The notes beneath the pieces were generated by a model, which had not been told where the DNA came from, did no database searches, and saw nothing but the letters and a program-made list of their open reading frames with translations. From assembly GCA_000002435.2 (NCBI GenBank), contig CM018792.1: a stretch of DNA of 64,000 nucleotides. The stretch is one strand, 5' to 3'. The DNA comes from Giardia intestinalis (Eukaryota). Shown here in pieces: positions 1-64,000 of the stretch. Both the position numbers and the translations under genes were made by a program. Within the stretch, counting starts at the first letter, position 1. Each line of letters starts with the position of its first letter.

Positions 1-2135
1 CTGACAACAACGCAGACCGGCTTCCATGGTATTTCAATGCCGAGCAGCATGCAAGAAGGATACTTGCCAAGCGAAATTCCACAAAAGACTCCCTGTCAAT
101 AGGCTCCTGGTTGTCCTGCGATAGTGGCTGTAGAAGCACTTCCTCTGCCGAGAAGACCGAAAGCGTTCAGAAGCAAGTCGAGAAGGAGGAAGTTTCAGCT
201 AAAGATAGAACCGACACAGTAATTTGCCAGCTGCTGCAGGAGATCAAAGGCATTTCTCTGGTCTCTGGTGCTCTGGATCTTTTTAACATTGGACTGGATG
301 ACGAGCTGAAGGTGGCAATGGAAGGCGGAAAGAATATATATGAATATGATGAGAATGGCACGGCTATTGTTACCTACAACCACGTGGCTATTAATGATAA
401 CAGCCTCTTTGTTGCTACACCCCCAAAGCAGGTCTCCTACTCTCAAAGTAATGGCCTAGAAACGTGTGGTGGATATAGCAACTTCATGAGCTTGTTCAAT
501 ACTGAGGCCACAGATTTTCGCCCTAAGGGGCTCATCGACTATGACTCGTCTTCTGACTATGTGTTTCACAATCGCTATGTTGGAGATGAAGCAGCAGATT
601 CCTTTTCTGCCAATGCCCAGGCTATTAAACTTAGTGACCGTTTTGACCAAGCTGTTGCATCCTTACCAACCGTGCTTCACGCAGATATTTTCAAGGAAAT
701 AGAGCGCGCAGGCAACAAGCAGGCAGAGAAGGATGTCCACAGCTATGCTACCGGCAAGGAAGCAACACAAGTTTTGAGGAAAAAGCTTCCGCTCATTGAC
801 TTCAAAATGATTCGGCATGCATCTACTCTCGAGCCCATGGAACACTCTATTGATCTTCTTCCATTCTATTCTGGAATAAAACTTAATTTTATAGATGTGC
901 CTCCTCTATATGCTTTTCCAGGAGCTAGGTTAAATGCGACAAATGGCTGCACCACCGAGGAACAAACACGCGAGGATCTTGAAAAACTAGAAAAGAATCT
1001 GGAGACATCCGTAGCAAGGCAAAGCAGTATGCATGCAGAGCTGTTGACTGCTGTTCAAGCCATCCATTCCATGTTTATGCCTCCAGGACCAAGTTATGTG
1101 CCTAGCGCAAATCAGATCTTTATTTCACCAGAGTTTCTTGCGGCTCAAAGAGAAACGGCAACAGCGCTAGTCAACCCACAAACTCGTCAAATACAGGCAA
1201 CAGCCCTCGAAAGGCTCATCGCAATAGTTTCTGAACAGCATACACGAGCCAGCCAACAGTTCGTTGCGGAAAATACTGTCATAGAGCAGTTTGTTGCCAC
1301 TCTGAAAGTACAATACGACAAATTGAGTCTCGAAAACCCTCCTCAGCAGCACCTTGTGGATGAATATAATCGTCAGCGCCAGCTTCTTGAGACCCGGAGA
1401 ACAGTGGGAATCTCGATCAGGAATCTCGTCGACAATCTGAATAAGGAACTGATCACATTGCAAAGAATCAAGGCACTGAGTTCAACTATTTTGTCGGTTG
1501 ACACGGAGATTCAAGCAAGCAAGCAGAAGATTGCTCAAGCAAGAGCTATGCAATCTGTGACAAGGGACACTGCGAACCAGATCAATCCAGTGCATCTGGA
1601 GCAGATTGGCACACTCATATCGAATGCAGAACTCTTTATTTATGTCTATGATTGTACATCATCCATCCACCAGTTCGGTGTGGATCAGCAAGTAGTGGAG
1701 AGCCTCGCCTCTTCATCCTTATCTCAAACATGCACACCACTCTATCGCTACGTACCCGAAAGCGTATATTCTGATCAAGTGATCACCATGTCTTCCATTT
1801 ACCAGAGGCTCTCTGCCATTGGGGCGACAGTTCCTGGCATTATAGTATGTAACAAATGCGACAATCTGGTGATAAACGGCTCAATAAAGACGCTTTGCTT
1901 TGGCCTCAGACTTGCGGAGCTCCTTGACTGGCCCCATATCTTTGCAAGCAGCCGCACCGGTGCATTTATCAACAGCGTACTTCGCCCAGTCATCCTGCAA
2001 AAAACGCGATCAATCGCTGGGATCCTTGAAGCCTATGGAGACTCTATTGCAAACATATATAGCACACCGTTTCCTTTACCCAACGTAATCCCCGCCGCAG
2101 TGCCAGAGTTCCTTTCTCTTCTGACCGACCACTAA
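1..2135 (+). CDS. Hypothetical protein, 5' end probably outside the window (frame open back to nt 1; track start 111 is a TTG). The C-terminal region carries Ras-superfamily-like motifs in canonical order but no recognisable P-loop.
   Basis: 674-aa ORF. No in-frame stop between nt 3 and 111. C-terminal motifs in order: RDTANQ (cf. DTAGQ), ELFIYVYDCT (cf. Rab ILVYDIT), IIVCNKCDN (NKxD G4), FASSRTG (cf. ETSAKT G5). No GxxxxGK[ST] found. Confidence 0.45.
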   Translation, partial: DNNADRLPWYFNAEQHARRILAKRNSTKDSLSIGSWLSCDSGCRSTSSAEKTESVQKQVEKEEVSAKDRTDTVICQLLQEIKGISLVSGALDLFNIGLDDELKVAMEGGKNIYEYDENGTAIVTYNHVAINDNSLFVATPPKQVSYSQSNGLETCGGYSNFMSLFNTEATDFRPKGLIDYDSSSDYVFHNRYVGDEAADSFSANAQAIKLSDRFDQAVASLPTVLHADIFKEIERAGNKQAEKDVHSYATGKEATQVLRKKLPLIDFKMIRHASTLEPMEHSIDLLPFYSGIKLNFIDVPPLYAFPGARLNATNGCTTEEQTREDLEKLEKNLETSVARQSSMHAELLTAVQAIHSMFMPPGPSYVPSANQIFISPEFLAAQRETATALVNPQTRQIQATALERLIAIVSEQHTRASQQFVAENTVIEQFVATLKVQYDKLSLENPPQQHLVDEYNRQRQLLETRRTVGISIRNLVDNLNKELITLQRIKALSSTILSVDTEIQASKQKIAQARAMQSVTRDTANQINPVHLEQIGTLISNAELFIYVYDCTSSIHQFGVDQQVVESLASSSLSQTCTPLYRYVPESVYSDQVITMSSIYQRLSAIGATVPGIIVCNKCDNLVINGSIKTLCFGLRLAELLDWPHIFASSRTGAFINSVLRPVILQKTRSIAGILEAYGDSIANIYSTPFPLPNVIPAAVPEFLSLLTDH

Positions 2136-2170
2136 TACGGATATCTTTAGTTTACAAAAGATACGGACCT

Positions 2171-2968
2171 CTATGCCACCTGCGCAAAGAATGAGGACAG
2201 GATAGCATAGAGTACCTTACTAGCTACGTGTGTGCAGTATGCATCATAGTTGTCCAAACCATTACCGTCACAAAGGTCTGACACTATCCTGAGAGACACA
2301 AAGGGCTTAGACGCTTCGTAGCAGACCTGCCCCACAGCTCCGCCCTCCATCTCAATAACGAGTGCTGCAGGAATCCTTTTGATAAGCTCCATCTTCTCGT
2401 CTACATTTTCAAGGAACTTATCGCCGGAAATACTACACCCAACGTGGAGGCGTGGCCAGGAAAGACCGTGGGTCTCGCGCACACACGGGGGGACAATGGT
2501 AGAGTAATTCTTCTTTAGAAATTCCTCTGCAATTCCTTGCAAGGTTGTTGTGAGGGCTTTGTCTGCATGCATGACGTCTACGCCTATGTTGACGATAGTA
2601 TGGCGCGGGACAAACGGGTAGCAGTTGAAATCGTGTTGCATCACGGAATCGACGACAATAACATCTCCTATAGCGATACCCTCCTTGAGGCCGCCCGCAA
2701 CCCCGGCTGCGACGATAACATCGGCGTTGAAGTGGTCAAGGAGCACTACCGCCGCAGTGCCACTGCAGACTTTCCCTATTCCACACTCGCACAGGACGAG
2801 AGTGTACTTTTCGAAAAGCTTGGTAAAGTATTTCCTTCCGGCAATAACCTCCTCTTTATACGATTCTTTGTCGCCAAGTTGCAGCTTAAATGCATGGAAT
2901 TCTGTAGGCATGGGTATGATAACTCCAAAGACCGGGGCTGTCCGTCTTGCTTCCTTGGAGACGAGCAT
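2171..2968 (-). CDS. 5'-methylthioadenosine/S-adenosylhomocysteine nucleosidase-like (PNP_UDP_1 phosphorylase family)
   Basis: 265 aa. Motifs VFGVIIPMPTEF (N-terminal Gly-rich beta-strand as in MTAN), IVVDSVMQHDF and EMEGGAVGQV (catalytic-loop-like). ATG at 2968 preceded by an AT-rich stretch. Confidence 0.7.
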   Translation of the reverse strand: MLVSKEARRTAPVFGVIIPMPTEFHAFKLQLGDKESYKEEVIAGRKYFTKLFEKYTLVLCECGIGKVCSGTAAVVLLDHFNADVIVAAGVAGGLKEGIAIGDVIVVDSVMQHDFNCYPFVPRHTIVNIGVDVMHADKALTTTLQGIAEEFLKKNYSTIVPPCVRETHGLSWPRLHVGCSISGDKFLENVDEKMELIKRIPAALVIEMEGGAVGQVCYEASKPFVSLRIVSDLCDGNGLDNYDAYCTHVASKVLYAILSSFFAQVA

Positions 2969-3000
2969 GGTGGAAGTAAATTTAATAATACAGGATTCTT

Positions 3001-3945
3001 ATGCAGAAAAGGCGGAAGGACGGGAATTTGAATCAGACCGTGTCCACGTACGCAGAACAAGTCATTCAGGATGGCGAATGCTCCAAAGAAAGGATCGAGC
3101 AGCTGGTCGGCAAGCTAAGGCCATGCGAGCTAGGGCTGCCGAAGCATTCAGAACAGGTCATGGCTCTTCAGGAGCTGGCTCAGGTTGCTGCCAGGGACCA
3201 AGAGGTTGCTGCATCCACAGGTACCAATGATGGAGTGTTCGATTCATCAGAGCACGTTGTGCAGGCCATAGTCGCTAATAACAAGATAGGATTGATCCTT
3301 GAGCTTCTGGGAGACACTCTTCGTGAACTCCCTACGGTGCCTGCAGAGTCCAATAGCCGGGTGCTTCTGTGCAGCGCCATCAAGAGTCTTCTGATTCTGG
3401 TGAAGTGCTGTTCAGATACATTGGATGTGTTCGAGATCTTCAACTATCAATCTTTCTTTACAGTCCTTTCGTATGTTAGCATCGTCACTGAGCTGGCAAA
3501 GCTGGATAGCTCCATTAGCGACTTCGCGTCCTTATGTGCAATACTTTACATATACTGTATTTACAATGCTGCCCGCCACGCAGATCACATGCAGATGGGC
3601 GTCTCCGATAAGCTCTTCAAGCTGATGGATACCCACAGATGTGTTGCAACAGCACTGAATTTATACACTGACGGTAATGTGAATCTTTCGGAAGACTGTA
3701 TCATAACACTGGCAGAGTTCCTAGCCGTCTTAGCCGAGTCGGAGATGTTTCTGGACCATGCGGATACACACTTTGACCAGGGCACAAGCGCTTTATTTCT
3801 GCAATTCTATGACAAAGAGATAAAGGGAGCAATGCAGAATCAGGAGGAGCGACGAAAGCTGCTGTCTCTTGAAGAAATAGTAAGTTTCATTGGAAGAGAG
3901 CTGCCGGACGTGTGGTCGGCCTGTGCTATTGAGGACAAACAATGA
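3001..3945 (+). CDS. Hypothetical protein (314 aa)
   Basis: ATG at 3001 preceded by an AT-rich stretch (taaatttaataatacaggattctt). Divergent from the nucleosidase gene with a 32-bp spacer. No recognisable domain. Confidence 0.5.
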   Translation: MQKRRKDGNLNQTVSTYAEQVIQDGECSKERIEQLVGKLRPCELGLPKHSEQVMALQELAQVAARDQEVAASTGTNDGVFDSSEHVVQAIVANNKIGLILELLGDTLRELPTVPAESNSRVLLCSAIKSLLILVKCCSDTLDVFEIFNYQSFFTVLSYVSIVTELAKLDSSISDFASLCAILYIYCIYNAARHADHMQMGVSDKLFKLMDTHRCVATALNLYTDGNVNLSEDCIITLAEFLAVLAESEMFLDHADTHFDQGTSALFLQFYDKEIKGAMQNQEERRKLLSLEEIVSFIGRELPDVWSACAIEDKQ

Positions 3946-4066
3946 AAAGTGGCCTGGCAATACCCTGCTCCATAATTTCGGTAGTGAACCTGGTTTTAGA
4001 TGTCCCAGAGCCTGTCCATGTCCGCCATAATAAGACGATCTCAAAATTAAAATAAATTAAAAACCT

Positions 4067-7000
4067 ATGGCCAGCGCCTTGTCTATTAATGAGCTGTTCA
4101 CCTTGCGTGACGCGCAGGTTCCCGAGGGGTCCTGCTCCCCTGAGCACTTGACTGTGTCGTCGTCTTCTGGGATCTGTGTATGCGTGACCACTGGGGAGGC
4201 AGCAAATTTAACTGTTGTTAACACGGTTAACCCACAGGCCACAAAGACTTTCCCCATTCAAGCACAGCACGCGATCCAGCACAGGAAGAACCCCAACATC
4301 GTGGTCTTGCGCACGCCAGTCCTGCTCCAGACCCTCGATGTTTCCACTATGACCCCTTATGGACGTTTTGACTTTCCGAACCCCATTGGAGTGGACTACT
4401 GGGGCTGGGCCACGGACGAGAAGCTGGCACTCGTCTGCCCCGATGCCGTCTACTTCTGGAATTGCATGACGGGAGAGTTTTCCCCAGGGTTCGCGCGGGA
4501 CGTGAGCTTGACGAGCACCTACAGTAACTCGCGCATCACTGACCTAGCCGTCTCGTCTGACGCAGACTGGGTCGCAATCACTGCGCTGGGCACGGACCAG
4601 GCAAACCACACACAGGGAATGATCCAGCTCTACTGCTTTAGCAGGGCATATACCCGTATGCTTTCAGGGCAGTGCGTGACTTTTGTTGACTGGCAGCTCG
4701 ATGCGACAAGGCCGAAAACCACTCTTCTGGCGTATGCACACAAGCCTACTGGGTCGCAGGAGATCACAATTAACATAATGGAACCTGCACCACAGGTTGG
4801 GGCTGACGGCGCCTCTATCTCTGGCTTCACAACGAAGGCCGTTCAGGCCACCGTGAGCGCCGCGCTTGTAGGCGTGGATCATCCTCTGTTCTTGAGGGGA
4901 AAGGAGAAATACGGTTTTCTTTACATGTTTTCCAAGCAGGGCAACGTTACCTTGGTGGATATCTACAGCGGCCTCTTGATCTATCAGGGCCCCATTTCGG
5001 GGGAGATGGTCTTTGCTATCGGAACGTGTTACGAAGGTGGGACTTTTTCTGATACCCATGACTTTATAGGCATCACCACCGATGGCCGGTGCTATGGGAT
5101 TGGGGTGGATAAGATCAATCTGGTGAACTATGTCATGACTAAGCGTGGCCAGCCGGACGTTGCCTACGCCATCGCCTTGCGCACGGGGATCCGGGGCGCC
5201 GACTCTTTATTCCAACAGAAGCTAGATGGCTATCTTGGTCAGTACCAGTGGAGCGAGGCTGCTGAGCTTGTTAAGATAGCTCCAGCAGGTGTCCTTCGCA
5301 CAAAGGCCACAATAGATCGTTTTCTAGCTGGTGCTGCGTTCACTGCACCAGGCGCACCAACGCCAATCATGATCTATCTTACGCGGATGCTGGAGAACGA
5401 TGGCAAGCTAGCTATTGAAGAGGAGTCGATGGAGTTGGCGAAGTTCCTTGTTCAGACTTCTAATGTGAGTACCATCGAGACGTACATTAAGGAGAAGCGC
5501 TTTTTTGCAACCGAAGGGTTGGGCGACTACTTGGCGTCTGTGGGTCTCGAGCAACCGTCGTTCACCACGTATGCTAACGCTGGGTGCCACGAGAAGGCCA
5601 TTGCCTGGCTCATTGCGCACAACCAATACGCTATCATCCCACAGTATGCACAGAAGTTCCCAGAGTACACGCCAGACTATCCACGTATTATAAGCCAGGC
5701 ACTAAAGCAGGCGGAGCAGAGACCTGATGGCGCATCCACCATAGAGAGCATATACCAGTTTTCGCTTAGCATCACCCAGGCACTTGATGCGACCACAGAC
5801 GGAGATAAGATTCTAGATATTGCAGATTGCTTCGCTGACATAGGGAGGGTGAACGAGGCTACAACAATCCTCCTGGAAGTTTGCAAGCGCTACAACTACT
5901 CCGACGATACCGTTATCTACCAGTCGATGGTTATTGAGCTCAACAGAGGGGTGAACCAGGCAGTCGTGGATGCCATACAGGCTAAGGGCGTGCTTGCAAG
6001 AATTAACCGGGCAGAGATAACTAAACGCAGCGAGGAGAGCGGACTTTATCAGCGGGCGTTTGAATTCTGTGATTCCGACGCAGAATGTCGGCGCATCGCA
6101 TCAACCTATGCTGCAAAGCTAGGGAAGTCAATCTTCTCGTCACCACGGTGGTATGGCGCGTATATCAAACGTGCATCGCGCTTTTCAAATCCAACCGACG
6201 ATGTTATTAAGAGTCTTTTTGCCTTTCAGCAGCAAATGCTTGAAATAACAATAGGCGGGGAGCGCATCTACGCTGACCATGTTGCCATGGGCTTTGCTCT
6301 CTCTCCGATCGTTGTTTCTAACGTCAGTCTGTGTGTTACTGTTGTCAAGGTCTTTGAGAAATATGGAATGGGTAACTCCGAAGCCCTCTACCTTTTCTTG
6401 TCCATGATTGCGCCCACGTGCCTGGATTCGTCCATCCACAACTTCCTTCTCCGCACAATTCTTCAGCTGGATTCAAAGACTCTTGAACTCACACACATAG
6501 TCGCTGAAGATCAGTATCTGGACCCGAATGAGTGCTTCACCATAATGACTACCACGACCCCTGCAAGCCCGGACGCCTTCCTCCAGGCTTTCCTTACTTT
6601 TTGCGAGCGGTTCCATCTCGGCAAGAAACTGGGTTTGTTCCTAACAGACTCCATCACCAACAAGGTTCTAGGGAAAGACACGTTCTTTACACTGAACGCA
6701 GCAACGATTGTAGAGGCGTTCATCGGTGGACATGGAGTTGCGCAGGCGCATGACCTCCTCTTCGGTCTGTTCGAAGGAGGAGTGCTGGCAGTTCCAGAGA
6801 GGCCTGCCCTAGACGCCGTTTTTTCAGCAGACATGCTCAGCAAGCTGATGGAAAAGCCTGCAGTTCAGGCTGGTTGTGATATCAATAAGGTTGTGGATGC
6901 CTGCTTCACAAGCTCTCGAACTCTTAAAGTCGGGCGCTCACTTCTCGAGAAGCGTCTAGCATCCGGGACAACAGACACGTTTGTCCACACTGCGTTTGCG

Positions 7001-9682
7001 AAGCTACACATGGAAGAGCGCAACGGCAATGCTAAGCGCCTCCTCATGGAGGACCCTTACATCGACCACGCGCTCATAGGAACCTTCATTCTGGAGTCTC
7101 CGACACACCGGACCGATGACTTTTTAGTCGATCTTGCAATGACATCGCTGACCATCGGGGCTTTTGGACCAACGACTGCAGGCGCTGATTTTTCTGACCA
7201 CATTATTAACGGAGAATGCGCCAGGATGCTGGTCTTAGTTGCCTACGCAGGGAGTGCTTACAAGGAGCTGGCTGAGAGGCTCCTCTTGCACAAGTGTAGT
7301 GAGCTTTGGCAGCTGGCTCTTGTCGGAGTTATGAACGAGGACCCAGCTTCCGACGTCATCAAAGCAATCACGCAGGGTGGGATGCGTCCGATGAGCATGC
7401 ACAGGGACATGCTCTTGCAGGTCTTGGCGCACAGCCCGCCAATTCCTCTCGACACGCTCAGCGATGCACAAATTTTCGTTCTATCTTCGTCTATTCTTGC
7501 CATTAAGAATGAGAGCGATGCAATTCCAAGATATCTACAGGCGATACTAGAAAAGATCATCACTTCTCCGGGCTCTGTGCACGCAAGCAATCCGGGCATG
7601 CAGAATCTTCTCATCGTTACCGCCCTAAATACAAAGGACTATCCTAAGGTGTCGGCCCTTATTCGCTCTGCAGACATGTGCTATGACCAGGACGTAATTG
7701 CAAAGGCTTGCGTGGAAACGGCAAAGAAGAACGAGTACCCGCCTCTCTACGAGGACGCCTTTGAGGTTTTCCACCGCGCCGGGCGTCCCATTGATGCCAT
7801 TCGAGTACTTTTGGACAACATCTCCATAGACCGTGGGATCACTTACGCTAACTCTGTGGGCCTTCCTGAAGTGTGGTCCTTAGTTGGATCGGCCCAGCTC
7901 GAAAAGGCAAGTGCTTATGCATCCGAGGATAATGGGCGCTTCGCGTTGAAATTTGCTTGTGACGCAATAGCATCGTATTTGACCGGAAGATGGACCGCTG
8001 ACTACCGTAATCTTATAATCACGTCATTCAAGGTTTCAAAGGCGTTTATGCACACGCACTCTGTTGAGGTTCGGAGTGAGCTGGCCGCTTTGCTGGAGTA
8101 TTTAAGGATGGCTCGTGTTGTGGTGGCACAGAAGGGGGAGACGTCTTCCCAAGCAGAGATAGATACCGCAGTCATGTATTGCCTGGCCAGGCTGGATGAC
8201 TATGGTGCCCTCAGCGAGTTTCTGGAGTCAGTCAATCCACGCGATAGTACTGTGATACCGAATCGCGGAGGAATAAAGGAGGTCGGAGAGAAGTGCTTTG
8301 CTGAGGAGCATTACAAGGCTGCAAAGTACTTCTTTGAGTTTGTCGGTGACTGGTCACGACTATCTCTTACGTTGGTCAAGCTTCGCTGCTTGAAAGAGGC
8401 GGTGGAGGCTGCTACACGCGCCGCAGATCCTGAGTGCTGGAAGGCGGTAGCTGCAGAGTGCCTGGAGATCCGCGATTTTGAGCTTGCAAAGTCAGTCTTC
8501 CTCAACCTCGTCCTCGTAGAGTCTGAGCTTCCGTCGATAGTGCAATATTATGAGGAGTATGGTTTTATTGAGGAGCTCCTCGAGGTCCTGGAGGCAGGCG
8601 CCGAACAGCCGCAAGCAGCCACATACACCTCTATGGAGACGAATATATTCACCATCCTGGCAATACTTTACTGTAAGTACATGTGGATTGTTCGCAAGAC
8701 AGACCCCCAGCGTCTACAAACGTATATCAAGACGCACGGAAACAAAATCCATATCCCGACTCTTCTGCACTGGACCCGTGAGACAAGGCTCTGGGGAGAG
8801 TACGCGTATCTGCTGGCAGCGTCCCGTGACTTCGACAAGGCTGTCGTTGAGATGATAGCCCATCCCCCGTCGTCTTTCAATCATGATGTTATGAAGAAGG
8901 TGATAGGACGGGTCTCAAATCCTGAGTTGGTTGCCCAAGTCGTAAGCTTCTATATTGAGTACTCCCCAGAGTATCTCTGCGACTTCTTAAAGGCTTGTCA
9001 GCTCGGGGTTCCAAATGCCGACGGCTCTCCAGGGATCCCTGCTGCCTTGGATCCTATTCGAGTGATTGCTATGGTGAGATCCTACGATTGCGTCCCTATG
9101 ATTAAGTCGTACCTGGAATTGTTTGTAGGTGCGCACAACCAGGAAATTAACGAGACCTTGATAAAGATTTACCTTGAGAGCTATGACGACGAAGGCCTGA
9201 GGAGACTTATTGCCGCAACGACTGCCTATGATGCACACGCACTCTTAGACAATTTGGTATCGGAGGATCAGACAGATGACATGCGGAAGCTTGCGGTAGG
9301 GCTCTATGGACGCCTGAATCGATACGACGAGGGCATCAAATTTGGTCTTCAGAATTGGTTTTATGAGGACGCTGCGGAGTGTGCAGCGGACTCGGGACAG
9401 ATCGAGCACTGCGAGGCATTGCTACGCTTAGTCTGCAGCTCGCAGTTCCCCACGCCGAAGATCAGAAAGGAGGTCTTTGCTGTCATTCTCATTCGCTGCG
9501 GCCACTGCATCAGGCCCGACGTAGTCATGGAGTTGGCCTGGGTCAACAGAATGACAGACTACATGATGCCATACATGATCTCCACGTTGCAACGCTACGG
9601 GTCTGCAGTCCGCACACTTGCGGGGTCGATTGCAGAAGCAAGAGGCATGATTCCGGCGCAGCAAGCACCCCAACAACACTAG
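4067..9682 (+). CDS. CHC: Clathrin heavy chain
   Basis: 1871 aa. N-terminal beta-propeller similarity to clathrin HC: AVYFWNCMTGE vs AVYHWSMEGE; GMIQLYCFSR vs GAMQLYSVDR; FLYMFSKQGNVTLVDIYSGLLIYQGPISGEMVF vs [31 protein letters not shown]. Followed by a long alpha-helical repeat region. ATG at 4067 follows aattaaaataaattaaaaacct. Confidence 0.85.
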   Translation: MASALSINELFTLRDAQVPEGSCSPEHLTVSSSSGICVCVTTGEAANLTVVNTVNPQATKTFPIQAQHAIQHRKNPNIVVLRTPVLLQTLDVSTMTPYGRFDFPNPIGVDYWGWATDEKLALVCPDAVYFWNCMTGEFSPGFARDVSLTSTYSNSRITDLAVSSDADWVAITALGTDQANHTQGMIQLYCFSRAYTRMLSGQCVTFVDWQLDATRPKTTLLAYAHKPTGSQEITINIMEPAPQVGADGASISGFTTKAVQATVSAALVGVDHPLFLRGKEKYGFLYMFSKQGNVTLVDIYSGLLIYQGPISGEMVFAIGTCYEGGTFSDTHDFIGITTDGRCYGIGVDKINLVNYVMTKRGQPDVAYAIALRTGIRGADSLFQQKLDGYLGQYQWSEAAELVKIAPAGVLRTKATIDRFLAGAAFTAPGAPTPIMIYLTRMLENDGKLAIEEESMELAKFLVQTSNVSTIETYIKEKRFFATEGLGDYLASVGLEQPSFTTYANAGCHEKAIAWLIAHNQYAIIPQYAQKFPEYTPDYPRIISQALKQAEQRPDGASTIESIYQFSLSITQALDATTDGDKILDIADCFADIGRVNEATTILLEVCKRYNYSDDTVIYQSMVIELNRGVNQAVVDAIQAKGVLARINRAEITKRSEESGLYQRAFEFCDSDAECRRIASTYAAKLGKSIFSSPRWYGAYIKRASRFSNPTDDVIKSLFAFQQQMLEITIGGERIYADHVAMGFALSPIVVSNVSLCVTVVKVFEKYGMGNSEALYLFLSMIAPTCLDSSIHNFLLRTILQLDSKTLELTHIVAEDQYLDPNECFTIMTTTTPASPDAFLQAFLTFCERFHLGKKLGLFLTDSITNKVLGKDTFFTLNAATIVEAFIGGHGVAQAHDLLFGLFEGGVLAVPERPALDAVFSADMLSKLMEKPAVQAGCDINKVVDACFTSSRTLKVGRSLLEKRLASGTTDTFVHTAFAKLHMEERNGNAKRLLMEDPYIDHALIGTFILESPTHRTDDFLVDLAMTSLTIGAFGPTTAGADFSDHIINGECARMLVLVAYAGSAYKELAERLLLHKCSELWQLALVGVMNEDPASDVIKAITQGGMRPMSMHRDMLLQVLAHSPPIPLDTLSDAQIFVLSSSILAIKNESDAIPRYLQAILEKIITSPGSVHASNPGMQNLLIVTALNTKDYPKVSALIRSADMCYDQDVIAKACVETAKKNEYPPLYEDAFEVFHRAGRPIDAIRVLLDNISIDRGITYANSVGLPEVWSLVGSAQLEKASAYASEDNGRFALKFACDAIASYLTGRWTADYRNLIITSFKVSKAFMHTHSVEVRSELAALLEYLRMARVVVAQKGETSSQAEIDTAVMYCLARLDDYGALSEFLESVNPRDSTVIPNRGGIKEVGEKCFAEEHYKAAKYFFEFVGDWSRLSLTLVKLRCLKEAVEAATRAADPECWKAVAAECLEIRDFELAKSVFLNLVLVESELPSIVQYYEEYGFIEELLEVLEAGAEQPQAATYTSMETNIFTILAILYCKYMWIVRKTDPQRLQTYIKTHGNKIHIPTLLHWTRETRLWGEYAYLLAASRDFDKAVVEMIAHPPSSFNHDVMKKVIGRVSNPELVAQVVSFYIEYSPEYLCDFLKACQLGVPNADGSPGIPAALDPIRVIAMVRSYDCVPMIKSYLELFVGAHNQEINETLIKIYLESYDDEGLRRLIAATTAYDAHALLDNLVSEDQTDDMRKLAVGLYGRLNRYDEGIKFGLQNWFYEDAAECAADSGQIEHCEALLRLVCSSQFPTPKIRKEVFAVILIRCGHCIRPDVVMELAWVNRMTDYMMPYMISTLQRYGSAVRTLAGSIAEARGMIPAQQAPQQH

Positions 9683-9710
9683 GCCCTGTTCTGGATTTCA
9701 GAGCAAACAA

Positions 9711-10172
9711 CTACTCTTGTAAATTTGACGTCTTCGATGCTTTCTCTGTTTCGAGCTTGGATTCTAGTCGCCGGCGAGCCCTCCAAAGAACTTTGCGGCT
9801 GACCGAGCAACGAAGAAGTGTGGAGACTATGCTGTAGTAGTGGGCTAACGGGAGATTAGGGGCCTCCCTAAGAACAGCTGCAGCCACGTTATCCACATGG
9901 GCAAGAAGGGGGAAAGGACTTTCGTCGGTGTGGAGAACATGGTGCAGAGCAGCCTCGTCGGCAATGACTGAGCCGTCTACTCGTATGGAAATTCGTACAG
10001 ATGCGGAGCAGCCTGCAGATTTGCAGATAAGATGAATACGTCGAGCATCTGCTTTTAGGACTCGCCAGCGGGACCCTCTTGTGACGATATGGTCCGAGTA
10101 ATACCTAAGAGCGTCGTCCTTCGAGCAGAAGCGCCTCTGCGAATCAAGCTGCTGAACAACAGCTGCAGACAT
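9711..10172 (-). CDS. Small candidate gene (about 153 aa from the first ATG) with a WRKY/FAR1/GCM1-type zinc-finger-like pattern. Lies in the 505-bp gap between convergent CHC and kinesin genes, in frame with the kinesin and directly downstream of it.
   Basis: ORF 9711..10187 begins with a GTG immediately after the kinesin TAA. First ATG is 15 nt later (MSAAVVQQLDSQRRFCSKDDALRYYSDHIVTRGSRWRVLKADARRIHLICKSAGCSASVRISIRVDGSVIADEAALHHVLH). Pattern: F...A..YY......G..W.V.K......L.C-x4-C-x21-HH-x2-H. Codon usage looks Giardia-like. A 500-bp convergent spacer is atypically long for this genome otherwise. Confidence 0.4.
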   Translation of the reverse strand: MSAAVVQQLDSQRRFCSKDDALRYYSDHIVTRGSRWRVLKADARRIHLICKSAGCSASVRISIRVDGSVIADEAALHHVLHTDESPFPLLAHVDNVAAAVLREAPNLPLAHYYSIVSTLLRCSVSRKVLWRARRRLESKLETEKASKTSNLQE

Positions 10173-10187
10173 GGGAAATTTGTTCAC

Positions 10188-13100
10188 TTAGTGTCCAGTA
10201 TCTGTTTTCGTCTGATCCACGAAAATAAACTTCTTTATAATAAGAACTTGCTCTCCGTTGATCTCCTTGAATCCATCCTCCTTGGTCTGGGTCCTGACGA
10301 TGTTTGTGCTAACAATAGCGACCTTCTTCTTGGACGGATCGGGGAGCGCGCTGTCTTTGATCTCGGGCACAAGGGAGTCGGCATAGGCCGAGGTGTACCC
10401 ATAAAGACTGACCTCTAAGCCGGTCCCACTAGTGCGCAGCCATTCCAAGACATCGTCCTGCTTAAAGTAGCTCGTCTTAAGATCCATGTAAATAGTTGAG
10501 TCGAGCGCAGGGTTTGGCGAGAGGTCTGAACTAGAGGCTGTCTGAAAGGTATAGCCCATGTCCAGTAACCTTCGGCGAAACTCATTTTCTTGATAAACGG
10601 AGAGGCGTTTTCCCTTCGGACGTCCAGCGTCCGGGTTGACAAACCATGGCATATGAATCACAGCGTGAACCTTCTTGCAGCACTGGGTGGGTACATTGTA
10701 CGCCTTCTTGAAGTAAGCAGCAATGGTCGTTACAGGGCTTTCGTTCTGAACCAAATTTGCAACATCACATGCGAGGCACTCGGCTCCGTGGTGTGAATAC
10801 CCCGAGCCCAGAAGTGAGAGCGATACATCAATGCTAGTGGCTGCCTTACCCGAGTAGTCATAAATCGGAACGGAAAAGACATCCGTCTCACACGTCTCGA
10901 GAAGACCCGACAGAGGGATACGCCCAACCCCGATAAGGTGAGTTAGGGTCTGGTTATAGATATCTGCCTCCAGATCGAAAGGAAACTCGTCATCATCCTC
11001 TAGATCCCTGTCTGCACTCTCATGTGCCCTGCGCACAGCCTCTTCCTTACCAAGAGTCATCGCAAGTCCGTACATGCGCCTCATGCCGGAGAGTCGCAGC
11101 CCAAATTTCTCTAGTGCCCAGACCTGTCTGATAAGCTTGCGATCCCTGGTTTTGCTGGGGGCAGCCGTGGCCGTCACCAAAATCTCTACGAGTATACCAC
11201 TCAGATCGTCATCAATCTGATCCGCTCGTAAGTCCTTCGTCATTGGATGATTTTTGGACATATTGCGAATGGTCTGACATCGAGCAGCCTGGCGTAGAGA
11301 CGTCGGACTGATAGATGTACGAGCTTGTGCAGCAAAGCGAATGTCATAACAAAAGTACTCTGCTATGGAATTCGCCTCGCAGATAAATGGATAGAGCTGA
11401 CGCAGCACCTCGTGAACCTTCTTTTCATAGGTGGTCCGCTCATCATCGTTTCCAAAATCTGCATAAAAGCTTTCATTGATGTCTGTCTGCACGTTATCTA
11501 AGCCAGGCGTAATTCCAAATGCATCGTCCATGGTAACGGAAACATTCTCCTTAGACACAGGATCATCTCCTATAGGTCTCTGTGCAGTGTCCTTCCCAGA
11601 GCTCTGATAATACGTGTATTCACGTAGTGCAAGATCATACGTTATCTCTGGCTCTACGTAGTCGTAATCCTGTTCCAGAGACTGTTTGACTGCAGCCGCA
11701 CGTGCAGGAGGATCGTAGTAACGATAGAAGGATGACTGGGCCGCAGACCCGCACTTGATACGGTCGCCGTGACGGAGCTGGTGAGTAGAACCAGCAGCTA
11801 TCTGCCTTCCATTGATGTAGAGAGCCCCTTTCGCGCTGAGGGGCCTTATAGTGGCTTCAGTGACTTTGGGAAAGATAGGATTAGCGGTTGAGTCAACGAC
11901 TTTGCCTGTCAAGGAAATAATAAAGTGCTCACCAAGCACACCGAGTTTGCTGACAAGGGCTATCCTGCACTGGCACTCTGTCGGCCCACTATCATCTGCA
12001 CCAACGACAACAGTAACAGGACGAGCATCTTTAAGATCATTCTCAGAACATAACGTATAAATTAGCTGGCCATTATCAGAAGCATTTGAGCTCAAATTGG
12101 ATATATACGGAGTGGTAATTTCTGACCCAAAAGCTGCCGCGAGGCCCATCTTTTTGAGCTTATCTTGTAGCTCTTGTCTGTTCTGCTCCGCTCTGGCTAG
12201 CTTCTCCTCTAGAGATTGATTCCCTTCCTTAAGAAGTCTGTCATACTCGGCTATCTTTGCTTCTAATTCTAAGCGCTCAGCATCAGACAGGCCTGGTTCT
12301 ACAGCACCTGCGTCCCCGGCGGGGGCGCCCCCGGCGAGGAGGGCCTCGAGCTCCTTGACGCGGTCCTCGAGCTCGCGGATGTACTTCTCCTGGGCAGACT
12401 CGTTCTTCGTGACGGTGTTCTCGATCTGGTGGGCGCGGTCTGCGTAGCGGAGGGTCGAGAGGCTCTCGTCGTAGTTCGTCGACGCAGGCGAGATCGCGGC
12501 GATCATGCACGTCATCGAGTTGCCCCCGAGCGCGGGCTGGAGGAGGTACGTCAGCTGGGAGTCGCGGTACGGGACGTGCTGGGGCTTCCGGCGGCCCTCC
12601 GCGGTCGTGTTGTACGCGAGCGCCTCGATGACGCGCCCGAGGGTCGTCAGGGACTTGTTGATGCTGATGCCCTCCGTCAGGCGGTCGCCCGTCGCGCCCG
12701 TCTTGCCCTGGCGCTCGGACCCCGCGAGGTCGACGAGGCTCACCCGGGCGCGCTTGACGTGGCGCCCGACCTCCTCGCCCGCGTCGTTCCGGAGGACCGC
12801 CGTCTGGACGACCTCGATCGCGAAGACGGAGTGCGAGCGCGAGCTCGTCGCGTTCATGTTCGTCGCCGCGACCGTCCGGTTCCGGTCCCCGAGCTCGATC
12901 AGGCGCTGGATCGCGTCGTAGTCGGCGACCGCGTGGTGGCTGAGGTTCTGGACGAAGACGCCCGCCGCGGGGTCCTGGCGGATCCGGAGCTCCTGGGCGC
13001 CCGCGGCGGGGACGAGGAGGTCCCGGAGCCGCTCGTTGTAGATCTCGAGGAACGAGACGGAGACCTGCGTCTCGGCGGGCGAGGCGGCGGCGCGGCGGAA

Positions 13101-13475
13101 GAGCTCGCGCCCGACCCGCGGGATGATCCCTGCGTCGGCCTCGCTCGCGGGCGCGCCCATCATCGAGTACGACTTCCCGGAGCCCGTCTGGCCGTACGCG
13201 AAGAGCGTGTAGTTGTAGCCCTCGAACGCGTTGTCGAGGACGCTCGGCCCGATGTCTGCGTAGACCGTGTCCTGGGTCGCGCACGGGCGGCTCGCGTCGT
13301 GGGACCAGTACGCGTGGTCGTAGACGAACGCCGCGTCGGGCTTCTTCGCGTCTGCGTCCCGGAGGACGACCTTCCCCCCGCCCGGCATGTCGACGCAGAG
13401 CCGCGCCGCCTCCCTCTTCTCGCGCGCGTTGAACGGCCGGACGCGCACCGCGACCTTGACCCCTGTCACCGGCAT
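10188..13475 (-). CDS. Kinesin-3 family motor protein (N-terminal motor, FHA-like domain, long tail)
   Basis: 1095 aa. P-loop GQTGSGKS, switch I NATSSRSHSVF, switch II LVDLAGSER, neck coiled coil. FHA-like block VVVGADDSGPTECQCRIALVSKLG...HFIISLTGKV...ALYINGRQIAAGSTHQLRHGDRI. ATG at 13475. First 390 or so codons are extremely GC3-rich. Confidence 0.85.
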   Translation of the reverse strand: MPVTGVKVAVRVRPFNAREKREAARLCVDMPGGGKVVLRDADAKKPDAAFVYDHAYWSHDASRPCATQDTVYADIGPSVLDNAFEGYNYTLFAYGQTGSGKSYSMMGAPASEADAGIIPRVGRELFRRAAASPAETQVSVSFLEIYNERLRDLLVPAAGAQELRIRQDPAAGVFVQNLSHHAVADYDAIQRLIELGDRNRTVAATNMNATSSRSHSVFAIEVVQTAVLRNDAGEEVGRHVKRARVSLVDLAGSERQGKTGATGDRLTEGISINKSLTTLGRVIEALAYNTTAEGRRKPQHVPYRDSQLTYLLQPALGGNSMTCMIAAISPASTNYDESLSTLRYADRAHQIENTVTKNESAQEKYIRELEDRVKELEALLAGGAPAGDAGAVEPGLSDAERLELEAKIAEYDRLLKEGNQSLEEKLARAEQNRQELQDKLKKMGLAAAFGSEITTPYISNLSSNASDNGQLIYTLCSENDLKDARPVTVVVGADDSGPTECQCRIALVSKLGVLGEHFIISLTGKVVDSTANPIFPKVTEATIRPLSAKGALYINGRQIAAGSTHQLRHGDRIKCGSAAQSSFYRYYDPPARAAAVKQSLEQDYDYVEPEITYDLALREYTYYQSSGKDTAQRPIGDDPVSKENVSVTMDDAFGITPGLDNVQTDINESFYADFGNDDERTTYEKKVHEVLRQLYPFICEANSIAEYFCYDIRFAAQARTSISPTSLRQAARCQTIRNMSKNHPMTKDLRADQIDDDLSGILVEILVTATAAPSKTRDRKLIRQVWALEKFGLRLSGMRRMYGLAMTLGKEEAVRRAHESADRDLEDDDEFPFDLEADIYNQTLTHLIGVGRIPLSGLLETCETDVFSVPIYDYSGKAATSIDVSLSLLGSGYSHHGAECLACDVANLVQNESPVTTIAAYFKKAYNVPTQCCKKVHAVIHMPWFVNPDAGRPKGKRLSVYQENEFRRRLLDMGYTFQTASSSDLSPNPALDSTIYMDLKTSYFKQDDVLEWLRTSGTGLEVSLYGYTSAYADSLVPEIKDSALPDPSKKKVAIVSTNIVRTQTKEDGFKEINGEQVLIIKKFIFVDQTKTDTGH

Positions 13476-13607
13476 TTCTTTTTTTACTGGTTCTAGTATA
13501 GGATGGTGTATAGGTCATGTAGGGTAGGGTAGGGTAAACACTTACCTCTAGACTACGATGCTCCATACTAGAGAGCTCGGATCCAAAAAATAGAATTCGA
13601 GCTCTTG
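13476..13607. promoter_or_regulatory. Bidirectional intergenic/promoter region between the divergent kinesin-3 and coiled-coil genes. AT-rich stretches abut both ATGs. Contains an imperfect 12-bp inverted repeat and (TAGGG)3.
   Basis: aaaaaaagaaATG on the minus side and ...gaattcgagctcttgATG on the plus side. GAGCTCGGATCC-aaaaaata-GAATTCGAGCTC at about 13573-13604. tctaga at about 13547. tagggtagggtaggg at about 13520-13534. Confidence 0.5.
13520..13534 (+). repeat. Interstitial telomere-like repeat (TAGGG)x3
   Basis: Exact tagggtagggtaggg. TAGGG is the Giardia telomeric unit. Confidence 0.6.
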
Positions 13608-16205
13608 ATGACAAGCGCGCTTCCCCGAACACCAGACCTAGCGTATCTTTCTGCAGATGCTCCCCGATCTGTTGAACGATTTCCAACTACTCAGGAGCCT
13701 CCCGAAAATCAGGCTATGAGGCAGTCGTCCAGTACACTTGTTGGTGGTCTCAATGCCAACGACTCAATGGCACGCAGCTCGACGAACTACATGGGAGAGT
13801 CTCAGCTGAATACTATTGAAAGTCTTCAGATGGAGGCACAGCGAAAGGACAAGCTTCTAGAGAAGCTCAACATACAGCTCAGAGAACGCGAAGAGCAACA
13901 TGACAGAGACATGGAGGCATTATCTGAAATGCAAGAGCTATTGGACAAGAAAGAAGAGCAAATAAGCGAGCTAGCTCTCGCTGTTAGCCAAAGAATGGAG
14001 GTACAGGCAGATAATGCATTGACAGAGAGTCTTACACTTAATGGCTGGGACATGCTTGATACAAATGATGGAGTGAAGGACCCCACCAATCAGGGCACAC
14101 AGAATCTTGGTGATAGCCTGGATCTGACTGTCAGTACTCCGCACTCTGCCCGCTCGGCAGGGCCACTAGAGGCAGACGCATTAAGGCACTCTATACGCAA
14201 ACTTCAGTTTCAGCTTACTCAACGCGATCGTCTGCACCTAGATACTGAGATTTCTAATCAAACTTATCGTGACGAGATCCAGCATTTAAAGGACGAAAAT
14301 TCCCAATATCAAACGCTGATCACCTCACAGGCCGATGAAATACAGATGCTACGCGAACAGCAGATAGGCGAGACAGAAGAACTAGCAGCAATGGAAGAAG
14401 AAATCTCTGTTCTTCGTACCACTCTAGCAGAGAAGCTGCAGCTCATAGAGTCCTTGACCGCTGAGGCGCAAGTTTCTAAGACGCAGCTCCTAGAAATGAA
14501 GGATGCTACGCTTCTCGTTCAGCATTCCGCAGATGTTGCCACAGCAGAAATAGAGACCGCAACAGAAGAAATCACGACCCTCCGCGTGGAGCTAGAGGCT
14601 GAGCGGCAAAAGGTAATTGATTTACAAGCTGCGCTTGACCACGAAAAGTTTGCATCCAAGCAGAAAACGCATGAATACACTGAGGTACTTACCAATCTTT
14701 CCCACTCTCACGGTGTTGTTAACTCTCTGGAAACGCAAATACAAGACATGGAGACACACGCTAGAATAAAGGACGAAGAGATTGAAGCCCTGCAGCTTAA
14801 GTGTAGGTCGCTTCAGCTGGAATTGGACGATACTCGCGCTCAACTAGAGAAGGCCATGAACAACGTAACAACCTTGGTACCAAACCTGTCTCCAGATGAG
14901 CTTGCAACAATATTGTCTGACAACAATAGGATGCTCAATATGCTCACAGACAATGCATCAGAAACAGAGGCATTGCTGGCTGCCAATGAGAAGCTTCAGG
15001 CTTCAAATGGAGAGCTAAAGAAGATGAATGCAGAACTTGTCGCCAGAATGGAGCATCTTTCAATTATGGATTCTGCAGAAACTTCGGAAGCAGCATCGAA
15101 TCAAGCCGCGCTTCTGGACGCAAAAAACAAAATGATCAATAAGTTAGAGGTAGAGCTGGACTCACTACGTCAGAAGTACCACTTGATGGAAAAATCCCTC
15201 AACGAACAGTTAGAGGCCGTCACTGTGGCCAAGGTGACACTGGATGCAGAGAATTCAAGGCTACGCACAGAGCTACAGAGCGTTGAGCCTCAGACCATGA
15301 GTAGTATGAACAGCGCCACAAGCATTAGCATTGCTGGGGGCCACTCCCCAGGCCGTGCTGGTAGCATATCATCACAGGTTATGGGATTGAACTCAGATAT
15401 TACACGCCTGCAAAATGAACTACGCCGCAAGGATGCTGAGATGGACAATATGAGTACGCAAATAGCAACCATCATGGAGGAAATACTATCGGTCCGCCAG
15501 GCCAACATGTCTCTGGAACAGGACGTGCAAGCCTTATCGCAAGAAGCTGAGTATCACAAAGGTCAGGCGTCCATGTTAGAGAAGACGCTTGCTCAGACAC
15601 GCGAGGAGCTCCGCATAACCTTGGACAAGACTCGCGTGGGAGAACTCATTGAGGCACTGAATGGGAAGACAGCAGAAGTCACTAAATTGATTCGCGTAAT
15701 CGAAGAAAAGAACTCGCAGATAAAGGACATGCAAATAGAGCTTGATGGAAGGGTACTAAGTGGTACGACCGGTAAGGTTATGCAGGCAACAATCAAGAAC
15801 CTTGAAGAAGAAATTCTGCGCCTCAACCAAGAATTGGAGCTTGTTGTTATCTCCAATGAAAGCCTGGAAAGCCGTCTACATAGCATGGGTGGGAGTATTG
15901 GACAGCCCCAGCCTCAGACACTGGCGGCCAAGATGCCTGTCAATTCAACTACAAATTTCCATGAGCGTGAAGACCATCTAGGCAGCGATGCATCCTCCGT
16001 CTCAGCAACCATAAGGATGCGTCAGCTCTCTGAAGAGGTGTTATCTCTCAAGGACACCATCGCTAATCTCACAACCACGCTGAAGCAGAAGGATGCACGC
16101 CTAGAAGAGGTATCGTCCGAGCTTTCAGTCAAGTATGTGGAGCTAGATAACATGAGGGGGCTTATTAAAAAGAAGAACGAACAACTTATGCAGCTGATGA
16201 AGTAA
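13608..16205 (+). CDS. Large coiled-coil protein (about 865 aa)
   Basis: ORF track starts at a TTG (13605). First ATG is at 13608. Heptad-rich, E/K/L/Q-rich throughout. No globular domain recognised. Confidence 0.6.
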   Translation: MTSALPRTPDLAYLSADAPRSVERFPTTQEPPENQAMRQSSSTLVGGLNANDSMARSSTNYMGESQLNTIESLQMEAQRKDKLLEKLNIQLREREEQHDRDMEALSEMQELLDKKEEQISELALAVSQRMEVQADNALTESLTLNGWDMLDTNDGVKDPTNQGTQNLGDSLDLTVSTPHSARSAGPLEADALRHSIRKLQFQLTQRDRLHLDTEISNQTYRDEIQHLKDENSQYQTLITSQADEIQMLREQQIGETEELAAMEEEISVLRTTLAEKLQLIESLTAEAQVSKTQLLEMKDATLLVQHSADVATAEIETATEEITTLRVELEAERQKVIDLQAALDHEKFASKQKTHEYTEVLTNLSHSHGVVNSLETQIQDMETHARIKDEEIEALQLKCRSLQLELDDTRAQLEKAMNNVTTLVPNLSPDELATILSDNNRMLNMLTDNASETEALLAANEKLQASNGELKKMNAELVARMEHLSIMDSAETSEAASNQAALLDAKNKMINKLEVELDSLRQKYHLMEKSLNEQLEAVTVAKVTLDAENSRLRTELQSVEPQTMSSMNSATSISIAGGHSPGRAGSISSQVMGLNSDITRLQNELRRKDAEMDNMSTQIATIMEEILSVRQANMSLEQDVQALSQEAEYHKGQASMLEKTLAQTREELRITLDKTRVGELIEALNGKTAEVTKLIRVIEEKNSQIKDMQIELDGRVLSGTTGKVMQATIKNLEEEILRLNQELELVVISNESLESRLHSMGGSIGQPQPQTLAAKMPVNSTTNFHEREDHLGSDASSVSATIRMRQLSEEVLSLKDTIANLTTTLKQKDARLEEVSSELSVKYVELDNMRGLIKKKNEQLMQLMK

Positions 16206-16289
16206 ATGCATAGAGCTGAGAGCTGTGTCTGATGCTTTAAATACCATTTATTCAGTTCAAAAATCTATTTTGGGAGTTGGCTAGATACC

Positions 16290-18722
16290 ATGAACGAGCC
16301 TCTCCGCGCGGCAGTTGATGCGGCCAATAAGTCAAGCATGACTCTTACCCTTAGCACAGACGATAATACTGAAGAGGCTACCTCAGAACACAGCTTCCCA
16401 GGATCAGTGCGCAGTGTAGAAAATCTCTTACTTAAGAGTCCAAAACATGGCAATCCAGATAGTGACGACCTCTCTCTTTCGCATCTTGAAGGCCACATTT
16501 TAAACTCCGAGCAGAAGGTTTCAGTCATACACTCTAGCTCTGGTGATAACAATAGTATCAATAATAGCGTAGGAGAGCGCTCAGAAGCTAACAGGGCCCC
16601 CGCAATTTTCAGCAATATTGAAGTAATTGAAGAAATTCATAGAAAAGCGCAGTCTACCCTTCTAAAATGTCTTCGAAGGGAAAATTCCTTTCTTAGAGTT
16701 GCCGCCTCACAACACCAAGAGTTTCATGGATGTAAGTCGCACTCTGAGCCTCAAGTATCAATGTCTAATGAGGCTGGACCTCTAGCTGATTGCTCAGAAT
16801 CCAAGAGGTCCTTGCAGACCAGCATGACGAAGAGCGCCATGCTTGCAGCATTGCAGGAGGAGCTAGAGGCTCTCTCTGCTTCTGCAAATCTATACAGACA
16901 AAAAGCAGTGCGCGCAGAAGAGCAGAGACGCCTTGCAGTTGCCGATCTGAACAAAGAAACAGGGAAACTAAAGATGCTAGAACAGGTCGTATTAGATAAA
17001 GACGCGGAAATACACAGACTGCTGGCTGAAAACCTAGAGGCTTCGAGGTTTATATCTGCAACCTCCAAGGGCATCCAAAAGAGCCCTTCAGTGTCCATGT
17101 CGACTACTAGTGCTCTTTCGTTGAACTCCACATCTCTAGACAAGCAGCTAGAAGCAGTCACACGGTACTCCAGTAAGATAGAAGACCAGCTACGCAATGC
17201 AGAGACAGAGCTCAAACTATATCGAGACTCAATAGAAGAGAAGGACCAGAAGATACTCGAGCTTAGCACCCTTGTTCAGCAGAAAACCGCCGAGGCGGAT
17301 GTGGTAAAAGAACAGCTTTTATCAGCTGAGGATCTCTTACGGGATCAGAAAGAAGCTGCAGCCAATTATAAAAATCTTTTCAGAGATAGATCTCGCGCTT
17401 TAGAGAAAACAACTTTTTTGTTGAATAGCAAGACTAATGAGCTTGATGTCGCAATGTCTCTGGCTTCAGAAATACAGAGAGATACAAATAACATAGCAGC
17501 CACCCTCACCTCCAAAGACCAACAGATTACAGAGCTGGAGGCACAGCTGTCCAAGGCATCCCGGGATTCCAAAGCACTTAAGGTGATGCAGCTCACATTA
17601 GCTAGCCAAGAGCGGCAGCTGAAGGCAAATGATGAGAGCATCAGCAATTTGGAGGCCCAAATCCTAGCCAAGAACAACCTTATCCGCACGCTGACGAGTA
17701 CAGTTGATGCGCGAGACGCCTCCATAAAGGATCTTGAGCAGCGGCTATTAACTATGCACTCGTCCGCCACATCCTCTAGCCTTGCAATTGTTTCAGCAGA
17801 AAAGCAGTCCCTAGAGTATAAGCAACATGTAGACAAGCTCGTAGAAGAAATCAAGACATATAAGGAAGAGCTACGGAAGCAACAGGAGGAGAATACGCTC
17901 CTTAAGCGACAGCTTAGTGAAATCGACCAGCTAGAAGAGCAGCGCTTAAAGCAATCTTCACAATTAATTGTGGCATATAAAAGAAAAGAGGACGACTTGG
18001 CCACAGTGCTTCAAGCTCTAGCTGATTTTGAGAAGAAGTACGCTGATGTAGCACTGCTGGCAGCAGAGCGAGACGCGGAGGTGCAGCGTTTAAAGCAATT
18101 AGTTTTAGAGAAGGATAGTGAAATTGTAGAGTTAGTGGCCAACAATGGGCTGACCCAGCTCGAGGCTTCACGACTCCAGACCGAAATAGCTGCTTTAAGG
18201 GGAGCGGCAGAAGAAGTTCGACGGTGTAACACTATTTCTGAACTGTTTTGTGAGCGCATATCTCGTATTTCCAGGGTCCTTTCGGTCTCCCAGTCAGCTG
18301 AGGCATTTCTGACCTCGAAGCCCCTCCAGGATGAGACGGAAAACCCCAATTCAGGTGCTTCGTTGGCCCTAGCACCAATTAACGAACTGACTGCAGCCAT
18401 AACAGCGTTCGTGCAGCGAATTCAGAAAGAGTTTTCTCAATCTTTGTCCACTATCGATGTTAAATCTGTTGCTCAGATTGATGCCTGCGTTAACACAATA
18501 ACCGACACCCCTGTGCAACAGACCTGTCCCATACGCTGCTCCACAGAGGAGCGGGGCGTCCAAAGTATGGCTCCCAGTTCTCCTTGTATCCGAGACAATA
18601 GTGAGCTGGAACGCCTTTTGTGTGTCATTAGTGAGAAAGATAGAGAACTGGTATCTCTTAGAGACATAATAATATGCAAGAATGAACAGATTCGACGCCT
18701 TTTAGAGGATGCTGAGTATTAG
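16290..18722 (+). CDS. Large coiled-coil protein (810 aa)
   Basis: ATG at 16290 after an 84-bp AT-rich spacer. Long heptad-repeat regions. Confidence 0.6.
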   Translation: MNEPLRAAVDAANKSSMTLTLSTDDNTEEATSEHSFPGSVRSVENLLLKSPKHGNPDSDDLSLSHLEGHILNSEQKVSVIHSSSGDNNSINNSVGERSEANRAPAIFSNIEVIEEIHRKAQSTLLKCLRRENSFLRVAASQHQEFHGCKSHSEPQVSMSNEAGPLADCSESKRSLQTSMTKSAMLAALQEELEALSASANLYRQKAVRAEEQRRLAVADLNKETGKLKMLEQVVLDKDAEIHRLLAENLEASRFISATSKGIQKSPSVSMSTTSALSLNSTSLDKQLEAVTRYSSKIEDQLRNAETELKLYRDSIEEKDQKILELSTLVQQKTAEADVVKEQLLSAEDLLRDQKEAAANYKNLFRDRSRALEKTTFLLNSKTNELDVAMSLASEIQRDTNNIAATLTSKDQQITELEAQLSKASRDSKALKVMQLTLASQERQLKANDESISNLEAQILAKNNLIRTLTSTVDARDASIKDLEQRLLTMHSSATSSSLAIVSAEKQSLEYKQHVDKLVEEIKTYKEELRKQQEENTLLKRQLSEIDQLEEQRLKQSSQLIVAYKRKEDDLATVLQALADFEKKYADVALLAAERDAEVQRLKQLVLEKDSEIVELVANNGLTQLEASRLQTEIAALRGAAEEVRRCNTISELFCERISRISRVLSVSQSAEAFLTSKPLQDETENPNSGASLALAPINELTAAITAFVQRIQKEFSQSLSTIDVKSVAQIDACVNTITDTPVQQTCPIRCSTEERGVQSMAPSSPCIRDNSELERLLCVISEKDRELVSLRDIIICKNEQIRRLLEDAEY

Positions 18723-19258
18723 ACGCACTTAGAACTCTCGGATTCCGACCTCTCAAATTATTGTCGAAGCTATGTGCTTAACTTTTATGACGTAGATTGG
18801 CACATGGCTTCTCAACTTTATGGATAAAAATATACAATCCTTCTCTAAACTACTTGGACTATGTACTTTAGGCATCCAGCACACGATCAATCTAGGATCA
18901 GATGCAGGTAGGTGCATGGACTTCATCGCAGCGCTCACCAAGAAGGGCCAAGTTGAAGGCGGTGTGTAACCTCTAATTTTATTTTTCAAATCTCTTTTAT
19001 GACTTTAGTTTTTTAAATCGACTAGTGTAAATTAGTATAGGAAATCAGAGTATTATCGACGCAAGGCACCTCCTCCGTATCTACGTTGTACTATGAAAGA
19101 CAATGCACTCTGTACAGTTTGTCATAAAGCGAGCACCTCATCCGCAAGCAGTATCTCCTCACAGGTGTACCTTTCTATTACAATGGTGTTGTCACGAAAG
19201 ACCTTCTCGATAACATATAATATTCGTTGACCGAGTTCTATAAAGATAAAAGAGTGTA

Positions 19259-22200
19259 ATGCCTTTAGCAGACTCCTCTCCCGCGGCCCCCATGGCCACT
19301 GATATTAGCCGGAAGGACCGGGAGATCGCTCGTCTCTCACATGAGGTGACAACGCTAACGCTCACTGTCATGCATCTGCAGTCAGACATCGATGTCCGAG
19401 ACGCCCAGATTAGAACTTTGAAGAGCTCGTCCGGGGGCTCCTCCACTGACGATGAGGTCAAGGAGCTTATGGAGCTCCTTGGTGGGCTTCAGCAAGAGAC
19501 CCAGCTTCTGAGACAGCAACTGGCTCAAAAGGATGCATTGGTAGATGCTCTCAGTGCAAAGGTGGAGGGCCGGGTGATAGACTTCGTAGCCGTTGTGAAA
19601 GAGAAAGACCTAGAGATTGCAGAGCTGCATGCAGATCTCTCAAGACTTCGGGCAGACCACATACGGACTAAGCGGACACAAGACGGGACAGGCTCCGGGG
19701 CCAAAACCCCAACTACACCTGTTTCTATTAAGCGGTCCTCACTTAGAGAGTCCTTTGGCAATACGCTTGAGTTCAATAAGCTGAACGATGATCTCGCTAG
19801 CCGAGACGAGGAAATAGCGCAGTTGACAACCAGTGTTGCTCGATACCGACGTGAGCTAGAGGAGATTCAGGCAGCAGACGATAGCAAAGCCAGAGAGCTC
19901 CTGGAAAAAGATCGCGAAATTGAGGCCTTCAAGCAATCGATAGAGATCATGGCCAATGATTTGGATCGTAAATCTACCGAGATTGCAAAGCTTACAGAGC
20001 AGTGCAAGACTTTAGAGGCTGAATTGGTGAAGCTCTCGGAGGCGACGCAGAATAATTTGCGATCGTCCAGAACCCTCGAGGGTAAGGTTGAGGAGTTAGA
20101 AGAGCTGAACATGAACCTAGATTTACAACTCTCGCAGGCCAAAGATGATTATGCATCCATGAATTCTTCGATTACTGCAGAGCTCACACAGAGGTGTAGC
20201 GAGCTAGAGCTTCTCAGAAAAGAGGTAGACTCTCTTAAGGAGATTAACAAAACACAGGCTAGTGAAGTCGACACTCTTCTAAGTGACACTAGCGTCTTGC
20301 GGAAGAACAACGAGCAGCTGCAATTGAAGTTGAGAGATTCACTCACAAGACTTGATTCTCAACAGGATCATATTGCAGCGATTAGCGCAGAAAAGCAAGC
20401 AAGTGATGAAGAAATGGCCCTAGTAAAAGCCCAGCTGAACAGTCTTCAAGCCCAAGAAATAGACAATAGAAACGAAATTACCAGTCTTTCCTCTTCGTTA
20501 AACAAAAAAGACGAGCAAATAGCGGTACTTCAAAAACAGGTCGAGGTAATACCAAGCCTTCTAGCAGAGAAGGAAGGCCTGGCCCTTGACCTACGAAAAT
20601 CCACAGATTCACTAAAGGCGGCCACTGACACTATTGATCGTCTCACAGAGGAACTTGTTGACAAAAAGAATAAGATTTGTGCATACAAACATGATAATGA
20701 ATCAATGTTTGAGGATCTTAGAATGCGCAATAACTCTATGGCCCAACTCCAAAATGACCTCAAGAGGCTCAGCGAGAGCGCGTCCCAGCGCGAGGCAGAC
20801 CTGGCCGAACAAGCTCAGAAGCTTAAGGCCGCACTGTCTGATGGAGAGCATCTGACTTGCATCAACATAGGACTCACAGAGGACCTCCAAGCCAAAACAG
20901 AACAGGTGGAAAAACTAGAAAATAATCTGACTGCTGAGAAAGCTATAACATTAGAAAAGAGTCAAGAGTTGGAAAGGGTCTCTGCGCTGCTTGATCAACG
21001 AGAGCATGATCTGGAGGTTGCAGCAGAAACGATTTCCACCATGAAGAGTACCACTGATTCACTAGAAAAGAAGGCTAATGGCCACGAGACCAGAGTTCTT
21101 GAGCTTACTGTCGAAAATGACAGGCTAATGCGGGAACTGACGGAGTGTAGAGGAACATTAGAACAAGCAGAGCAACAGATTCGTGAATTGGAGATTGCAC
21201 AAGCGGCTAAGCATGAAAAGATAGACACACTTGAGAAGGAGTTGCAGCGCTCTACGGAGCTATATTCAAGCAAGGATGCTGAGCTTTTGCACGCTAGCCA
21301 GCGCCTTTCTTCACTCGAGGAAGAAAACAAGGCACTGGAAGCTACAGCCAAGGACTCGTTAAATCAGGTGGCAGCAAAAACCGAGCAGCTCGACGCCTTA
21401 CAACGTAGTGTGGCCGAGTATGATCGGAGCGCACGCGAAAGGGACTTAGAACTAGAAGCTTTAAAGAATGAAGCAGAGGTGTCCAGCACCAGGCTGGCGA
21501 GCTTATTGGCTCAAGAGAACAGCAACAATGACCTTATCGAGGGGCTCAAAAGGCAGGTCAATGAGTTCAGCAACAAGCTTCTGGAAGCCAAGCAGGCACA
21601 ACAGGAGTCCTCTCGACGCTGTGCTGAGCTAGAGACAGACTACTATACCCTACAATGTTCACTAGAGGAAAAGCAGGCCAGCCTCCAATTAGAGACAGAA
21701 AAGTGTACGAACATGGCCCACAAACTCTCGGAGGCCACTTACTTAGCAGAAAAGTACGAGGGGGAGAAGGCCCAGCTTATCTCCCAATTGCAGCAGACCC
21801 GAGAAGACCTTAAGGAGGCCGAGAAGGAAGCTGAATTGGTGAGAACCAACCTTAAAGAGAAAATAACAGAGTGTGATGGCCTTGCAGTCAAACTGTCACT
21901 TCTAGAAGACGAGCACGAGGTTCTCAAGGTCAACTATGCCCGTGATAAGGGTGAGCTTAAGGAAAAGGAAAGGCAAATGGAGGACCTTGAGAATGAGCTA
22001 CTGGTCGCTGAGGACAATGTTCGAGAGCTCACAAACGAAATGGATGAGATGCGGCGCCAGCTTGAAAGTGTCCTCCATGAAAAGCAGCTACAGGAGGTCG
22101 AAGTTAATAGAGTCACTAATACCCTCAACGTGACAACTGATACGATGAAAAAGCAATCTGCGGAACGAACCTTGCTTATGGAGAAACTCCGATTGAAAGA

Positions 22201-22366
22201 GGAGGAATACCGTATACCACAAGAATCGCTGATCAAGATGGCGTTCTATCTCCGTGAAAAAGGCGATGAAGTAACCAAGTTAAACGAATTGTTAGCCGAA
22301 AAACAGAAAACTATAGATGACCTTTTGTTACGAATAGAAACGACAAACGATCCTGCAATTGCTTAA
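19259..22366 (+). CDS. Large coiled-coil protein (1035 aa)
   Basis: ATG at 19259. Continuous coiled-coil sequence. The sequence AGTGAAT lies 15 nt after the stop. Confidence 0.6.
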   Translation: MPLADSSPAAPMATDISRKDREIARLSHEVTTLTLTVMHLQSDIDVRDAQIRTLKSSSGGSSTDDEVKELMELLGGLQQETQLLRQQLAQKDALVDALSAKVEGRVIDFVAVVKEKDLEIAELHADLSRLRADHIRTKRTQDGTGSGAKTPTTPVSIKRSSLRESFGNTLEFNKLNDDLASRDEEIAQLTTSVARYRRELEEIQAADDSKARELLEKDREIEAFKQSIEIMANDLDRKSTEIAKLTEQCKTLEAELVKLSEATQNNLRSSRTLEGKVEELEELNMNLDLQLSQAKDDYASMNSSITAELTQRCSELELLRKEVDSLKEINKTQASEVDTLLSDTSVLRKNNEQLQLKLRDSLTRLDSQQDHIAAISAEKQASDEEMALVKAQLNSLQAQEIDNRNEITSLSSSLNKKDEQIAVLQKQVEVIPSLLAEKEGLALDLRKSTDSLKAATDTIDRLTEELVDKKNKICAYKHDNESMFEDLRMRNNSMAQLQNDLKRLSESASQREADLAEQAQKLKAALSDGEHLTCINIGLTEDLQAKTEQVEKLENNLTAEKAITLEKSQELERVSALLDQREHDLEVAAETISTMKSTTDSLEKKANGHETRVLELTVENDRLMRELTECRGTLEQAEQQIRELEIAQAAKHEKIDTLEKELQRSTELYSSKDAELLHASQRLSSLEEENKALEATAKDSLNQVAAKTEQLDALQRSVAEYDRSARERDLELEALKNEAEVSSTRLASLLAQENSNNDLIEGLKRQVNEFSNKLLEAKQAQQESSRRCAELETDYYTLQCSLEEKQASLQLETEKCTNMAHKLSEATYLAEKYEGEKAQLISQLQQTREDLKEAEKEAELVRTNLKEKITECDGLAVKLSLLEDEHEVLKVNYARDKGELKEKERQMEDLENELLVAEDNVRELTNEMDEMRRQLESVLHEKQLQEVEVNRVTNTLNVTTDTMKKQSAERTLLMEKLRLKEEEYRIPQESLIKMAFYLREKGDEVTKLNELLAEKQKTIDDLLLRIETTNDPAIA

Positions 22367-22397
22367 TCTTAGATCTTAGTAGTGAATAGTGCCAGTT

Positions 22398-22419
22398 TCT
22401 CTTGAACATCTCTTGAACA
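22398..22419 (+). repeat. Perfect tandem duplication 2 x tctcttgaaca in the promoter of the next gene
   Basis: Direct reading of gccagtt tctcttgaaca tctcttgaaca cgg, about 70 nt upstream of the ATG at 22491. Confidence 0.5.
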
Positions 22420-22490
22420 CGGTTTGTGAGCATTTGTCAGATTTTCGGCAAAAAACGTTGTAGTAGAAACTATCCTGAGACTCTCGCCAC

Positions 22491-25385
22491 ATGGAGGCCT
22501 CGGGGACAGCTTGTGAGCATCTCGACTGCCGGGTGGAGACGCTAAACTTCATCAGTGACCTTGTTGAGCTGGTGGGACACTATGAAGAGGTGGTTGTTAC
22601 TAATCTGCAAAGTAGGAACGATGCTATGGAAGTAGAGGTTCAGGACTTACGCTTAAGGCTTGAAGAAGCAATATCAACTGGCCAAGCCGTGGAAGCCCGG
22701 ACGGCTGAGGCCATCTTTTTAGCCATGACGTCGATGATCAAAGAATTGTCACTTCAGGAAGAGAAGAACATTGAATTGGATGTACCCAATCAGGACCTAT
22801 CCTCCTCGCTGCATGCAATGATTGCAGATAAAGTTAGCGCCTACAAACTCCAGCTTGCAGAGGACGCCAAGGCTATGAGGGAGAAGTTTGAATCGGTGTC
22901 ATCGAAGAATCGAGCTCTAGAGCAACGCATAGCTGAAGTCACTGCCACTTTACGCGCAATCGGAGAGGAGCTAGTGTCTTCTGTGACCCATAGTTCTTCA
23001 CAGGCCTCTGAACTTAGTTCTTCCACGGCCAATCTCACCTTCTTCATGGATGACGGTGCAGCGCTCTCGACAGTGCTTGCAGACCTTGCTGGTGCAGTGA
23101 AGGTGGTCTCAGAACACAATGCACAGACGTGTGCCAAGCTCTTGCAGGCAGAGAGCGAGTTGTTGTTTTACAAGACACAGGCACAAACGCGAGCAGATAG
23201 TGAGCAGAAGGCACTGGAAAGTTTGTCCAACCAAGTAGCCGAAGGCGAAAAACTCAAGAGGGAGACTAGTGATGCTCTCAACTTGATCTCAGACTTGCAG
23301 ATGGGGCTATATGCGAAGAACTCCGAAATATCTGAGCTTCAGAAGGAGCTCAAAAGCCTGTCAGACATGCTCAAAGTGGAGGAGGTGAAAACTGCCGATC
23401 TTAATAGAGAGCTCCTCTCCACGCAGAAGGTCTTGGCAGAGACGCGGTCCAACCTTCTTACAGAACAAGCACGAGTCTCAGCCATGAGTGGTGCTTCACT
23501 GCAACTTGAACAAGCACAGAAAGATTTGCGTACTGCCGAGCTGACCATTGCAAAGCTCAAGACCGAGCACCAAGACATGGAGCAGGCAATGGTTCTACAA
23601 ACAGATACCATTAAACAGCTGAATGCGACATTACATGACACTCTTGAAGACAAATCCAGACTCGATGCAAAATTATGTGAGGATGCCACCACAAGACAAA
23701 ACGCTACACAGGAGCTTTATCGGAGGCTCGACGAGTTGTCTTTGCAAAATGCAGAGCTACATGCTCGTGTTGTTTCCCTTGAGCAGGAATTAGGAGAGAC
23801 CACAGAGCGGTTATCAAAGGCCCTGAAGGCTGCAGAAGCTCAAGCAGAAAAAGCGATCTCAGAAAATAAGGCAGCAAGCAGTCGGATTTTGAAGTTAGAG
23901 GAGACGGAGCAAATTTTGACAGAAAATCTAAAGGATTGTGAATTAGAGTTGGCGCGTGTGCACGAGGCTAACATTGCGTTACAAACAGACATCGTAGAGA
24001 TATCTCAAGAAAAGGAACAAGTCAAGGAGCAATCCTCCGCTAATGAAAGACTGGTGCACGAGCGCCTTGAACGGACTGAGCAGATCATGTCAGAAATGGC
24101 TGCCGAAATGGACTCTCTTAAGCAACAAATAGAGAATCTGACAACAGATATTCACATCAGAGAGGAAATGATAGCGAACTGTGAAGAGGAGATTGGCAGA
24201 TTAGACGCCTTGCATGCAGCAACGACAGAGGAGCTCCAAAGGATAAACCATCAAAAAGAGAGCCTAGAAGACGAACTGGCGCAGAAAGATTTGCAGCTGG
24301 AAAAGGCAAACTTTAGCTTAGTCAGTGCTACCAGTGATATGCAGACTGCTTTAAAGTCTGCAGAGGATGCTTTCACAGATAGATACCTGAAAGCACTTGA
24401 AGATCTTAAGGTCGCAAGGGCGGGCTCTGTGGAGCTAGAGGAGAGACTAGCCAATCTCCGATCAGAATTACAATCAGCACATCTTCGTCTTGATGAAAAG
24501 AATGCTGAACTAGAAGTCTTGCTGTTACAAAATGATGCCACGTTCAAGGACAAACTGGCCATCATTGAGGAACTCCAGGCCAACTTGGCACAGCGAGATG
24601 GCTCTATCGAGGCCTTATCGTCACAAAATGATTGCCTACTGGGTACTGTGCAGGAACTCAACACACGAGTTCGTGAGCTAGAAGACGAGCTTGAAGTTAC
24701 AACAAGAATAACTGCAGAGCAGGAGGATCAGCTGCAGCGTCTGCTGATTAATGGTTCCGATTTGCAGAAGGATCAACTAGCAGAGCAAACGACTTTGCTA
24801 TCACAGCAAGATGCAAGGATCAGTACCCTCAGGAACGATCTGTCTAACATAGAGCAACGTCTTTTTGAACTGGTCGATGCCGCTAATAGGATATTCGAGC
24901 TCCTGACAGAGTTAGCAGAAAATAGTAACCAAAGTATGGTAGAGCTTTCTAAGGTAGGCTCGAGGAGCGTGTCGCGGGCCGCATCTGTCGCAGAGTCGCT
25001 TGCTCTATCCACTCTTTCTACCGCAAAATCTATTGGACCTGCTCGTTTGTTAGTTGAGACCACCATGCAGCAAAAGGATTCAGAGGCTGCACTAGCTATT
25101 GAACGCATGACACGGCTGGAAGCAACCATGACGTCTATTCGTGAAAGTGTTGTCGGCATCATCACGCTTACAAAGCAGCGTCTTGAGGAAGTTGTAGCGC
25201 TTCAAGAGCGCATCAGTGTGAAGGAGAAGGAGGTGAATTTGCTCCTCGATCTAACAAAATCTCGTGAGGATCGAATTAACGTCTTGCTTGAAGAGATAAG
25301 CAACAAAGGTGTAACGATTTCCGAGCAGGCAGAAGTCATTGACAAAATGGTGAAGGATTTAGAAGCACTTCGCGGAGCCTTATAG
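22491..25385 (+). CDS. Large coiled-coil protein (964 aa)
   Basis: ATG at 22491. Coiled-coil composition throughout. Confidence 0.6.
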   Translation: MEASGTACEHLDCRVETLNFISDLVELVGHYEEVVVTNLQSRNDAMEVEVQDLRLRLEEAISTGQAVEARTAEAIFLAMTSMIKELSLQEEKNIELDVPNQDLSSSLHAMIADKVSAYKLQLAEDAKAMREKFESVSSKNRALEQRIAEVTATLRAIGEELVSSVTHSSSQASELSSSTANLTFFMDDGAALSTVLADLAGAVKVVSEHNAQTCAKLLQAESELLFYKTQAQTRADSEQKALESLSNQVAEGEKLKRETSDALNLISDLQMGLYAKNSEISELQKELKSLSDMLKVEEVKTADLNRELLSTQKVLAETRSNLLTEQARVSAMSGASLQLEQAQKDLRTAELTIAKLKTEHQDMEQAMVLQTDTIKQLNATLHDTLEDKSRLDAKLCEDATTRQNATQELYRRLDELSLQNAELHARVVSLEQELGETTERLSKALKAAEAQAEKAISENKAASSRILKLEETEQILTENLKDCELELARVHEANIALQTDIVEISQEKEQVKEQSSANERLVHERLERTEQIMSEMAAEMDSLKQQIENLTTDIHIREEMIANCEEEIGRLDALHAATTEELQRINHQKESLEDELAQKDLQLEKANFSLVSATSDMQTALKSAEDAFTDRYLKALEDLKVARAGSVELEERLANLRSELQSAHLRLDEKNAELEVLLLQNDATFKDKLAIIEELQANLAQRDGSIEALSSQNDCLLGTVQELNTRVRELEDELEVTTRITAEQEDQLQRLLINGSDLQKDQLAEQTTLLSQQDARISTLRNDLSNIEQRLFELVDAANRIFELLTELAENSNQSMVELSKVGSRSVSRAASVAESLALSTLSTAKSIGPARLLVETTMQQKDSEAALAIERMTRLEATMTSIRESVVGIITLTKQRLEEVVALQERISVKEKEVNLLLDLTKSREDRINVLLEEISNKGVTISEQAEVIDKMVKDLEALRGAL

Positions 25386-25490
25386 GTTTCTGTCGGTAAT
25401 GTGCAAACGGCACTAAGTCGCATAAGTACACTGTTCACTAGTGAGGCTGAGTCCCTGGCGTGCATTAGGAGACGGGCTAGTGAAGATAAT

Positions 25491-27800
25491 TTAGAAGATC
25501 CATTTAAATGTATCCGTGTTGACAAATGTGGAGAGGAAAAAGGCAGTCAAGTTCATGACAACAATCACGCATGCACTGCAGATAATGGTAACTTTTCTGC
25601 ACTTGGTCATCTTCTTCAGCAACGCGACACGCCACGGATCCGTCATGTCAGGCTCGGGATACTCTTCACTGGGAGCCTCCAATGTGCCTCCATTCTGCTC
25701 TAGCTCAGCAGCCACTTCCAAAGCAATACGCATGTCCTCCGGCAAATTAGGATCTGCAAGTAAAGAAGCGTTGTGTATATTGGTCTGTTCAGTTAAGAGA
25801 TCGAACGTATGTGTTGGCTTAGAGTCTGCAATGGACATTGCCCTGTAGCGATTTGCAGTGGCTACTGCCAGTGCGCTTTCTGAGGTAGGCGCAGGTGCTG
25901 GGAAAGCACGTTGGCTCAGCCGTCTAGGAACAGGAAGGCTAGGCTTTTCTTCTGGCTTGGGGGGCCCTGTGCAAGCTGTGTGAGCAAGTGTAGGCGCAGG
26001 TGCAGATGTAGAAGGCATACTGGGATCTACAGACTGACCAGACGTCTGCCAAATGTTATGAGACGATCCGCCCACTTCTTCTATCCCAGATCTCACGACG
26101 CAGGGAGCCAACTCATTTGCTGATGACTCCTGTGTCCTTGTTTGCGAACTGTACCCTTTAATGGACAAAATGGATGCCACCTCGGCCTTTTGGGGAGCTG
26201 CCAGTGTTGCCGCACGGTTGCGCGTCTCATTAGCCCGTTGCTCCGTTCTAATTTGAGATCGTGACCTTTCTCTGTTGTTTATGGAGCGTTCTCGAACGAA
26301 AACCTTGCTCATCGTACGCGCCTGGCCCATGGTCATCCCCAAAAATGCAAAGGCGCCAACGGCAACAGAGTCGGTCCTACCTCTCTTCAGGACAGTGTCC
26401 CTTCTGTGAGGCTCTGGGAGAGCCTCAGGGTTTACGTACCCTACTTCATCATCGTCGTCTGTGTGAGGTATGCGTGAGTGAGCTGCAATTTCAGGAACCT
26501 TCCACCGGATGAACAATGGGACAAGCCAGTATACTGCTATACCAAATAGCGCAGCTATTGCATTAAAGACTGTGTCTATTGAAGGAATGAATGTTGACAT
26601 TAGTACGGCCACAACGGTAAGGGACACTCCGATTGTAATAAAGATAATGTGACCTTTCCGCGTCTGTTTATCTATGTTCCACCACGACATGATGATTACT
26701 CGAATTGGAAACATGATAATTGCAAACGATAAAGCAACCACGAAAGCGTAAAGAAGGCGAATAACAGTCATGTAGATATTGGACGGGGGGAAGGAGATGA
26801 GTACGTTTGCTTGTATGACTTGACTAAACATAAGTGCAGACCCAATCCCATTGAGGAGATATAGGATCAAGCTGACTGTGATAGCGATAGTAATTGCCTT
26901 CTTCAAGAGAAGACGACGTTTGTTTGGGGTACCCTGAAGCTCAGAGAGGAGCGGGGCAATACTCGCATGGCACCCAAACAGTGGCATGAAGACAGAAACA
27001 CGTCTGACAATTTCGAGAAACGCCATCCACGGGACAGTGTGTGCAGGGGCGTAGATGAACATAGGATTGGGAAAGGGTTTCCATGATCCGATGGTGGAGT
27101 CCTGCGACGGCCCAGCAAACCCATTGCTCAGAGCTTTCTTGTAGAGAGAGCTTTCGGTGATTCCTGCAACGTTGCATGCCACCTCCTTTTTAACTAATCC
27201 AGCGATGAAGTAGCCAAAGACAGAGAGAACAGTGATCAGTATAAAGAGGATACAGAAGCCAGAGATGTTGCTGAGAGCGGCGGGAGACTTCAATATTGTT
27301 GTAGGGATCAACAGAACTCCGATGATTACCTTGATATACTCCAATCTAAAAGAGGCTTTTCCGTGTGAGAATCCCGTGATACACGCGCTGATGTATTCTC
27401 CGCAAATAGAGATGTAGACGACTAAGAGCCCGGTGTACATTAGGACAATGCAGACGTCCATCGCCATTGCTATCTTGTTCCCAAACATGGCAACTACACA
27501 ACCCCGCAGCGTCCGAGATTGTGTGAAATGGGCTGTGTCAATGATTGCATAAAATCCAAAAAGACTGTAGGTAAATGCAAATGCCATGATGAATAGCGCC
27601 ACGACCCACCCGAGGCGCACAATGGTAAATGGAAGAGAAAGGAGAGCAGCCCCGACCATCGTATTGGAGAGGGTTAGGGCTGTGCCATATGTGGCCAAAA
27701 AGTCACTCTGCTCCTTTTTGACCTTTGCCGAGCCAGCAGAGACCTTTACAGCATCCCCAGAAAGTGACTCGAGTGCTTTCCTGTCGCTCCTACGCACCAT
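25491..27800 (-). CDS. Amino-acid transporter (Aa_trans / AAAP-like) with a long hydrophilic C-terminal tail
   Basis: 769 aa. About 10-11 hydrophobic helices in the first 480 or so aa. N-terminal region TYGTALTLSNTMVGAALLSLPFTIVRLGW is typical of Aa_trans. The 290-aa Ser/Pro/Ala-rich tail ends with one more hydrophobic segment. ATG at 27800. Confidence 0.65.
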   Translation of the reverse strand: MVRRSDRKALESLSGDAVKVSAGSAKVKKEQSDFLATYGTALTLSNTMVGAALLSLPFTIVRLGWVVALFIMAFAFTYSLFGFYAIIDTAHFTQSRTLRGCVVAMFGNKIAMAMDVCIVLMYTGLLVVYISICGEYISACITGFSHGKASFRLEYIKVIIGVLLIPTTILKSPAALSNISGFCILFILITVLSVFGYFIAGLVKKEVACNVAGITESSLYKKALSNGFAGPSQDSTIGSWKPFPNPMFIYAPAHTVPWMAFLEIVRRVSVFMPLFGCHASIAPLLSELQGTPNKRRLLLKKAITIAITVSLILYLLNGIGSALMFSQVIQANVLISFPPSNIYMTVIRLLYAFVVALSFAIIMFPIRVIIMSWWNIDKQTRKGHIIFITIGVSLTVVAVLMSTFIPSIDTVFNAIAALFGIAVYWLVPLFIRWKVPEIAAHSRIPHTDDDDEVGYVNPEALPEPHRRDTVLKRGRTDSVAVGAFAFLGMTMGQARTMSKVFVRERSINNRERSRSQIRTEQRANETRNRAATLAAPQKAEVASILSIKGYSSQTRTQESSANELAPCVVRSGIEEVGGSSHNIWQTSGQSVDPSMPSTSAPAPTLAHTACTGPPKPEEKPSLPVPRRLSQRAFPAPAPTSESALAVATANRYRAMSIADSKPTHTFDLLTEQTNIHNASLLADPNLPEDMRIALEVAAELEQNGGTLEAPSEEYPEPDMTDPWRVALLKKMTKCRKVTIICSACVIVVMNLTAFFLSTFVNTDTFKWIF

Positions 27801-27890
27801 GGGGAAATGCTTCCTGTCGATACCAAAACCTTCAAAAAAAATCTGCGTTTCAAAAAAATACTGATAACCCCTTGCTCATCAACTGTCAGA

Positions 27891-28523
27891 ATGAATGCCA
27901 TCCTGATCGGTCGCCTGAACGGGGCAGTAGTCCTCTGCTACAAGGAGCTGAAGCCTGCTGCGGCTGCGAATCTCGGTGCTCATATGCGGGGTGTTCTGGA
28001 GCAGCTCACTCCCGGTTCTCCGCCGCGGCAGTCATACTCGGACGAGGGCATAAACATCCACTACTCCATATTATCTGGCGTCGTTTATATGGCTGCTGCA
28101 GGAAAGGGCGTCTCTGTCACGGCGGCCATGAGCTTCTTGCAGAGCATGGCCGGGCTTTTCTCGGTGAAGTTCTCGCCCAACACCATCTCCGTGGCTACAA
28201 GCGAAGCCCCCTTCTCCTCCTTCATCCCGGAGATCGAGAAGCTTGCCCGTGATGCAGACACGCGGTCTGCTATGCTTCAGCTTCAAACAGAGACGCAAGA
28301 GATCAAATCACAGGTCATGCAGTCAGTGGAGAGCATACTGAACAGGGGGAACAAGCTCAGTGACATAGAGACACAGGCCGCAGATCTGCTGACTCGCGCA
28401 AAGGACATAATGGGAGATGCCCAGCAGATGAATCGCGAAGCCTTTTGGCGTCAGTACAGCGTTTTCATCGTCATAGGGGCGATTGTCGTACTCTTCATTC
28501 TCCTAAAGATTTTCTTCAGGTAA
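27891..28523 (+). CDS. Longin-domain R-SNARE (VAMP7/Sec22-like)
   Basis: N-terminal longin-like region MNAILIGRLNGAVVLCY. SNARE heptads with Arg at the zero layer: ILNRGNKLSDIETQAADLLTRAKDI (cf. VLERDQKLSELDDRADAL). C-terminal TM VFIVIGAIVVLFILLKIFF. The track ORF starts at an upstream ATG (27807) inside a K-rich AT stretch. I prefer the ATG at 27891. Confidence 0.7.
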   Translation: MNAILIGRLNGAVVLCYKELKPAAAANLGAHMRGVLEQLTPGSPPRQSYSDEGINIHYSILSGVVYMAAAGKGVSVTAAMSFLQSMAGLFSVKFSPNTISVATSEAPFSSFIPEIEKLARDADTRSAMLQLQTETQEIKSQVMQSVESILNRGNKLSDIETQAADLLTRAKDIMGDAQQMNREAFWRQYSVFIVIGAIVVLFILLKIFFR

Positions 28524-28660
28524 ATGGACTCGATGCTCTTGTTCCCAAATGCGAATTTGCAGCACGGAAGTCCGTATGGAGGCCGATTGCGGGAGACCGA
28601 CCGATTCCAGCTGTCTACTAATTATTTAGCCATAGTCGTTAAAATTAAAATTAGTTTTCA

Positions 28661-31438
28661 ATGGGACATGTCTCTTCGAAAATCATCTTATCCGAGGCAG
28701 AGCGGGTGTATAACAGCCTCGATGTGAAGAATCGCGGTTACATTACGGTCATGGACCTGATGCTGTATCACCACGGGGCTAACAAGCGCAAGGCCAAATT
28801 TCTGCAAAAGGTCTTGCAGCACATATACTCAGAGTCCATGACAAAGGAGTATAAGCTTCCGAAACAAGACTTTCTGAAGCTATTTGTAGCAAAAGCTACT
28901 AGTGAGAAAAAGCTGTCTAATAGAGCCATCCTCTGCGATCGATTTACTGAAAACTTTAATCGCAGCGTTAAGAAATCCAGGCCCACAGCACATGCTGATA
29001 CCGACCTCAGCTCTTTGTGGTCTTACTACACAGATAATGGAAGCGTCTCAGCTAATATTGTCCACCGCATTAGGAGCGTTGCTTCAGATACAACTAATAA
29101 AGAAGCAGGGATGCTTTCGCAATTTGGGCTAAACTCTCGGTCTTCTCTCCATGTCATTTATAGACCTGAATTCTTTACTGAAACAGTCACAAAGCAATTT
29201 GCCACCGGAGACGATCTCTCCCGGATCATTGATTACCTCTCTGCGGCAGGCATTGACGTGGGGCTCACACTGGGCTCTTCGTTCAGAGACATGATCCATC
29301 CCCCTGAGCTCGACTGTGGGCAAACCCCCAAGGAAGCAGACACCAAAGATAAAGAGGAGGACAAAGAGCACCATGTAGCCTCGTTGGTCATGCGCGAATA
29401 TGATTACACCAATACAGGATACTTGAATGAGCACGAATTCAGCCATTTCATCCAGGAAATTCGTCGAGAGGTCGAGGCCCATCAGGTCTTTCTGGGTACA
29501 AACATACGTTATGTAGGTCAATACATTACAGGGAAGACATTGGGATTTGGAAGAGGAGGGATTGTTAAGATAGCCATTCACAGAAGCTTCTTGACCGCAG
29601 ATAAGGCCGGACGTTTTCCATCTACAAGAAAGGGGGCACTAGGTCCAGAGGCAGGGATGACAATTAGCAAAAACTATGCATCAGCAAAGAGCTTGAGTGC
29701 ATACATCCCTACTAGGAGTGCAGGGATGGTAGAGGCGGAGCTGCGACCTCGGAGTAGAGCAAAGCCTGGCCGCAAGCAAAGCAACAGAAAATCGGACGTG
29801 TCTACACACTCATATGCTAAGTCATCTGCCGAAAATGTATTTGATGTGCCTTCTGTGACACTAGATGTCGAAAAGACGCAGTCAGAGGCTATGTCTACCA
29901 ATCTCCAGATGCCAACTGTGTCCACTAGCGAGTTTGTCACTACTCAGCCCCCTCAGCCAATCAATCAGGATGACGTGCCAGCCTCAGTGCAGGTTGCATT
30001 AAAGCTCATTCCTAGCAAACCAGTGTCTAGCTTGCTTTCCACTCTAGCCCCAACTGTGATGCGGAAGAAGACGGCAACTAGGAAAAATAGAGTCGTGTCC
30101 TCGGATACGAAGACAGAAACTGATGGAAGTTCTACCGAGTGTAAAGATTCCTCTACTAACTTCGACACCTCTCGTGAGGCAGTTCCTTGTCCGGAACCAG
30201 TTGCACTGGAGCGCCTCACAGGGCATCAGAACATCGTCGAGCTGATGGACAAGTTCGTGTACGTTGATATGAAGGGTAACGAGTGGGAGGCTATGGCACT
30301 GACGCTTTGCGGCGGCGGGTCGCTCAAAGAATATCGAGCGAACACAGTGGTGACAGAGCCAATGGCACGGTACTTCTTTTCGCAAATAATGTCTGCCGTT
30401 CTTTATATGCACCTGCACGGGGTGGCACACATGGATCTCCGACTGGAGAACTGTCTACTCGATAATAATGGATGTGTGCGGCTTTGTGACTTCGGCAATG
30501 CAATGTCCTTTAGTATGGACGAGGAATCGAAGCAGGCTATAGACACTGTTCGCAGGGGTATGGTGGCCGGTACCCTCGCCCACATGCCGCCCGAAATGCT
30601 GCTCCTGCAATCTGACTACTCGGCAAGGAAGGTGGACATCTGGTGCTGTGGGCTGATACTCTATGAGCTCCTCACTGCAAAGCCTGCGTTTACTGTCGCC
30701 AAGTCTATGGATGGGTGTCACTCAGACACCGAACTTAGCAAGAAGCTCTGCTCCAATATTTGTAGCATGAACTACGAGGCTTTGGGGTTCAATTATAGCG
30801 CAGAAGCCCGGGATCTCTGCTCCAGAATGATGTCTTATGACGCTTTGGAGAGACCAGACGCCTACGAGATACTGCTACACCCATGGCTTCAACAGGAGAT
30901 GATCAAACCAGCCCTTGCAAAGGGAATATTGATCCTTGATCCTGCACCTCCAGTTGTAAAAGTGCAGCAACATCTAGAACAGCTTTTGTCCCTTGAGAAT
31001 ATTGAAGCGAAGAAACCCAAGGATAAGAAGCAAAATCAACAACCTATACGACTTATATGTTCTCACAAAGCAACGTCTGTCGTCTTCCTCATCTCGGGGG
31101 AGACGATACACTCATCCGACAAGCTTAACAATGATGACATTGAACTGGGGTATTTGTATGATATAATGCAGTCTGCCTCCGGAGGAACGGTAGCAGAGAA
31201 TGAGTACATACGCCGCATTCAGACTCACGAGACTGTCTTCAAACTCACTTTCTATTTGAAGGCAGGACTCATATGGGAGTTTCAGCGCCTTTTTCGACGA
31301 ATAAGATACTGCATGCTGAACGCCTTTGCCAGCACGGCTACAGACGATAAAGCCAATACCAACTCCGTGACATCGTCTGCAGTCGACGATACTCCTGTCT
31401 GTGTGCGGATAGATGGGCGAGGAGGATTCGTCTCCTGA
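28661..31438 (+). CDS. Protein kinase with an N-terminal MGxxxS motif and EF-hand-like loops upstream of a C-terminal kinase domain
   Basis: 925 aa. Begins MGHVSSK. EF-like loops DVKNRGYITVMD and DYTNTGYLNEHEF. Kinase domain has the catalytic-loop variant HMDLRLEN and an intact DFG (LCDFGNAMSF). Confidence 0.6.
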   Translation: MGHVSSKIILSEAERVYNSLDVKNRGYITVMDLMLYHHGANKRKAKFLQKVLQHIYSESMTKEYKLPKQDFLKLFVAKATSEKKLSNRAILCDRFTENFNRSVKKSRPTAHADTDLSSLWSYYTDNGSVSANIVHRIRSVASDTTNKEAGMLSQFGLNSRSSLHVIYRPEFFTETVTKQFATGDDLSRIIDYLSAAGIDVGLTLGSSFRDMIHPPELDCGQTPKEADTKDKEEDKEHHVASLVMREYDYTNTGYLNEHEFSHFIQEIRREVEAHQVFLGTNIRYVGQYITGKTLGFGRGGIVKIAIHRSFLTADKAGRFPSTRKGALGPEAGMTISKNYASAKSLSAYIPTRSAGMVEAELRPRSRAKPGRKQSNRKSDVSTHSYAKSSAENVFDVPSVTLDVEKTQSEAMSTNLQMPTVSTSEFVTTQPPQPINQDDVPASVQVALKLIPSKPVSSLLSTLAPTVMRKKTATRKNRVVSSDTKTETDGSSTECKDSSTNFDTSREAVPCPEPVALERLTGHQNIVELMDKFVYVDMKGNEWEAMALTLCGGGSLKEYRANTVVTEPMARYFFSQIMSAVLYMHLHGVAHMDLRLENCLLDNNGCVRLCDFGNAMSFSMDEESKQAIDTVRRGMVAGTLAHMPPEMLLLQSDYSARKVDIWCCGLILYELLTAKPAFTVAKSMDGCHSDTELSKKLCSNICSMNYEALGFNYSAEARDLCSRMMSYDALERPDAYEILLHPWLQQEMIKPALAKGILILDPAPPVVKVQQHLEQLLSLENIEAKKPKDKKQNQQPIRLICSHKATSVVFLISGETIHSSDKLNNDDIELGYLYDIMQSASGGTVAENEYIRRIQTHETVFKLTFYLKAGLIWEFQRLFRRIRYCMLNAFASTATDDKANTNSVTSSAVDDTPVCVRIDGRGGFVS

Positions 31439-31608
31439 CCGAGGATGTACTTTACCCTCTTTTATACCCTCTATTTATATAAACTTGTAGCTTTGTATCT
31501 AATGCCTAAATTCATAATTCTATAATTCTGTTCTCTTTAATGTTTAAAATCATTCACGCGTAATTGTTGAGCCTATCCAACTTAATTTCTAAAAAACAAA
31601 TCTCCAAA

Positions 31609-34008
31609 ATGTGCCCCCCTAGCCCAGAGCCTTATCAGCAGGGCTGTGAGCTGGGCGTGGGGAGCGTGGTTAGAAATCCGCATGGCAAGGAGCACTATAC
31701 TCTCTTGCATTGCATTGGGTCTGGATGCTACGGAGCAGTTTTTGTAGCCATCGATAACACACGAAGCTGTTTCTATGCTTTGAAGCAGATACGTTTTCAG
31801 AGGTTTACCAATCCACTGTCAGAATTGTCTGGAGGCAAGGAAGCTGCTCCCTGCCAAAGAGAGATGCATGCAAGTACCAACACAGAGGTCTGCGCTCTGC
31901 GACACCTCAATACAAGACCTCACTCCAGCATACCAATGTTCCATCACGCATTTAATGTTGATGAAAGCCTCTACATCGTCATGGAATTTAGCTCTGGATC
32001 GCCGCTAACAGATGTCCTTACGCGGTATCGCTCTCTCAATAGCGGCGCATTCCCGGCTATACCATACTACTATTTGAAACTTCTTGTGAGGAGATTGCTA
32101 CGGGCTATCCATCATTGCCATCAAAGCGGAGTCGCTCATCTGGATATAAAACCGGACAATATCCACATAGAGAGCCCCACGCGTTTGACACTGGTAGATT
32201 ACGGGCAGTCATATACTATCCACGAGGGCGTATCAGACGACCCTTGGCTGGATTCACGCATTGGAGCCATGGCGTTCCTTCCCCCAGAAGTCCTAACATC
32301 GTCTACACTTTACACAACTAGTTATTTGAACCTAAAGAATCTAGTATCATCGTTTTCCTTAGACCCATCTCTTACTCCCAATTGTCAATCTGCTCAATCA
32401 CAGCAAGCCTTGAGAACTCCCCGCAGAACGCCAACACTAACCGATGTAAAAGAGCAAAATCTGCCACAGCACAAGTCACCCCACGTTAAGAGCAAAGGCA
32501 GTAAACAAGTAAGCCAGTCAAGGGACTCATCGTCATCAGACAGCAAGAAATCTACGTCTGCACCTACCAGATCTGCGTCAGTATCGGTTTCATATACCCC
32601 AATGCATCACATCAGTACTCTATTTCTGAAGGACTGCACCCTTTATCATGACAAAGGCCGCGTTCAAGCTACGGGAGCTCGCTTTCGCCTGTGGATGGAT
32701 GCGATTCTTAGAATGCGGATGTTCACAAAGTTTGACCGGCCACAAACGCCGCCTTTTTGTGTTTCCTTTGAAAATGGATCTGTGAAGCTCAACGCAATTG
32801 ATATCCGAGACATCATTGAGATATCTGAAGCGTTGAATGACAGCGTAGCTAAGTACAACATTGTTGATCCGAAGGCTGCCGTCACAGACTCTTCGGCTAA
32901 CACTTTTCCGTTGGCGAGTGACTTACTGGAGATAGGAATAAAGTTAGGCATTCCAGATCTTAAAGGAACGACATTGCATGTTTTCAATTCAAAATTAGCC
33001 ATTGATAGTTGGGCCGCCGGCCTAGTTCTTCTTATCTGTATAATTGGTGATTATCCTTTTCGAGATGTGAGCACCTTTGAGATTGTCCCATCTGTGCAAC
33101 TAATGGCAGAGGCTATCAGACAACAGCTGGACAGTACACTAGAGGTGATCTCGCAGGGGAACTTTGAGAAGTACAGGCTATACTTGAGGACCTTAAACGA
33201 TAAGGCTAGCTGTGATCTGTGCGGAAAGTGTGCATTGTGCCTCATGGAGAAGAGCTTCTGCAATCAGCAGCTGCGAAGGAACATAACTAAATTTTGCCGT
33301 AAGCCAGTACCGCTGCCAGACTCCTTCACTGTATCCCCTAATGGACCCCTCTCATCAGACCTTCACCTGGATCTCTTCCTGCTTATCGCTGGACTTCTGC
33401 ACCCAAATCCGAAGGCACGAATGTCTATTTCCGAGGCTATGGAGTGCCCGTGGCTGGCAAACATTAATGAGTTCACCCTACAGCAACATGAGTACTATAG
33501 TAATGCAACCAATACAGCAATCTTCTCTTCTAATATCCGTTTCCAGGAACTAGCAATCAAGAGTAACAACCAGATGGACCAACTCGGCTCTATGGTGGAC
33601 AAATTTGTCAAGAGTGTCAAGGAATTCCATAAAAGCAGTACCTCTGCCACAGACCCAGAGTATTCGAGGCCCCCGGCTGTGCTCTGCACAAACTCTCTTA
33701 GTAGCAGCTCCCGGCGGGACAGTCTGAGCAAGGCTAAAAACGTTCGTGACGGTCTTCGTTCTGGGGCAATTTCTAGGAAGCACAGCGTAGCTTCTGGGAT
33801 ACCAGAGGTCAATATCAGGACGGCTGGGGCAAGCATCTCTGCAGGTTCTGTCATGTCTTCCATAGTTATAGATGACGCTGATGCGACAGAGAAGCCTTTC
33901 GACTTCGAAGCCTATCAGCAAGGACGGTTAAACTTTGATGTTGATGCTCACAAAATGATATTTGATGAGCCGTGTGGGACAAGTAGCACCGATAGTAGCT
34001 CACTTTGA
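31609..34008 (+). CDS. Protein kinase (N-terminal kinase domain, long C-terminal extension)
   Basis: Track start 31564 is a TTG. First ATG is at 31609. GSGCYGAV glycine loop, YALKQ (VAIK-like), catalytic loop HLDIKPDN, DYG in place of DFG. Confidence 0.6.
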   Translation: MCPPSPEPYQQGCELGVGSVVRNPHGKEHYTLLHCIGSGCYGAVFVAIDNTRSCFYALKQIRFQRFTNPLSELSGGKEAAPCQREMHASTNTEVCALRHLNTRPHSSIPMFHHAFNVDESLYIVMEFSSGSPLTDVLTRYRSLNSGAFPAIPYYYLKLLVRRLLRAIHHCHQSGVAHLDIKPDNIHIESPTRLTLVDYGQSYTIHEGVSDDPWLDSRIGAMAFLPPEVLTSSTLYTTSYLNLKNLVSSFSLDPSLTPNCQSAQSQQALRTPRRTPTLTDVKEQNLPQHKSPHVKSKGSKQVSQSRDSSSSDSKKSTSAPTRSASVSVSYTPMHHISTLFLKDCTLYHDKGRVQATGARFRLWMDAILRMRMFTKFDRPQTPPFCVSFENGSVKLNAIDIRDIIEISEALNDSVAKYNIVDPKAAVTDSSANTFPLASDLLEIGIKLGIPDLKGTTLHVFNSKLAIDSWAAGLVLLICIIGDYPFRDVSTFEIVPSVQLMAEAIRQQLDSTLEVISQGNFEKYRLYLRTLNDKASCDLCGKCALCLMEKSFCNQQLRRNITKFCRKPVPLPDSFTVSPNGPLSSDLHLDLFLLIAGLLHPNPKARMSISEAMECPWLANINEFTLQQHEYYSNATNTAIFSSNIRFQELAIKSNNQMDQLGSMVDKFVKSVKEFHKSSTSATDPEYSRPPAVLCTNSLSSSSRRDSLSKAKNVRDGLRSGAISRKHSVASGIPEVNIRTAGASISAGSVMSSIVIDDADATEKPFDFEAYQQGRLNFDVDAHKMIFDEPCGTSSTDSSSL

Positions 34009-34184
34009 AGTCTAGCCAGGGTTGCGTAAGTTGTTATCTGGTTAGCGCTACCACTTCCTTTATTTGACGTGGGATATCTCAGGCAATTTCTTTTAGAAAA
34101 AGAAAGAAGGCTAAGACACTAGAGCATGTGAAGCAGAGTAGAGATACGTTGTGTAGAGCCGCGCATATCTACGTATAGAATTTC

Positions 34185-35786
34185 ATGCATTCAAATTGTA
34201 TTTCTCTGATCAAAAGGTCCAATCATAAGCAGGATAGACCACGAGCAGGAGTAAAATTTGATCGAAATTTTAAGTCTCTACTTGAGTCCATGGACGACAG
34301 CTGCACCCCCATACAGTTAGTAGACGTTGTTTCACCCACACTACAGGGAGAGGAAAGAACAGATAAGGACAGAATTATGGATGTTCCTTCAGAGACGGAA
34401 TCGAAGCAGTCTTATGTGGCCGCTAAGATATCGACCAGATCTCCGAGCTGCGAATCTTCTAAGATGCGGAGACAGAAGGACAGTCATATGCCATCTGTCT
34501 ATGCACAACGGCACCGGTCAACGCCGTCCAGAAGAAAAAGAATGGAACTCTGTGAGCCTGTTGCTTCTCCGCTGCGGATGGTGCTGACCCAGAGTATCTC
34601 GTCACCCGAAGACGCGGTCAATGTGACCACATCTATACTGAAAAAGAATGTGCCAGAAACATCAGACTACGCGTCGATCAACATGAAGAAAGAATCGCTT
34701 AGAAAGCTATTAGAGGAGTTATCTACATCCCCACGCTCAACTGCCAGTGGAGTGCTTTCACCAGGATATCTTCCCGCAGAATCCCTCAGAGTGTCGCCCA
34801 TGAAAAACGATGCCACAGAAACCTCCATTACTGCACAGCAAACCATGAAAACGTCAATTGCATTATCACCTCTATACCCCCACCCAGAGGACAGCAAAGA
34901 ACAAAAGTCCAAATTAGAAGAGTATGTTGCCAGGATTGCAGAGCTGGAAGAAATGCTCCAGCAGCGTGAACTAGAGATGAAGGAACTTATGATGGTTGTT
35001 CTGTCCAATGACCTTTTGAAGACATCATCTGACAGCGACAAAGTGGCAGCTTTAACCGAACAACTGAGGTGTAAAGAGAATGAATTGCGCCAGATGATAG
35101 AGTTTCTAGCCGATGAACAAAAGCGAAAAGAGGACACTAGGGCCATAGCAGTGCAAACAGATCAACATGCTGACCACTTGTCAGCAGAGAAAGACCAGTT
35201 ACATATGGGAGCCTCTAAATGGAACACTGAGAATTTGTGTCCACGTTGTCGTGTCCGCGAACGGGTACTGGAAAATGGCGACAACAATGGTAAATCAGGA
35301 CCTGCTGCCAAAGCAGATAAGAGTTCTTCTAGGGGACCTTCAAAGAAACAAGCAAGAGGAAGCCTCAAGGATGTGCTCCCTCAGGCAAAATCAGTCCCTG
35401 TCCGTAGAACAAAGAGTGTAGCTTCTACTCCCTCACAGATTGCAAAGAGATCCGACCAGTCAAGCAAGAATATACACATATTCAAGCAGTTATTACAATC
35501 TCCGAAGACCGATACGCACGAATTATCTAGTGTCCAAGCATTACCGCTTGCACAGTTTGCCTTGTCTCCACCAACGTCACTAACAAATTCTTCTATTGCA
35601 CACTCACCAGCCGACTCCTATCCACTTGGGGAACAGCTGGCTCCCAGCCAATACTTCCTAAACACGTCTGTGAGTGTTGTTTCAGACACCACCTATACAC
35701 CAGATTTAGGCTCAAAGGCTGACCCATCTACAGCAGACCCCCTATTCGATGCAGTGTTTTCTATTCTCACTGGTATAGCGAAGTAA
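34185..35786 (+). CDS. Hypothetical Ser-rich/coiled-coil protein (533 aa)
   Basis: Long ORF with coding-like composition and a central coiled-coil segment. Its stop is 1 nt from the stop of the convergent gene. Confidence 0.5.
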   Translation: MHSNCISLIKRSNHKQDRPRAGVKFDRNFKSLLESMDDSCTPIQLVDVVSPTLQGEERTDKDRIMDVPSETESKQSYVAAKISTRSPSCESSKMRRQKDSHMPSVYAQRHRSTPSRRKRMELCEPVASPLRMVLTQSISSPEDAVNVTTSILKKNVPETSDYASINMKKESLRKLLEELSTSPRSTASGVLSPGYLPAESLRVSPMKNDATETSITAQQTMKTSIALSPLYPHPEDSKEQKSKLEEYVARIAELEEMLQQRELEMKELMMVVLSNDLLKTSSDSDKVAALTEQLRCKENELRQMIEFLADEQKRKEDTRAIAVQTDQHADHLSAEKDQLHMGASKWNTENLCPRCRVRERVLENGDNNGKSGPAAKADKSSSRGPSKKQARGSLKDVLPQAKSVPVRRTKSVASTPSQIAKRSDQSSKNIHIFKQLLQSPKTDTHELSSVQALPLAQFALSPPTSLTNSSIAHSPADSYPLGEQLAPSQYFLNTSVSVVSDTTYTPDLGSKADPSTADPLFDAVFSILTGIAK

Positions 35787-35787
35787 T

Positions 35788-38700
35788 CTATGCAATTGCT
35801 TTTCCACTCTGGACCTGCTGTTTCAGTAGTACACACTCCCCTCGAACCTGAACCAGCTCACAGGTAAGCGTTGCTATTGTGCTGTGCAATCCCGAAATTT
35901 CATTTTCTATGTCGCTAGTTTCCCGATAATTGCATGGTATGTCGGTATTAACTGCTGCATCTGCTGTTATGGATTGGGGAGGAGGGTTTTGGATGATATC
36001 TGCAACCTGCACTGCCCTTTCTAGTGTCACAACAGCGTTCGGTTTGCTTTCATCAGCAGTGGTGTGATTAGTGTATGGACCAATCGCCGCTGCAGCATCT
36101 GTCAATCGCTCTAGTAGCGCCTCTTCTCGTGCATTGGCTTGCTGAAGAGCCGCCTGCACTTGAGAGAGTTCAGTTGTTGTGCGTTTAAGCTCCTCATTGA
36201 CAACTGTGTACTCATGGCTCAAGGCCTCTACACTCAATGTGCCATCATCCGAGGCTCGTACTGCTCTCAACACTCCTAGTTCTGCCGTGAGCTCTGCAAG
36301 CTTCTTTTTGTAGTCCTCTTCACGGACATTCTGTTCGTTCAATATGGCTGTTGTTTCGTTCATGTTTTCTAGAAGACTCCTATATGCTATTTTGAGAGAG
36401 CCAAGTGCCTCCCTGAGACTTTTTATTTTCGCCTTCGAAGCGGCCAGCTCATCCTGTAATGCATGAATCTTTCCCTCAGGTATATGATTCTCGTGGTTAG
36501 TGCTACTACCGCCATTGCCTGGAATGGTGGATTTCTTCAGCTGAGCGTGCAAAGTCTCTATTAATTTCTGTGCGTCTTGCAGGCGGACCACTAGCTCTTG
36601 TTTCTCCTTCTCTGTCTCGTCCAAGACATCTTGGAGACGTCTCCAAGACGTTTGCATATGCTCTACTTTCTCAGTGAACGAGTCCGATATATCTATGATG
36701 TGCGAACCGCTCTGGGAGACATTGACGGGAGCCTCTTGGCGCAGTTTGGTTTCTGTGGTGTTTGTCCAAACAGTGCTTGGCTTGTCTCTTTCCTCTAGTG
36801 CCAAGGATAGCCGGTTGATCTCCAGCTTGTATCGCTCACTGTCCTGTTGTAGCTCAGTGTTGAGGGACTCTAGGTCATAGATCTTTGTCTTGAGGTCGTT
36901 CGTAGTCGTCAGAAGCTCTTTAACCTCTGCAATCCGGGCAGCTGAAGAACTGCCGTCCAAAAGCTTGTCGTGCAATGTCGATATTTCTCCACGCAGTTGC
37001 TGAATAGTTTCTGATTTGCAACTTAATTCTTCCTCCCTCGTTATAGACTCTGCCGTCAGCTTTGCAATATCGCTATTCTTCACTGTGAGATCCAATGTAA
37101 GCTTTTCGAGTTGCATCTTCTTCTCAGAAAGCAGCTCTTCCACGTGAGCTAGCTTCTCAGATTCCATCTCCAGCTTCTTGAGCGCGTCGCAGAGATCCGT
37201 TTCCTTCTGAGATAGTTCTGCTGAGAGTCTCTTGATATCTCCGTAGCTTGTATTCCTTTCCAGTCTAAGTTGCTCAACTTCCAACTTAAGACTGTTGGTG
37301 GAATTTAGCAAAGCAACTATTTGCGCAGAAAACTTGGTGTTTTCCTCCATTAGAAGCGTGAGATCATTAGATTTTCTATCCAACTGCAAAGTTTTCTGGG
37401 CAAGCATATTTTCTAGCTCTGTGGTCCGACTGCTGGCTCGCTCCATACCATCCTTGGCCTCTTCCAAATCGTGACGCATCTTTGTGTCCATTAATTTAAG
37501 ATTATGTAACAAGTCAGTCTTTTCTGCTAATTCCTTGTGCAGTCGCTCAATCCTGTTTTCGTTTCTTCGTATTTCTGCATCCTTTATCTCTAGCTCGTTC
37601 TGCAATTCGGTTATTTTGGATGTTGAGAACTCAATGCTGTCCGACTTCTGTGTAAGGAGCTCTTTGAGACGCGCGATCTCTGCAGCAGCCTTTTTGAGTA
37701 GCGTCAGCTTAATTCCCAGCTCTTTGGAAACGAGCCCTAGTTCGGCAGTCTTTTCATCTGCACGAAGAGCGTTATCTCCCGCTTCTTTGCGCTTAACTAC
37801 TAACTCAGCAGACTGCTCTACTAAATTCCTTTCGAGACTCTTTGCGTGCTCACTAAGAGTTGCAAACTCTTGCTCAAGAAGTGCCAGCCGTTCATCCTTC
37901 TTATCTAAGCTAGCTGAAAGCATCTTCACCTCGTCAGCAAGCTCTAAAATCTTGCGAGAATCTGCCTCTTTCTGCGTAGTTAGAACAGAGGTCTCCCCCT
38001 TCGATTTGATAAGGTCACATTGAAGATTCAAAAGGTTTGAGGAGATGGCTTCAGCACCAACTGCAGTATAACCATCATCGGATAAAAGCTGGGCTAAAAG
38101 GTCATCCACTTCGTCCTCATCATTATTGGTAGGTGCATGTGAATTCCCAGGCTGTAGATTGGTCTCGCAGCTGAATGATTGAATGGATTGCTCTGCAACG
38201 TTGGCATATGTGCTCTCCTTGCCCTTTGCAAGTAAGATCGTGGATACCTCACTAGTCTTGTGTGTCCTGGACATATTGGTGTGAAGACATACCTTTGGTG
38301 GAAAGTGGTCAGTGTGCTGATTTATGTTTGTAGTGGAGATGGTGCCAACGCCCTGCGAATCTGTCTCTATCGAAAGGTCTTTACCGTAAGAGCCAATGCA
38401 CTGCTGTTTCCGAGTAAGTAAAGAGAAGAGCGATTGCAGCACGGCGGTGGACATAATGTAGGGCTGCAGGTTGCCGCTGGAGTTGATGATTAGTGTTGGA
38501 CATGCCATGCAAAATCCTCTCTCTCGGACCAGTGCATCAACCTCCTGAATATCCTTAGTGTAGCGGACGGCTATGCGCTCTCGAACCAGGCACTCGTCGT
38601 AGGATCGATGAGAAGCAAGTGTTTCTTTAAGCTTCTTACACTCATCTCCCAGCTTCTCCCTATGTTTGCTGAGATCAGAAGAGAGCAAAGCAGTGTACTC

Positions 38701-39018
38701 TGTTAATTGATCTAGGCTAAGATCCTCGGCTGTGTTTAAAAGTTGACGTATTGCTGTGCTTGTGGATGAGGCGTCTGCACCCTTCTTGCAGATAAGTTCG
38801 GGACTGAAATAGATAACCCGATAGCTGTACTTAGTGATATATTGACAAAAAAGGCCGAGAAGGGTGAGATCTTGCACGTATAGCTCGACAAGCATCGCCA
38901 TCTCTAAGATCGGGTCATTGGTGAATAAAGGCCCCGACGGACCGTCCACATTCAGTGGAGTATTCGGCTGAACATCACTTCCATGTGCTTGCTCTGTCCC
39001 TCCCCGAAGCTCGGACAT
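35788..39018 (-). CDS. Large coiled-coil protein (1076 aa) with an N-terminal globular region of about 350 aa
   Basis: ATG at 39018. Extended heptad repeats from about aa 350 to the C-terminus. Confidence 0.6.
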   Translation of the reverse strand: MSELRGGTEQAHGSDVQPNTPLNVDGPSGPLFTNDPILEMAMLVELYVQDLTLLGLFCQYITKYSYRVIYFSPELICKKGADASSTSTAIRQLLNTAEDLSLDQLTEYTALLSSDLSKHREKLGDECKKLKETLASHRSYDECLVRERIAVRYTKDIQEVDALVRERGFCMACPTLIINSSGNLQPYIMSTAVLQSLFSLLTRKQQCIGSYGKDLSIETDSQGVGTISTTNINQHTDHFPPKVCLHTNMSRTHKTSEVSTILLAKGKESTYANVAEQSIQSFSCETNLQPGNSHAPTNNDEDEVDDLLAQLLSDDGYTAVGAEAISSNLLNLQCDLIKSKGETSVLTTQKEADSRKILELADEVKMLSASLDKKDERLALLEQEFATLSEHAKSLERNLVEQSAELVVKRKEAGDNALRADEKTAELGLVSKELGIKLTLLKKAAAEIARLKELLTQKSDSIEFSTSKITELQNELEIKDAEIRRNENRIERLHKELAEKTDLLHNLKLMDTKMRHDLEEAKDGMERASSRTTELENMLAQKTLQLDRKSNDLTLLMEENTKFSAQIVALLNSTNSLKLEVEQLRLERNTSYGDIKRLSAELSQKETDLCDALKKLEMESEKLAHVEELLSEKKMQLEKLTLDLTVKNSDIAKLTAESITREEELSCKSETIQQLRGEISTLHDKLLDGSSSAARIAEVKELLTTTNDLKTKIYDLESLNTELQQDSERYKLEINRLSLALEERDKPSTVWTNTTETKLRQEAPVNVSQSGSHIIDISDSFTEKVEHMQTSWRRLQDVLDETEKEKQELVVRLQDAQKLIETLHAQLKKSTIPGNGGSSTNHENHIPEGKIHALQDELAASKAKIKSLREALGSLKIAYRSLLENMNETTAILNEQNVREEDYKKKLAELTAELGVLRAVRASDDGTLSVEALSHEYTVVNEELKRTTTELSQVQAALQQANAREEALLERLTDAAAAIGPYTNHTTADESKPNAVVTLERAVQVADIIQNPPPQSITADAAVNTDIPCNYRETSDIENEISGLHSTIATLTCELVQVRGECVLLKQQVQSGKAIA

Positions 39019-39131
39019 GGAGGGAGCGGATTTTGAAATTTACAGGAAATATGTTCAGCTATATTAATATTTCTAAGCACAGCTCATTGCCGGCAAGGCT
39101 GAGAAGGCAGGGTTAGTACATTCGCAGAAGG

Positions 39132-39947
39132 CTATATAAGTCGCAGAAAAATATATGTTAGTAGCAGACCATAATCGACTCCTATGATGATATAAGTTAA
39201 TTTCTTGCACCATCGCATCTTCCATTGCCGCTTTCGGGCGTGCTTAAGTATATCTCTTCCTTCCTCAGCGTATCCAACTGCGGTATACACATTTGCATCT
39301 ATTCTATCTAGCACCGTTCCTTGCTCATAGATGAGCTCAGACATCTGGGTGATAATATTTGCTATCTCTGCGATCCCTGTGGTTATGTACGTTATTTCTT
39401 GCTGACGCATTTTGATCTCCTCTGAACTCAACTCCGCCCGTTGATCTGCAAGTGCAGAAATGTTCCTGGCTTGAGATGTTAGGTGAGCACCTTCGTAGGT
39501 CTCGGGAAGAGCCAAGGCTGCCGCATACCGTTGGTGTATGTCACGAAGATTCTGGGTTTCCCTCCGTAGACTCGCAAAGAGGGACCCCACAACTCCTCGC
39601 CGGAGCTCCTCCTCCGCAGGGTTATTCAAAGACTGCGCATTCAGTCCAACAATTCCTGCTTGAAGTGTTTCAATTTGGTCTGTTGCACTCTTGCCCAGTG
39701 TCTTGATCTCGCCTGCGAGAATATCGTTAAAGATGGACCTCTGTCTCTGCCTCTCTTTGTCTTCTATCTTAGTCAGGGTCTGCTGAAGCGTTAGGATATC
39801 AGCACGCAGTTTATTGGCCATCTGCATCCAGACGGGGTCCGCAGGTTCTACAAAAACGTTGTCGTCCTCTAGAGACCCCAAGCGCTCTTTGTGTACCTGC
39901 GACCGTGCGGTCTGAAACTCCGCAGTTAGATCTATGGTCACTGTCAT
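39132..39947 (-). CDS. Syntaxin-like Qa-SNARE
   Basis: 271 aa. SNARE motif with a zero-layer Gln, IYEQGTVLDRIDANVYTAVGYAEEG (cf. syntaxin [20 protein letters not shown]). C-terminal TM LTYIIIGVDYGLLLTYIFL. Helical N-terminal region. Confidence 0.7.
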   Translation of the reverse strand: MTVTIDLTAEFQTARSQVHKERLGSLEDDNVFVEPADPVWMQMANKLRADILTLQQTLTKIEDKERQRQRSIFNDILAGEIKTLGKSATDQIETLQAGIVGLNAQSLNNPAEEELRRGVVGSLFASLRRETQNLRDIHQRYAAALALPETYEGAHLTSQARNISALADQRAELSSEEIKMRQQEITYITTGIAEIANIITQMSELIYEQGTVLDRIDANVYTAVGYAEEGRDILKHARKRQWKMRWCKKLTYIIIGVDYGLLLTYIFLRLI

Positions 39948-39979
39948 CTAATTTTTAATAATTCTCAGAGGACTACGTG

Positions 39980-42610
39980 ATGTTTCCGACGCTTACTGCA
40001 GCAGAACTGCGGGTGAACCATGCCTTCGACAAGTTTGAGCGGACAAGGAGCCCAGCAAATGAGCATTACATAAAATCAACAGCGCCGGCTTCGGTACGGC
40101 GGCCCAATAACCCTCATTGGGACATGATTCAAGTGTTTATCCTCGACATGGATCTACTGGACAAGCTTGGGGACGCGCTCTCCATATTTGGAAGGAAAGA
40201 AATACTTCATATTAACATCATGGAGATAAATCTTCAAGAGCCAGGAGTCGTCTATAACCGGGCGCGACGAGTACTTGATCATTTTTACACCCTCTCGACA
40301 GCGGAGTACTCCGCTGCTCTTGAAGTTATGCTAAGCAAGATAGACGATCACTTCAATCAGAGACAAAGTATCCTTCAGAAATTCTGTAAGTGGCTTAATT
40401 CACACACAGAGGGGGCTGGAAAGCTCACATCAATTAATATTAGCAAGCTCTTGCTGGTGTACTCTGTTGACTTGACGCAGCTGAACAGTTACATGCGATC
40501 CAAGGGCCTTCCACCAATAAGCTTCCAGCGGATGTTTGTTGGGTCTAACGTTTTGGCACCATATATTATTTCTAGCGCCATTGTTACATCCTTTGAGCTA
40601 CTCAATGAGCGCTATAGACGACATATGGCAAGCTCCAGTGGAGACTTTCTACTCTCTCCTGAAGACTTTTTGTACGCTTCAAAGGTTGTGGGCAAGGCTA
40701 ACGCAGCCACTTCTGGCTCATCCAGTTCTCCTGGCCATGATTCTGAAAGTGGCTACGTGAATTCTGTCTTGCTTAGTCGCATTTCCGAGCATATAAAGGC
40801 ACGCGAAGGCAGTCTTCTGAATGCTGGCGAAGAGGTGGTTAATTCTATATCTCTCCCGTTGACACTGGCAGACGCTGACACTCAAACAGACGATATTCTT
40901 GGCAGGCTACAAGAGGAGTTGAATACACTTTCGGCCCAGAACGCCACACTATCCCATACGATCGATGAACTAATGAAAAAAGGCGCTAAGGAACAAGCAG
41001 ATGAAACCCTCCATCTTAATAATGCACTTCTAGCAGCAAACGTGGAAATTACAGCATTGAAAAAGCAGCTAATGGATGTGTACACTGAGAAGGGGGAGCA
41101 GACAGCAGAGCTAGAGACATTGCAGATGAATGAGCAACTCTATCGCTCTGATGCGCAGCGTCTGCGAGAGAACTTGACGTCTATGACTAAGCGACTTGAA
41201 GAGGTATCGTATGAAATGAGCTCATTAAAGGAAGATAGCATCTCCACCAATGCTCGCTTAGCGAAAGAGCAACACAACTCTCGCTCACAACAAGATCTTA
41301 TTGAACGGTTGCGGACCGAAATTTTATCTCTAGCGAAAGCAGTTCTTCCTTCTAAAGAATCTCTACCCAATGAGGAGCAAAGTGCGTTTGGAGAAACACT
41401 GGTTACCGTTCTGAAGAACATTACTAAGGAGCACCAGTTACTCAAACAGCATAGTACAGCAATTGAAATGGTCTGTGAAGAGCAGAGAAAGAAGCTGCAA
41501 TATGAAGCTGACCGGAAGAGTGCGCTGATAGACAAGCACGTGGGAGACGACCACGAAGTTTTGCTAGAAATGCAGACAGAATCAAAGCAGCAGTTGGAGA
41601 TAGACAGGCTAAATAAGCTCCTTGTGGATAAAAGCGAAGAGGTGAGTTACTTCAAGCAGATCGTTGAAAACTACAACAGCCAGATCCAGATGGCTGATGC
41701 AGCTAGTAATGCAGAAAACTATCTCCAAGAAATGAAGCTACTCCGGAGCAAGCTCGAAAACGAATACGAAGACGTGCTCAATAGCACTAAAGCTAGCATG
41801 TTGAGCTCAGTCACTGAGTTCACATCACACAAATCTGAGGAAATCTCCAAGCTGAACGAGACTCTGGCTGCAAAGTCCCAAATGCTAGAAGCAACAAAGG
41901 CAAAGCTGAAAGAGGACGAGGAAGAGTTAACGGCACTTCGAGAGGCCCTTGCGGCGGCCCAAGGAGAGGTTTCGCAGCGAGATGAGCTGATAAAGGATCT
42001 TCTAATAAAAACAAGCGAGATAGAGACAGAACAAAGAGATGATGCTCTTAACCAATCGTTTTCCCAACAACGTGCTATATTTGACAGCGAAATAGCCAAC
42101 AGAGATGCCATAATTGCAGAACTGTCTAAGATGCAGAGCATTCCCCCGGCATGGCTGCAAGTGGAAGTTGACATCATCAAGAAGGACACTGCGTCTCTTC
42201 TAACCTATATAGATACGTGTGATTTTAGCAAAGTAACAGAAGATAAAAGCAACATCTCCAGACATTTGTCAAGCGTTATATCAAGCATTGCAATCCTTCA
42301 ACAAAGACTCGAAGCGTCCAGCCGCACGGCAACTGCAATCAGCGACACTGGTCTTCAAATGGCGGACAACCCAGAAAGCTTTGAGGCTTCCGAGCAAGAT
42401 AACCAGGAGTCGTTTGGAGTGGTGAGGTTCCAGTTAGCCACCAATACACAGCTGGCCAAAACTGCGGTCCATATTAACGACGACAATGTAAGAGCTCCCA
42501 GCAGCTTGGCCAGCACTGCAAAGAGCTTTGACGATTACGTTGAGATCTCTGAGGAAGACGAAGCAGCTAGAGGCCTCTCTGGGTCCTCAGCAGCAGCTAG
42601 TGCAGAATAG
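39980..42610 (+). CDS. Large coiled-coil protein (about 876 aa)
   Basis: Track start 39977 is a GTG. The ATG at 39980 is only 32 bp from the divergent syntaxin ATG. Coiled coil from about aa 300. Confidence 0.6.
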   Translation: MFPTLTAAELRVNHAFDKFERTRSPANEHYIKSTAPASVRRPNNPHWDMIQVFILDMDLLDKLGDALSIFGRKEILHINIMEINLQEPGVVYNRARRVLDHFYTLSTAEYSAALEVMLSKIDDHFNQRQSILQKFCKWLNSHTEGAGKLTSINISKLLLVYSVDLTQLNSYMRSKGLPPISFQRMFVGSNVLAPYIISSAIVTSFELLNERYRRHMASSSGDFLLSPEDFLYASKVVGKANAATSGSSSSPGHDSESGYVNSVLLSRISEHIKAREGSLLNAGEEVVNSISLPLTLADADTQTDDILGRLQEELNTLSAQNATLSHTIDELMKKGAKEQADETLHLNNALLAANVEITALKKQLMDVYTEKGEQTAELETLQMNEQLYRSDAQRLRENLTSMTKRLEEVSYEMSSLKEDSISTNARLAKEQHNSRSQQDLIERLRTEILSLAKAVLPSKESLPNEEQSAFGETLVTVLKNITKEHQLLKQHSTAIEMVCEEQRKKLQYEADRKSALIDKHVGDDHEVLLEMQTESKQQLEIDRLNKLLVDKSEEVSYFKQIVENYNSQIQMADAASNAENYLQEMKLLRSKLENEYEDVLNSTKASMLSSVTEFTSHKSEEISKLNETLAAKSQMLEATKAKLKEDEEELTALREALAAAQGEVSQRDELIKDLLIKTSEIETEQRDDALNQSFSQQRAIFDSEIANRDAIIAELSKMQSIPPAWLQVEVDIIKKDTASLLTYIDTCDFSKVTEDKSNISRHLSSVISSIAILQQRLEASSRTATAISDTGLQMADNPESFEASEQDNQESFGVVRFQLATNTQLAKTAVHINDDNVRAPSSLASTAKSFDDYVEISEEDEAARGLSGSSAAASAE

Positions 42611-42628
42611 AGGAAAATTAGAAATGCA

Positions 42629-44893
42629 TCACTCATAGAAATCCTTACCAAAATCAATGTTATTTTTATTGCTTGCGATAAGTTGTAATTGACCTCTATC
42701 CTCGTCCTGTTCTCTGGTGCTTTTATCAATAGTTTTCTTTGCAGCCCCGTAGCTGCGAGCCATAACCTTTCGTATTGTGGCCTTCTTGATTGGCTCCAGA
42801 GCTCTTTCCCGAGCGCGGGCTATCTTATCTGCATGAATCACTGCCAATTCCTCTTGACGCTTGCGGTGTCTCTCCTTGCGCCTTTCTTTCTCACGTGCTT
42901 TTTCAAATAAAATGTGGTACTTCTCTGGCAGCTTTCTAACGAGTGCGGAGGAATGCTGCAAAAGCCTTTCTATCTTACTCAGCATGTTCAGTGGTGTGAC
43001 AGAGAGCGCGTCGCTGTCTGACGTCTTTGTACAGTGGATGTATGCCTGTCTGATGGCGTCCTCAAGAAGGGACACCAGATGTGTATTGTGGTCAAGGGTC
43101 GCTTCTACATACGAAGCTTCACCCTCCACCTCCTCTGCATCTGTCCGCTGGGCCAGCGTTTGAAGGTTTCCAGTTTGCATTAATAATTGGCGCATCTCTT
43201 CCTCCCTTTCTCTATATTCATTAATACACCTATCTATGAAAGCCTCCTGGCTCGTCTCTACTGTCTGCAAATGCTCCAGCAAGAAGAAGTTGGTATTCTC
43301 AATCGATCTGAGCGACTCGACAAACTCGTTGGTGTCCAGAAAAGGTATCTTATTCTCCTCATTCACGAAAAGACCTACGTTTGTACTGTAGTAATCACTG
43401 AGGCCTGGCTCTGACACCGGGATGTGGGAGTACTCCTCTATGCTGATCTGCGTGGCGCGAACAAGATGACGCATCGTGAGACCAAGCTGCTTGAGGTTAT
43501 TTTTCATAAGCACTGATCCGTCTGTGGACACAGCACCAGCGCCTATCTGCGACTCTTGAATAACTGGCCCTGACTCCGCAAACACATTGGGTGCCATACG
43601 CATGATGTACTGCTTGTCCTCCTGTGAAGATATGGTCATGTAGTTGCAGTAGTTTGTGCAGGGCTCTGGGCACCGGCCACTGGGTATTGTATAAAATTCC
43701 AGAATTTCGCTCAGCTTCTTCAGTACAATGGTTCCAGGCATCTCCTCTAGGTTCTTACTCGGATCTATTCTGTCGTTTGTATTAATTGTACTGGCGAGCA
43801 CCTCCGTACTCTCTGTAAGGATCTTGTCATAGTAGGTCCTGCCACTCTGAGCTCCAGCATCATTCATAGTAATTAGATTGTACGGTGTTATGGCGCCAGT
43901 CTGCACAATTGTTGAGTTCAGCGGAAAGCAGAAGCACGTGAGGCAGAGTCCGTGACAGTGTCCATACTTCTCCAAACAGAAGGCTATGGCCATACGTTGA
44001 ACAGTATGTCGCTCTCGTCGCCCTACGAGTAGCTCTCTATCTTTAATGGAAATGAGTTGGTCCAAGAAAAGCCTATACCTATGTAGCTGACGAATGGACA
44101 GCTCGTGCTTGGTTATCTCTGACTTCAAAGCGAGTATTTGGCTACTGGTGTTACGAATCATTTCTTGTCTCTGTGTTCGGGCCTTAACAGCCTTCTCAGA
44201 CTCCGATATTGTCTTCACAGTCCCCAGATCGCTGTGGCGAATGAACTTATCGAACTTCGAGACCTCCACATCGAGCTTTTTCACTTCTGCCTTGAGATTG
44301 TCTTCCTTTGCACGAATTTGGTTATTGATGTTATCTATTTCGCTCTTTTTGGTTTGCAAAGACAGCTCCGCAAGGAAGATGTCTCTTTGCTTGCTCATGT
44401 ACTCGTCCAGCTTTGGCCGAGGGCCCGGGTCCCGGACCAAGTTCTCAAGAAATTCACGGTCCTTTTTCGTCAGATGTGCGTATTTCTCTGAATAGAGAGG
44501 GGAGTAAGCGTCCAAACGATTGAGGACTTCCTTCGGAATCTGGAGCTCTTCCTCTCGTGCCACACGCTGGTTACGGGTCTTTGCAATGGGTGGAAGAGAC
44601 GTTGTGCCCTTGCCTGTCTGTGCTTTTGATCCTCTACCGCTGATGTTGCTGGTTGCTGTGGATGAATGTCCTGAAGAGGAGGCTGATCCCTTGCTTCTAG
44701 ACTCTGTCAGGCCAAGATTCCTGTTCCTGGAGGCGTATTCGCTAGTTCGCATATGGATGGGAATTTTCTTCAGTAACGCGGCCTGCTCGGCTTTCTCACG
44801 TTGATCGTCCGCTCTTACTTTATAGATGTCAAAGTCGCTATTCAGTCGAAACGGATTGGTCTCCATTTTATCGTAGTACTCATCTTCGAGCAT
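42629..44893 (-). CDS. Hypothetical coiled-coil protein (754 aa), possibly flagellum-associated
   Basis: ATG at 44893. Mixed globular and coiled-coil segments. No confident family assignment. Confidence 0.5.
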   Translation of the reverse strand: MLEDEYYDKMETNPFRLNSDFDIYKVRADDQREKAEQAALLKKIPIHMRTSEYASRNRNLGLTESRSKGSASSSGHSSTATSNISGRGSKAQTGKGTTSLPPIAKTRNQRVAREEELQIPKEVLNRLDAYSPLYSEKYAHLTKKDREFLENLVRDPGPRPKLDEYMSKQRDIFLAELSLQTKKSEIDNINNQIRAKEDNLKAEVKKLDVEVSKFDKFIRHSDLGTVKTISESEKAVKARTQRQEMIRNTSSQILALKSEITKHELSIRQLHRYRLFLDQLISIKDRELLVGRRERHTVQRMAIAFCLEKYGHCHGLCLTCFCFPLNSTIVQTGAITPYNLITMNDAGAQSGRTYYDKILTESTEVLASTINTNDRIDPSKNLEEMPGTIVLKKLSEILEFYTIPSGRCPEPCTNYCNYMTISSQEDKQYIMRMAPNVFAESGPVIQESQIGAGAVSTDGSVLMKNNLKQLGLTMRHLVRATQISIEEYSHIPVSEPGLSDYYSTNVGLFVNEENKIPFLDTNEFVESLRSIENTNFFLLEHLQTVETSQEAFIDRCINEYREREEEMRQLLMQTGNLQTLAQRTDAEEVEGEASYVEATLDHNTHLVSLLEDAIRQAYIHCTKTSDSDALSVTPLNMLSKIERLLQHSSALVRKLPEKYHILFEKAREKERRKERHRKRQEELAVIHADKIARARERALEPIKKATIRKVMARSYGAAKKTIDKSTREQDEDRGQLQLIASNKNNIDFGKDFYE

Positions 44894-45069
44894 GAGTCCA
44901 AATCTGATTTTTTGTCAACTAACTTGTTGTCATGAAAAGGTGAGTAGTTTATCTTTCTAGCGAGATAAATGCATCATTACGTCATCAACGGCTACAGAAC
45001 GCTGTTGCCCTGATTGACAAGGAAAATTTCTGGTAAATTCACTTTCTGCCGGGAAAAAATCGGCTGAAT

Positions 45070-47415
45070 TTGATGCTAGCGCGCACAAAACCGCGCCCGG
45101 GGACCAAAGCACGCTCTGCAAGTTGCACTGGACGGGATGAAAATCACCACAGTGGCCATAGGCGTCCAGCAAAGCAGCATCTAAGTCGATCAGCATCGAG
45201 TGATCGCGAGCCACGAAGAGTTAGAAAATCCGGAACGCCCCGGTCTCTCCATCCGTCTCCAGAACTTCTCACATCGGATAGTGCTAGCTACCAGGAGGTC
45301 AATTTGACTAAACGCTCTAGGCCGGCTAGATACAGCACCCCTCAGACGCTTAAATTTACCACCGATGCTACCTGGTCAACGCCAGTTGCTAGGCCTCAGC
45401 GACCAGTTCATATGTCAAAGAATAGCACCATGAGTTCCCTGATTTCTAATGCGATCACCGTCGTCTCTTCTCGTCGCCAACCAAAAGAAGCAAGAGACAA
45501 AAACCTAGATGATCCTCCTCTTGTGCTTTCAGAGTTAAACAACACAGCGTCCAGCACCCTCTCAGCTGAGGCAACGCAGTTTATCGTCGATCAATTAGTG
45601 AAGACAGATGCGAGTATCGCAGACCTCACCAGAAAGATAGATGGTTTGGCCCAGGCACAAGCTTACAATGGCCCAGATGTTTCGTCTTCCGATCTACGAA
45701 GAGCTCTGTCGGACAATGATGCTCTACGTGCCCAGATGAGCTCCATGACACAAGCATTTGTCCGCGATACAGCAGAAACTAGAAGAAAGATTGCCGCAAC
45801 GTGCAGTCTTAGCTCCACACTGCGATCAGCTCTAGAAAAAAGTGCCATCCATAGCATGGAACTAGAGACCAAACTAGCTGCCAAAGAAACACAACTACAG
45901 AGGCTCCAATGGATCAACAAGAACCTGGCAGCTAAGCTTGCTGCTGCTAATCCTCGTATTGGCACCACAAGACCAAGTAGTGCATATTCCTCAAAGAAGT
46001 TGAAAAGCACGCCCACTTATGAGACCCCCGAGAAGCGTAGACGTTGCTCGAGTGCACGACAAGAGTCGGGACGTGTGTATCAAGCTGCAGCACCAGCCAT
46101 CGTAATATCACAGAGCCTACTGGAGTCACTGGATGATGCGCCAGAGCAGAAAAGTCACTTGTTGGAGCATAGCGCGCATATGGATAGAAGATCTTCTGCG
46201 CACAATTATAATAGACCTTTAACCATCTCCTATGGTCTTCCAGAAGTACTTAGTGTAGAGTCTGTCAGACATTTCTCCCCACCCAGTACTCCTCAATTAC
46301 ATGCCAAGTCTCGGCCCATGCCAGAACTCGATGCCGTAGTATCTCATAATAAGACAGCATACACAGCAAGCTCTTTCCGGAAGTCCACGGCAGCATCTTC
46401 TTCGTCTAAGAGGACCTCAGCCCACAAGCCAAGGTCTCCTCAAAGTGCAAGGCAGAGCGCCCTAGAAACATATGCTCAGACAGCATTAGTTAACGAAGTA
46501 TCTCTATGGAAGGAGCGATGCACAGAAAAGGACTTGCTGGTCGAGTCCTTAGAACGCCAGACAAATGAATTAAAGGAGCGCTTGAAGGAGAAGGAGACTC
46601 AGTTGGTATCAGTGCAGCAGCAAACCATGAATGTCTTGGCAGAAAAGAAGCTTTTAGTTGACGAGCTAAGCCGAGCAAAGACAGAAGCGGGCACCCGTGA
46701 GGCTGTAGCAGTCTCAGTCGAAGGATTGCCCTCACGGCCACAGTACAGTGAGGAACGGCTAGAAGACAAAGTAGCATCTCTTGAAGCAGATCTCTCTTCA
46801 AAGGATATACTAATTGCAGACCTAATGGCTCAACTACAGAGCCTCAAGTCTAATAATGAGCAAGCGTCCTCCAGCGAGGCCATTGTGAGTCCTAGCCACG
46901 TGAGCATTCCCACTTCTAATGCTGAGATTCGGACTGGCAAATCCTCTCCTTCTCCACTAACCTCAACCAGCGTGATGCAATCTATCGATAACCATTCTCC
47001 TGCAGACAGTGCTGCTGAGCTAGAGACGCAGCTGTATAAGGTTTGCGCAAATTCACCTGTGATCACCCCCTCCCAGCCATCGAAGGCTCCCCAAACAAAG
47101 GCAGACAAAAAGGAGATCAAGCGCCTCTTGAAGCAGGAAAAGAAGCAGGAGAAGCTTATGAGGCGCGCTGCAAGTAACTCTAGCACCAGTGCTGGGTCTA
47201 AGAAAGGATCCCGCGCCAGCTCGCGCAGTAGAAGTGCATTTTCGCACTGTGGAGGCGGGAGTACCCTAAAGACCGAAATTCAAGAAGAGGTAGATTACAT
47301 TACTGATTCCTCTAGGAACGCAGGCATCATCGCAACTGCAGTGAGCTCGACGTCTGCTCCCATCAACGAGATTACAGAAGGAACATATACGAAGGTATCA
47401 CTTTTTGATGAATAA
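45070..47415 (+). CDS. Hypothetical Ser/Arg-rich protein with central coiled coil (781 aa)
   Basis: ATGATG at 45070 after an AT-rich stretch. Low-complexity Ser-rich termini. Confidence 0.5.
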   Translation: MMLARTKPRPGTKARSASCTGRDENHHSGHRRPAKQHLSRSASSDREPRRVRKSGTPRSLHPSPELLTSDSASYQEVNLTKRSRPARYSTPQTLKFTTDATWSTPVARPQRPVHMSKNSTMSSLISNAITVVSSRRQPKEARDKNLDDPPLVLSELNNTASSTLSAEATQFIVDQLVKTDASIADLTRKIDGLAQAQAYNGPDVSSSDLRRALSDNDALRAQMSSMTQAFVRDTAETRRKIAATCSLSSTLRSALEKSAIHSMELETKLAAKETQLQRLQWINKNLAAKLAAANPRIGTTRPSSAYSSKKLKSTPTYETPEKRRRCSSARQESGRVYQAAAPAIVISQSLLESLDDAPEQKSHLLEHSAHMDRRSSAHNYNRPLTISYGLPEVLSVESVRHFSPPSTPQLHAKSRPMPELDAVVSHNKTAYTASSFRKSTAASSSSKRTSAHKPRSPQSARQSALETYAQTALVNEVSLWKERCTEKDLLVESLERQTNELKERLKEKETQLVSVQQQTMNVLAEKKLLVDELSRAKTEAGTREAVAVSVEGLPSRPQYSEERLEDKVASLEADLSSKDILIADLMAQLQSLKSNNEQASSSEAIVSPSHVSIPTSNAEIRTGKSSPSPLTSTSVMQSIDNHSPADSAAELETQLYKVCANSPVITPSQPSKAPQTKADKKEIKRLLKQEKKQEKLMRRAASNSSTSAGSKKGSRASSRSRSAFSHCGGGSTLKTEIQEEVDYITDSSRNAGIIATAVSSTSAPINEITEGTYTKVSLFDE

Positions 47416-47527
47416 GGCACGACCATTGGTATTTTCCTAGACAAAAGCCTTTTCAATGTGCCCCAGGGCTACAGTGCAGACAATTACACATTCATTTGTT
47501 TCAAATTTCAAAAAAGCGTGTTAACCA

Positions 47528-49345
47528 ATGAATTCAGACAACTTTGTATACGGGCTTTTATCCCCAAATACGTCTCAGAAGTATGCAAATATCGAAAATT
47601 ACGAAGGATTTAATCAGAACAGACAGACAGCTGCGCAGCGTGGAGCTGGAGGATTGGCAAACTATCCCTCTGGAAGCATTGGGGGGCAGAGGCCTGGTGT
47701 GCGGCAACACACACCCCGGAACACTGATGGCACGCCACGGGAGAAACCAACACGCATAAGCAAGCTCATAGACCTATTTTTTGCAGACTACTTCGTCGAC
47801 AGTTACGAGGACTCTGACATTGACGAGACACCTAAGTTGAAGAAGCAAGTAGAGGAGTATAAAGCCCGCGAAGCCAAATACATTCAAGAAATAGACACAC
47901 TAACGATTCACAATAATGATCTAGCAACACAGTTAGAGGAGTTTAACGATAACAACCATAGCACAGTTGTAACACTAGAGCAACGAATAGACAGTCTCAC
48001 TAGTGAAAACGTCAAGATACGGGAGGAGATGGACCTGTTGAAGGAGGAGTTGGTGGTACTCAAGAAGTCCTCTAAGTCCACCCGTTATGCCATAGAAGAC
48101 TATGAGCAGCAGCTAAAGCAGCAGCGGACGAAGAACAACTCTCTCATAGAGGACTTGGCGTCCGCGCAGGCAGAGGCGTCGATGCTGAATGGAAAAATAG
48201 CTGACCTGTCCGCTTCTCTCGCATATTCAGAGCAGCAGTGCGCTAATATGGCAAAAAAGTTGGCTCAGGAACGAGAAAATGCAGCGTCAGAACTGTGCGC
48301 AGCAAGAACAGACAACGCCAAGCTCCGCATAGAGTATGAGCGGGTCCTTACAGAATTGCAAGAGACGCATGCTGCACATCGAGAGCGCATCAGGCTTTTG
48401 GAGGACGACCGAGGGAGATTGCAAAATGAGCTGCGAGAATCTAAAATTGATCTCCAGTCATCCATCAAGGAAGCAAATGACTTCAAACGGAAGAGCATTG
48501 CGCTCTCTATGCCCATTCCGACTAGAGAGATGACGATGGCTCTCACAAACAAGGACGAGGAGATACACAGGCTTAACCTGACGATCAGCTCCTTGGAAGA
48601 ACGCCATCGCACTACGATAAAGGAAGTTGAAGCTGCGCATGAGCTCCTGTCGGCTGATATGGTGGCAAAGGATAAGGCCTTGTTGAAAAGCAAGGCAGAG
48701 ATTGCAGGTCTATCGGAGCAGCTGGATGCCATGATAAAGCACAAGTTGGAATTGCAATCTAGAATCGGTTTTCTGGAGCGTGTTGTAAAGGACAAGGATG
48801 AAGCCATTGAATCTATCCAGGATAGAGCCGGTGCGGCACAGACCGCCGTGGCCCTCTCCAACGGCCAGCACAGCATAGATGTATCCGCGCTTCGTGCACA
48901 GATAAAGGAAAAGAATTGTGAGATTACTCGTCTTCAGGACGAAATGCGGAACGTGCTTCAGTCAAAGAATGCTGAGATCAATGCCCTCAAGCTAAATGTA
49001 ACCACGCTTACGGAGAGGGTGCGGGAGTACAGAGACCGATTGATGGAGTCTGGCAGCCCCAGTAGCTCAAAGGTTAACGACCTCAAGCTCCTTCAGGTAC
49101 TCGGAAAGGAGTCCTCCTCCACACACGATAGTACGGAGTCGGAGATTGGCGCGCTGGAGAAGGAGCTCTCCATCAAGAACATATTAATAAAGAAGAAGGA
49201 CGAGGACATAGATTTCTTCCGTTCACAGCTCGTGCTGAGAGAAGCAGAAATAGAGCGGCTACTCTCGTCGCAGACGAGCACTTGTAGCAAACAGCCTAGG
49301 ACCCCCTTGAAGGCCGTGCTGAAGAAAAGCAAGAGCAAGAGCTAA
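47528..49345 (+). CDS. Coiled-coil protein (605 aa)
   Basis: ATG at 47528 after the AT-rich sequence caaatttcaaaaaagcgtgttaacca. Heptad-rich. Confidence 0.6.
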   Translation: MNSDNFVYGLLSPNTSQKYANIENYEGFNQNRQTAAQRGAGGLANYPSGSIGGQRPGVRQHTPRNTDGTPREKPTRISKLIDLFFADYFVDSYEDSDIDETPKLKKQVEEYKAREAKYIQEIDTLTIHNNDLATQLEEFNDNNHSTVVTLEQRIDSLTSENVKIREEMDLLKEELVVLKKSSKSTRYAIEDYEQQLKQQRTKNNSLIEDLASAQAEASMLNGKIADLSASLAYSEQQCANMAKKLAQERENAASELCAARTDNAKLRIEYERVLTELQETHAAHRERIRLLEDDRGRLQNELRESKIDLQSSIKEANDFKRKSIALSMPIPTREMTMALTNKDEEIHRLNLTISSLEERHRTTIKEVEAAHELLSADMVAKDKALLKSKAEIAGLSEQLDAMIKHKLELQSRIGFLERVVKDKDEAIESIQDRAGAAQTAVALSNGQHSIDVSALRAQIKEKNCEITRLQDEMRNVLQSKNAEINALKLNVTTLTERVREYRDRLMESGSPSSSKVNDLKLLQVLGKESSSTHDSTESEIGALEKELSIKNILIKKKDEDIDFFRSQLVLREAEIERLLSSQTSTCSKQPRTPLKAVLKKSKSKS

Positions 49346-49363
49346 GTCATGCCGGCTCTGCGT

Positions 49364-52300
49364 CTACCTTTCGCAGTACAGGTTCAATGAAAGACCTATT
49401 GTGGTGACACACACAACAAGGCCAGTGATAGCGAGCGCAGAGTATGTTGGGCTAATCACAAAAGGAACGGGAACAAGAATGCCCGACGTTAGAATGAGCA
49501 GTATAGTGGAGTACAGGATCGTGACAATAAATACAGCAATCATGAACTTGCGTACGGTCTCGGCAAAATGAAACATTTGAAGCATGTCAGATAGATGGTT
49601 TGACATGAGTACTATATCGGCGCTATTCTTGAGAATTTGCTCCCCAGAACCAACAGCCACAGATACCCCACAAGCAGGTAAGCAACTGATATCATTGATC
49701 CCATCACAGACAAAGAGCACTTTCTGCTGCTTCTGTTCCCACCCGTCTGCTTTCCAGCCGTGAGACAACATAGTTACTTCCTTTTGTGTGGGCCATCGGT
49801 CGTGAAGAGCCAAAAAACGGATTGCATCCGGCTTCACATTAACTGGAAGATCATGTATGACACACTCTCTTGGAATTTCAACCTTGTCAGAGACTTTGAA
49901 GGCCGAGTGCTGGGTGTCTGCGGTGATCATGTACACGTTGTAGCCCCTCTTCTTCAGCCGTGAAATCGTAGCTTGAGAGTCTGGTCTAACGGTGTCTGAC
50001 ACAGTTATGGTAGAGATAAGTTCCCCCCTTATGTACAGTGCCGCATAGTCGTGGTTATCGAACATGCCCTCTAACTGTTCTGGACTTGTGGAGTTGATAA
50101 ATTCGTACTTAAATGTCTGAGGGTTAATTCGAACGTATTGCTGGCTCTGCTGATTCTCTGTTGGGATACTGCTGTTCTCGTTGTTGCAATTGGAAAGTGG
50201 TCCATCGGTATCTTTCTTTTCATGGTAGAAATTACCACAGTAAATTTCTTCTCCGCCCATAATTGCGCTGAATCCACCACGGTCTTGGTGCATCTCGAAG
50301 TCTTTTGCGTCCGGGAGAGAGAACTCCGAGAGGTTTGAAATGTTTCGAACTATGTGGTCCATTGGCCTTCCTTTGGCAAATAGAATTATGCACGTTAGCA
50401 AGCTATAAATAATTGAGTTTCCAGAGTGGTGAGCAAAGCTGGCGTAATACTTGAGGCATTTGATGGCGACGGAATAGATGAACTTGTCACGCATCTTCCC
50501 CAGAACAACATCTGTATTCATCGCAGCGCACAAATCATCCTTTGTATAAACTTTGGCCATGTAGTCTGCAATGTTTGGAAGAGTAGACATGGACATGCTG
50601 ACATGCAAAGGCATCGAGGTGGTTCGAGGAAAGGCCTGGCTCGGAATTTCGAAGCTCTTTAGGTTTGTGCTAGATATGCTCGGTGTCAGTCCTAATGGCG
50701 AGGACAAACGGTGAATGCTGTCTGACAGTGACGCCGATCCTTCAGAGTGGCATAGAGTGTCGACTGCATTGCTCTTGGAGATAACTTGGATGGACACCGG
50801 CTTACAAAGGCTGCTAAGGTTCTCATTACTCTCCACACTATCCTCCTCTCTCGGCATTACCAAATCAATAGAACCGAGATCGCCGACTGCCACGACAGCA
50901 TTCAAAGCATCAATCGTTTTCGCTGACATTCTGCGCTCTTGACCAGGTTGTGCAAACATAGAAAGAAGAGGCCCAGACGTATCTGTGCCACCAGGAAAAT
51001 TGGTCTCCGACTCCTCCGTTGTTAGAGGCATAGCCATCATTGCACACGTATTACCAGCAGCCTCTGCAGAAGCAATCACAAAGGAAGGAGAAGGGGAGCC
51101 GGCATTTCCATTACCATAAGACTCCTCCGAAATAGTAGCAAGGGTTTCCGGTTCCTTCAACTTTACTGGGCGTTTCACCATGTACCCACCGCACGTGTGC
51201 ACCAGTTGGCCTGTTGCTTCAAAGAAGGCAAACATGGCATCGATGTTGAAGGGTATAAGGATGCTTTCTACGATAGGCTGCGCTAGCGTTAAAGTTCCGG
51301 ATTTAGAGAACACTACATGCTCAACGGATGCCAACTGCTCGCTGAGCAAGCAACTATTGCGCATCAGGAGCCCCATCTTTTGTGCTCTGGTTGACCCAGA
51401 CAACGACAGAATTGGAATTGCAATGGCCAGAGCCGAAGAACAACCGGCAATGAAGAATGCTAGCATAATGTTGAATGAAAAGATAGTTTTTACCAGATTG
51501 TCAGAGGATCTGCTCTTATTATCTTTTACAAAGAGTTCAAGAATATATTTGTGCACCCTATTACTGCTGAAGGCGGCAGCTAGCCATATCACGAGAAGAA
51601 GTACGCCGAGACCAAGAACCAGTGGCCCCATAATGTCCAAAATTCTATTTGAGATTCTATGTAGCTTCGGGAGGTGATCACTCGCCTTCTGAGAGCGCTG
51701 CAGAAGACTGAATATCCTCCCGATGATTGTGTCCTGGTTAATCATGACACAACAAACGTAGAGGTCACTATAGAGGACACGAGTACCGGCATAGATGACA
51801 TCTCCCATATTCTTGACGGCCGACATCATCCGCCGACCACTGATGTATCTTTCATCAACCTCCGTGGAACCGTAAACAACAACCCCATCACAAGGACAGC
51901 GATAACCTGCCTGGACCCTAACGATCATTCCCTTGGTGAGGCTGCGTGTCTGCGCATTAGCAAATTTGTACTGTGCGAAGGACTCATTATAATTGCCAGT
52001 CAAGTGCTCGACAATTTTATTAATCTGGTATTTTTTGATTAGCAGATTGTAAAGAGGGTTGCGTTTGTAGGAGATATTTGGAGAAATAATACTTGTGTCA
52101 GCGCTATGTGCTTGTCCCGTAAAAACACTGATGCTATCATCTACTCCAGACTTCCGTAGAGTAGGAGTACCCTTAGATTTCGCAGAGGCGGGGAGGTGTC
52201 CCCGTGGAGAAAGCGAACTTCTCGTCGTCGCCTTCAGAGAGGTGTCCTTATCAGATGAGTCCATTGCGACCTGGATGCTGTCGCTACTAGGCAAGGACAC

Positions 52301-54628
52301 TACCTCTATGGATGCTGGTTTGGAAACAGCGTCTATGTCAGATAGAAGAAAGTGGGAATTGGCATCTGCGTCTCTAGAAGGCGATTCTTGCACCGTCTGA
52401 AGAACACTATGCTGCTCTGTCATAGTCTCGGTGGCATCTGTAGTGGCATCCGTGTCTGTGTCTTCTTGAAGGTGTGGCTCTAGCAGGTTGTTGGCGTCCT
52501 TAAAGAAGTGATTGACCACCTCTGGGATGAGAAGTTCTGTAACGATCACTGTTTCCGTTGGAATGGACTGTGCCAGATTAATGTATGGCCTTGCAGAAAG
52601 TTGCTTTGCCTTCAGCTCGATAATCTTACAAAAGGAGACCATTGTAATTAGGATGACGAGTGAATCGAACATGAGCGGGGTGCGAGACTCTTGCTTGAGC
52701 CCCAATGACCATCCATAAGCGTTGATCGACACGACAAGACCAGTAAGCAGGATGAACGCCAACATTGATTCATTGGAAAACGTCTTGTTACACAGAGCAA
52801 TCATTCCATATTTAATTATCAAATAGCCTGAGTTGGTCAAGACGCAGAGCGTGGCGAAAATTGCAGCAAGAGTGTCTGAGACAGTGACAAAAGAAGTGTT
52901 CAACTTGGAGTTAACCTGAGCGTTTGTGGGGAAAATGGCATGCCCAAAGGAAAAAAGAAGTGTCAGCAATAGAAACAGTGAGTTAATAACGGCCTGTATT
53001 ATCCATTTCCGCAGATGGTTGTTGTTTATTAATAGAGATCTTGCTTCGTCAGCTACATCGGTCCCTGCAATCAGCTTGCAAGTAAATCCCATAGCCTTTA
53101 TCTTGTTGACTATAACTGGTACCGCAGCCGGAACGGCAAGGAAGAGGACGGTCCCTAACATAACATCAATCTTAATGTCACGGCAGTTTTTGTCCAGCAG
53201 CAAGTTCTCAATAATTCTAACGCACGAGTTGTCCGTTATTCCACCAACGCTGAGGCATATCTCCTTGAAGCGGTCGGTGAAGTCAACGGTGCAGGAAAGA
53301 AACGTCTGCTGCGCTGAAGACGTGAGTATTCTTCCCGACTTAATTAGATACTTGTGTGAATCCTTCGCTAGATCGGAGTGATAATCATTTAGTCGCTTGA
53401 GGAAGAGAACTATGTAGACGCGGCCCTTAGACTCCAGGCGTATGCGCTGCGTATAGGATAGTGGGTTCATGGTGGAGGTATTCTGTTGGCGGCCAACCAC
53501 AGAGTTGAGGTTTCTGTGGGAGAGATCTGACGTTAGGATAGGAGTGCCATCTTTCTGACTCCTTGAATTACGGCGCACCGTTGGATTTTGATTGGATGAT
53601 ATACTGCGGCCCCTACCAACTGCTTCATGGTACTTATAGGAGCTCCGGTCCCTGAATTCGGATATGGGGTGACTATCAACCTCCGCAAATCCTCCTGCGC
53701 AGAGTGGCCACTGGCTCAGGGCACCATAGAACCTCTCCAGTGGCTCGTTAATCGTTGCATTTCTTATGTATAAAAGGGTAACGGGGTGAGAGTTGAAGTA
53801 TACTATGCGAGAAGGGTCACCATCTGCCAACTGAAACGCTGCATAAGCCAACAACTCCAATGGTATCTCGTAGAGGTTTTCGTAGACTCGCAATTGCTTC
53901 TCATCGGGTGAGTAAGGTGACGGATCACTGCCTCCATGTACAGACTTCCCTTGCAGGTTGGTGGTGGCCGATGATGTAATAATTTGCTCTGCCTGTGCTA
54001 CTAGAGGGGTGCGGGCGCTACTCTCTTCTAAGCTTTTCTGCGCCAAGTAGTTGTAGAACCTTCCACAGTGAACCAGTGTAAGAATGTCGTTGTTACCCTG
54101 AGACGCCACATCAAACTCAGTAAAGCGAGGGTCTGTGACTGTACCTGTCAATGCACAAATGCTTGGATTGGCCTCAGACAGCGTGATTCCCGTATACTTA
54201 CTGAGGACCGCAGCAGCCAGGTCGACGACGCGCTGCTGTGGTAGGTTATAGTTCCTCGGAACCTGAGCGACGATGAACCCCCAGAGCTTCTCATAACTGA
54301 CGCATGCACACACTATTATGAAGTTGCCATATATAGTCTTGAGCCGGAGATCAGAGTTCAGGATGGAGACGACCTTGGAATAATCGTCTTCAGTAACGAG
54401 GGCTGAAAGTGTGACTAGGATTGCTACTGCAGGCACGGACTCAAATGCGAGCAGTTCTGCGGGGAGAGAGAGTTTATAGAATACCTTTCTGGCGACCTTT
54501 TCACGTATACTCGAAGATGGAAAGGTGAAATCTGCGGTCGTATCTCTGAATTTAGAATCAATCGGCAGGCGAACCTTCTTCCCATTCGTTAAATGTAACG
54601 CGGGATTGGGGTTGAAGTCATCCATCAC
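49364..54628 (-). CDS. P4-type ATPase (flippase)-like protein with degenerate catalytic motifs
   Basis: 1754 aa. P4 hallmarks: CPCDGVVV (cf. VPCDMVLL), AIPILSL (cf. IPISL in M4), C-terminal hinge VLFVCDGINDISCL (cf. GDGANDVSMI), MITADTQHSA (cf. MxTGD). At the phosphorylation site the sequence is FSKSGTLT instead of DKTGTLT. No DGET motif (ISGRR in the expected region). Multiple TM helices. Confidence 0.55.
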   Translation of the reverse strand: MMDDFNPNPALHLTNGKKVRLPIDSKFRDTTADFTFPSSSIREKVARKVFYKLSLPAELLAFESVPAVAILVTLSALVTEDDYSKVVSILNSDLRLKTIYGNFIIVCACVSYEKLWGFIVAQVPRNYNLPQQRVVDLAAAVLSKYTGITLSEANPSICALTGTVTDPRFTEFDVASQGNNDILTLVHCGRFYNYLAQKSLEESSARTPLVAQAEQIITSSATTNLQGKSVHGGSDPSPYSPDEKQLRVYENLYEIPLELLAYAAFQLADGDPSRIVYFNSHPVTLLYIRNATINEPLERFYGALSQWPLCAGGFAEVDSHPISEFRDRSSYKYHEAVGRGRSISSNQNPTVRRNSRSQKDGTPILTSDLSHRNLNSVVGRQQNTSTMNPLSYTQRIRLESKGRVYIVLFLKRLNDYHSDLAKDSHKYLIKSGRILTSSAQQTFLSCTVDFTDRFKEICLSVGGITDNSCVRIIENLLLDKNCRDIKIDVMLGTVLFLAVPAAVPVIVNKIKAMGFTCKLIAGTDVADEARSLLINNNHLRKWIIQAVINSLFLLLTLLFSFGHAIFPTNAQVNSKLNTSFVTVSDTLAAIFATLCVLTNSGYLIIKYGMIALCNKTFSNESMLAFILLTGLVVSINAYGWSLGLKQESRTPLMFDSLVILITMVSFCKIIELKAKQLSARPYINLAQSIPTETVIVTELLIPEVVNHFFKDANNLLEPHLQEDTDTDATTDATETMTEQHSVLQTVQESPSRDADANSHFLLSDIDAVSKPASIEVVSLPSSDSIQVAMDSSDKDTSLKATTRSSLSPRGHLPASAKSKGTPTLRKSGVDDSISVFTGQAHSADTSIISPNISYKRNPLYNLLIKKYQINKIVEHLTGNYNESFAQYKFANAQTRSLTKGMIVRVQAGYRCPCDGVVVYGSTEVDERYISGRRMMSAVKNMGDVIYAGTRVLYSDLYVCCVMINQDTIIGRIFSLLQRSQKASDHLPKLHRISNRILDIMGPLVLGLGVLLLVIWLAAAFSSNRVHKYILELFVKDNKSRSSDNLVKTIFSFNIMLAFFIAGCSSALAIAIPILSLSGSTRAQKMGLLMRNSCLLSEQLASVEHVVFSKSGTLTLAQPIVESILIPFNIDAMFAFFEATGQLVHTCGGYMVKRPVKLKEPETLATISEESYGNGNAGSPSPSFVIASAEAAGNTCAMMAMPLTTEESETNFPGGTDTSGPLLSMFAQPGQERRMSAKTIDALNAVVAVGDLGSIDLVMPREEDSVESNENLSSLCKPVSIQVISKSNAVDTLCHSEGSASLSDSIHRLSSPLGLTPSISSTNLKSFEIPSQAFPRTTSMPLHVSMSMSTLPNIADYMAKVYTKDDLCAAMNTDVVLGKMRDKFIYSVAIKCLKYYASFAHHSGNSIIYSLLTCIILFAKGRPMDHIVRNISNLSEFSLPDAKDFEMHQDRGGFSAIMGGEEIYCGNFYHEKKDTDGPLSNCNNENSSIPTENQQSQQYVRINPQTFKYEFINSTSPEQLEGMFDNHDYAALYIRGELISTITVSDTVRPDSQATISRLKKRGYNVYMITADTQHSAFKVSDKVEIPRECVIHDLPVNVKPDAIRFLALHDRWPTQKEVTMLSHGWKADGWEQKQQKVLFVCDGINDISCLPACGVSVAVGSGEQILKNSADIVLMSNHLSDMLQMFHFAETVRKFMIAVFIVTILYSTILLILTSGILVPVPFVISPTYSALAITGLVVCVTTIGLSLNLYCER

Positions 54629-54694
54629 GTACGCCAGTTGCGGCCAGCTGGTTAATTTTTTGGGGTGGTCTGTTTCTTTACCGCTACAACTGAA

Positions 54695-55138
54695 ATGGAT
54701 TTGGATCTACCGATAAACACCGTGCTCAGGGCTTGTGATATCGACCTTGAAAGCATAAAACTTTCAAAGGACCTGCGGCTGGGGCTCACCCAGATATGTA
54801 CAACAGCGATTTCATTCGTAACCTTCCTCGCCGAGAAACAGGGAAAGTCAGGTAAGAAGATCATTTCTACTGCAGATGTAGTCCGTGCTGCCTCGCGTCT
54901 TGAAATACCTGGTCTGGACCGCGAGTTGAGAGAGTTTTTGCAATCTGAGAACCACGCAAAAACAACCGAACGATTCAATACGAAGAACCCAGCCAACGTG
55001 CTGTTACTCAAAAAGGTCCAGGAGGCAGCTATCGATCGCTTTAGTAGTCTTGACATCCCCGACAGCCTAGGCTTCAACTTCGATTTTCTCACAGAGACAA
55101 AGGCACTAGACAAAGATGCTCTTGATCCTACTGAGTAG
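54695..55138 (+). CDS. Histone-fold protein (NF-YB / NC2-beta / DPB4-like)
   Basis: LPINTVLRACD...LSKDLRLGLTQICTTAISFVTFLAEKQGKSGKKIISTADVVRAASRLE matches the histone-fold pattern LP.A.v.R...SKDA.....C..EFI.f.TSEA....KRKTI...DV..A. The track ORF starts upstream at 54665. I prefer the Met at 54695. Confidence 0.5.
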   Translation: MDLDLPINTVLRACDIDLESIKLSKDLRLGLTQICTTAISFVTFLAEKQGKSGKKIISTADVVRAASRLEIPGLDRELREFLQSENHAKTTERFNTKNPANVLLLKKVQEAAIDRFSSLDIPDSLGFNFDFLTETKALDKDALDPTE

Positions 55139-55209
55139 CTGTCCCTCTGAGCCAGTAAATCATAGCAGACCTGGTTGCAAGGATGCAATGAATACAAAAA
55201 TTGCTAACA

Positions 55210-57627
55210 ATGGCTCACATAATCCCCACGGCCTACACACGGCCCCAGAAGGAGTTCAGGCAGCCGTGTCAGTTCCAAAATGTGGACTCTCAAGACCATT
55301 ATGTCGAGCTGCATGCATACACTGATCTTAGCTATAACGTAGAGTCTAAGCTCAACTCGCTAAGTGTGCAGGCAGTTCCGTCCACTCATCAACGGCCCAT
55401 CCAAACGGGGATTTTCTCAACTGAAAACGCTGGTACGCAATATGAGCCAGCTCTTTTTGACGAGGACGGCCTTAATGAGGCCGTCTCATCCAAAGACTAT
55501 GGTCTGTTTCTACAAGCGGTGGAACCGTATCTGAGCTCGAGTCTCGATATGAATTTATACGCAGACTCTGAAAATGCTCTTAAGCAAGATGAAGAGGACT
55601 ACGATGCAAAGAGCCAGTCCACCCTCCCGGAGATCCAGGCCCTGTCGCATGCAAAATACACCAGGGGGAAGGCAATATCTGCGATGGCGTACGCAAACGT
55701 CGGGAAGCTAACCTTAGTTTACATGGCCGTAGCACCACCGAACTGGCGCAACACGGGCCTTAACGAAGACCTGGAGGCATTTGGAGACAATGGGCCTGCT
55801 ATGACCTTTGCAGCTCTCTGTGACTACCACATTTTAGTCTGGAACCTGGCAGATAACATGGCACCCTTAGCCGTACTCGTCTCTCCTCACCCAGTGACCT
55901 CCATAGATGTGCACCCTCACAGAAACGGAACGGTCATCCTTGCTGGCACATACGCTGGCTCACTAATCGTCTACGACCTTGACAATGCCTACTCGTCCAT
56001 CTTCAGCGACATCTTTGTGAACAACGCCGTCATTGATGCCACCTTTAGCAACCAAGAGGCTCTTTACAACGGGCGAAATACCATGACCTTTTCCCAGAGC
56101 CTATCGGCTGGAGCAATTCCTCAGCTTTTTTATCCCTCTGTTACATCGTCAGTCAGCTCACACCACGCGCTTCCAGTAACTCAGGTTAAGTGGTTACCTC
56201 AGTCCTCACAAATTGTTCGTAATGGCGAGCTTGAGACGTCTGCCAGCCCCCTCGGCGGACTGCAGTTCACTTCTTTGGCTCCAGATGGATATATAAAGGT
56301 CTGGTCTCTTCAGTGTGTGGACCGAGACACCACCCGGTCTGATCTGACTGTTCTTTATCCATTCATTAACATCTTATCGTCATCTACATATCCGCACTTG
56401 GGGATCCTTAGACCGACCACCATCATCTTCCCGCCATCGGACGAGCCCTCCACGTTTTTCATTGTCGGTGACGCATTTGGTAACCTTGCATGCACAACGT
56501 GGCCCGTGGCCGTGGCAGCAACTCAGGCCATGGACGATGATAGACGGAAGAACGAACGAGAGATTGCAAAGGAGATTGGGACAACGGATTTAGATGCGAT
56601 AGGAGCCTACTTACTCGACCACCCCACCAAGGGGAGCTTCGTCACTTCGTTCCAGTTCTTTCTATCCACTATTTTCCATTTGGAGTACAGCACAACCGTC
56701 GACAACATGCTCCTGGCAGCCTCTGGGGACGGATGCAAGATTTGGATGATTGACAAGCAATGCCACGTCCAAACATTCGACATGGCAACAAAGGGGATAA
56801 AGGACGAGCAGCTCATCTTGAGATGTAACTATGAGGCTTCAAACACATCGGGCTTCATCGTTACAAAAGACATTCCAAATGTGATCTCCAACTATTCTGT
56901 CGGTAGCAGCACATCAATCGAAAATTTAATATCTATTTCCCAGGTCATTACCAACTTAAACCTCACCAACGCGAGCATGTCGAATCTCTCCGGCTTGACG
57001 ATAGAATATAACGCACAGGACCTTATGTCCACTAAGCGCATTCCGAATATGATTGTCCCGGTGACCAAGAGCCTTGAGACGGACTTTCCTTTGTTTGATT
57101 TCTATGAGCCTGTTTTTGGATACGGGGTTATTGACAGCACAATAACGGCCGCATGTCTCTCCCAGGCGCGGCCAAGCGTCTTGTACATAGGAAATGATAG
57201 GGGATTGGTATCTGTCTTCGATATCTCAGATCGGATGCATGAGCCCCTATTGACCCTGCAGATCTGTGTGGGGCCGGTCACGCGTATTCAGTATATCAGA
57301 CAAGCGATCGTTGGTGGAGTGAGCATAAACATGTTTGCTCAGGCAACGCTAAGCGAAATGGGTGGGGGCGGATTCAACTTTATGGAGGGGAAAACTCGTG
57401 TCAAAACACGCGACGTCCTACTGGTAGGAGACATCCATGGCACTTTGCACGTCTTGGAGATCCCTAAGACCCTCCGTAGCCGTGTACCCAACGAAAGAGC
57501 GATGCTGAAATACAAGTTTAGACGGTCTCTTGAAGGAGCTCATTACATAAGTTGGAGAAGATCTATTAGAATGCGTGCAGGCGACGAAGGAAGAGCTGCT
57601 TTGAATACAGGGGACGAAAATCCATGA
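55210..57627 (+). CDS. WD-repeat/beta-propeller protein, possibly dynein-intermediate-chain-like
   Basis: Track start 55201 is a TTG. ATG at 55210. Repeated beta-strand-like motifs (ILAGTYAGSLIVYDL, YIKVWSL, LVSVFDIS, LLVGDIHGTLHVLEI). Family assignment is tentative. Confidence 0.45.
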   Translation: MAHIIPTAYTRPQKEFRQPCQFQNVDSQDHYVELHAYTDLSYNVESKLNSLSVQAVPSTHQRPIQTGIFSTENAGTQYEPALFDEDGLNEAVSSKDYGLFLQAVEPYLSSSLDMNLYADSENALKQDEEDYDAKSQSTLPEIQALSHAKYTRGKAISAMAYANVGKLTLVYMAVAPPNWRNTGLNEDLEAFGDNGPAMTFAALCDYHILVWNLADNMAPLAVLVSPHPVTSIDVHPHRNGTVILAGTYAGSLIVYDLDNAYSSIFSDIFVNNAVIDATFSNQEALYNGRNTMTFSQSLSAGAIPQLFYPSVTSSVSSHHALPVTQVKWLPQSSQIVRNGELETSASPLGGLQFTSLAPDGYIKVWSLQCVDRDTTRSDLTVLYPFINILSSSTYPHLGILRPTTIIFPPSDEPSTFFIVGDAFGNLACTTWPVAVAATQAMDDDRRKNEREIAKEIGTTDLDAIGAYLLDHPTKGSFVTSFQFFLSTIFHLEYSTTVDNMLLAASGDGCKIWMIDKQCHVQTFDMATKGIKDEQLILRCNYEASNTSGFIVTKDIPNVISNYSVGSSTSIENLISISQVITNLNLTNASMSNLSGLTIEYNAQDLMSTKRIPNMIVPVTKSLETDFPLFDFYEPVFGYGVIDSTITAACLSQARPSVLYIGNDRGLVSVFDISDRMHEPLLTLQICVGPVTRIQYIRQAIVGGVSINMFAQATLSEMGGGGFNFMEGKTRVKTRDVLLVGDIHGTLHVLEIPKTLRSRVPNERAMLKYKFRRSLEGAHYISWRRSIRMRAGDEGRAALNTGDENP

Positions 57628-57685
57628 CAGTAGCACAGACAACACGGTGAGCCCTGCCAAAAGAGTTAAACAGTGCAAGACGCAC

Positions 57686-60600
57686 TTAGTCCTTGTCACC
57701 AATATAGTATGATACCTTAAGCATCGCTTCCAGAACAGAGTTTTTCTTGACGGGTCTTCTAAACCTCCTTTCAGGTGGCTCAAAAGGCTCTGCGTCCACG
57801 GCCTGCTCTGACTCGCTGAGAAGCTCAGTAAACGACCGTGTTCCAGTAGATATCTGTTCCAATTTATCCAGCGTGCTGTTCACAATGTCGCAAACATGCC
57901 GCTCGTGAAGAACCTCTGGGTTTCGCTCCTCAAATTCCTCTGCAGTCTCATAGCGAGGGTCCGTCTCAACGGTGTGGAAGTAACGCAAGCGTAGCAGAGT
58001 CTGGATAAAGGCCTTTGTCAAGAGCTCAAGAAGGCACTGGTCTTCCTTTTGAAACTTCGAGAAGAAGCACAGCACGGCTCCGATAAGAGAGATCTTGAGA
58101 TGGGGATGCGAAGCAGGGATTTCTAAGAGTGTAGAGTCTACCAATCTGAACGCATTTAAAACCTTGTAGTGGCTGGCATCAGCATCCTTGGCGGATGCGC
58201 AGAGCAAATCGCCAAGAATCACGGCGGTCCTATGCTTGTCCAAATTGGTTAGAAGCGTGTCACCTATGCTGAGAATATACGGCTCAATAAGGTATAAAAA
58301 GGGCTTTAGAGACGCTTCTGCAGATCCAGAAGAAGGCTGCTCTTGCACATGAGAAAGAAGGATGTTGCAAACGGTGAGGCTTCTGGACCGCAAGTCCGGT
58401 GCTGCAGACAAAAGAACTGATCGATAGGTATCTTCAGCGAAAAAGCCTTGTAGCTGAACGAATAACGCGTTATACTTTGCCTCGAAGTCTGGTGCCAGAG
58501 ATAGCAACTGAATAACCGAGGCAAACAGTCGAAAGCTGGCAGCAACAAAATCAATATTATCTCGTGTTTTACGCATCTTTCCAAAAACCGCATCTTGCAG
58601 GTCAACAACAACCTCAAGTAACGTGGTCAGTGCGGAGATGCAAGCATCGGCAACGTGCTCCTGGACATCTTCGGCATCAGCTACCGACAGAATAGTTTCA
58701 CTAAGGCATGATAGCAGTATAAGGACACTGGTCTGCTGGGGCAGCACCTTCTCATTCGCCAAGATGGAGCGAATGAAATAGAGGGGGCAGCGCTGATAGC
58801 CAGTATCCTCGCAGCGCTTGATAAAGACGGCAAGAGTTTGCATAGCCTCAGAAACCACCTGATCAGAGCCCTCCGCCAGTTGCGAGCAGTTAGAAATTGT
58901 GACAACAAAGGACACAACAGAAATATCAACGCACCCGCTGAGAGTCTCTGCGTCGAGTCCTCGATACACCTCATGGAGGCAGGCCAGAACGACACGACGG
59001 CCAGCATTCGTTTCAAACTCTGCTGCCACCTTTAACAAGTTACGAATATATACTATCCGCTTCTTATGGGTCATCTCATAGGTGACAATGAAGTGGCTCA
59101 GGGCTTTTACTAAGCTAGCTGTCTGCTCGTGTCCCTCAACCATTGCTGCGACTTTACAGAAGTATGTCATTGTCTCATAAATTTCTGGCACATCTATATT
59201 CTTTTCAACGATAAGCTGTATCATGTGAAAGGCTAGCAGTGACTTGAGACTTTTATTCAACATCAGCGAAGACACCTTCACAATCAAGGAATAATCTTCA
59301 GTGGAGAAGAGATCGTAGTCGTTTGTCAAAATCACGTTAATCAGACGGAAACAGGCCTCTAGCTCCTGCCTGTCCGATGTTCGATAAAGGGCCTTGCAAC
59401 ACTCGGAGGCAATAAGCTTGGTGCGTACTGTTGGATAATTGGGCATCATAGCGGCAAGGGAATGGAATCCACTAGCGCGGCAGAAGGCCGCTCGAGAGCT
59501 GAGCATGAGAAGCACATAGTCGGCAATCTCAGGATATCTTTCAGCGGAAATAGTGGGCGCACGAAGAGCCGGTGGAGGAAGGGTAGCAATGGGGTCCTGA
59601 GCAGCATGCGGAAGGGCATGAACTGACTCCTCTGTTCCACTAGCAATAGCAGCGAAGTAAGGCATGTATTCATGAACATATGGGTCGCCATAGTGCTTCT
59701 CAATTCCATGACGTAGAAGCGCGCCCACTAGCTTGTGGGGCACCGTTGTATCGTAACTTGAGCCAACTCCGCTGAAGCCTCCAGAAATGGAACCGATCCC
59801 CTGGTAGAGCCTCTTAGGAGACGGCTCAAGAAGCAAGTGCTCGTTTCTGATATCTGTTATTGCCCGCGCTCTCCGTAAGTCATCCTCTTCGACTCTAGCG
59901 TTGATGATCTTCTCCTGCTTGGTAAGCTTGTTGCACGCGTCAACAATCTGAGGTATCAAAGCGTGATAGAAACATTTGGGGGACATCATATAGTGGACAA
60001 ACTCCAGAAGAGCGTCTTCTGTAACGGTAGAGTTAACGAACCAGCCAGCCAGTAAGGAGTGTACAATTGCATCCTGCTGGGTTGACGAAAAAGAGTAGGC
60101 ACAGCCCCTGAACAGAGGCTCAATGAAGAAGACGGTTTGGGTGATGTTAGAGAAGGACAGAGATGCTGCAGTCAGTCGAATTATATCTGCAGAGCGAGAC
60201 TCACCCACCTCAATGTGCTTGATGCTTAGTAGCGAGCGGGCCTTCTGTTCTTGAGCCTGCGCACTAAACATGTCTCGTACAAGAACTGCAATGACTTGCC
60301 GCAAACTGATTGGGGTTATAGCATCTGGTAGAGGAGAGACGTTGCAACTAGATGTATCCACATATGGGAGCTTGAGAATAATGGAGGGATTCTGGATGAC
60401 GGCAAGAAGCGTCCTATGAGGAACCATGATCACGTGCTCGAGGATTTCGTAGTACACGTATGCAGCTAGGTGCACACCAATAAACTCCTTTGCGCAATGC
60501 GTTCTTATTGAGAGTAAAATTGTGCCCAAGTTTCTTGGCCCCAGCAACATTGATATGTGCGACAAACATCGTCTGCATGCTGCACGAGCATCCTGGTCTG

Positions 60601-63600
60601 TTGAGGCAAGATCCTTCAGAATAACTATGACCAGATGGTTAAGCCGCCGCTGCCGCTGCTCCCATGGAAGTTTTGCGATAAGCTTACTAAGCGTTGTTGC
60701 TAACAGGTACCGATTCTGCGTTGTTCCCAGCCGCCTATTGATATATCTTTGCACTTGTGGTATGAAAATGCGGGAAACATGCGATAGAACCTGCGCAGGC
60801 GCGTAATCAGTGATGGAATTGAAGAGTAGCTGGAGAGGATCTGGGCTGCTCTCTACTGCTTCTGACTGATCCTTCTGAGTCTTTTCTATAGCTGTGGCAA
60901 TGACGAGGTCGTTCTTCCTAATATAACTAGCTGTTCGCATCCCACTAAGTGCTTTTTCAAACTCCTGGTTTTCCTGCTCTGCGTCAGGACCATTTTCTTT
61001 GGATGAAGTGTCAAAGCCGACGGTGAGTGATGTGTTAGGTGCACTGAGAAGGTTAAGTGAAGGGTGATTTCCTGACCCATCTCTAGCATCATCTGCAATG
61101 CTCGTATCACCGCTATCACTGGAGACCTCCAGCTCAGACTCGTTCGACGATTCAGTATCATCGCTGTCAAAGCTTTCATTTTGAGTAGCTGAAGAATTCT
61201 TTGAAGCTGTGATAAATCGGAAGTTGTCGAGAAGCGAGTTCAGAGCCTGTATGAGCCTGCCCTCGTTGGGTGAACTGTTGACCTGGCCGAGAAGGTAGAG
61301 AAGAACTGTCCTATAGCGTGCCCAGTCTAGATAAAGGCCACAAGCAGCCAGAAAATTCAAAAACATGGTATCCAACTTGTCGTCATTAGCAATAAGACAC
61401 TCTTGCAGAGATATGGGGATGAGGATGTTTGTAATAATGTTCTGATTTAATCGACAGCCAAATGCGTTGCTCATAATGAGTCTGCCTAATAACGTATTGC
61501 ACAGAAATGAAAATACATTGCCGAATGCGCTTATGCGAGCGGACGCAGAAGCATCTGCCAACCTGACAAAATCAGTCAGCTGATAAACGCAGAGATAATC
61601 AGGGCGTGCTGCATTGGCCAAACACCTTAATGATGGCATAGACCACTGGGCAGCCGAGTCCAATTCACGATCGAAGTTGAACTCTTCATCCAAAAGAACG
61701 GCCAAGTCTTCGGCACTAAGCATCTCACGCACATCACAGAGAAGCCTTCTGTCAGCACCATATCCTGCATAAACCTGCATAAACGACAGGAGCTCTGAAC
61801 GCCCTCTCCTCCGCTTGCTATCAAGCTGCGTGCTATGTGCGACGGTCTGACTTATATAAGCATGTACGTAATTCAAGAGCAGCACCTGTGCGGCCCTCCA
61901 CGAGTCTCTATGCTCAGAGTCTTCTGCTGGAGGTTTTAAGGTGAACGTACGAAGCAGTGTCGATGCCGCACTGCGCTCTGCATCAGACCCCTCGGTAAGG
62001 AAATGAAGAGCCATCCCTAAGGCCATTTTTGAGTGGCACAGGTAGGCGGAGAGGTGTTGGATGCTCTCCAGTCGCGATTCGTTATGGGGTATCCCGAGCT
62101 TGTAAAGCAAGGTGTATATCTCTGCATGGTCTCGAAGGGAGAGGGTGCTGGCTTTTGAGTATACTTCTGAAGGGATATTTAGGGATTCTATGGCCTCCAC
62201 GGTTCCGTAACACCGAAAGAGCTTGGCAAGGACTGGTCTGGCATCCACAAGCTTATTCTTCATAACAAGAGGAAGGAGAAGATTGTGCGTGCACAGAGGA
62301 GAAGCAAATTCATAAAATCTAAGGATTGCACCTGAAACTTCTGTGCTGTCGGCGTTAAGGGCGTAATGGAAAATTTCGCAAAGCTCCTCGATGATAGGAG
62401 TGATGACATTGAACCGCTTGCTCTCTGCATCGCACAAAAGCAATGTATGAACAGTGGCCAAAGATTCACGGCAGAGAGACGACACCAGGTTCTCAGGCAT
62501 GGTATATCCTATTGTGAATTCTCTAAAGTACTTTGTAGAAAGCCTTTTTCGTAAACAAAGGAGCAACCGTTCTGTAAATTCCTTCTTAATACTTGGAAGC
62601 TTCTCCAAAAGAAGGGTATACTCAGGCGTATCGAGAGTCTGCGTGCAGCTGTCCAACAATGCGGTGGCCAACGTAGTGAAAACTCGCAGGATCGTTAAGC
62701 TCTGCTTAGGATGAGGGCGCAAGTGGACTAGAAGGTCGTCTATAAACAAGTAATTCCATTGCATGTAACGCTCGACTCTAAGAGGATATCTAGATAGGAC
62801 AGTATACATCCTAACCAGGCTATTGGAGCACGGCTCTGACTCATTCTTAATGTGGAACTTACTGATCAGCGTATAAACTACCTTGAAAAAGGTCAGAGTG
62901 CTCTGTCGAGCACCGGTGTTGAATATCTCCTGGAGGCGTGCCTCTGAGTCTGTAATTTCAAGACAGCAAGTGATAAAGGTTCTGATCGTACGGAGAATGG
63001 TGCTTCTGATAAGATCAATCTCGATGCCGTCGATGTCCACCCCTTGGTGGGGGATTTTCTTGGCCTCATTCCGTGCGACGGCATCTGCACGATAGGTATC
63101 CAAAGAGCTATTGTACCAATCTGTCAAGTGTGTATGCGCATCCAGGTCAAAGAACCAGAAAGTAGCGAGAATGAGCACCACGTGCAAATACGCAGTTGTA
63201 ATGTAGGCGCTTGAGATGTACGGGAGCATCATTGTGCATGTGTTACAGAAGCCTCGGATCATGTTTCCGTGAACGTTGGGGACTCTAGCAGCTAGCCCAC
63301 ATATGTCCTCTAGATCGACCCTATGGAGAAGAAACTCAACTATCTCTGCCTCTGTGCCGCCAATGATAACGTCGTGGAAGAGCTTACTGAAAATAGGAGC
63401 GATGAGAATCCCGTACATGCGGTTGCGCTCTCGTGGGTCCATGTTTTGCTCCGCAAATGCGAAAATGGTGCGGCGCCTACTGTCATCAGAGCCGACAGAC
63501 CGTCCTCCGACGGCAGCATTTGCGACGCCTGAAATATAGTTGAAGCTCCTGCCTGTGCGGACAACCTTTCCCGCCATGAGATAGAGTGCAATGTCCATGA

Positions 63601-63985
63601 AATCTGCCCGGTAGGCTTCGTGTATGAGGGAAATTCCGCCATAGTCACGCTCATACATCTGCTTTCTGGACAACTTCTTGGTACAGAGCTCATATAGCTC
63701 ATCGAAGCCGGCTCTAGTAAGCTTGTACGGTGGCTCTGCGACCTCGCTGCCGCTAAAGCGGAGACTTAAGAGCTGATCAGTAAAAGTCTGCAAATTGGCC
63801 ATGCGTCCCAATACGTGAATGAAGGGGGCCTTAGTCAAGAAGTAGTAGAGAATTACGCAGTTAGGAACCATGTACTCTAGCGAGGCAGTAGAGAAGACGA
63901 GCTTAATCGCTCCCATTAATTTAGCGCGCGAATCATCTACAATGCGGTCTGCCAAGAGACAAAAAAGCTTGCTCATTAGGTCCAT
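57686..63985 (-). CDS. Very large hypothetical protein (2099 aa), likely alpha-solenoid
   Basis: Uninterrupted 6.3-kb ORF. ATG near 63985, close to the window end. Alpha-helical, Leu-rich composition. No family recognised. Confidence 0.5.
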   Translation of the reverse strand: MDLMSKLFCLLADRIVDDSRAKLMGAIKLVFSTASLEYMVPNCVILYYFLTKAPFIHVLGRMANLQTFTDQLLSLRFSGSEVAEPPYKLTRAGFDELYELCTKKLSRKQMYERDYGGISLIHEAYRADFMDIALYLMAGKVVRTGRSFNYISGVANAAVGGRSVGSDDSRRRTIFAFAEQNMDPRERNRMYGILIAPIFSKLFHDVIIGGTEAEIVEFLLHRVDLEDICGLAARVPNVHGNMIRGFCNTCTMMLPYISSAYITTAYLHVVLILATFWFFDLDAHTHLTDWYNSSLDTYRADAVARNEAKKIPHQGVDIDGIEIDLIRSTILRTIRTFITCCLEITDSEARLQEIFNTGARQSTLTFFKVVYTLISKFHIKNESEPCSNSLVRMYTVLSRYPLRVERYMQWNYLFIDDLLVHLRPHPKQSLTILRVFTTLATALLDSCTQTLDTPEYTLLLEKLPSIKKEFTERLLLCLRKRLSTKYFREFTIGYTMPENLVSSLCRESLATVHTLLLCDAESKRFNVITPIIEELCEIFHYALNADSTEVSGAILRFYEFASPLCTHNLLLPLVMKNKLVDARPVLAKLFRCYGTVEAIESLNIPSEVYSKASTLSLRDHAEIYTLLYKLGIPHNESRLESIQHLSAYLCHSKMALGMALHFLTEGSDAERSAASTLLRTFTLKPPAEDSEHRDSWRAAQVLLLNYVHAYISQTVAHSTQLDSKRRRGRSELLSFMQVYAGYGADRRLLCDVREMLSAEDLAVLLDEEFNFDRELDSAAQWSMPSLRCLANAARPDYLCVYQLTDFVRLADASASARISAFGNVFSFLCNTLLGRLIMSNAFGCRLNQNIITNILIPISLQECLIANDDKLDTMFLNFLAACGLYLDWARYRTVLLYLLGQVNSSPNEGRLIQALNSLLDNFRFITASKNSSATQNESFDSDDTESSNESELEVSSDSGDTSIADDARDGSGNHPSLNLLSAPNTSLTVGFDTSSKENGPDAEQENQEFEKALSGMRTASYIRKNDLVIATAIEKTQKDQSEAVESSPDPLQLLFNSITDYAPAQVLSHVSRIFIPQVQRYINRRLGTTQNRYLLATTLSKLIAKLPWEQRQRRLNHLVIVILKDLASTDQDARAACRRCLSHISMLLGPRNLGTILLSIRTHCAKEFIGVHLAAYVYYEILEHVIMVPHRTLLAVIQNPSIILKLPYVDTSSCNVSPLPDAITPISLRQVIAVLVRDMFSAQAQEQKARSLLSIKHIEVGESRSADIIRLTAASLSFSNITQTVFFIEPLFRGCAYSFSSTQQDAIVHSLLAGWFVNSTVTEDALLEFVHYMMSPKCFYHALIPQIVDACNKLTKQEKIINARVEEDDLRRARAITDIRNEHLLLEPSPKRLYQGIGSISGGFSGVGSSYDTTVPHKLVGALLRHGIEKHYGDPYVHEYMPYFAAIASGTEESVHALPHAAQDPIATLPPPALRAPTISAERYPEIADYVLLMLSSRAAFCRASGFHSLAAMMPNYPTVRTKLIASECCKALYRTSDRQELEACFRLINVILTNDYDLFSTEDYSLIVKVSSLMLNKSLKSLLAFHMIQLIVEKNIDVPEIYETMTYFCKVAAMVEGHEQTASLVKALSHFIVTYEMTHKKRIVYIRNLLKVAAEFETNAGRRVVLACLHEVYRGLDAETLSGCVDISVVSFVVTISNCSQLAEGSDQVVSEAMQTLAVFIKRCEDTGYQRCPLYFIRSILANEKVLPQQTSVLILLSCLSETILSVADAEDVQEHVADACISALTTLLEVVVDLQDAVFGKMRKTRDNIDFVAASFRLFASVIQLLSLAPDFEAKYNALFVQLQGFFAEDTYRSVLLSAAPDLRSRSLTVCNILLSHVQEQPSSGSAEASLKPFLYLIEPYILSIGDTLLTNLDKHRTAVILGDLLCASAKDADASHYKVLNAFRLVDSTLLEIPASHPHLKISLIGAVLCFFSKFQKEDQCLLELLTKAFIQTLLRLRYFHTVETDPRYETAEEFEERNPEVLHERHVCDIVNSTLDKLEQISTGTRSFTELLSESEQAVDAEPFEPPERRFRRPVKKNSVLEAMLKVSYYIGDKD

Positions 63986-64000
63986 TGAACGGGAATGAAT

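Follow-up and report, generated by a model that had tools for sequence, protein, structure and literature searches.

A conserved small gene between kinesin-3 and clathrin heavy chain in Giardia duodenalis encodes a candidate MuDR-type zinc-finger protein

Between the genes for kinesin-3 and the clathrin heavy chain of Giardia duodenalis lies a short open reading frame (ORF) that is a real, independent protein-coding gene and not the tail of the kinesin. We consider it fairly likely that its product is a stand-alone DNA-binding regulator descended from the DNA-binding domain of a MuDR-type transposase. The locus was analysed in a window of 64,000 nucleotides from contig CM018792.1 (assembly GCA_000002435.2), which represents G. 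duodenalis assemblage A, and was compared with the orthologous loci, five diverged lineages being covered in all.

Results

Organisation of the locus

The coding sequence of the small gene (9711-10172, minus strand) comprises 153 codons and a TAG stop codon at 9713-9711. Upstream on the same strand lies the kinesin-3 gene (10188-13475, 1095 residues, GL50803_112846), recognised from its translation and from Pfam Kinesin matches in the orthologous loci, with name and coordinates as given in PMC4807828 Table S1. The clathrin heavy chain gene (4067-9682, plus strand, 1871 residues), taken from the ORF list and matching Pfam Clathrin and Clathrin_H_link in the orthologous loci, converges on the small gene from the other side. 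The kinesin frame ends in ...DTGH-TAA with its stop codon at 10190-10188, and the codon directly behind it, a GTG at 10187, opens a frame of 158 codons in the same phase, whose first ATG (10172-10170) stands 15 nt after the TAA. The small ORF occupies the 505-bp gap between kinesin and clathrin (9683-10187) and ends 28 nt from the clathrin heavy chain stop codon; in three other lineages these two stop codons are 12 nt apart.

A preceding sequence-only reading of this DNA had described the same geometry (158 codons, the shared frame, and distances of 15 nt, 28 nt and 505 bp), and all of these figures were recovered on re-reading. It had also called the ORF unannotated-looking, which proved wrong, as the ORF list and translation match exactly the 'hypothetical protein' GL50803_28856 (also GL50803_0028856, XP_001709750.1, KAE8303820.1 and UniProt A8B516), with annotated orthologues DHA2_151991, GLP15_3273, GL50581_584 and QR46_0545. 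Such close packing of genes, with signals that overlap, is the norm in Giardia.

Proposed relationship to the WRKY-GCM1 superfamily

The N-terminal domain of the product (residues ~15-81; 9930-10130, minus strand) contains the pattern RFCSKDDALRYYSDHIVTRGSRWRVLKADARRIHLIC-KSAG-C-x21-HH-VL-H, that is C50-x4-C55-x21-H77-H78-x2-H81. These candidate zinc ligands are encoded on the minus strand at 10025-10023 (C50), 10010-10008 (C55), 9944-9939 (H77/H78) and 9932-9930 (H81). C50, C55, H78 and H81 are invariant across the lineages, all of which keep the C-x4-C spacing, while one lineage has Cys in place of H77 (CHASH). Further invariant His and Cys residues are H28, H47, H92, H111 and C122.

No Pfam model matched at its curated threshold. 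The protein of the window, searched alone, gave no Pfam match even at E-values up to 10, and the P15 orthologue gave none either. Five of the seven orthologues, which as orthologues are not independent of each other, matched the MuDR family DBD_Tnp_Mut (PF03108) below threshold, with E-values of 0.04-0.18 and scores of 12-14 bits, protein residues 26-62 being aligned on profile positions 23-59; the best score was 13.9 bits against a gathering cut-off of 25. Among the 24,736 families searched, PF03108 was the only WRKY-GCM1-related one to appear and also the only recurrent match. The only other weak match, of two members to CheC (PF04509; E 0.12, over a stretch of 25 residues), was rejected. 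BED- and THAP-type fingers were set aside, since their Cys/His spacing does not appear to fit.

Profile-profile comparison by hhalign was made against seven real PF03108 proteins, a shallow reference alignment of close MUSTANG-like sequences fetched with a bait sequence (82 bits in a Pfam check of the bait). The alignment is gapless over 48 columns, and within it the F-x-S/helix, the K-x-D-x-x-R and both cysteines coincide, so that C-x4-C falls on the C-x4-C of real MuDR domains. The P-value was 6.5e-4, or 2e-4 on a trimmed alignment, at a probability of only 28-47%; the score of 25.6 compares with 10.3 +/- 2.1 for shuffled alignments and was reached by none of 600 shuffles. The sequence-only reading had proposed a finger of the WRKY/FAR1/GCM1 type. 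Its superfamily is favoured by the sub-threshold PF03108 matches and the hhalign result, with MuDR as the closest branch; FAR1, classical WRKY, FLYWCH and GCM, whose Pfam profiles it had named for comparison, gave no match and are not the branch concerned.

Predicted structure

[quoted passage not shown] The predicted four-stranded antiparallel sheet is the core fold of WRKY-GCM1 domains. In these models strand 2 finishes with C50, strand 3 opens with C55, and H77, H78 and H81 come after strand 4, in the low-confidence His region. A helix N-terminal to strand 1 is common to the MuDR-type HxC family and the insert-containing MULE family (PMC1702500).

The C-terminal domain (residues ~87-151; 9720-9914, minus strand) is predicted to be a three-helix bundle (87-103, 109-120 and 126-151), whose third helix is basic (RKVLWRARRRLESK), and the protein as a whole is also basic, with a pI of 9.7. 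Structure searches were non-discriminating: generic alpha+beta matches ranked above Aft2, the sole WRKY-GCM1 superfamily member appearing in both of them. A profile search of PDB sequences returned only a spurious coiled-coil match (E 1.3).

Comparison with known families

Weak but specific sequence matches point to the short-spacer MuDR type, the 'HxC family' of Babu et al. (PMC1702500), as the closest branch. The small protein shares with PF03108 a helix before the sheet, with its F-x-S, a K-x-D-x-x-R behind strand 1, a hairpin of strands 2 and 3 that carries a closely spaced C-x4-C, and some 22-23 residues from there to the C-terminal ligands, and its hhalign score with this family was the best among the families compared. 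It differs in those C-terminal ligands, which are HH-x2-H (HHVLH; CH-x2-H, as CHASH, in one lineage) against H-x-C in MuDR, with no Cys at the HxC position. The Trp that MuDR domains conserve behind the second Cys is missing (GCSAS against GCPWR in MuDR), as are a transposase catalytic domain and a SWIM finger, and the small protein continues with the three-helix bundle instead. The gene is single-copy and syntenic, not dispersed, and with 153 residues and no transposase domain neither a MULE transposase core nor related transposon copies were found.

Classical WRKY domains resemble the small protein in their C-x4-C-x22/23-H spacing and four-stranded sheet, and hhalign laid the R-W-R of strand 1 over the RWRK of WRKYGQK. 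The small protein differs from them by having no WRKYGQK (strand 1 reads GSRWRVLKAD), by its N-terminal helix and by HxxH in place of HxH. Of 60 shuffles, 3 reached the hhalign score (15.0), and PF03106 was not matched. The Giardia WRKY factor acts on cyst-wall protein genes. It belongs to the classical WRKY family (PMC1702500).

With FAR1/FHY3 (PF03101) the protein shares the helix motif F-x-S-x-(D/E)-(D/E)-A-x-x-(F/Y)-Y, which the sequence-only reading had seen, and a local match near the second Cys and along strands 3-4 (CKSAGCSASVRISIRVDGS against CAKTDCKASMHVKRRPDGK). That match scored 21.8, a value reached by 1 of 60 shuffles, and there was no PF03101 match; only 4 residues separate the ligand cysteines, where FAR1 has a long insert, the HNH ending is missing, and strand 4 (GSVIADEAALHH) has no conserved Trp. 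In contrast to GCM, strand 2 meets strand 3 through the C-x4-C and there is no large zinc-ribbon insert, and the F-L-Y-W-C-H signature of FLYWCH is absent; neither family was matched in Pfam.

The yeast proteins Aft1, Aft2 and Rcs1 and Candida Rbf1 are transcription factors that arose from the DNA-binding domains of MULE transposases (PMC1702500), and the structure of Aft2 with DNA is available (4LMG). They offer a likeness in the history proposed here, namely a WRKY-GCM1 domain standing alone without its transposase as a DNA-binding regulator. Aft domains, however, are of the insert-containing family, in which the two Cys stand far apart, and show no detectable sequence similarity to the small protein.

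A real and independent gene whose likeness to MuDR and WRKY-GCM1 domains is coincidental is possible, although we hold this to be rather unlikely. The product would then be a lineage-specific orphan, whose Cys and His residues may bind a metal for protein-protein or RNA binding, possibly tied to the flanking trafficking genes, or may bind none. The family matches all lie under curated thresholds, the structure searches placed generic folds ahead of Aft2, and homologues outside G. duodenalis were not found (see below), all of which suits such an orphan. So do the HHxxH arrangement, which fits neither HxC nor HxH, and the five further invariant His and Cys residues, which the WRKY-GCM1 model does not explain. 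Against this, the weak Pfam match fell, out of all families searched, in the very superfamily that had been predicted beforehand from the pattern; the gapless alignment with MuDR proteins outscored every shuffle; and the predicted topology, with a helix, four strands, the cysteines on the 2-3 hairpin and the histidines after strand 4, is that of the WRKY-GCM1 fold. The conserved linkage to kinesin-3 and clathrin heavy chain has also to be counted in favour of an orphan, but since this eukaryote has no operons, being neighbours says nothing about a common function.

Conservation, coding status and expression

The small ORF is intact and syntenic in the five diverged G. duodenalis lineages, single-copy and always flanked by kinesin-3 and the clathrin heavy chain. 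Orthologues are 88%, 72% and ~70% identical. Conservation in related genomes, which the sequence-only reading had put forward as a check, is borne out by the open frame in all five lineages and by the preserved spacing of the Cys/His ligands; in some assemblage B isolates the tail of the protein is frameshifted and without SNLQE. Substitutions fall mostly at third positions, and dN/dS is 0.12-0.19 at dS values of 0.4-1.7. Because the frame is intact in five lineages, with this dN/dS and with synonymous sites near saturation, the small ORF is protein-coding.

As far as these searches see, the gene is confined to G. duodenalis. Among 1.84 billion representative proteins searched by profile, neither a relative from outside the species nor a paralogue turned up; the three non-Giardia matches were tandem-repeat proteins (DUF6197 repeats and an adhesin-like repeat), whose scores were summed over 7-9 repeats, and were discarded as false positives. 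The Giardia muris locus was sought with the C-terminus of the clathrin heavy chain, which gave a single, non-Giardia match, and when metagenomes were scanned with the alignment of the family, no relative was confirmed. The identifier GL50803_28856 occurs in no main text of the literature searched and, among the supplements or parts of supplements searched, only in Einarsson 2016 Table S1. It was not found in the supplements, some of them covered in part, of the long-read poly(A) study, the localisation atlas, the structure-based annotation and the 2021 encystation map.

RNA-seq values for the small ORF are 46/126/41/35/4.7 FPKM against 28/57/54/48/11 for kinesin (PMC4807828 Table S1), in data that are possibly not strand-specific and at a locus where the convergent clathrin 3' end overlaps the small gene. 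The mRNA of the small gene rises 2.7-fold at 90 min of encystation and has almost vanished in cysts (PMC4807828 Table S1). Since the two series differ, the ratio of the small ORF to kinesin goes from 1.65 to 0.42. The ORF is thus covered by reads with a profile unlike that of kinesin.

The longest invariant run in the 956-column alignment of the locus across five lineages is a block of 14 nt, TCTTGTAAATTTGA on the clathrin-sense strand (9715-9728, plus strand). On the opposite strand the small gene uses it for its S-N-L-Q-E/D codons. Within the block stands TGTAAA (9718-9723), which may serve the clathrin heavy chain gene as poly(A) signal. No canonical AGURAA was found within 200 nt downstream of the small gene or of the clathrin gene in any lineage.

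It is very improbable that the ORF is untranslated and owes its conservation to overlapping non-coding elements, that is to the 3' ends of its two flanking genes. Such a reading could draw on the 14-nt block, which is the strongest nucleotide conservation within the ORF and probably serves the clathrin 3' end, on the small gene having no canonical AGURAA of its own in the range searched, and on no peptide evidence having been found. However, 151-153 codons stay open in five lineages with the coding signature described above, substitutions are concentrated at third positions while the Cys/His residues are invariant, and Rfam gave no match. Moreover, the flanking 3' ends would account for two edges only, and not for 460 nt.

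The kinesin stop codon and the spacer

The kinesin stop codon TAA (10190-10188) overlaps an AGTGAA hexamer (10188-10183), and this overlapping unit (10183-10190, minus strand) is conserved in the five lineages. The AGTGAAC that the sequence-only reading had noted at this place is indeed there (TAAGTGAAC), and corresponds to the Giardia poly(A) signal AGURAA, here that of kinesin; cleavage in Giardia occurs most often 13-15 nt away from the signal (PMC9014877). AGTGAA is the sole AGTRAA on the minus strand within 9300-10300, and A-GTGAA is common to all five lineages though the kinesin stop codon alternates between TAA and TGA. Cleavage directed by this conserved hexamer should place the end of the kinesin mRNA near the ATG of the small gene. 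In the last 50 codons of kinesin, 34% of the synonymous codons are fully identical, versus 18% overall.

The spacer between the kinesin stop and the ATG of the small gene (GTGAACAAATTTCCC, 15 nt, 10173-10187, minus strand) would comprise both the cleavage zone of kinesin and an A/T-rich start region of the small gene. Its length is 15 nt in the window and 16, 16, 22 and 18 nt in the other lineages. The spacers of 16, 16 and 22 nt place the small ORF out of frame with kinesin; in assemblage B the frame is kept across 18 nt but is interrupted by a TAG. The spacers share a GTGAAYAARTT core; the reading frame is not conserved, and the kinesin stop stays at ...TGH* in all five lineages. Giardia 5' UTRs measure 1-14 nt and its ribosomes are non-scanning (PMC3610916).

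The sequence-only reading had left two explanations side by side, and the evidence given here (synteny, purifying selection, an RNA-seq profile of its own, and weak but specific MuDR matches) supports the first of them, in which a small DNA-binding protein has a gene of its own, perhaps domesticated from a piece of a transposase. The second takes the ORF for a continuation of the kinesin-3 C-terminus, translated when the stop codon is read through or separated from it not long ago by a nonsense or sequencing change. It agrees with the in-frame and stop-free spacer of the window and of assemblage A generally, the only lineage with this arrangement, and with the GTG beside the kinesin stop at which prokaryote-style gene callers start the ORF, but it is refuted as a conserved feature and practically untenable, given the out-of-frame or TAG-bearing spacers of the other lineages, the fixed kinesin stop with its poly(A) hexamer, the fourfold shift in expression ratio across stages, and a conserved ATG and N-terminus that start just past the spacer. 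For programmed read-through the downstream ORF has to be in frame, stop-free across relatives and on the same mRNA, and this is not what the five lineages contain.

Discussion

In the scheme that we favour, an independent gene for a MuDR-derived DNA-binding protein, the small gene would be transcribed from its own start within the 15-22 nt spacer, with promoter elements that may lie inside the last codons of kinesin, and the kinesin mRNA would be cleaved at about the ATG of the small gene. The first module of the protein (~15-81) would adopt the WRKY-GCM1 layout, with C50 and C55 on the hairpin of strands 2 and 3 and with H78 and H81 (and H77) at the end of strand 4, and would bind one zinc ion via C50, C55, H78 and H81. 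Its first strand, S-R-W-R-V-x-K, could enter the DNA major groove as does the WRKYGQK strand of WRKY domains. The second module (~87-151), with its basic last helix, may contribute further contacts with DNA, or serve for nuclear targeting or dimerisation. As no transposase catalytic domain is present, the protein is taken as a stand-alone sequence-specific DNA-binding regulator, which would be active in trophozoites and early encystation.

The wider proposal, an exapted Mutator-type domain that regulates transcription in early encystation from within a three-gene arrangement with shared signals, seems to us distinctly unlikely as a whole. The poly(A) signal and cleavage zone of kinesin would double as the start region of the small gene, and the clathrin poly(A) signal would be written antisense in the last five codons of the latter. 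If this were true, the three transcripts would be coupled physically, and perhaps in their regulation. The rest is ordinary: the gene had been annotated before, read-through fails, and overlapping signals are usual in Giardia.

Very few sequence-specific transcription factors are known in Giardia, and we know of no DNA transposons of the Mutator kind in this organism. About 40% of the Giardia proteome is unannotated (PMC13322205), and early regulators of Giardia differentiation are described as totally unknown in one paper (PMC9295799). With its mRNA up 2.7-fold at 90 min, GL50803_28856 is a concrete candidate for such an early differentiation regulator. One conserved hypothetical protein gains a testable DNA-binding assignment. 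Babu et al. 2006, in their main text, place only classical WRKY proteins in diplomonads (PMC1702500); if the assignment proposed here is true, the transposase-derived branch of the WRKY-GCM1 superfamily would be extended to this group.

Results

The kinesin-3 ORF (GL50803_112846; 10188-13475, minus strand; 1095 aa) ends with ...DTGH-TAA, and in the same frame a small ORF of 158 codons extends on the minus strand from 10187 down to a TAG at 9713-9711, with its first ATG at 10172, 15 nt past the kinesin TAA. The convergent clathrin heavy chain ORF (plus strand; 1871 aa) extends to 9682, which leaves 28 nt to the stop of the small ORF, and the whole gap from kinesin to clathrin measures 505 bp in the window. 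Counted from the ATG, the product has 153 aa and carries RFCSKDDALRYYSDHIVTRGSRWRVLKADARRIHLIC-x4-C-x21-HH-x2-H. The ORF, its spacing and its Cys/His pattern had been described in a sequence-only reading, every detail of which was confirmed on the window sequence. That reading had also taken the ORF for unannotated, which is incorrect: the protein is identical to G. duodenalis WB GL50803_28856 (GL50803_0028856; XP_001709750.1; UniProt A8B516), recorded as "hypothetical protein". Thus the ORF is annotated rather than overlooked and, judged by this identity, the window comes from assemblage A of G. duodenalis. Other long ORFs of 109-467 aa, at 9379-9837 (+), 10089-10418 (+), 12283-13686 (-) and 12429-13496 (+), lie across the real genes, in a different frame or on the opposite strand, and are probably by-products of composition.

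Orthologues are found in assemblage A2 (DHA2_151991), assemblage E (GLP15_3273, 88% identity), assemblage B (GL50581_584 and QR46_0545, 72%) and two more lineages, represented by assemblies of runs ERR3333378, ERR3333382 and ERR3333383 (about 70%); a Pfam domain is recorded for none of the family members. The conservation in related genomes that had been proposed as a check is indeed observed, the ORF being intact (151-153 codons) in 5/5 G. duodenalis lineages, each time placed between kinesin-3 on its strand and a convergent clathrin heavy chain gene. Pairwise Nei-Gojobori estimates between lineages gave a dN/dS of 0.12-0.19 (dS 0.4-1.7) for the small ORF, 0.03-0.07 (dS about 0.6 to saturation) for the kinesin tail and 0.02-0.04 (dS about 0.6-2.9) for clathrin heavy chain; by dN/dS the small ORF evolves faster than both neighbours. 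Since synonymous sites are near saturation and the protein is conserved, the comparison indicates that the ORF is translated and under purifying selection. Transcript coverage, also proposed as a check, is provided by Einarsson et al. 2016 (PMC4807828, Table S1; entry CH991779:504387-504849), with FPKM of 46.4 in trophozoites, 126.0, 41.1 and 34.6 at 90 min, 7 h and 22 h of encystation, and 4.7 in cysts. The mRNA is thus most abundant 90 min into encystation and has almost disappeared in cysts.

The protein is basic (pI 9.7; N-terminal part 9.35, C-terminal part 10.0). AlphaFold, run with a seven-sequence alignment (mean pLDDT 69), predicted a helix (18-28), four strands (36-41, 45-52, 55-63 and 69-78) and three C-terminal helices (87-103, 109-120 and 126-151); the isolated N-terminal domain gave the same predicted fold at pLDDT 77, with the His region below 50. 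In the predicted model C50 lies at the end of strand 2, C55 at the start of strand 3, and H77, H78 and H81 after strand 4. This ligand topology is like that described for WRKY-GCM1 zinc fingers by Babu et al. 2006 (PMC1702500), and the predicted helix ahead of strand 1 is shared with two MULE-transposase-associated families, which such a helix unites (PMC1702500). C50, C55, H78 and H81 are invariant among orthologues, and H77 is replaced by Cys in the ERR3333382 lineage (AALCHASH; locus L001, 2217-2672; window 9939-9944), a metal-ligand swap involving two base changes. Five other His/Cys residues (H28, H47, H92, H111 and C122) are invariant and fall outside what one zinc site of the WRKY type would explain, so that a second metal site is possible. 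Many assemblage B isolates (proteins P0011, P0012, P0015, P0017 and P0020) encode a frameshifted product of 143 aa, ending ...ESQLERGRA* instead of ...ERGEGLTTSNLQE*. In this variant (shortened in the region orthologous to window 9711-9745) both predicted domains are intact and SNLQE is absent; to judge from these isolates, the last ten or so residues, SNLQE included, are thus dispensable.

A Pfam check, also called for, gave no match for the window's own protein at E up to 10. When all orthologues were scanned against 24,736 models, PF03108 (DBD_Tnp_Mut, the MuDR transposase DNA-binding domain) appeared below threshold in 5/7, all orthologues of one gene (E 0.04-0.18, 12-14 bits where the cut-off is 25; residues 26-62 aligned with positions 23-59 of the 67-position profile). 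It falls, among these 24,736 models, in the superfamily predicted beforehand from the Cys/His pattern; the sole other family, CheC (two members), was judged spurious. For comparison, seven real PF03108 proteins were fetched with a MUSTANG-like bait (Pfam PF03108, 82 bits) that served for retrieval only. The hhalign alignment of the Giardia N-terminal domain with these proteins is gapless over 48 columns (P 6.5e-4), pairing F-x-S/helix with F-P-D/helix, RV-x-KAD-x-RR with RIVKSDRSR, and both cysteines (2/2). With a trimmed alignment the score was 25.6 (P 2e-4), a value reached by 0/600 shuffles (template columns 10.3 +/- 2.1, query 10.7 +/- 2.4; maximum 20.0). Baits of the FHY3 FAR1 domain (Pfam-checked) and the WRKY4 C-terminal domain scored 21.8 and 15.0, reached by 1/60 and 3/60 shuffles, respectively. 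On these alignment scores, the branch closest to the Giardia domain is the MuDR type. Structure searches did not discriminate; classical WRKY and GCM chains were absent among the best-ranked matches listed.

Several defining features are nevertheless missing: the protein has HHxxH and not the HxC of the MuDR HxC family, and lacks the transposase core of MuDR transposases, the WRKYGQK of classical WRKY domains and the insert between cysteines of insert-containing branches; moreover, strand 4 has no Trp. The N-terminal domain is assigned to no single Pfam family. The earlier proposal of a transposase-type zinc finger is supported by the PF03108 likeness, the hhalign result and the predicted fold, but reaches no Pfam threshold. 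[quoted passage not shown] The main rival reading, which seems rather less likely, is a genuine gene whose family resemblance is coincidental and whose protein serves another purpose.

The same reading had alternatively viewed the ORF as a kinesin extension, reached by read-through or separated by a nonsense or sequencing change. From kinesin stop to small gene ATG, the spacer is 15 nt, in frame and stop-free in the window (assemblage A), 16 nt and out of frame in assemblage E and in the ERR3333383/ERR3333378 lineage (L002, L003), 22 nt and out of frame in the ERR3333382 lineage (L001), and 18 nt, in frame with a TAG inside, in assemblage B. An in-frame, stop-free spacer is thus peculiar to assemblage A among the five lineages compared, and prokaryote-style gene callers consequently start at the GTG adjoining the kinesin stop, giving the public 158-aa versions. 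The assemblage A frame differs from that of assemblage E by 1 nt in a T-run (AAATTTCCC, window 10173-10187, versus AAATTTTCCC, L004 2408-2423). In all five lineages the kinesin reading frame closes with ...T-G-H-stop at one and the same position; its stop is therefore old, and neither a recent nonsense change nor a sequencing error. Kinesin FPKM in the same time course (28.1, 56.9, 54.1, 48.2 and 11.2; PMC4807828, Table S1) gives small gene/kinesin ratios of 1.65, 2.2, 0.76, 0.72 and 0.42 (the library is perhaps not strand-specific, and the clathrin 3' end overlaps), a shift that argues against a shared transcript.

The AGTGAAC noted earlier does overlap the kinesin stop, and is identified here as the Giardia poly(A) signal. 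This signal, AGURAA, sometimes overlaps stop codons, and cleavage occurs mostly 13-15 nt from it (<20 nt in >90% of genes) (Bilodeau et al. 2022, PMC9014877). AGUGAA is formed in every lineage by the last A of the kinesin stop and GTGAA, though the stop varies between TAA and TGA, and it is the only AGTRAA within 1 kb on that strand. Given the usual cleavage distance, the 3' end of the kinesin mRNA should fall close to the ATG of the small gene. With an unkept frame, an old stop, this poly(A) signal and differing expression, read-through as a conserved feature is rejected, and the small ORF is an independent, conserved and expressed gene.

Giardia 5' UTRs are 1-14 nt long and ribosomes do not scan (PMC3610916), which implies that transcription of the small gene would start separately, within the spacer; GTGAAYAARTT is common to all lineages there. 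In the last 50 kinesin codons (10191-10340), 34% (15/44) of amino-acid-preserving codons are identical in all five lineages, compared with 18% over the last 699 codons, and one 12-nt run, GGAGATCAACGG at 10266-10255, is invariant. This synonymous conservation could stem from promoter elements of the small gene that lie within the kinesin coding region.

At the other end, a 14-nt block at 9715-9728, encoding S-N-L-Q-E/D in the last codons of the small gene, is identical in all five lineages (window, L001, L002, L004 and L007) amid saturated synonymous sites, and no longer run of invariant nucleotides exists anywhere in the alignment of the locus. Read in the clathrin sense, the block is TCTTGTAAATTTGA and includes TGTAAA, whose distance from the clathrin stop is 36 nt in the window but 20 nt in three other lineages; it is probably a poly(A) signal of the clathrin gene, embedded antisense in the small gene. 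No canonical AGURAA occurs within 200 nt downstream of the small gene's stop in any lineage (window 9500-9713 minus, L001-L007), and 12-28 nt separate this stop from that of clathrin. On this layout, the mRNA must either extend, in antisense, into the coding sequence of clathrin or end at another kind of signal.

Discussion

When 1.84 billion representative proteins were searched with a profile, no true relative appeared outside G. duodenalis, nor did a metagenome scan find any, and the small gene thus appears lineage-restricted within the reach of these searches. The protein would bind one zinc through C50, C55, H78 and H81, and could place strand 1 (S-R-W-R-V-x-K) at the major groove of the DNA, in the manner of WRKY and Aft2 domains. 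It would serve as a small DNA-binding regulator with sequence specificity, and may descend from a transposase DNA-binding domain, as do fungal Aft1/Aft2/Rcs1 and Rbf1 (PMC1702500). Taken as a whole, an independent expressed gene encoding a zinc finger, transposase-derived DNA-binding regulator with an early-encystation mRNA peak is the reading that we favour, with some reserve. What is new here is a probable, divergent member of a known superfamily, the gene itself being already annotated as hypothetical. Our work thus offers a functional lead on a candidate Giardia regulator, one that is no surprise in kind.

What the first reader, a model, noticed from the sequence alone, without database searches (positions are those of the whole stretch)
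12300..13475. Kinesin-3 motor domain encoded by a sharply delimited block with near-100% G/C at third codon positions
From the ATG (13475) down to about nt 12305, aa 1 to about 390 (motor plus neck), almost every codon ends in G or C: CGC, GAG, CTC, GCG, ACG, TCG, GTC, GGC and so on. Local GC is about 70-80% against about 48% in the flanks. The bias stops within one or two codons at ...GAC GCA GGT GCT GTA GAA CCA. The rest of the same ORF uses ordinary mixed codons (tta, gaa, ata). The block starts exactly at the start codon, and the upstream spacer is AT-rich. This looks like recoding of one protein domain. Possible causes are gene conversion from a GC-rich paralogue, localised GC-biased conversion, a chimeric assembly, or an engineered codon-optimised segment. 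The GC skew also creates long spurious ORFs in other frames (12283..13686 -, 12429..13496 +).
Basis: seen in the sequence. Interest (0 to 1): 0.7.

Follow-up and report, generated by a model that had tools for sequence, protein, structure and literature searches.

The report
Gene-converted GC-rich kinesin motor repeat
The GC-saturated first third of this Giardia kinesin-3 gene is a natural 1.18-kb module shared almost base for base with a second kinesin-3 gene about 30 kb away; ongoing gene conversion keeps the two copies identical and has most likely driven them to about 98% G/C at third codon positions.

Summary
Codons 1-388 of the ORF at 10188..13475(-) have GC3 of 98.2% (381/388), against 51% in the rest of the gene and at most 80% in any 60-codon stretch of the other 23 window ORFs.

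It is not engineered, chimeric or recent. The window is Giardia duodenalis assemblage A, and the protein equals WB Kinesin-3 XP_001709752. The same step occurs in assemblages A2, B and E, and more weakly in G. muris.

The block (window 12304..13484, nt -9 to +1172) is one arm of an inverted repeat. The other arm is the 5' part of a second kinesin-3 gene, K3b, which has an unrelated tail. The two copies are 99.5-100% identical within each lineage. They are only 95% identical between A and B and 76% between G. duodenalis and G. muris, so this is concerted evolution. The end of identity and the GC3 step coincide within 1-7 codons. A third kinesin-3 paralogue, K3c, which shares no such tract, has an ordinary motor (GC3 0.54).

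GC-biased gene conversion is the best explanation for the saturation, but it is inferred. A crossover within the repeat also appears to have inverted the intervening ~30 kb in assemblage A.

This is a clean new example of a known process.

The parts
10188..13475 (-). Kinesin-3 gene 'K3a', 1095 aa. Its protein is identical to G. duodenalis WB Kinesin-3 XP_001709752.1/KAE8303821.1 (P0122).
   Evidence: ORF. Pfam Kinesin and FHA. Identity to P0122.
12304..13484 (-). Shared conversion tract, gene nt -9 to +1172. It forms one arm of an inverted repeat whose other arm is the 5' part of paralogue K3b, which lies outside the window, about 27 kb beyond the K3a stop codon on the clathrin side.
   Evidence: There is 1 mismatch in 1181 nt against WB-type K3b (L015). 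Against DH K3b there are 2 mismatches up to nt 1147, followed by a 15-nt indel. The geometry comes from DH contig AHGT01000029.1.
12312..13475 (-). GC3-saturated run, codons 1-388. GC3 is 0.982 and total GC is 0.71.
12423..13445 (-). Kinesin motor domain (aa 11-351).
   Evidence: Pfam PF00225, E = 8e-106.
12333..12398 (-). Neck coiled coil (about aa 360-381, SAQEKYIRELEDRVKELEALLA). It lies inside the shared tract.
   Evidence: Position is inferred from the sequence after the motor domain. The coiled-coil assignment is an inference from general kinesin-3 architecture.
12303..12332 (-). Gly/Ala/Pro hinge GGAPAGDAGA (aa 382-391). Both the paralogue identity and the GC3 saturation end here. A 15-nt indel at this site is polymorphic (absent in DH K3b).
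10188..12302 (-). K3a-specific tail with ordinary codon usage (GC3 0.51). It contains the FHA domain at 11748..11975. It cannot be aligned with the K3b tail but is orthologous to the K3a tails of assemblages B and E and of G. muris.
13476..13604 (.). 129-nt divergent intergenic spacer (GC 0.41) between K3a and the 866-aa ORF. Only the A-rich stretch AAAAAAGAA directly before the ATG (13476..13484) belongs to the shared tract.
13605..16205 (+). 866-aa coiled-coil ORF, used as a flank marker. It lies next to K3a in assemblage A but next to K3b in assemblage B and G. muris, and by 58 nt of upstream sequence in E as well.
   Evidence: tblastn. Gene tables. P15 upstream sequence.
4067..10187 (.). 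Clathrin heavy chain (4067..9682 +) and a 158-aa ORF (9711..10187 -). This is the conserved tail-side flank of K3a in all lineages.
12283..13686 (-). Spurious 467-aa out-of-frame ORF. The companion 355-aa ORF at 12429..13496 (+) is also spurious. Both are artefacts of the stop-poor GC-rich block.
   Evidence: No Pfam match.

Best explanation
The block is a ~1.18-kb module comprising 9 nt of leader, the motor domain, the neck coil and part of the hinge. It is present twice in the Giardia genome, as the 5' part of two kinesin-3 genes (K3a, here, and K3b) that have unrelated cargo-binding tails.

The two copies lie in inverted orientation on the same chromosome. They are ~30.7 kb apart and tail-to-tail in assemblage A. 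In G. muris they are 21.6 kb apart and head-to-head.

Recurrent non-allelic (ectopic) gene conversion between the two arms keeps them near-identical within every lineage, while the pair as a whole diverges between lineages. This is concerted evolution, and it is shown by the data.

Each conversion event forms heteroduplex DNA. If mismatch correction favours G:C over A:T, every round pushes both copies towards G/C. Over the long time since before the split of G. duodenalis and G. muris, this has saturated third codon positions (98%) and has also driven amino-acid replacements towards GC-rich codons. This GC-biased gene conversion step is inferred.

The tract cannot spread beyond the hinge or beyond the start of the gene, because homology ends there. 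That is why composition changes within a few codons.

An occasional crossover instead of a simple conversion inverts the DNA between the arms. This appears to have happened in the assemblage A lineage. It exchanged which upstream region, and therefore which promoter, drives which tail.
For: (1) Concerted evolution. Over nt 1 to about 1170, identity between the two copies within a lineage is 99.9% in A1 (window vs L015, 1 mismatch), 99.5% in B, and 100% in G. muris within a single assembly. In E it is 100% over the 291 nt available. Between lineages it is about 95% (A vs B), 97% (A vs E) and 76% (G. duodenalis vs G. muris), whichever copies are compared. Past nt ~1172 the paralogues show only ~38% identity, which is noise, while orthologues keep 73-84%.

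(2) 43 A-versus-B differences are fixed in both paralogues of each lineage, against 10 single-copy variants. 9 of 9 E-versus-A differences in the available fragment are shared by both E copies. The hinge variant GGAPVEDADA is shared by both E copies, against GGAPAGDAGA in both A copies.

(3) The boundaries coincide. The GC3 change-point falls after codon 388 (A), 387-388 (B) and 384 (G. muris). Identity ends at codon 391 (A), 386-389 (B) and 389-391 (G. muris).

(4) Control. The third kinesin-3 paralogue, K3c, is 62% identical in the motor and shares no such tract. Its GC3 is 0.54 and it has no comparable step.

(5) The pressure is not limited to synonymous sites. GC1/GC2 are 0.67/0.47 in the block and 0.50/0.38 in K3c. 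GARP residues are 0.34 against 0.21-0.26 in K3c and seven other kinesin-3 motors. R/(R+K) is 0.72 against 0.38-0.51. At residues that differ from K3c, GC content at positions 1 and 2 is higher in the block at 94 sites and lower at 21.

(6) Fixation bias. 9 of the 10 single-copy variants are A/T alleles against G/C in all other copies, whereas polarised fixed changes are 11 W>S to 7 S>W (Fisher p = 0.003).

(7) A-B synonymous divergence is 0.10 in the block and saturated (pS 0.74) in the tail.

(8) There is a DNA-level signature. The dinucleotide bias is strand-symmetric (TpG 0.43 and CpA 0.76 depleted; TpC 1.87, GpA 1.48 and CpG 1.37 enriched). The choice between G and C at fourfold sites depends on the next codon's first base. 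Before A, 80% are G in the block against 36% in the other window genes (p = 2e-7).

(9) Inversion. The 866-aa ORF is next to K3a in A1 and A2, but next to K3b in B and G. muris. K3c/RtcB is next to K3b in A, but next to K3a in B and G. muris.

(10) Franzen et al. 2009 (PMC2723961) reported PCR-verified recombination and inversions in Giardia GS between very similar genes 15-30 kb apart.
Against: The GC bias of the repair step has not been observed directly.

Codon choice among G- and C-ending synonyms is strongly non-random: GTC 28 to GTG 3, CTC 26 to CTG 4. This partly matches the published 'optimal' codon set of high-CAI Giardia genes (PMC8393687), which pure gBGC does not predict. Some selection on codons therefore cannot be excluded.

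The polymorphism-versus-fixed test rests on small counts and on polarisation with a distant outgroup.

The copies compared within A2 come from one assembly and within G. muris from one assembly. The copies compared within A1 and within B come from different isolates or assemblies.

The B and E arrangements come from short-read-era assemblies that cannot span a 1.18-kb perfect repeat, so the lineage in which the inversion happened is less secure than the fact that an exchange happened (G. muris versus A).

Polishing can over-homogenise repeats in assemblies. It cannot create the shared fixed differences.
Confidence: 0.75

Rival explanations
1. Translational selection. The motor module is encoded with Giardia's preferred G/C-ending codons for speed or accuracy of translation, and gene conversion merely copies that state between the two genes.
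For: All 26 published optimal codons of G. duodenalis end in G or C, and high-CAI genes prefer GUC over GUG and CUC over CUG, as the block does (PMC8393687; block codon table). Whole genes with GC3s up to 99% exist in this genome.
Against: The tail of the same mRNA has GC3 of 0.51. The related K3c motor has GC3 of 0.54. The step coincides with the end of paralogue identity, not with the end of the conserved motor domain at aa 351. Amino-acid composition is shifted towards GC-rich codons. The G-versus-C choice depends on the next codon's first base, and the dinucleotide bias is strand-symmetric, which points to a DNA-level cause. The block prefers GCG over GCC and TCG over TCC, the opposite of the high-CAI set.
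Confidence: 0.15
2. Independent recent duplications. In each lineage a motor module was copied recently onto the other gene, so the copies are identical because they are young, not because they are continually homogenised.
For: Near-identity of the copies within each genome.
Against: It would require the same segment, with boundaries at -9/-20 and at codon ~389-391, to be copied independently in A, B, E and G. muris onto genes whose tails and flanks are orthologous. One replacement event per lineage is itself a gene conversion. GC saturation in both copies of all lineages argues for a long shared history.
Confidence: 0.03
3. Artefact or engineering. The block is a chimeric assembly, a collapsed repeat or a synthetic codon-optimised insert.
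For: The sharp boundaries and a block beginning at the start codon look designed. Short-read assemblies do break at this block: the P15 contig ends inside it, the Logan contig L007 ends 21 nt into it, and many fragmentary Logan proteins map to it.
Against: The same block is present, with lineage-specific substitutions, in at least 7 independent assemblies of 5 lineages, including a chromosome-scale G. muris assembly (1.3-Mb record). The ORF is intact and orthologous throughout.
Confidence: 0.01
4. Horizontal acquisition. The motor module was acquired from a GC-rich organism.
For: The composition is foreign to the surrounding genome.
Against: After the Giardia K3a/K3b orthologues, the next-best protein matches are the G. 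duodenalis and G. muris K3c sequences, well ahead of kinesin-3 of other eukaryotes. The block shares 62% amino-acid identity with K3c and the same N-terminus, MPVTGVKVAVR. G. muris has a less extreme version (GC3 0.88), which fits gradual in-situ enrichment.
Confidence: 0.01

Closest known systems
GC3 enrichment of paralogues undergoing ectopic gene conversion (mammalian Hsp70 genes, Kudla et al. 2004; mammalian histone genes, Galtier 2003; duplicated yeast and Arabidopsis genes, Benovoy et al. 2005). These are cited from my own knowledge and were not retrieved here.
   Different: Here the tract covers only one module of each gene, so converted and unconverted parts sit in one ORF with a step only a few codons wide. 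Saturation is near-complete (98%). The organism has no observed meiosis. The two copies are arms of an inverted repeat that also mediates an inversion.
Concerted evolution and gBGC of ribosomal DNA, including the unusually GC-rich Giardia rDNA (Escobar et al. 2011, as cited in PMC10123126).
   Same: A multi-copy sequence in Giardia has GC content far above the genome average, and gBGC has been proposed as a cause.
   Different: rDNA is a tandem, subtelomeric, non-coding-RNA array. The kinesin block is a two-copy, protein-coding, chromosome-internal inverted repeat. This allows synonymous and non-synonymous effects to be separated.
Recombination between similar genes 15-30 kb apart in Giardia GS, such as the dipeptidyl-peptidase I 'hybrid protease' pair GL50803_28651/22553 (Franzen et al. 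2009, PMC2723961).
   Same: The organism, the distance scale, and inversion or recombination through homologous gene segments. Both arrangements were detectable in one isolate.
   Different: The kinesin-3 pair is not named in that paper or in its supplementary text. No compositional consequence was described there.
Inverted-repeat-mediated inversions with arm homogenisation (plastid inverted repeats; the human F8 int22h repeats). Cited from my own knowledge.
   Same: Inverted arms are kept identical by intramolecular conversion, and crossovers flip the intervening segment.
   Different: Here the arms are coding 5' modules of two functional genes, so an inversion swaps promoters between two different tails.
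Kinesin-3 family (KIF1A/unc-104, KIF13).
   Same: N-terminal motor, neck coil and FHA domain. The best non-Giardia hits are KIF13, KIF1 and unc-104.
   Different: There are no recognisable PH, CAP-Gly or KIF1B-type tail domains. The lysine-rich loop-12 'K-loop' reads ESKKKHKF in K3c but EGRRKPQHV in the block, with K replaced by R or other residues (sequences).

Membership tests
Kinesin-3 | N-terminal kinesin motor domain | tested here: met
   Pfam PF00225, aa 11-351, E = 8e-106.
Kinesin-3 | FHA domain downstream of the neck | tested here: met
   Pfam PF00498, aa 501-576, 22.8 bits against a cut-off of 20.7, E = 1e-4. The match is weak but above the curated threshold.
Kinesin-3 | Closest relatives outside the genus are kinesin-3 members | tested here: met
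   KIF13A/B, unc-104 and Dictyostelid kinesin-3 at E of about 1e-105 to 1e-110. Sources name the Giardia orthologues 'Kinesin-3'.
Kinesin-3 | Lysine-rich K-loop in loop 12 | tested here: inconclusive
   The corresponding stretch is EGRRKPQHVPYRD in K3a and ESKKKHKFIPYRD in K3c. It is still basic, but the lysines are largely replaced.
Concerted evolution by ectopic gene conversion | Paralogues are more alike within a lineage than orthologues are between lineages, over a delimited tract | tested here: met
   Identity is 99.5-100% within lineages and 95% or 76% between them. Orthology is restored outside the tract.
Concerted evolution by ectopic gene conversion | Lineage-specific substitutions are shared by both copies | tested here: met
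   43 fixed A/B differences are shared, against 10 single-copy variants. 9 of 9 are shared in E.
Concerted evolution by ectopic gene conversion | Direct observation of a conversion event | not testable with these tools
   This needs marked alleles or pedigree or clone resequencing.
GC-biased gene conversion (gBGC) | GC enrichment is confined to the recombining tract | tested here: met
   The GC3 change-point and the end of identity fall within 1-7 codons of each other in three lineages. The K3c control is not enriched.
GC-biased gene conversion (gBGC) | It acts on all sites, including non-synonymous ones | tested here: met
   GC1 and GC2 are raised, the GARP/FYMINK balance is shifted, and there are 94 GC-raising against 21 GC-lowering replacements relative to K3c. 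The block protein also evolves faster than the K3c motor: 75% against 85% identity to G. muris.
GC-biased gene conversion (gBGC) | W>S changes are favoured at fixation relative to their share among new variants | tested here: met
   Singletons are 9 S>W to 0 W>S. Fixed changes are 7 S>W to 11 W>S. Fisher p = 0.003. The counts are small and the outgroup is distant.
GC-biased gene conversion (gBGC) | Indifference between G- and C-ending synonyms (no codon-specific preference) | tested here: not met
   GTC 28 to GTG 3, CTC 26 to CTG 4, and a G/C choice that depends on the next base. The context dependence is strand-symmetric, so it still points to a DNA-level process. Plain gBGC alone does not explain it.
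GC-biased gene conversion (gBGC) | Measured repair bias in heteroduplex DNA | not testable with these tools
   This needs an experiment in Giardia.
Engineered or codon-optimised insert | Absent from natural isolates and relatives | tested here: not met
   The block is present in A1, A2, B, E and G. muris with lineage-specific changes.

The most novel reading that the evidence does not exclude
The kinesin-3 block would be a natural reporter showing that Giardia, an organism with no observed meiosis, has a very strong GC-biased and sequence-context-dependent recombinational repair system. On this reading, the genome's wide GC3 range (26-99%) and its 'optimal codons', so far attributed to translational selection, would largely be a map of recombination and gene-conversion intensity. 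The extreme GC content of the rDNA would be part of the same map. A related possibility is that the inverted repeat works as a flip-flop that swaps promoters between two cargo-specific kinesin tails within populations.
Probability: 0.25. Interest if true: 0.65.

Novelty: new member of a known kind. Interest (0 to 1): 0.45.

Why it matters
The converted and unconverted parts of this gene share one ORF, one mRNA and one expression level. This gives an unusually clean within-gene contrast: GC3 of 98% against 51%, and A-B synonymous divergence of 0.10 against saturation. The contrast separates recombination-driven composition from expression-driven codon bias.

It shows that homologous recombination between sites 20-30 kb apart has been active in every Giardia lineage examined. 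That bears on the long-running question of how Giardia keeps its four genome copies so similar, and on whether it has sex-like recombination.

It also has practical consequences. The 1.18-kb perfect repeat breaks or mis-joins short-read assemblies, and the P15 orthologue is annotated as a truncated 775-aa protein. It makes read mapping and gene-specific PCR or knock-down of the two kinesins ambiguous. It is also a likely site of structural polymorphism between assemblages.

Tried and rejected
(1) An exact look-up of the window protein found nothing, although the sequence equals P0122 (WB). The source was therefore identified through the homology search and cluster listing instead.

(2) Other copies of the block. 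BLAST of the block against the window and all fetched loci found only K3a and K3b orthologues, and K3c at 64-68% identity. The protein search shows no third protein carrying the identical motor.

(3) K3c as a possible third conversion partner. Its first 31 codons have GC3 of 0.84, but the nucleotides differ from the block and the change-point is weak (2*dLL = 12). It was rejected.

(4) Introgression between assemblages as the cause of the low A-B dS in the block. It was rejected as unnecessary, because the block is also slow at synonymous sites against G. muris (dS 0.57, against saturation in the tail).

(5) The out-of-frame ORFs as real genes. They have no family match and are explained by composition.

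(6) Literature. Searches for Giardia with gene conversion, kinesin, concerted evolution, GC-biased gene conversion, kinesin-3 and inversion found no description of this block. The supplementary synteny-break text of Franzen 2009 does not mention kinesin.

(7) The published optimal-codon table could not separate selection from gBGC, because both predict G/C endings. The context and strand-symmetry tests were used instead.


Full report
**1. The observation**

The ORF at 10188..13475 on the minus strand encodes a 1095-aa protein. It has an N-terminal kinesin motor (Pfam PF00225, aa 11-351, E = 8e-106) and a weak but above-threshold FHA domain (aa 501-576). This is a kinesin-3 architecture.

Third codon positions are G or C in 381 of the first 388 codons (0.982). 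From codon 389 onward GC3 is 0.51. A maximum-likelihood change-point falls after codon 388 (window nt 12312) with 2*dLL = 330. Total GC is 0.71 in the block, 0.49 in the tail, 0.41 in the 129-nt upstream spacer and 0.484 for the whole window.

Across the 23 other long ORFs of the window, 60-codon sliding GC3 averages 0.52 (SD 0.08) and never exceeds 0.80. The block is therefore a real and extreme outlier, with a binomial P of about 1e-96. They match no protein family and are by-products of stop-poor GC-rich DNA.

**2. Source and orthologues**

The best protein matches are Giardia Kinesin-3 proteins: assemblage B at 87%, P15 (assemblage E) at 93% over a truncated 775-aa model, and G. muris at 54%. 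The cluster listing adds the WB protein XP_001709752.1/KAE8303821.1, which is identical to the window protein. The window is therefore G. duodenalis assemblage A, WB-like.

The orthologues show the same step at the same place. In assemblage B, GC3 is 0.99 before codon 387 and 0.50 after. In the A2 isolate DH, it is 0.98 and 0.51. G. muris has a weaker version, 0.88 and 0.63, with the change-point at codon 384. In P15 the contig ends inside the block, which explains the truncated annotation.

**3. A second copy**

A second kinesin-3 gene, here called K3b, has exactly the same GC3 profile over its first ~390 codons. Its proteins are P0127 in WB (XP_001709737.1), P0004 in DH, P0005 in the assemblage B isolate GS_b, P0128 in P15 and P0009 in G. 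muris.

Nucleotide comparison gives the textbook pattern of concerted evolution:
- Window K3a and WB-type K3b (L015) differ at 1 of 1181 positions, from nt -9 to +1172.
- The two assemblage B copies differ at 6 positions.
- The two G. muris copies, in one chromosome-scale assembly, are identical over about 1174 nt.
- The two P15 copies are identical over the 291 nt available.
- Between lineages the block is about 95% (A vs B), 97% (A vs E) and 76% (G. duodenalis vs G. muris) identical, whichever copies are compared.
- Beyond nt ~1172 the paralogues cannot be aligned (~38% identity), while orthologous tails keep 73-84%.

43 A-versus-B differences are fixed in both paralogues of each lineage, against 10 single-copy variants. 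All 9 E-versus-A differences in the available fragment are shared by both E copies. At the junction itself, both E copies read GGAPVEDADA and both A copies read GGAPAGDAGA.

The end of identity falls at codon 391 in A, 386-389 in B and 389-391 in G. muris. The GC3 change-points are at codons 388, 387-388 and 384. The two boundaries therefore coincide within 1-7 codons in three lineages. At the 5' end, identity starts 9-20 nt before the ATG.

**4. Geometry and an inversion**

On DH contig AHGT01000029.1, K3b lies at 30027-33092 (+) and K3a at 59822-63109 (-). They form a convergent inverted repeat with about 30.7 kb between the arms. This explains why K3b is not in the window. In G. muris the arms are divergent and 21.6 kb apart.

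The flanks are exchanged between lineages:
- The 866-aa coiled-coil ORF (window 13605..16205) is next to K3a in A1 and A2, but next to K3b in B (86% identity) and in G. muris (27%, E = 1e-36).
- The K3c-RtcB pair is next to K3b in A, but next to K3a in B. K3c is also next to K3a in G. muris.

The 58 nt upstream of P15 K3b match the upstream region of A K3a.

A single crossover within the inverted arms, inverting the ~30 kb between them, converts one arrangement into the other. Because B, E and G. muris agree, the inversion most likely occurred in the assemblage A lineage. One caveat applies. The B and E assemblies could not span a 1.18-kb perfect repeat, so the A-versus-G. muris contrast is the secure part of this inference.

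Franzen et al. 2009 reported PCR-verified recombination and inversions in GS between very similar genes 15-30 kb apart, with both arrangements sometimes present. They did not name the kinesins.

**5. Why the block is GC-saturated**

Several results point to a DNA-level, recombination-linked cause and away from codon selection.

(a) The tail of the same mRNA is ordinary.

(b) The third kinesin-3 paralogue, K3c, is 62% identical in the motor and shares no such tract. Its GC3 is 0.54 and it has no step.

(c) The pressure reaches the non-synonymous positions. GC1/GC2 are 0.67/0.47 against 0.50/0.38 in K3c. GARP residues are 0.34 against 0.21-0.26 in K3c and seven other kinesin-3 motors. R/(R+K) is 0.72 against 0.38-0.51. 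Where the block differs from K3c, its codons are GC-richer at positions 1 and 2 in 94 cases and GC-poorer in 21. The block protein has also diverged more from G. muris than the K3c motor has, with 75% against 85% identity.

(d) Nine of the ten single-copy variants are A/T alleles on a G/C background. Polarised fixed changes are 11 W>S to 7 S>W, even though W sites are the minority (Fisher p = 0.003).

(e) A-B synonymous divergence is 0.10 in the block and saturated (pS 0.74) in the tail. This is expected if S>W changes are continually removed.

(f) The block has its own strand-symmetric dinucleotide signature. TpG is 0.43 and CpA 0.76 (both depleted). TpC is 1.87, GpA 1.48 and CpG 1.37 (all enriched). 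In the other window genes the corresponding values are 1.13, 1.17, 1.14, 1.16 and 0.77. At fourfold sites the G-versus-C choice depends on the first base of the next codon. Before A, 80% are G in the block and 36% in the other genes (p = 2e-7).

GC-biased gene conversion explains points a to e. Point f shows that something beyond a simple G/C preference operates. This is probably a context dependence of mutation or mismatch repair, but it remains unexplained.

The selection rival retains some weight. GTC greatly exceeds GTG and CTC greatly exceeds CTG, which matches the published high-CAI codon set. The block's GCG>GCC and TCG>TCC preferences go the other way.

**6. Relation to what is known**

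GC3 enrichment of paralogues under ectopic conversion is established for mammalian Hsp70 and histone genes and for yeast and Arabidopsis duplicates. I cite this from my own knowledge. gBGC has been proposed for Giardia's GC-rich rDNA (PMC10123126).

G. duodenalis genes are known to span GC3s of 26-99%, and all their 'optimal' codons are G/C-ending (PMC8393687). Saturated GC3 is therefore not unique in this genome.

No paper in the searchable library describes this kinesin-3 module, its concerted evolution or its intragenic step. I classify it as a new and unusually clean member of a known kind.

**7. Verdict**

Concerted evolution of a two-copy inverted module is shown (about 0.97 confidence). 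GC-biased conversion as the cause of saturation is inferred (about 0.7).

Interest is moderate. The finding is not a new kind of biology. It is a sharp natural experiment on recombination-driven composition in a putatively asexual parasite, and it has practical consequences for assembly, annotation and gene-specific assays.

Noticed in passing
window 13520..13534 (+), 45-59 nt upstream of the K3a ATG; also L014:2930-2944: There are three perfect units of TAGGG, which from my own knowledge is the Giardia telomere repeat, in the K3a/866-aa intergenic spacer. It occurs once in the window, with 0 expected in 100 shuffles. It is present in A1 and A2 but absent from the fetched B, E and G. muris upstream regions and from the A K3b upstream region. 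It sits beside the junction of the assemblage A-specific inversion.
   Followed up: partly
L002:1-2407 (P15 contig ACVC01000132.1); L007 end; proteins P0123-P0126 and P0129-P0132: Short-read assemblies break at the 1.18-kb repeat. The P15 K3a is annotated as a truncated 775-aa protein because its contig ends inside the block. A Logan contig ends 21 nt into the block. Many fragmentary Logan proteins cluster with the two kinesins.
   Followed up: yes
window 12318..12332 (hinge); L004:3148-3160: A 15-nt indel (GCGCCCCCGCCGGGG, encoding GAPAG, flanked by the repeated GCCGGGG) lies at the edge of the tract. It is present in WB K3a, WB K3b and DH K3a but absent from DH K3b (1021 aa against 1026 aa). 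It is a length polymorphism at the conversion boundary.
   Followed up: partly
L007:6001-9222 (K3c, assemblage A); L003:1-2948 (G. muris K3c): The third kinesin-3 paralogue is far more conserved between G. duodenalis and G. muris than K3a is. Its motor is 85% identical and its tail 84%, against 75% for the K3a block and 45% for the K3a tail. The two genes with the shared motor evolve much faster.
   Followed up: partly
window 12590..12630 (loop 12 of the motor): The kinesin-3 'K-loop' reads ESKKKHKF in K3c but EGRRKPQHV in the GC-saturated block. The lysines (AAR codons) are replaced by arginine and other residues with GC-richer codons. Microtubule on-rate or processivity might therefore be affected by the compositional drive.
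   Followed up: no
block 12312..13475 (-): Five of the nine A/T-ending codons among codons 1-390 are GCA in the same context, (G/T)AC-GCA-G. More generally, TpG and CpA are avoided and TpC, GpA and CpG are enriched in a strand-symmetric way that is opposite to the rest of the window. The mechanism is unexplained.
   Followed up: partly
L001:883-2737 (assemblage B, BAH15c1): The RtcB gene next to K3a matches the assemblage A RtcB in two pieces whose coordinates imply different reading frames. It is annotated as 478 aa against 627 aa in A. This is either a frameshift or an assembly error.
   Followed up: no
window 111..2135 (+): This ORF is only the 3' part of a much larger gene (at least 1708 aa in Logan contigs L008 and L009) that starts before the window.
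   Followed up: no
window 13605..13610: The 866-aa ORF listed as starting with TTG has an ATG as its second codon (TTGATGACA). The real start is probably 13608.
   Followed up: no

Follow-up and report, generated by a model that had tools for sequence, protein, structure and literature searches.

The window analysed here, that is, the whole stretch of 64,000 nucleotides from contig CM018792.1 (GCA_000002435.2), derives from Giardia intestinalis WB (assemblage A1), and the flanking proteins of the locus are identical to WB C6 entries by exact protein look-up. Its architecture is one of intronless long ORFs separated by very short intergenic regions. One of these regions lies between two divergent genes and holds the whole of a run of restriction sites that looks much like a cloning polylinker (Table 1). 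The plus-strand gene, GL50803_14963, encodes a hypothetical coiled-coil protein, and its exact product was found in 86 blocks of public assemblies; a literature search for this gene found no paper mentioning it. Elsewhere in the window, exact look-up identified the 1871-aa ORF as clathrin heavy chain XP_001709749.1 and the ORF following GL50803_14963 as XP_001709755.1. An Rfam scan of the whole window returned no family above threshold.

The minus-strand gene has homologues which bear the name Kinesin-3 in assemblages B and E and in G. muris, and its orthologue in isolate DH has a Pfam Kinesin match. It is probably GL50803_102101, a name that occurs in papers as a label. The exact 1095-aa product has no record in the protein collection, in which all neighbouring products are recorded, and other assemblies were reached through the adjacent gene and through homologues. 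One SRA contig (L001) also carries a SNP relative to the window inside the repeat block of the kinesin gene, which is described below. Both observations would fit a mixing of paralogues or alleles where the repeat has been assembled. Immediately before the kinesin ATG stands an A-rich element which is conserved in every lineage whose sequence extends there and is likely to be the initiator of the kinesin-3 gene. An intron reading of the minus-strand GTAAGT...CAG was considered and rejected, as this string is located before the kinesin ATG and is both unconserved and unsupported.

Two further sequence features of the intergenic region vary between isolates or lineages. A 12-bp unit, GTATAGGATGGT (13496-13514), is repeated in tandem about 1.6 times in WB vs about 2.6 times in DH (L009 2879-2909), and is a small copy-number polymorphism within the promoter region. 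Three tandem copies of TAGGG, the Giardia telomere repeat unit, at 13520-13534 occur in assemblage A (WB and DH) and are absent at the homologous position in assemblage B and the other lineages. A telomere-related role of (TAGGG)3 was rejected, since the array is found in assemblage A only.

Table 1. Features of the kinesin-3 / GL50803_14963 intergenic region and the six-lineage alignment rows (window coordinates).
Feature	Position	Strand	Remarks
Kinesin-3 gene	10188..13475	-	1095 aa; divergent neighbour of GL50803_14963; from ORF coordinates and homologues
GC-rich block	12325..13484	-	about 70% GC, GC3 0.97-1.0; 1.15-kb repeat common to a paralogous kinesin-3 gene
Intergenic region	13476..13607	.	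132 bp, between divergent kinesin-3 (-) and GL50803_14963 (+); holds the whole site run
A-rich element directly 5' of kinesin ATG	13476..13487	-	reads GTAAAAAAAGAA-ATG; A7 at 13479-13485
XbaI, TCTAGA	13547-13552	+	sequence reading and site count
String TACTAGAG	13566-13573	+	4 occurrences in the window
5' arm, AGAGCTCGGATCC	13572..13584	+	specific to the assemblage A lineage
GAGCTCGGATCC	13573-13584	+	SacI (13573-13578) and BamHI (13579-13584)
Spacer, AAAAAATA	13585-13592	+	between the two site pairs
Invariant core, AAAAAATAGAATTC	13585..13598	+	A6 run and TAGAATTC; 14 consecutive invariant columns in six lineages; flanks vary
GAATTCGAGCTC	13593-13604	+	EcoRI (13593-13598) and SacI (13599-13604)
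3' arm, GAATTCGAGCTCT	13593..13605	+	EcoRI within invariant core; SacI unconserved
GL50803_14963, coiled-coil protein gene	13608..16205	+	865 aa; exact match XP_001709753.1 / KAE8303822.1 (hypothetical coiled-coil protein)
Alignment row, A1 / A2			TACTAGAGAGCTCGGATCCAAAAAATAGAATTCGAGCTCTTGATG
Alignment row, E			TACTAGAGAGTTTGGATCCAAAAAATAGAATTCGAGCTCTTAATG
Alignment row, B			TACTGAAGAGTTCAGATCCAAAAAATAGAATTCACGCTCCTGATG
Alignment row, X			TACTGCTGGGATCAGCGCCAAAAAAATAGAATTCGGGTTTTTGATG
Alignment row, Y			TACTGCTTAGATCAGACCAAAAAAATAGAATTCGGGTTTTTGATG

A preliminary description of this DNA had drawn attention to two adjacent pairs of restriction sites, 8 nt apart and forming an imperfect inverted repeat. 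Reading positions 13000-14200 confirmed these sites base for base, together with the complementarity of the 12-nt arms at 10 of 12 positions, which becomes 11 of 13 with an extra pair between 13572 and 13605. Downstream of GAATTCGAGCTC comes TTG, and then the plus-strand ATG. GAATTCGAGCTC makes up the first 12 nt of the pUC19 polylinker and the 8-mer TACTAGAG is the BioBrick scar, and the dense spacing of 6-cutter sites is a further likeness to the pUC19 / M13mp polylinker. The order of sites differs from that polylinker, however, and the identity to pUC19 is over after 12 nt, where the window continues TTGATG.

How unusual such a run is depends on how restriction sites are distributed in this DNA. 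Almost any palindromic hexamer is a site of some enzyme. The window holds 934 palindromic hexamers and 21 abutting pairs of them (including NcoI-NdeI, SacI-XhoI and SphI-BglII), so two adjacent restriction sites are commonplace here. There are 49 copies of GAGCTC alone, roughly a threefold excess over expectation, and an excess of hexamers of this kind inflates the chance of polylinker-like clusters. More generally, GAGCTC (SacI), CTGCAG (PstI), AAGCTT (HindIII) and CAGCTG (PvuII) are each found 36-49 times in the window vs about 16 expected. The coiled-coil ORFs, of which there are many, are the likely source of this excess through their codon pairs for Glu-Leu (GAG-CTC), Leu-Gln, Lys-Leu and Gln-Leu.

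Chance was assessed by simulating the window 1500 times under a first-order Markov model. In 6.7% of the simulations two abutting pairs fell within 30 nt, and in 0.33% two abutting pairs had a common hexamer, so that the earlier estimate of roughly 10^-3 per window was of the right order of magnitude. Extrapolated to a 12-Mb genome, 0.33% per window amounts to about 0.6 expected cases, and the arrangement is therefore unremarkable genome-wide. The XbaI site and the TACTAGAG string are chance strings.

The run is identical in isolate DH (assemblage A2; GCA_000498715.1), which was separately isolated and sequenced, and the same run is present in three independent SRA assemblies (SRR2642205, SRR3177751 and SRR13990249). 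Diverged homologues of it occur in P15 (assemblage E), in assemblage B, assigned from a protein cluster which includes GS and BAH15c1 entries, and in two further lineages, X and Y, at 82-83% protein identity. The length of the A-run varies slightly: it is A5 in the SRR13990249 assembly (L003 105-110) vs A6 (13585-13590) elsewhere in assemblage A, and A7 in lineages X and Y. This is either a homopolymer polymorphism or sequencing error.

Alignment of the six lineages (A1, A2, E, B, X and Y) separates the invariant core AAAAAATAGAATTC from the sequence on either side of it. The ATG context and a short TACT (13566-13569) are also invariant, and the latter may be an upstream promoter element. At the positions orthologous to the 5' arm, assemblage E has GAGTTTGGATCC and assemblage B has GAGTTCAGATCC, with GGGATCAGCGCC and TAGATCAGACC in the two further lineages, X and Y. 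The first SacI site is found in assemblage A only, E having GAGTTT in its place, and the XbaI site is likewise restricted to A. BamHI and the second SacI site are shared by A and E, the position of the latter reading ACGCTC in B and GGGTTT in X and Y. Assemblage E thus retains BamHI, EcoRI and the second SacI, and B, X and Y retain EcoRI alone, a site which lies within the invariant core and hence occurs in every lineage. Versions of a site differ between lineages by one substitution (GAGTTC, GAGTTT and GAGCTC; AGATCC and GGATCC), which argues that the polylinker look was built by a few point changes on the A branch.

Work by Yee in 2000 and Elmendorf in 2001 is said to have described AT-rich initiator core promoters in Giardia, lying in short and often bidirectional intergenic regions. 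[quoted passage not shown] They often have a second upstream AT-rich element, and are frequently bidirectional (PMC1885649; PMC12209930). By TSS-seq, the sequence at the start site has an AT-rich consensus, of which AATTCAAAAAA and ATTTCAAAAAA are two of the variants (PMC3792122). Most 5' UTRs are shorter than 20 nt, although long leaders occur in some genes and a gene can have more than one start site (PMC1885649; PMC3792122).

The core described here resembles these initiators (Teodorovic 2007, PMC1885649; Tolba 2013, PMC3792122) in being an A/T-rich element of 8-14 nt placed 17 nt from the ATG, in its likeness to the start-site variants AATTCAAAAAA and ATTTCAAAAAA, and in the presence of similar A-runs before most genes of the window. 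At the sequence level it has both an ATG-proximal AT-rich element and conservation above that of the surrounding intergenic DNA. It differs in that it runs into the conserved TAGAATTC, which is outside the generic AT-rich consensus. An A-run of at least 5 lies within 40 nt upstream of the first ATG in 12 of the 21 long ORFs of the window, compared with 3% of random 40-mers (P about 1e-13). In several of these genes the A-run is 12-17 nt before the ATG; for GL50803_14963 the distance is 17 nt, measured from the end of the A6-TA run at 13585-13592 in its 132-bp intergenic region. Neither GL50803_14963 nor GL50803_102101 is among the genes given in the TSS-seq supplements searched.

The 10-mer pattern AAAAAWYAGA occurs three times in the window (from 13585, 39947 and 44903) against 0.78 expected, in each case just upstream of an ATG and in sense orientation. 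The other two occurrences, at 39947-39956 and 44903-44912 (minus strand), stand before the ORFs at 39132-39947 and 42629-44893. This placement hints that the promoter motif may be narrower than ʻAT-rich’. A promoter motif of cytoskeleton genes, CAAAAA(A/T)(T/C)AGA(G/T)TC(C/T)GAA, has been described (Holberton and Marshall, 1995, as quoted in PMC3792122). Written as CAAAAAWYAGAKTCYGAA, it is matched at 15 of 18 positions by CAAAAAATAGAATTCGAG at 13584-13601, the first 11 nt perfectly, and the gene downstream encodes a long coiled-coil protein. A match of 15/18 is not significant alone, with 0.71 expected per window and at least 2 matches in 17 of 100 shuffles.

Taken together, we consider it very probable that the run is native assemblage A DNA in which AAAAAATAGAATTC is a selected, AT-rich initiator-type core, and that the flanking sites and the palindrome are point substitutions under no detectable selection. 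Judged by its conservation and by its resemblance to a known class, the core at 13585-13598 is probably an ordinary, already known kind of Giardia promoter element. By analogy with that class, RNA polymerase II would start transcription of GL50803_14963 in or beside the A-run, which would leave a leader of 18-23 nt. The SacI, BamHI, second SacI and XbaI sites would have arisen from a handful of point substitutions in the A lineage, some of them shared with E.

The inverted repeat deserves separate consideration, as it had been put forward as a possible natural palindromic promoter element. The part of that proposal which holds is that the sequence is natural and lies in a short divergent promoter region. 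Conservation, however, does not follow the palindrome: B, X and Y have lost the arms, covariation is lacking, and only AAAAAATAGAATTC is invariant. When equally good inverted repeats were counted (two 12-nt arms with no more than 2 mismatches around a loop of 3-12), the window gave 18 registers vs 27 +/- 7 in simulated sequence, so that the palindrome as such is not beyond chance. Folding predicts a hairpin in assemblage A, with an energy of -16.9 kcal/mol as RNA (z -4.5) and -7.9 kcal/mol as DNA (z -3.2), and an RNA hairpin in assemblage E of -12.9 kcal/mol (z -3.9); folding of the B, X and Y sequences gave nothing above shuffles (z about 0). Predicted stability thus exceeds the composition-matched expectation in the A/E clade only.

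Across the six-lineage alignment, 0 of 13 pairs were altered on both sides, and paired cells amounted to 73%, no better than shuffles. In RNA, G-U pairing survives the two E-specific C-to-T changes of the 5' arm. C-to-T is the commonest substitution type. On these sequences, there is no evidence of selection on pairing. The locus is like conserved promoter hairpins, cruciforms and palindromic operators in having a 13-bp imperfect inverted repeat around an A-rich loop at a promoter, and is unlike them in that the pairing is unconserved outside the A/E clade, is without covariation and has a chance-level frequency.

A young, lineage-specific functional palindrome might still be proposed, acting in A and E as a cruciform, a single-stranded hairpin or the site of a dimeric factor that would modulate divergent transcription. 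The strength of the predicted hairpin in A and its retention in E would favour it, and a tendency of the promoter to local melting or structure could matter, as Giardia TBP has been reported to prefer single-stranded DNA (PMC12209930). We nevertheless regard such a palindrome as unlikely, given that B, X and Y lack the arms though they keep the gene and the core, that compensatory changes are absent, and that equally good inverted repeats occur in the window at or below the chance rate. Moreover, A and E are close relatives, and arms common to them can reflect mere shared ancestry. It is quite improbable that the A/E repeat of 13 bp is a young regulatory innovation in which a cruciform or single-strand hairpin would alter melting of the AT-rich start or access of TBP; if true, divergent transcription of kinesin-3 and GL50803_14963 would be tuned differently from that in assemblage B.

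A role for the repeat in RNA was also weighed. Were transcription to start upstream of 13572, the leader of GL50803_14963 would carry a hairpin ending 3 nt before the AUG, which could repress or otherwise regulate translation of the coiled-coil protein. The predicted RNA fold is stable, and long leaders and multiple start sites are known for some Giardia genes (PMC3792122; PMC1885649). Giardia 5' UTRs, however, are mostly under 20 nt, with starts within the ATG-proximal AT-rich element (PMC1885649; PMC3792122), and the structure is absent in B, X and Y and shows no covariation. If transcription starts in the A-run, the 5' arm would lie upstream of the start and be untranscribed, and so the hairpin would be absent from the mRNA. 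We therefore hold a leader hairpin to be very improbable. The polylinker-like palindrome does not constitute a separate biological feature.

The site run lies close to a GC-rich block in the kinesin gene, which the preliminary description had called recoded-looking and had given as a reason to look at the run. This block has sharp limits, one 9 nt upstream of the kinesin ATG and the other near codon 382, with GC3 at 0.97-1.0 inside it vs about 0.5 in the remaining kinesin gene. DH and assemblage B have the same high-GC block, and the G. muris orthologue shows it less strongly (GC3 0.87). A second kinesin-3 gene has a 5' part (L012 1001-2151) that is 99.6-99.7% identical to the block; in DH this gene lies about 27 kb away on the same contig, the two copies differing at 5 of 1151 positions. 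Far from being a recoded insert, the block is a natural repeat shared with this paralogue. Some 90 nt separate its boundary from the restriction-site run, and block and run are therefore unrelated.

The block has an evolutionary history of its own. Outside it, the tails of the two kinesin-3 paralogues have 26% of amino acids in common. Between assemblages A and B, synonymous codon differences amount to 7.8% inside the block and 49.6% outside it, and the kinesin-3 paralogues of G. muris are not homogenised. The simplest reading of these comparisons is that gene conversion, possibly GC-biased and ongoing, has made the motor-domain segments evolve in concert; no paper on kinesin-3 gene conversion in Giardia was found in the literature searched. 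Recent transfer between assemblages, as a source of the low synonymous divergence in the block, was rejected because amino-acid divergence is not reduced in proportion.

Such near-identity also affects how the locus has been assembled. The P15 contig and most short-read contigs end at or just inside the kinesin 5' end, and L001 extends about 1.17 kb into the block. In assemblage B, JXTI01000008.1 (GCA_001543975.1; L010 1-1500) places the upstream flank of the paralogue (RtcB; L012 1-1000) before the body of this kinesin, unlike the assemblage B short-read contigs (L004 and L005), which have the coiled-coil gene upstream of kinesin-3. JXTI01000008.1 was probably misjoined during assembly, across the motor-domain repeat; the alternative is a genuine rearrangement. 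The near-identical repeat thus accounts for both the recurrent assembly breaks and the apparent chimeric join at the locus.

A cloning or engineering scar had been offered as the other explanation of the run, and a vector screen and a comparison of the same locus in other isolates had been proposed as checks. The screen, run as blastn of 13440-13660 against 72,556 PLSDB plasmids, returned nothing over the run, all matches being chance ones (E 2-8) outside it, and an exact 32-mer scan of JGI metagenome contigs gave 0 matches. The comparison gave, as described above, identity in DH and the SRA assemblies and graded homologues in other assemblages. Neither extended vector identity nor absence from independent isolates nor heterologous or recoded flanks was found, both flanks of the run being native genes; unlike synthetic DNA, the run occurs in wild, unmanipulated isolates and has diverged homologues elsewhere in Giardia. 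That a synthetic polylinker came to lie beside a recoded kinesin 5' region, through manipulation or misassembly, has next to no probability: the identity of GAATTCGAGCTC to the pUC polylinker start and of TACTAGAG to the BioBrick scar, the adjoining 70%-GC block and the rarity of the co-occurrence per window (0.33%) may suggest it, but the pUC identity stops at 12 nt with no plasmid match over the run, the GC-rich block is a motor-domain copy of the paralogue found also in DH, assemblage B and, more weakly, G. muris, DH and three SRA runs carry the same sequence with natural indel variants, assemblages E and B and lineages X and Y have graded homologues, and a single engineered line behind all assemblies is excluded by their sequence divergence. 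With identical sequence in independent isolates and no plasmid match, engineering or contamination is refuted as the origin of the run.

The value of this locus is mainly that of a control case, in which familiar cloning sites (four or five of them), an 8-mer like the BioBrick scar and a ʻrecoded-looking’ block are all native. For contamination and engineering screens, it follows that clusters of restriction hexamers alone are weak evidence. Comparison with sister lineages splits a selected 14-nt initiator-type core from accidental decoration. Biologically, the near-identical, extreme-GC3 motor block of the kinesin-3 paralogues is more interesting than the restriction-site run. In AAAAAWYAGAATTC-like motifs the TAGAATTC extension might mark a regulon, for example of cytoskeletal or coiled-coil genes. 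The promoter elements of Giardia are poorly defined as a set, to which the invariant core adds a small and testable member.
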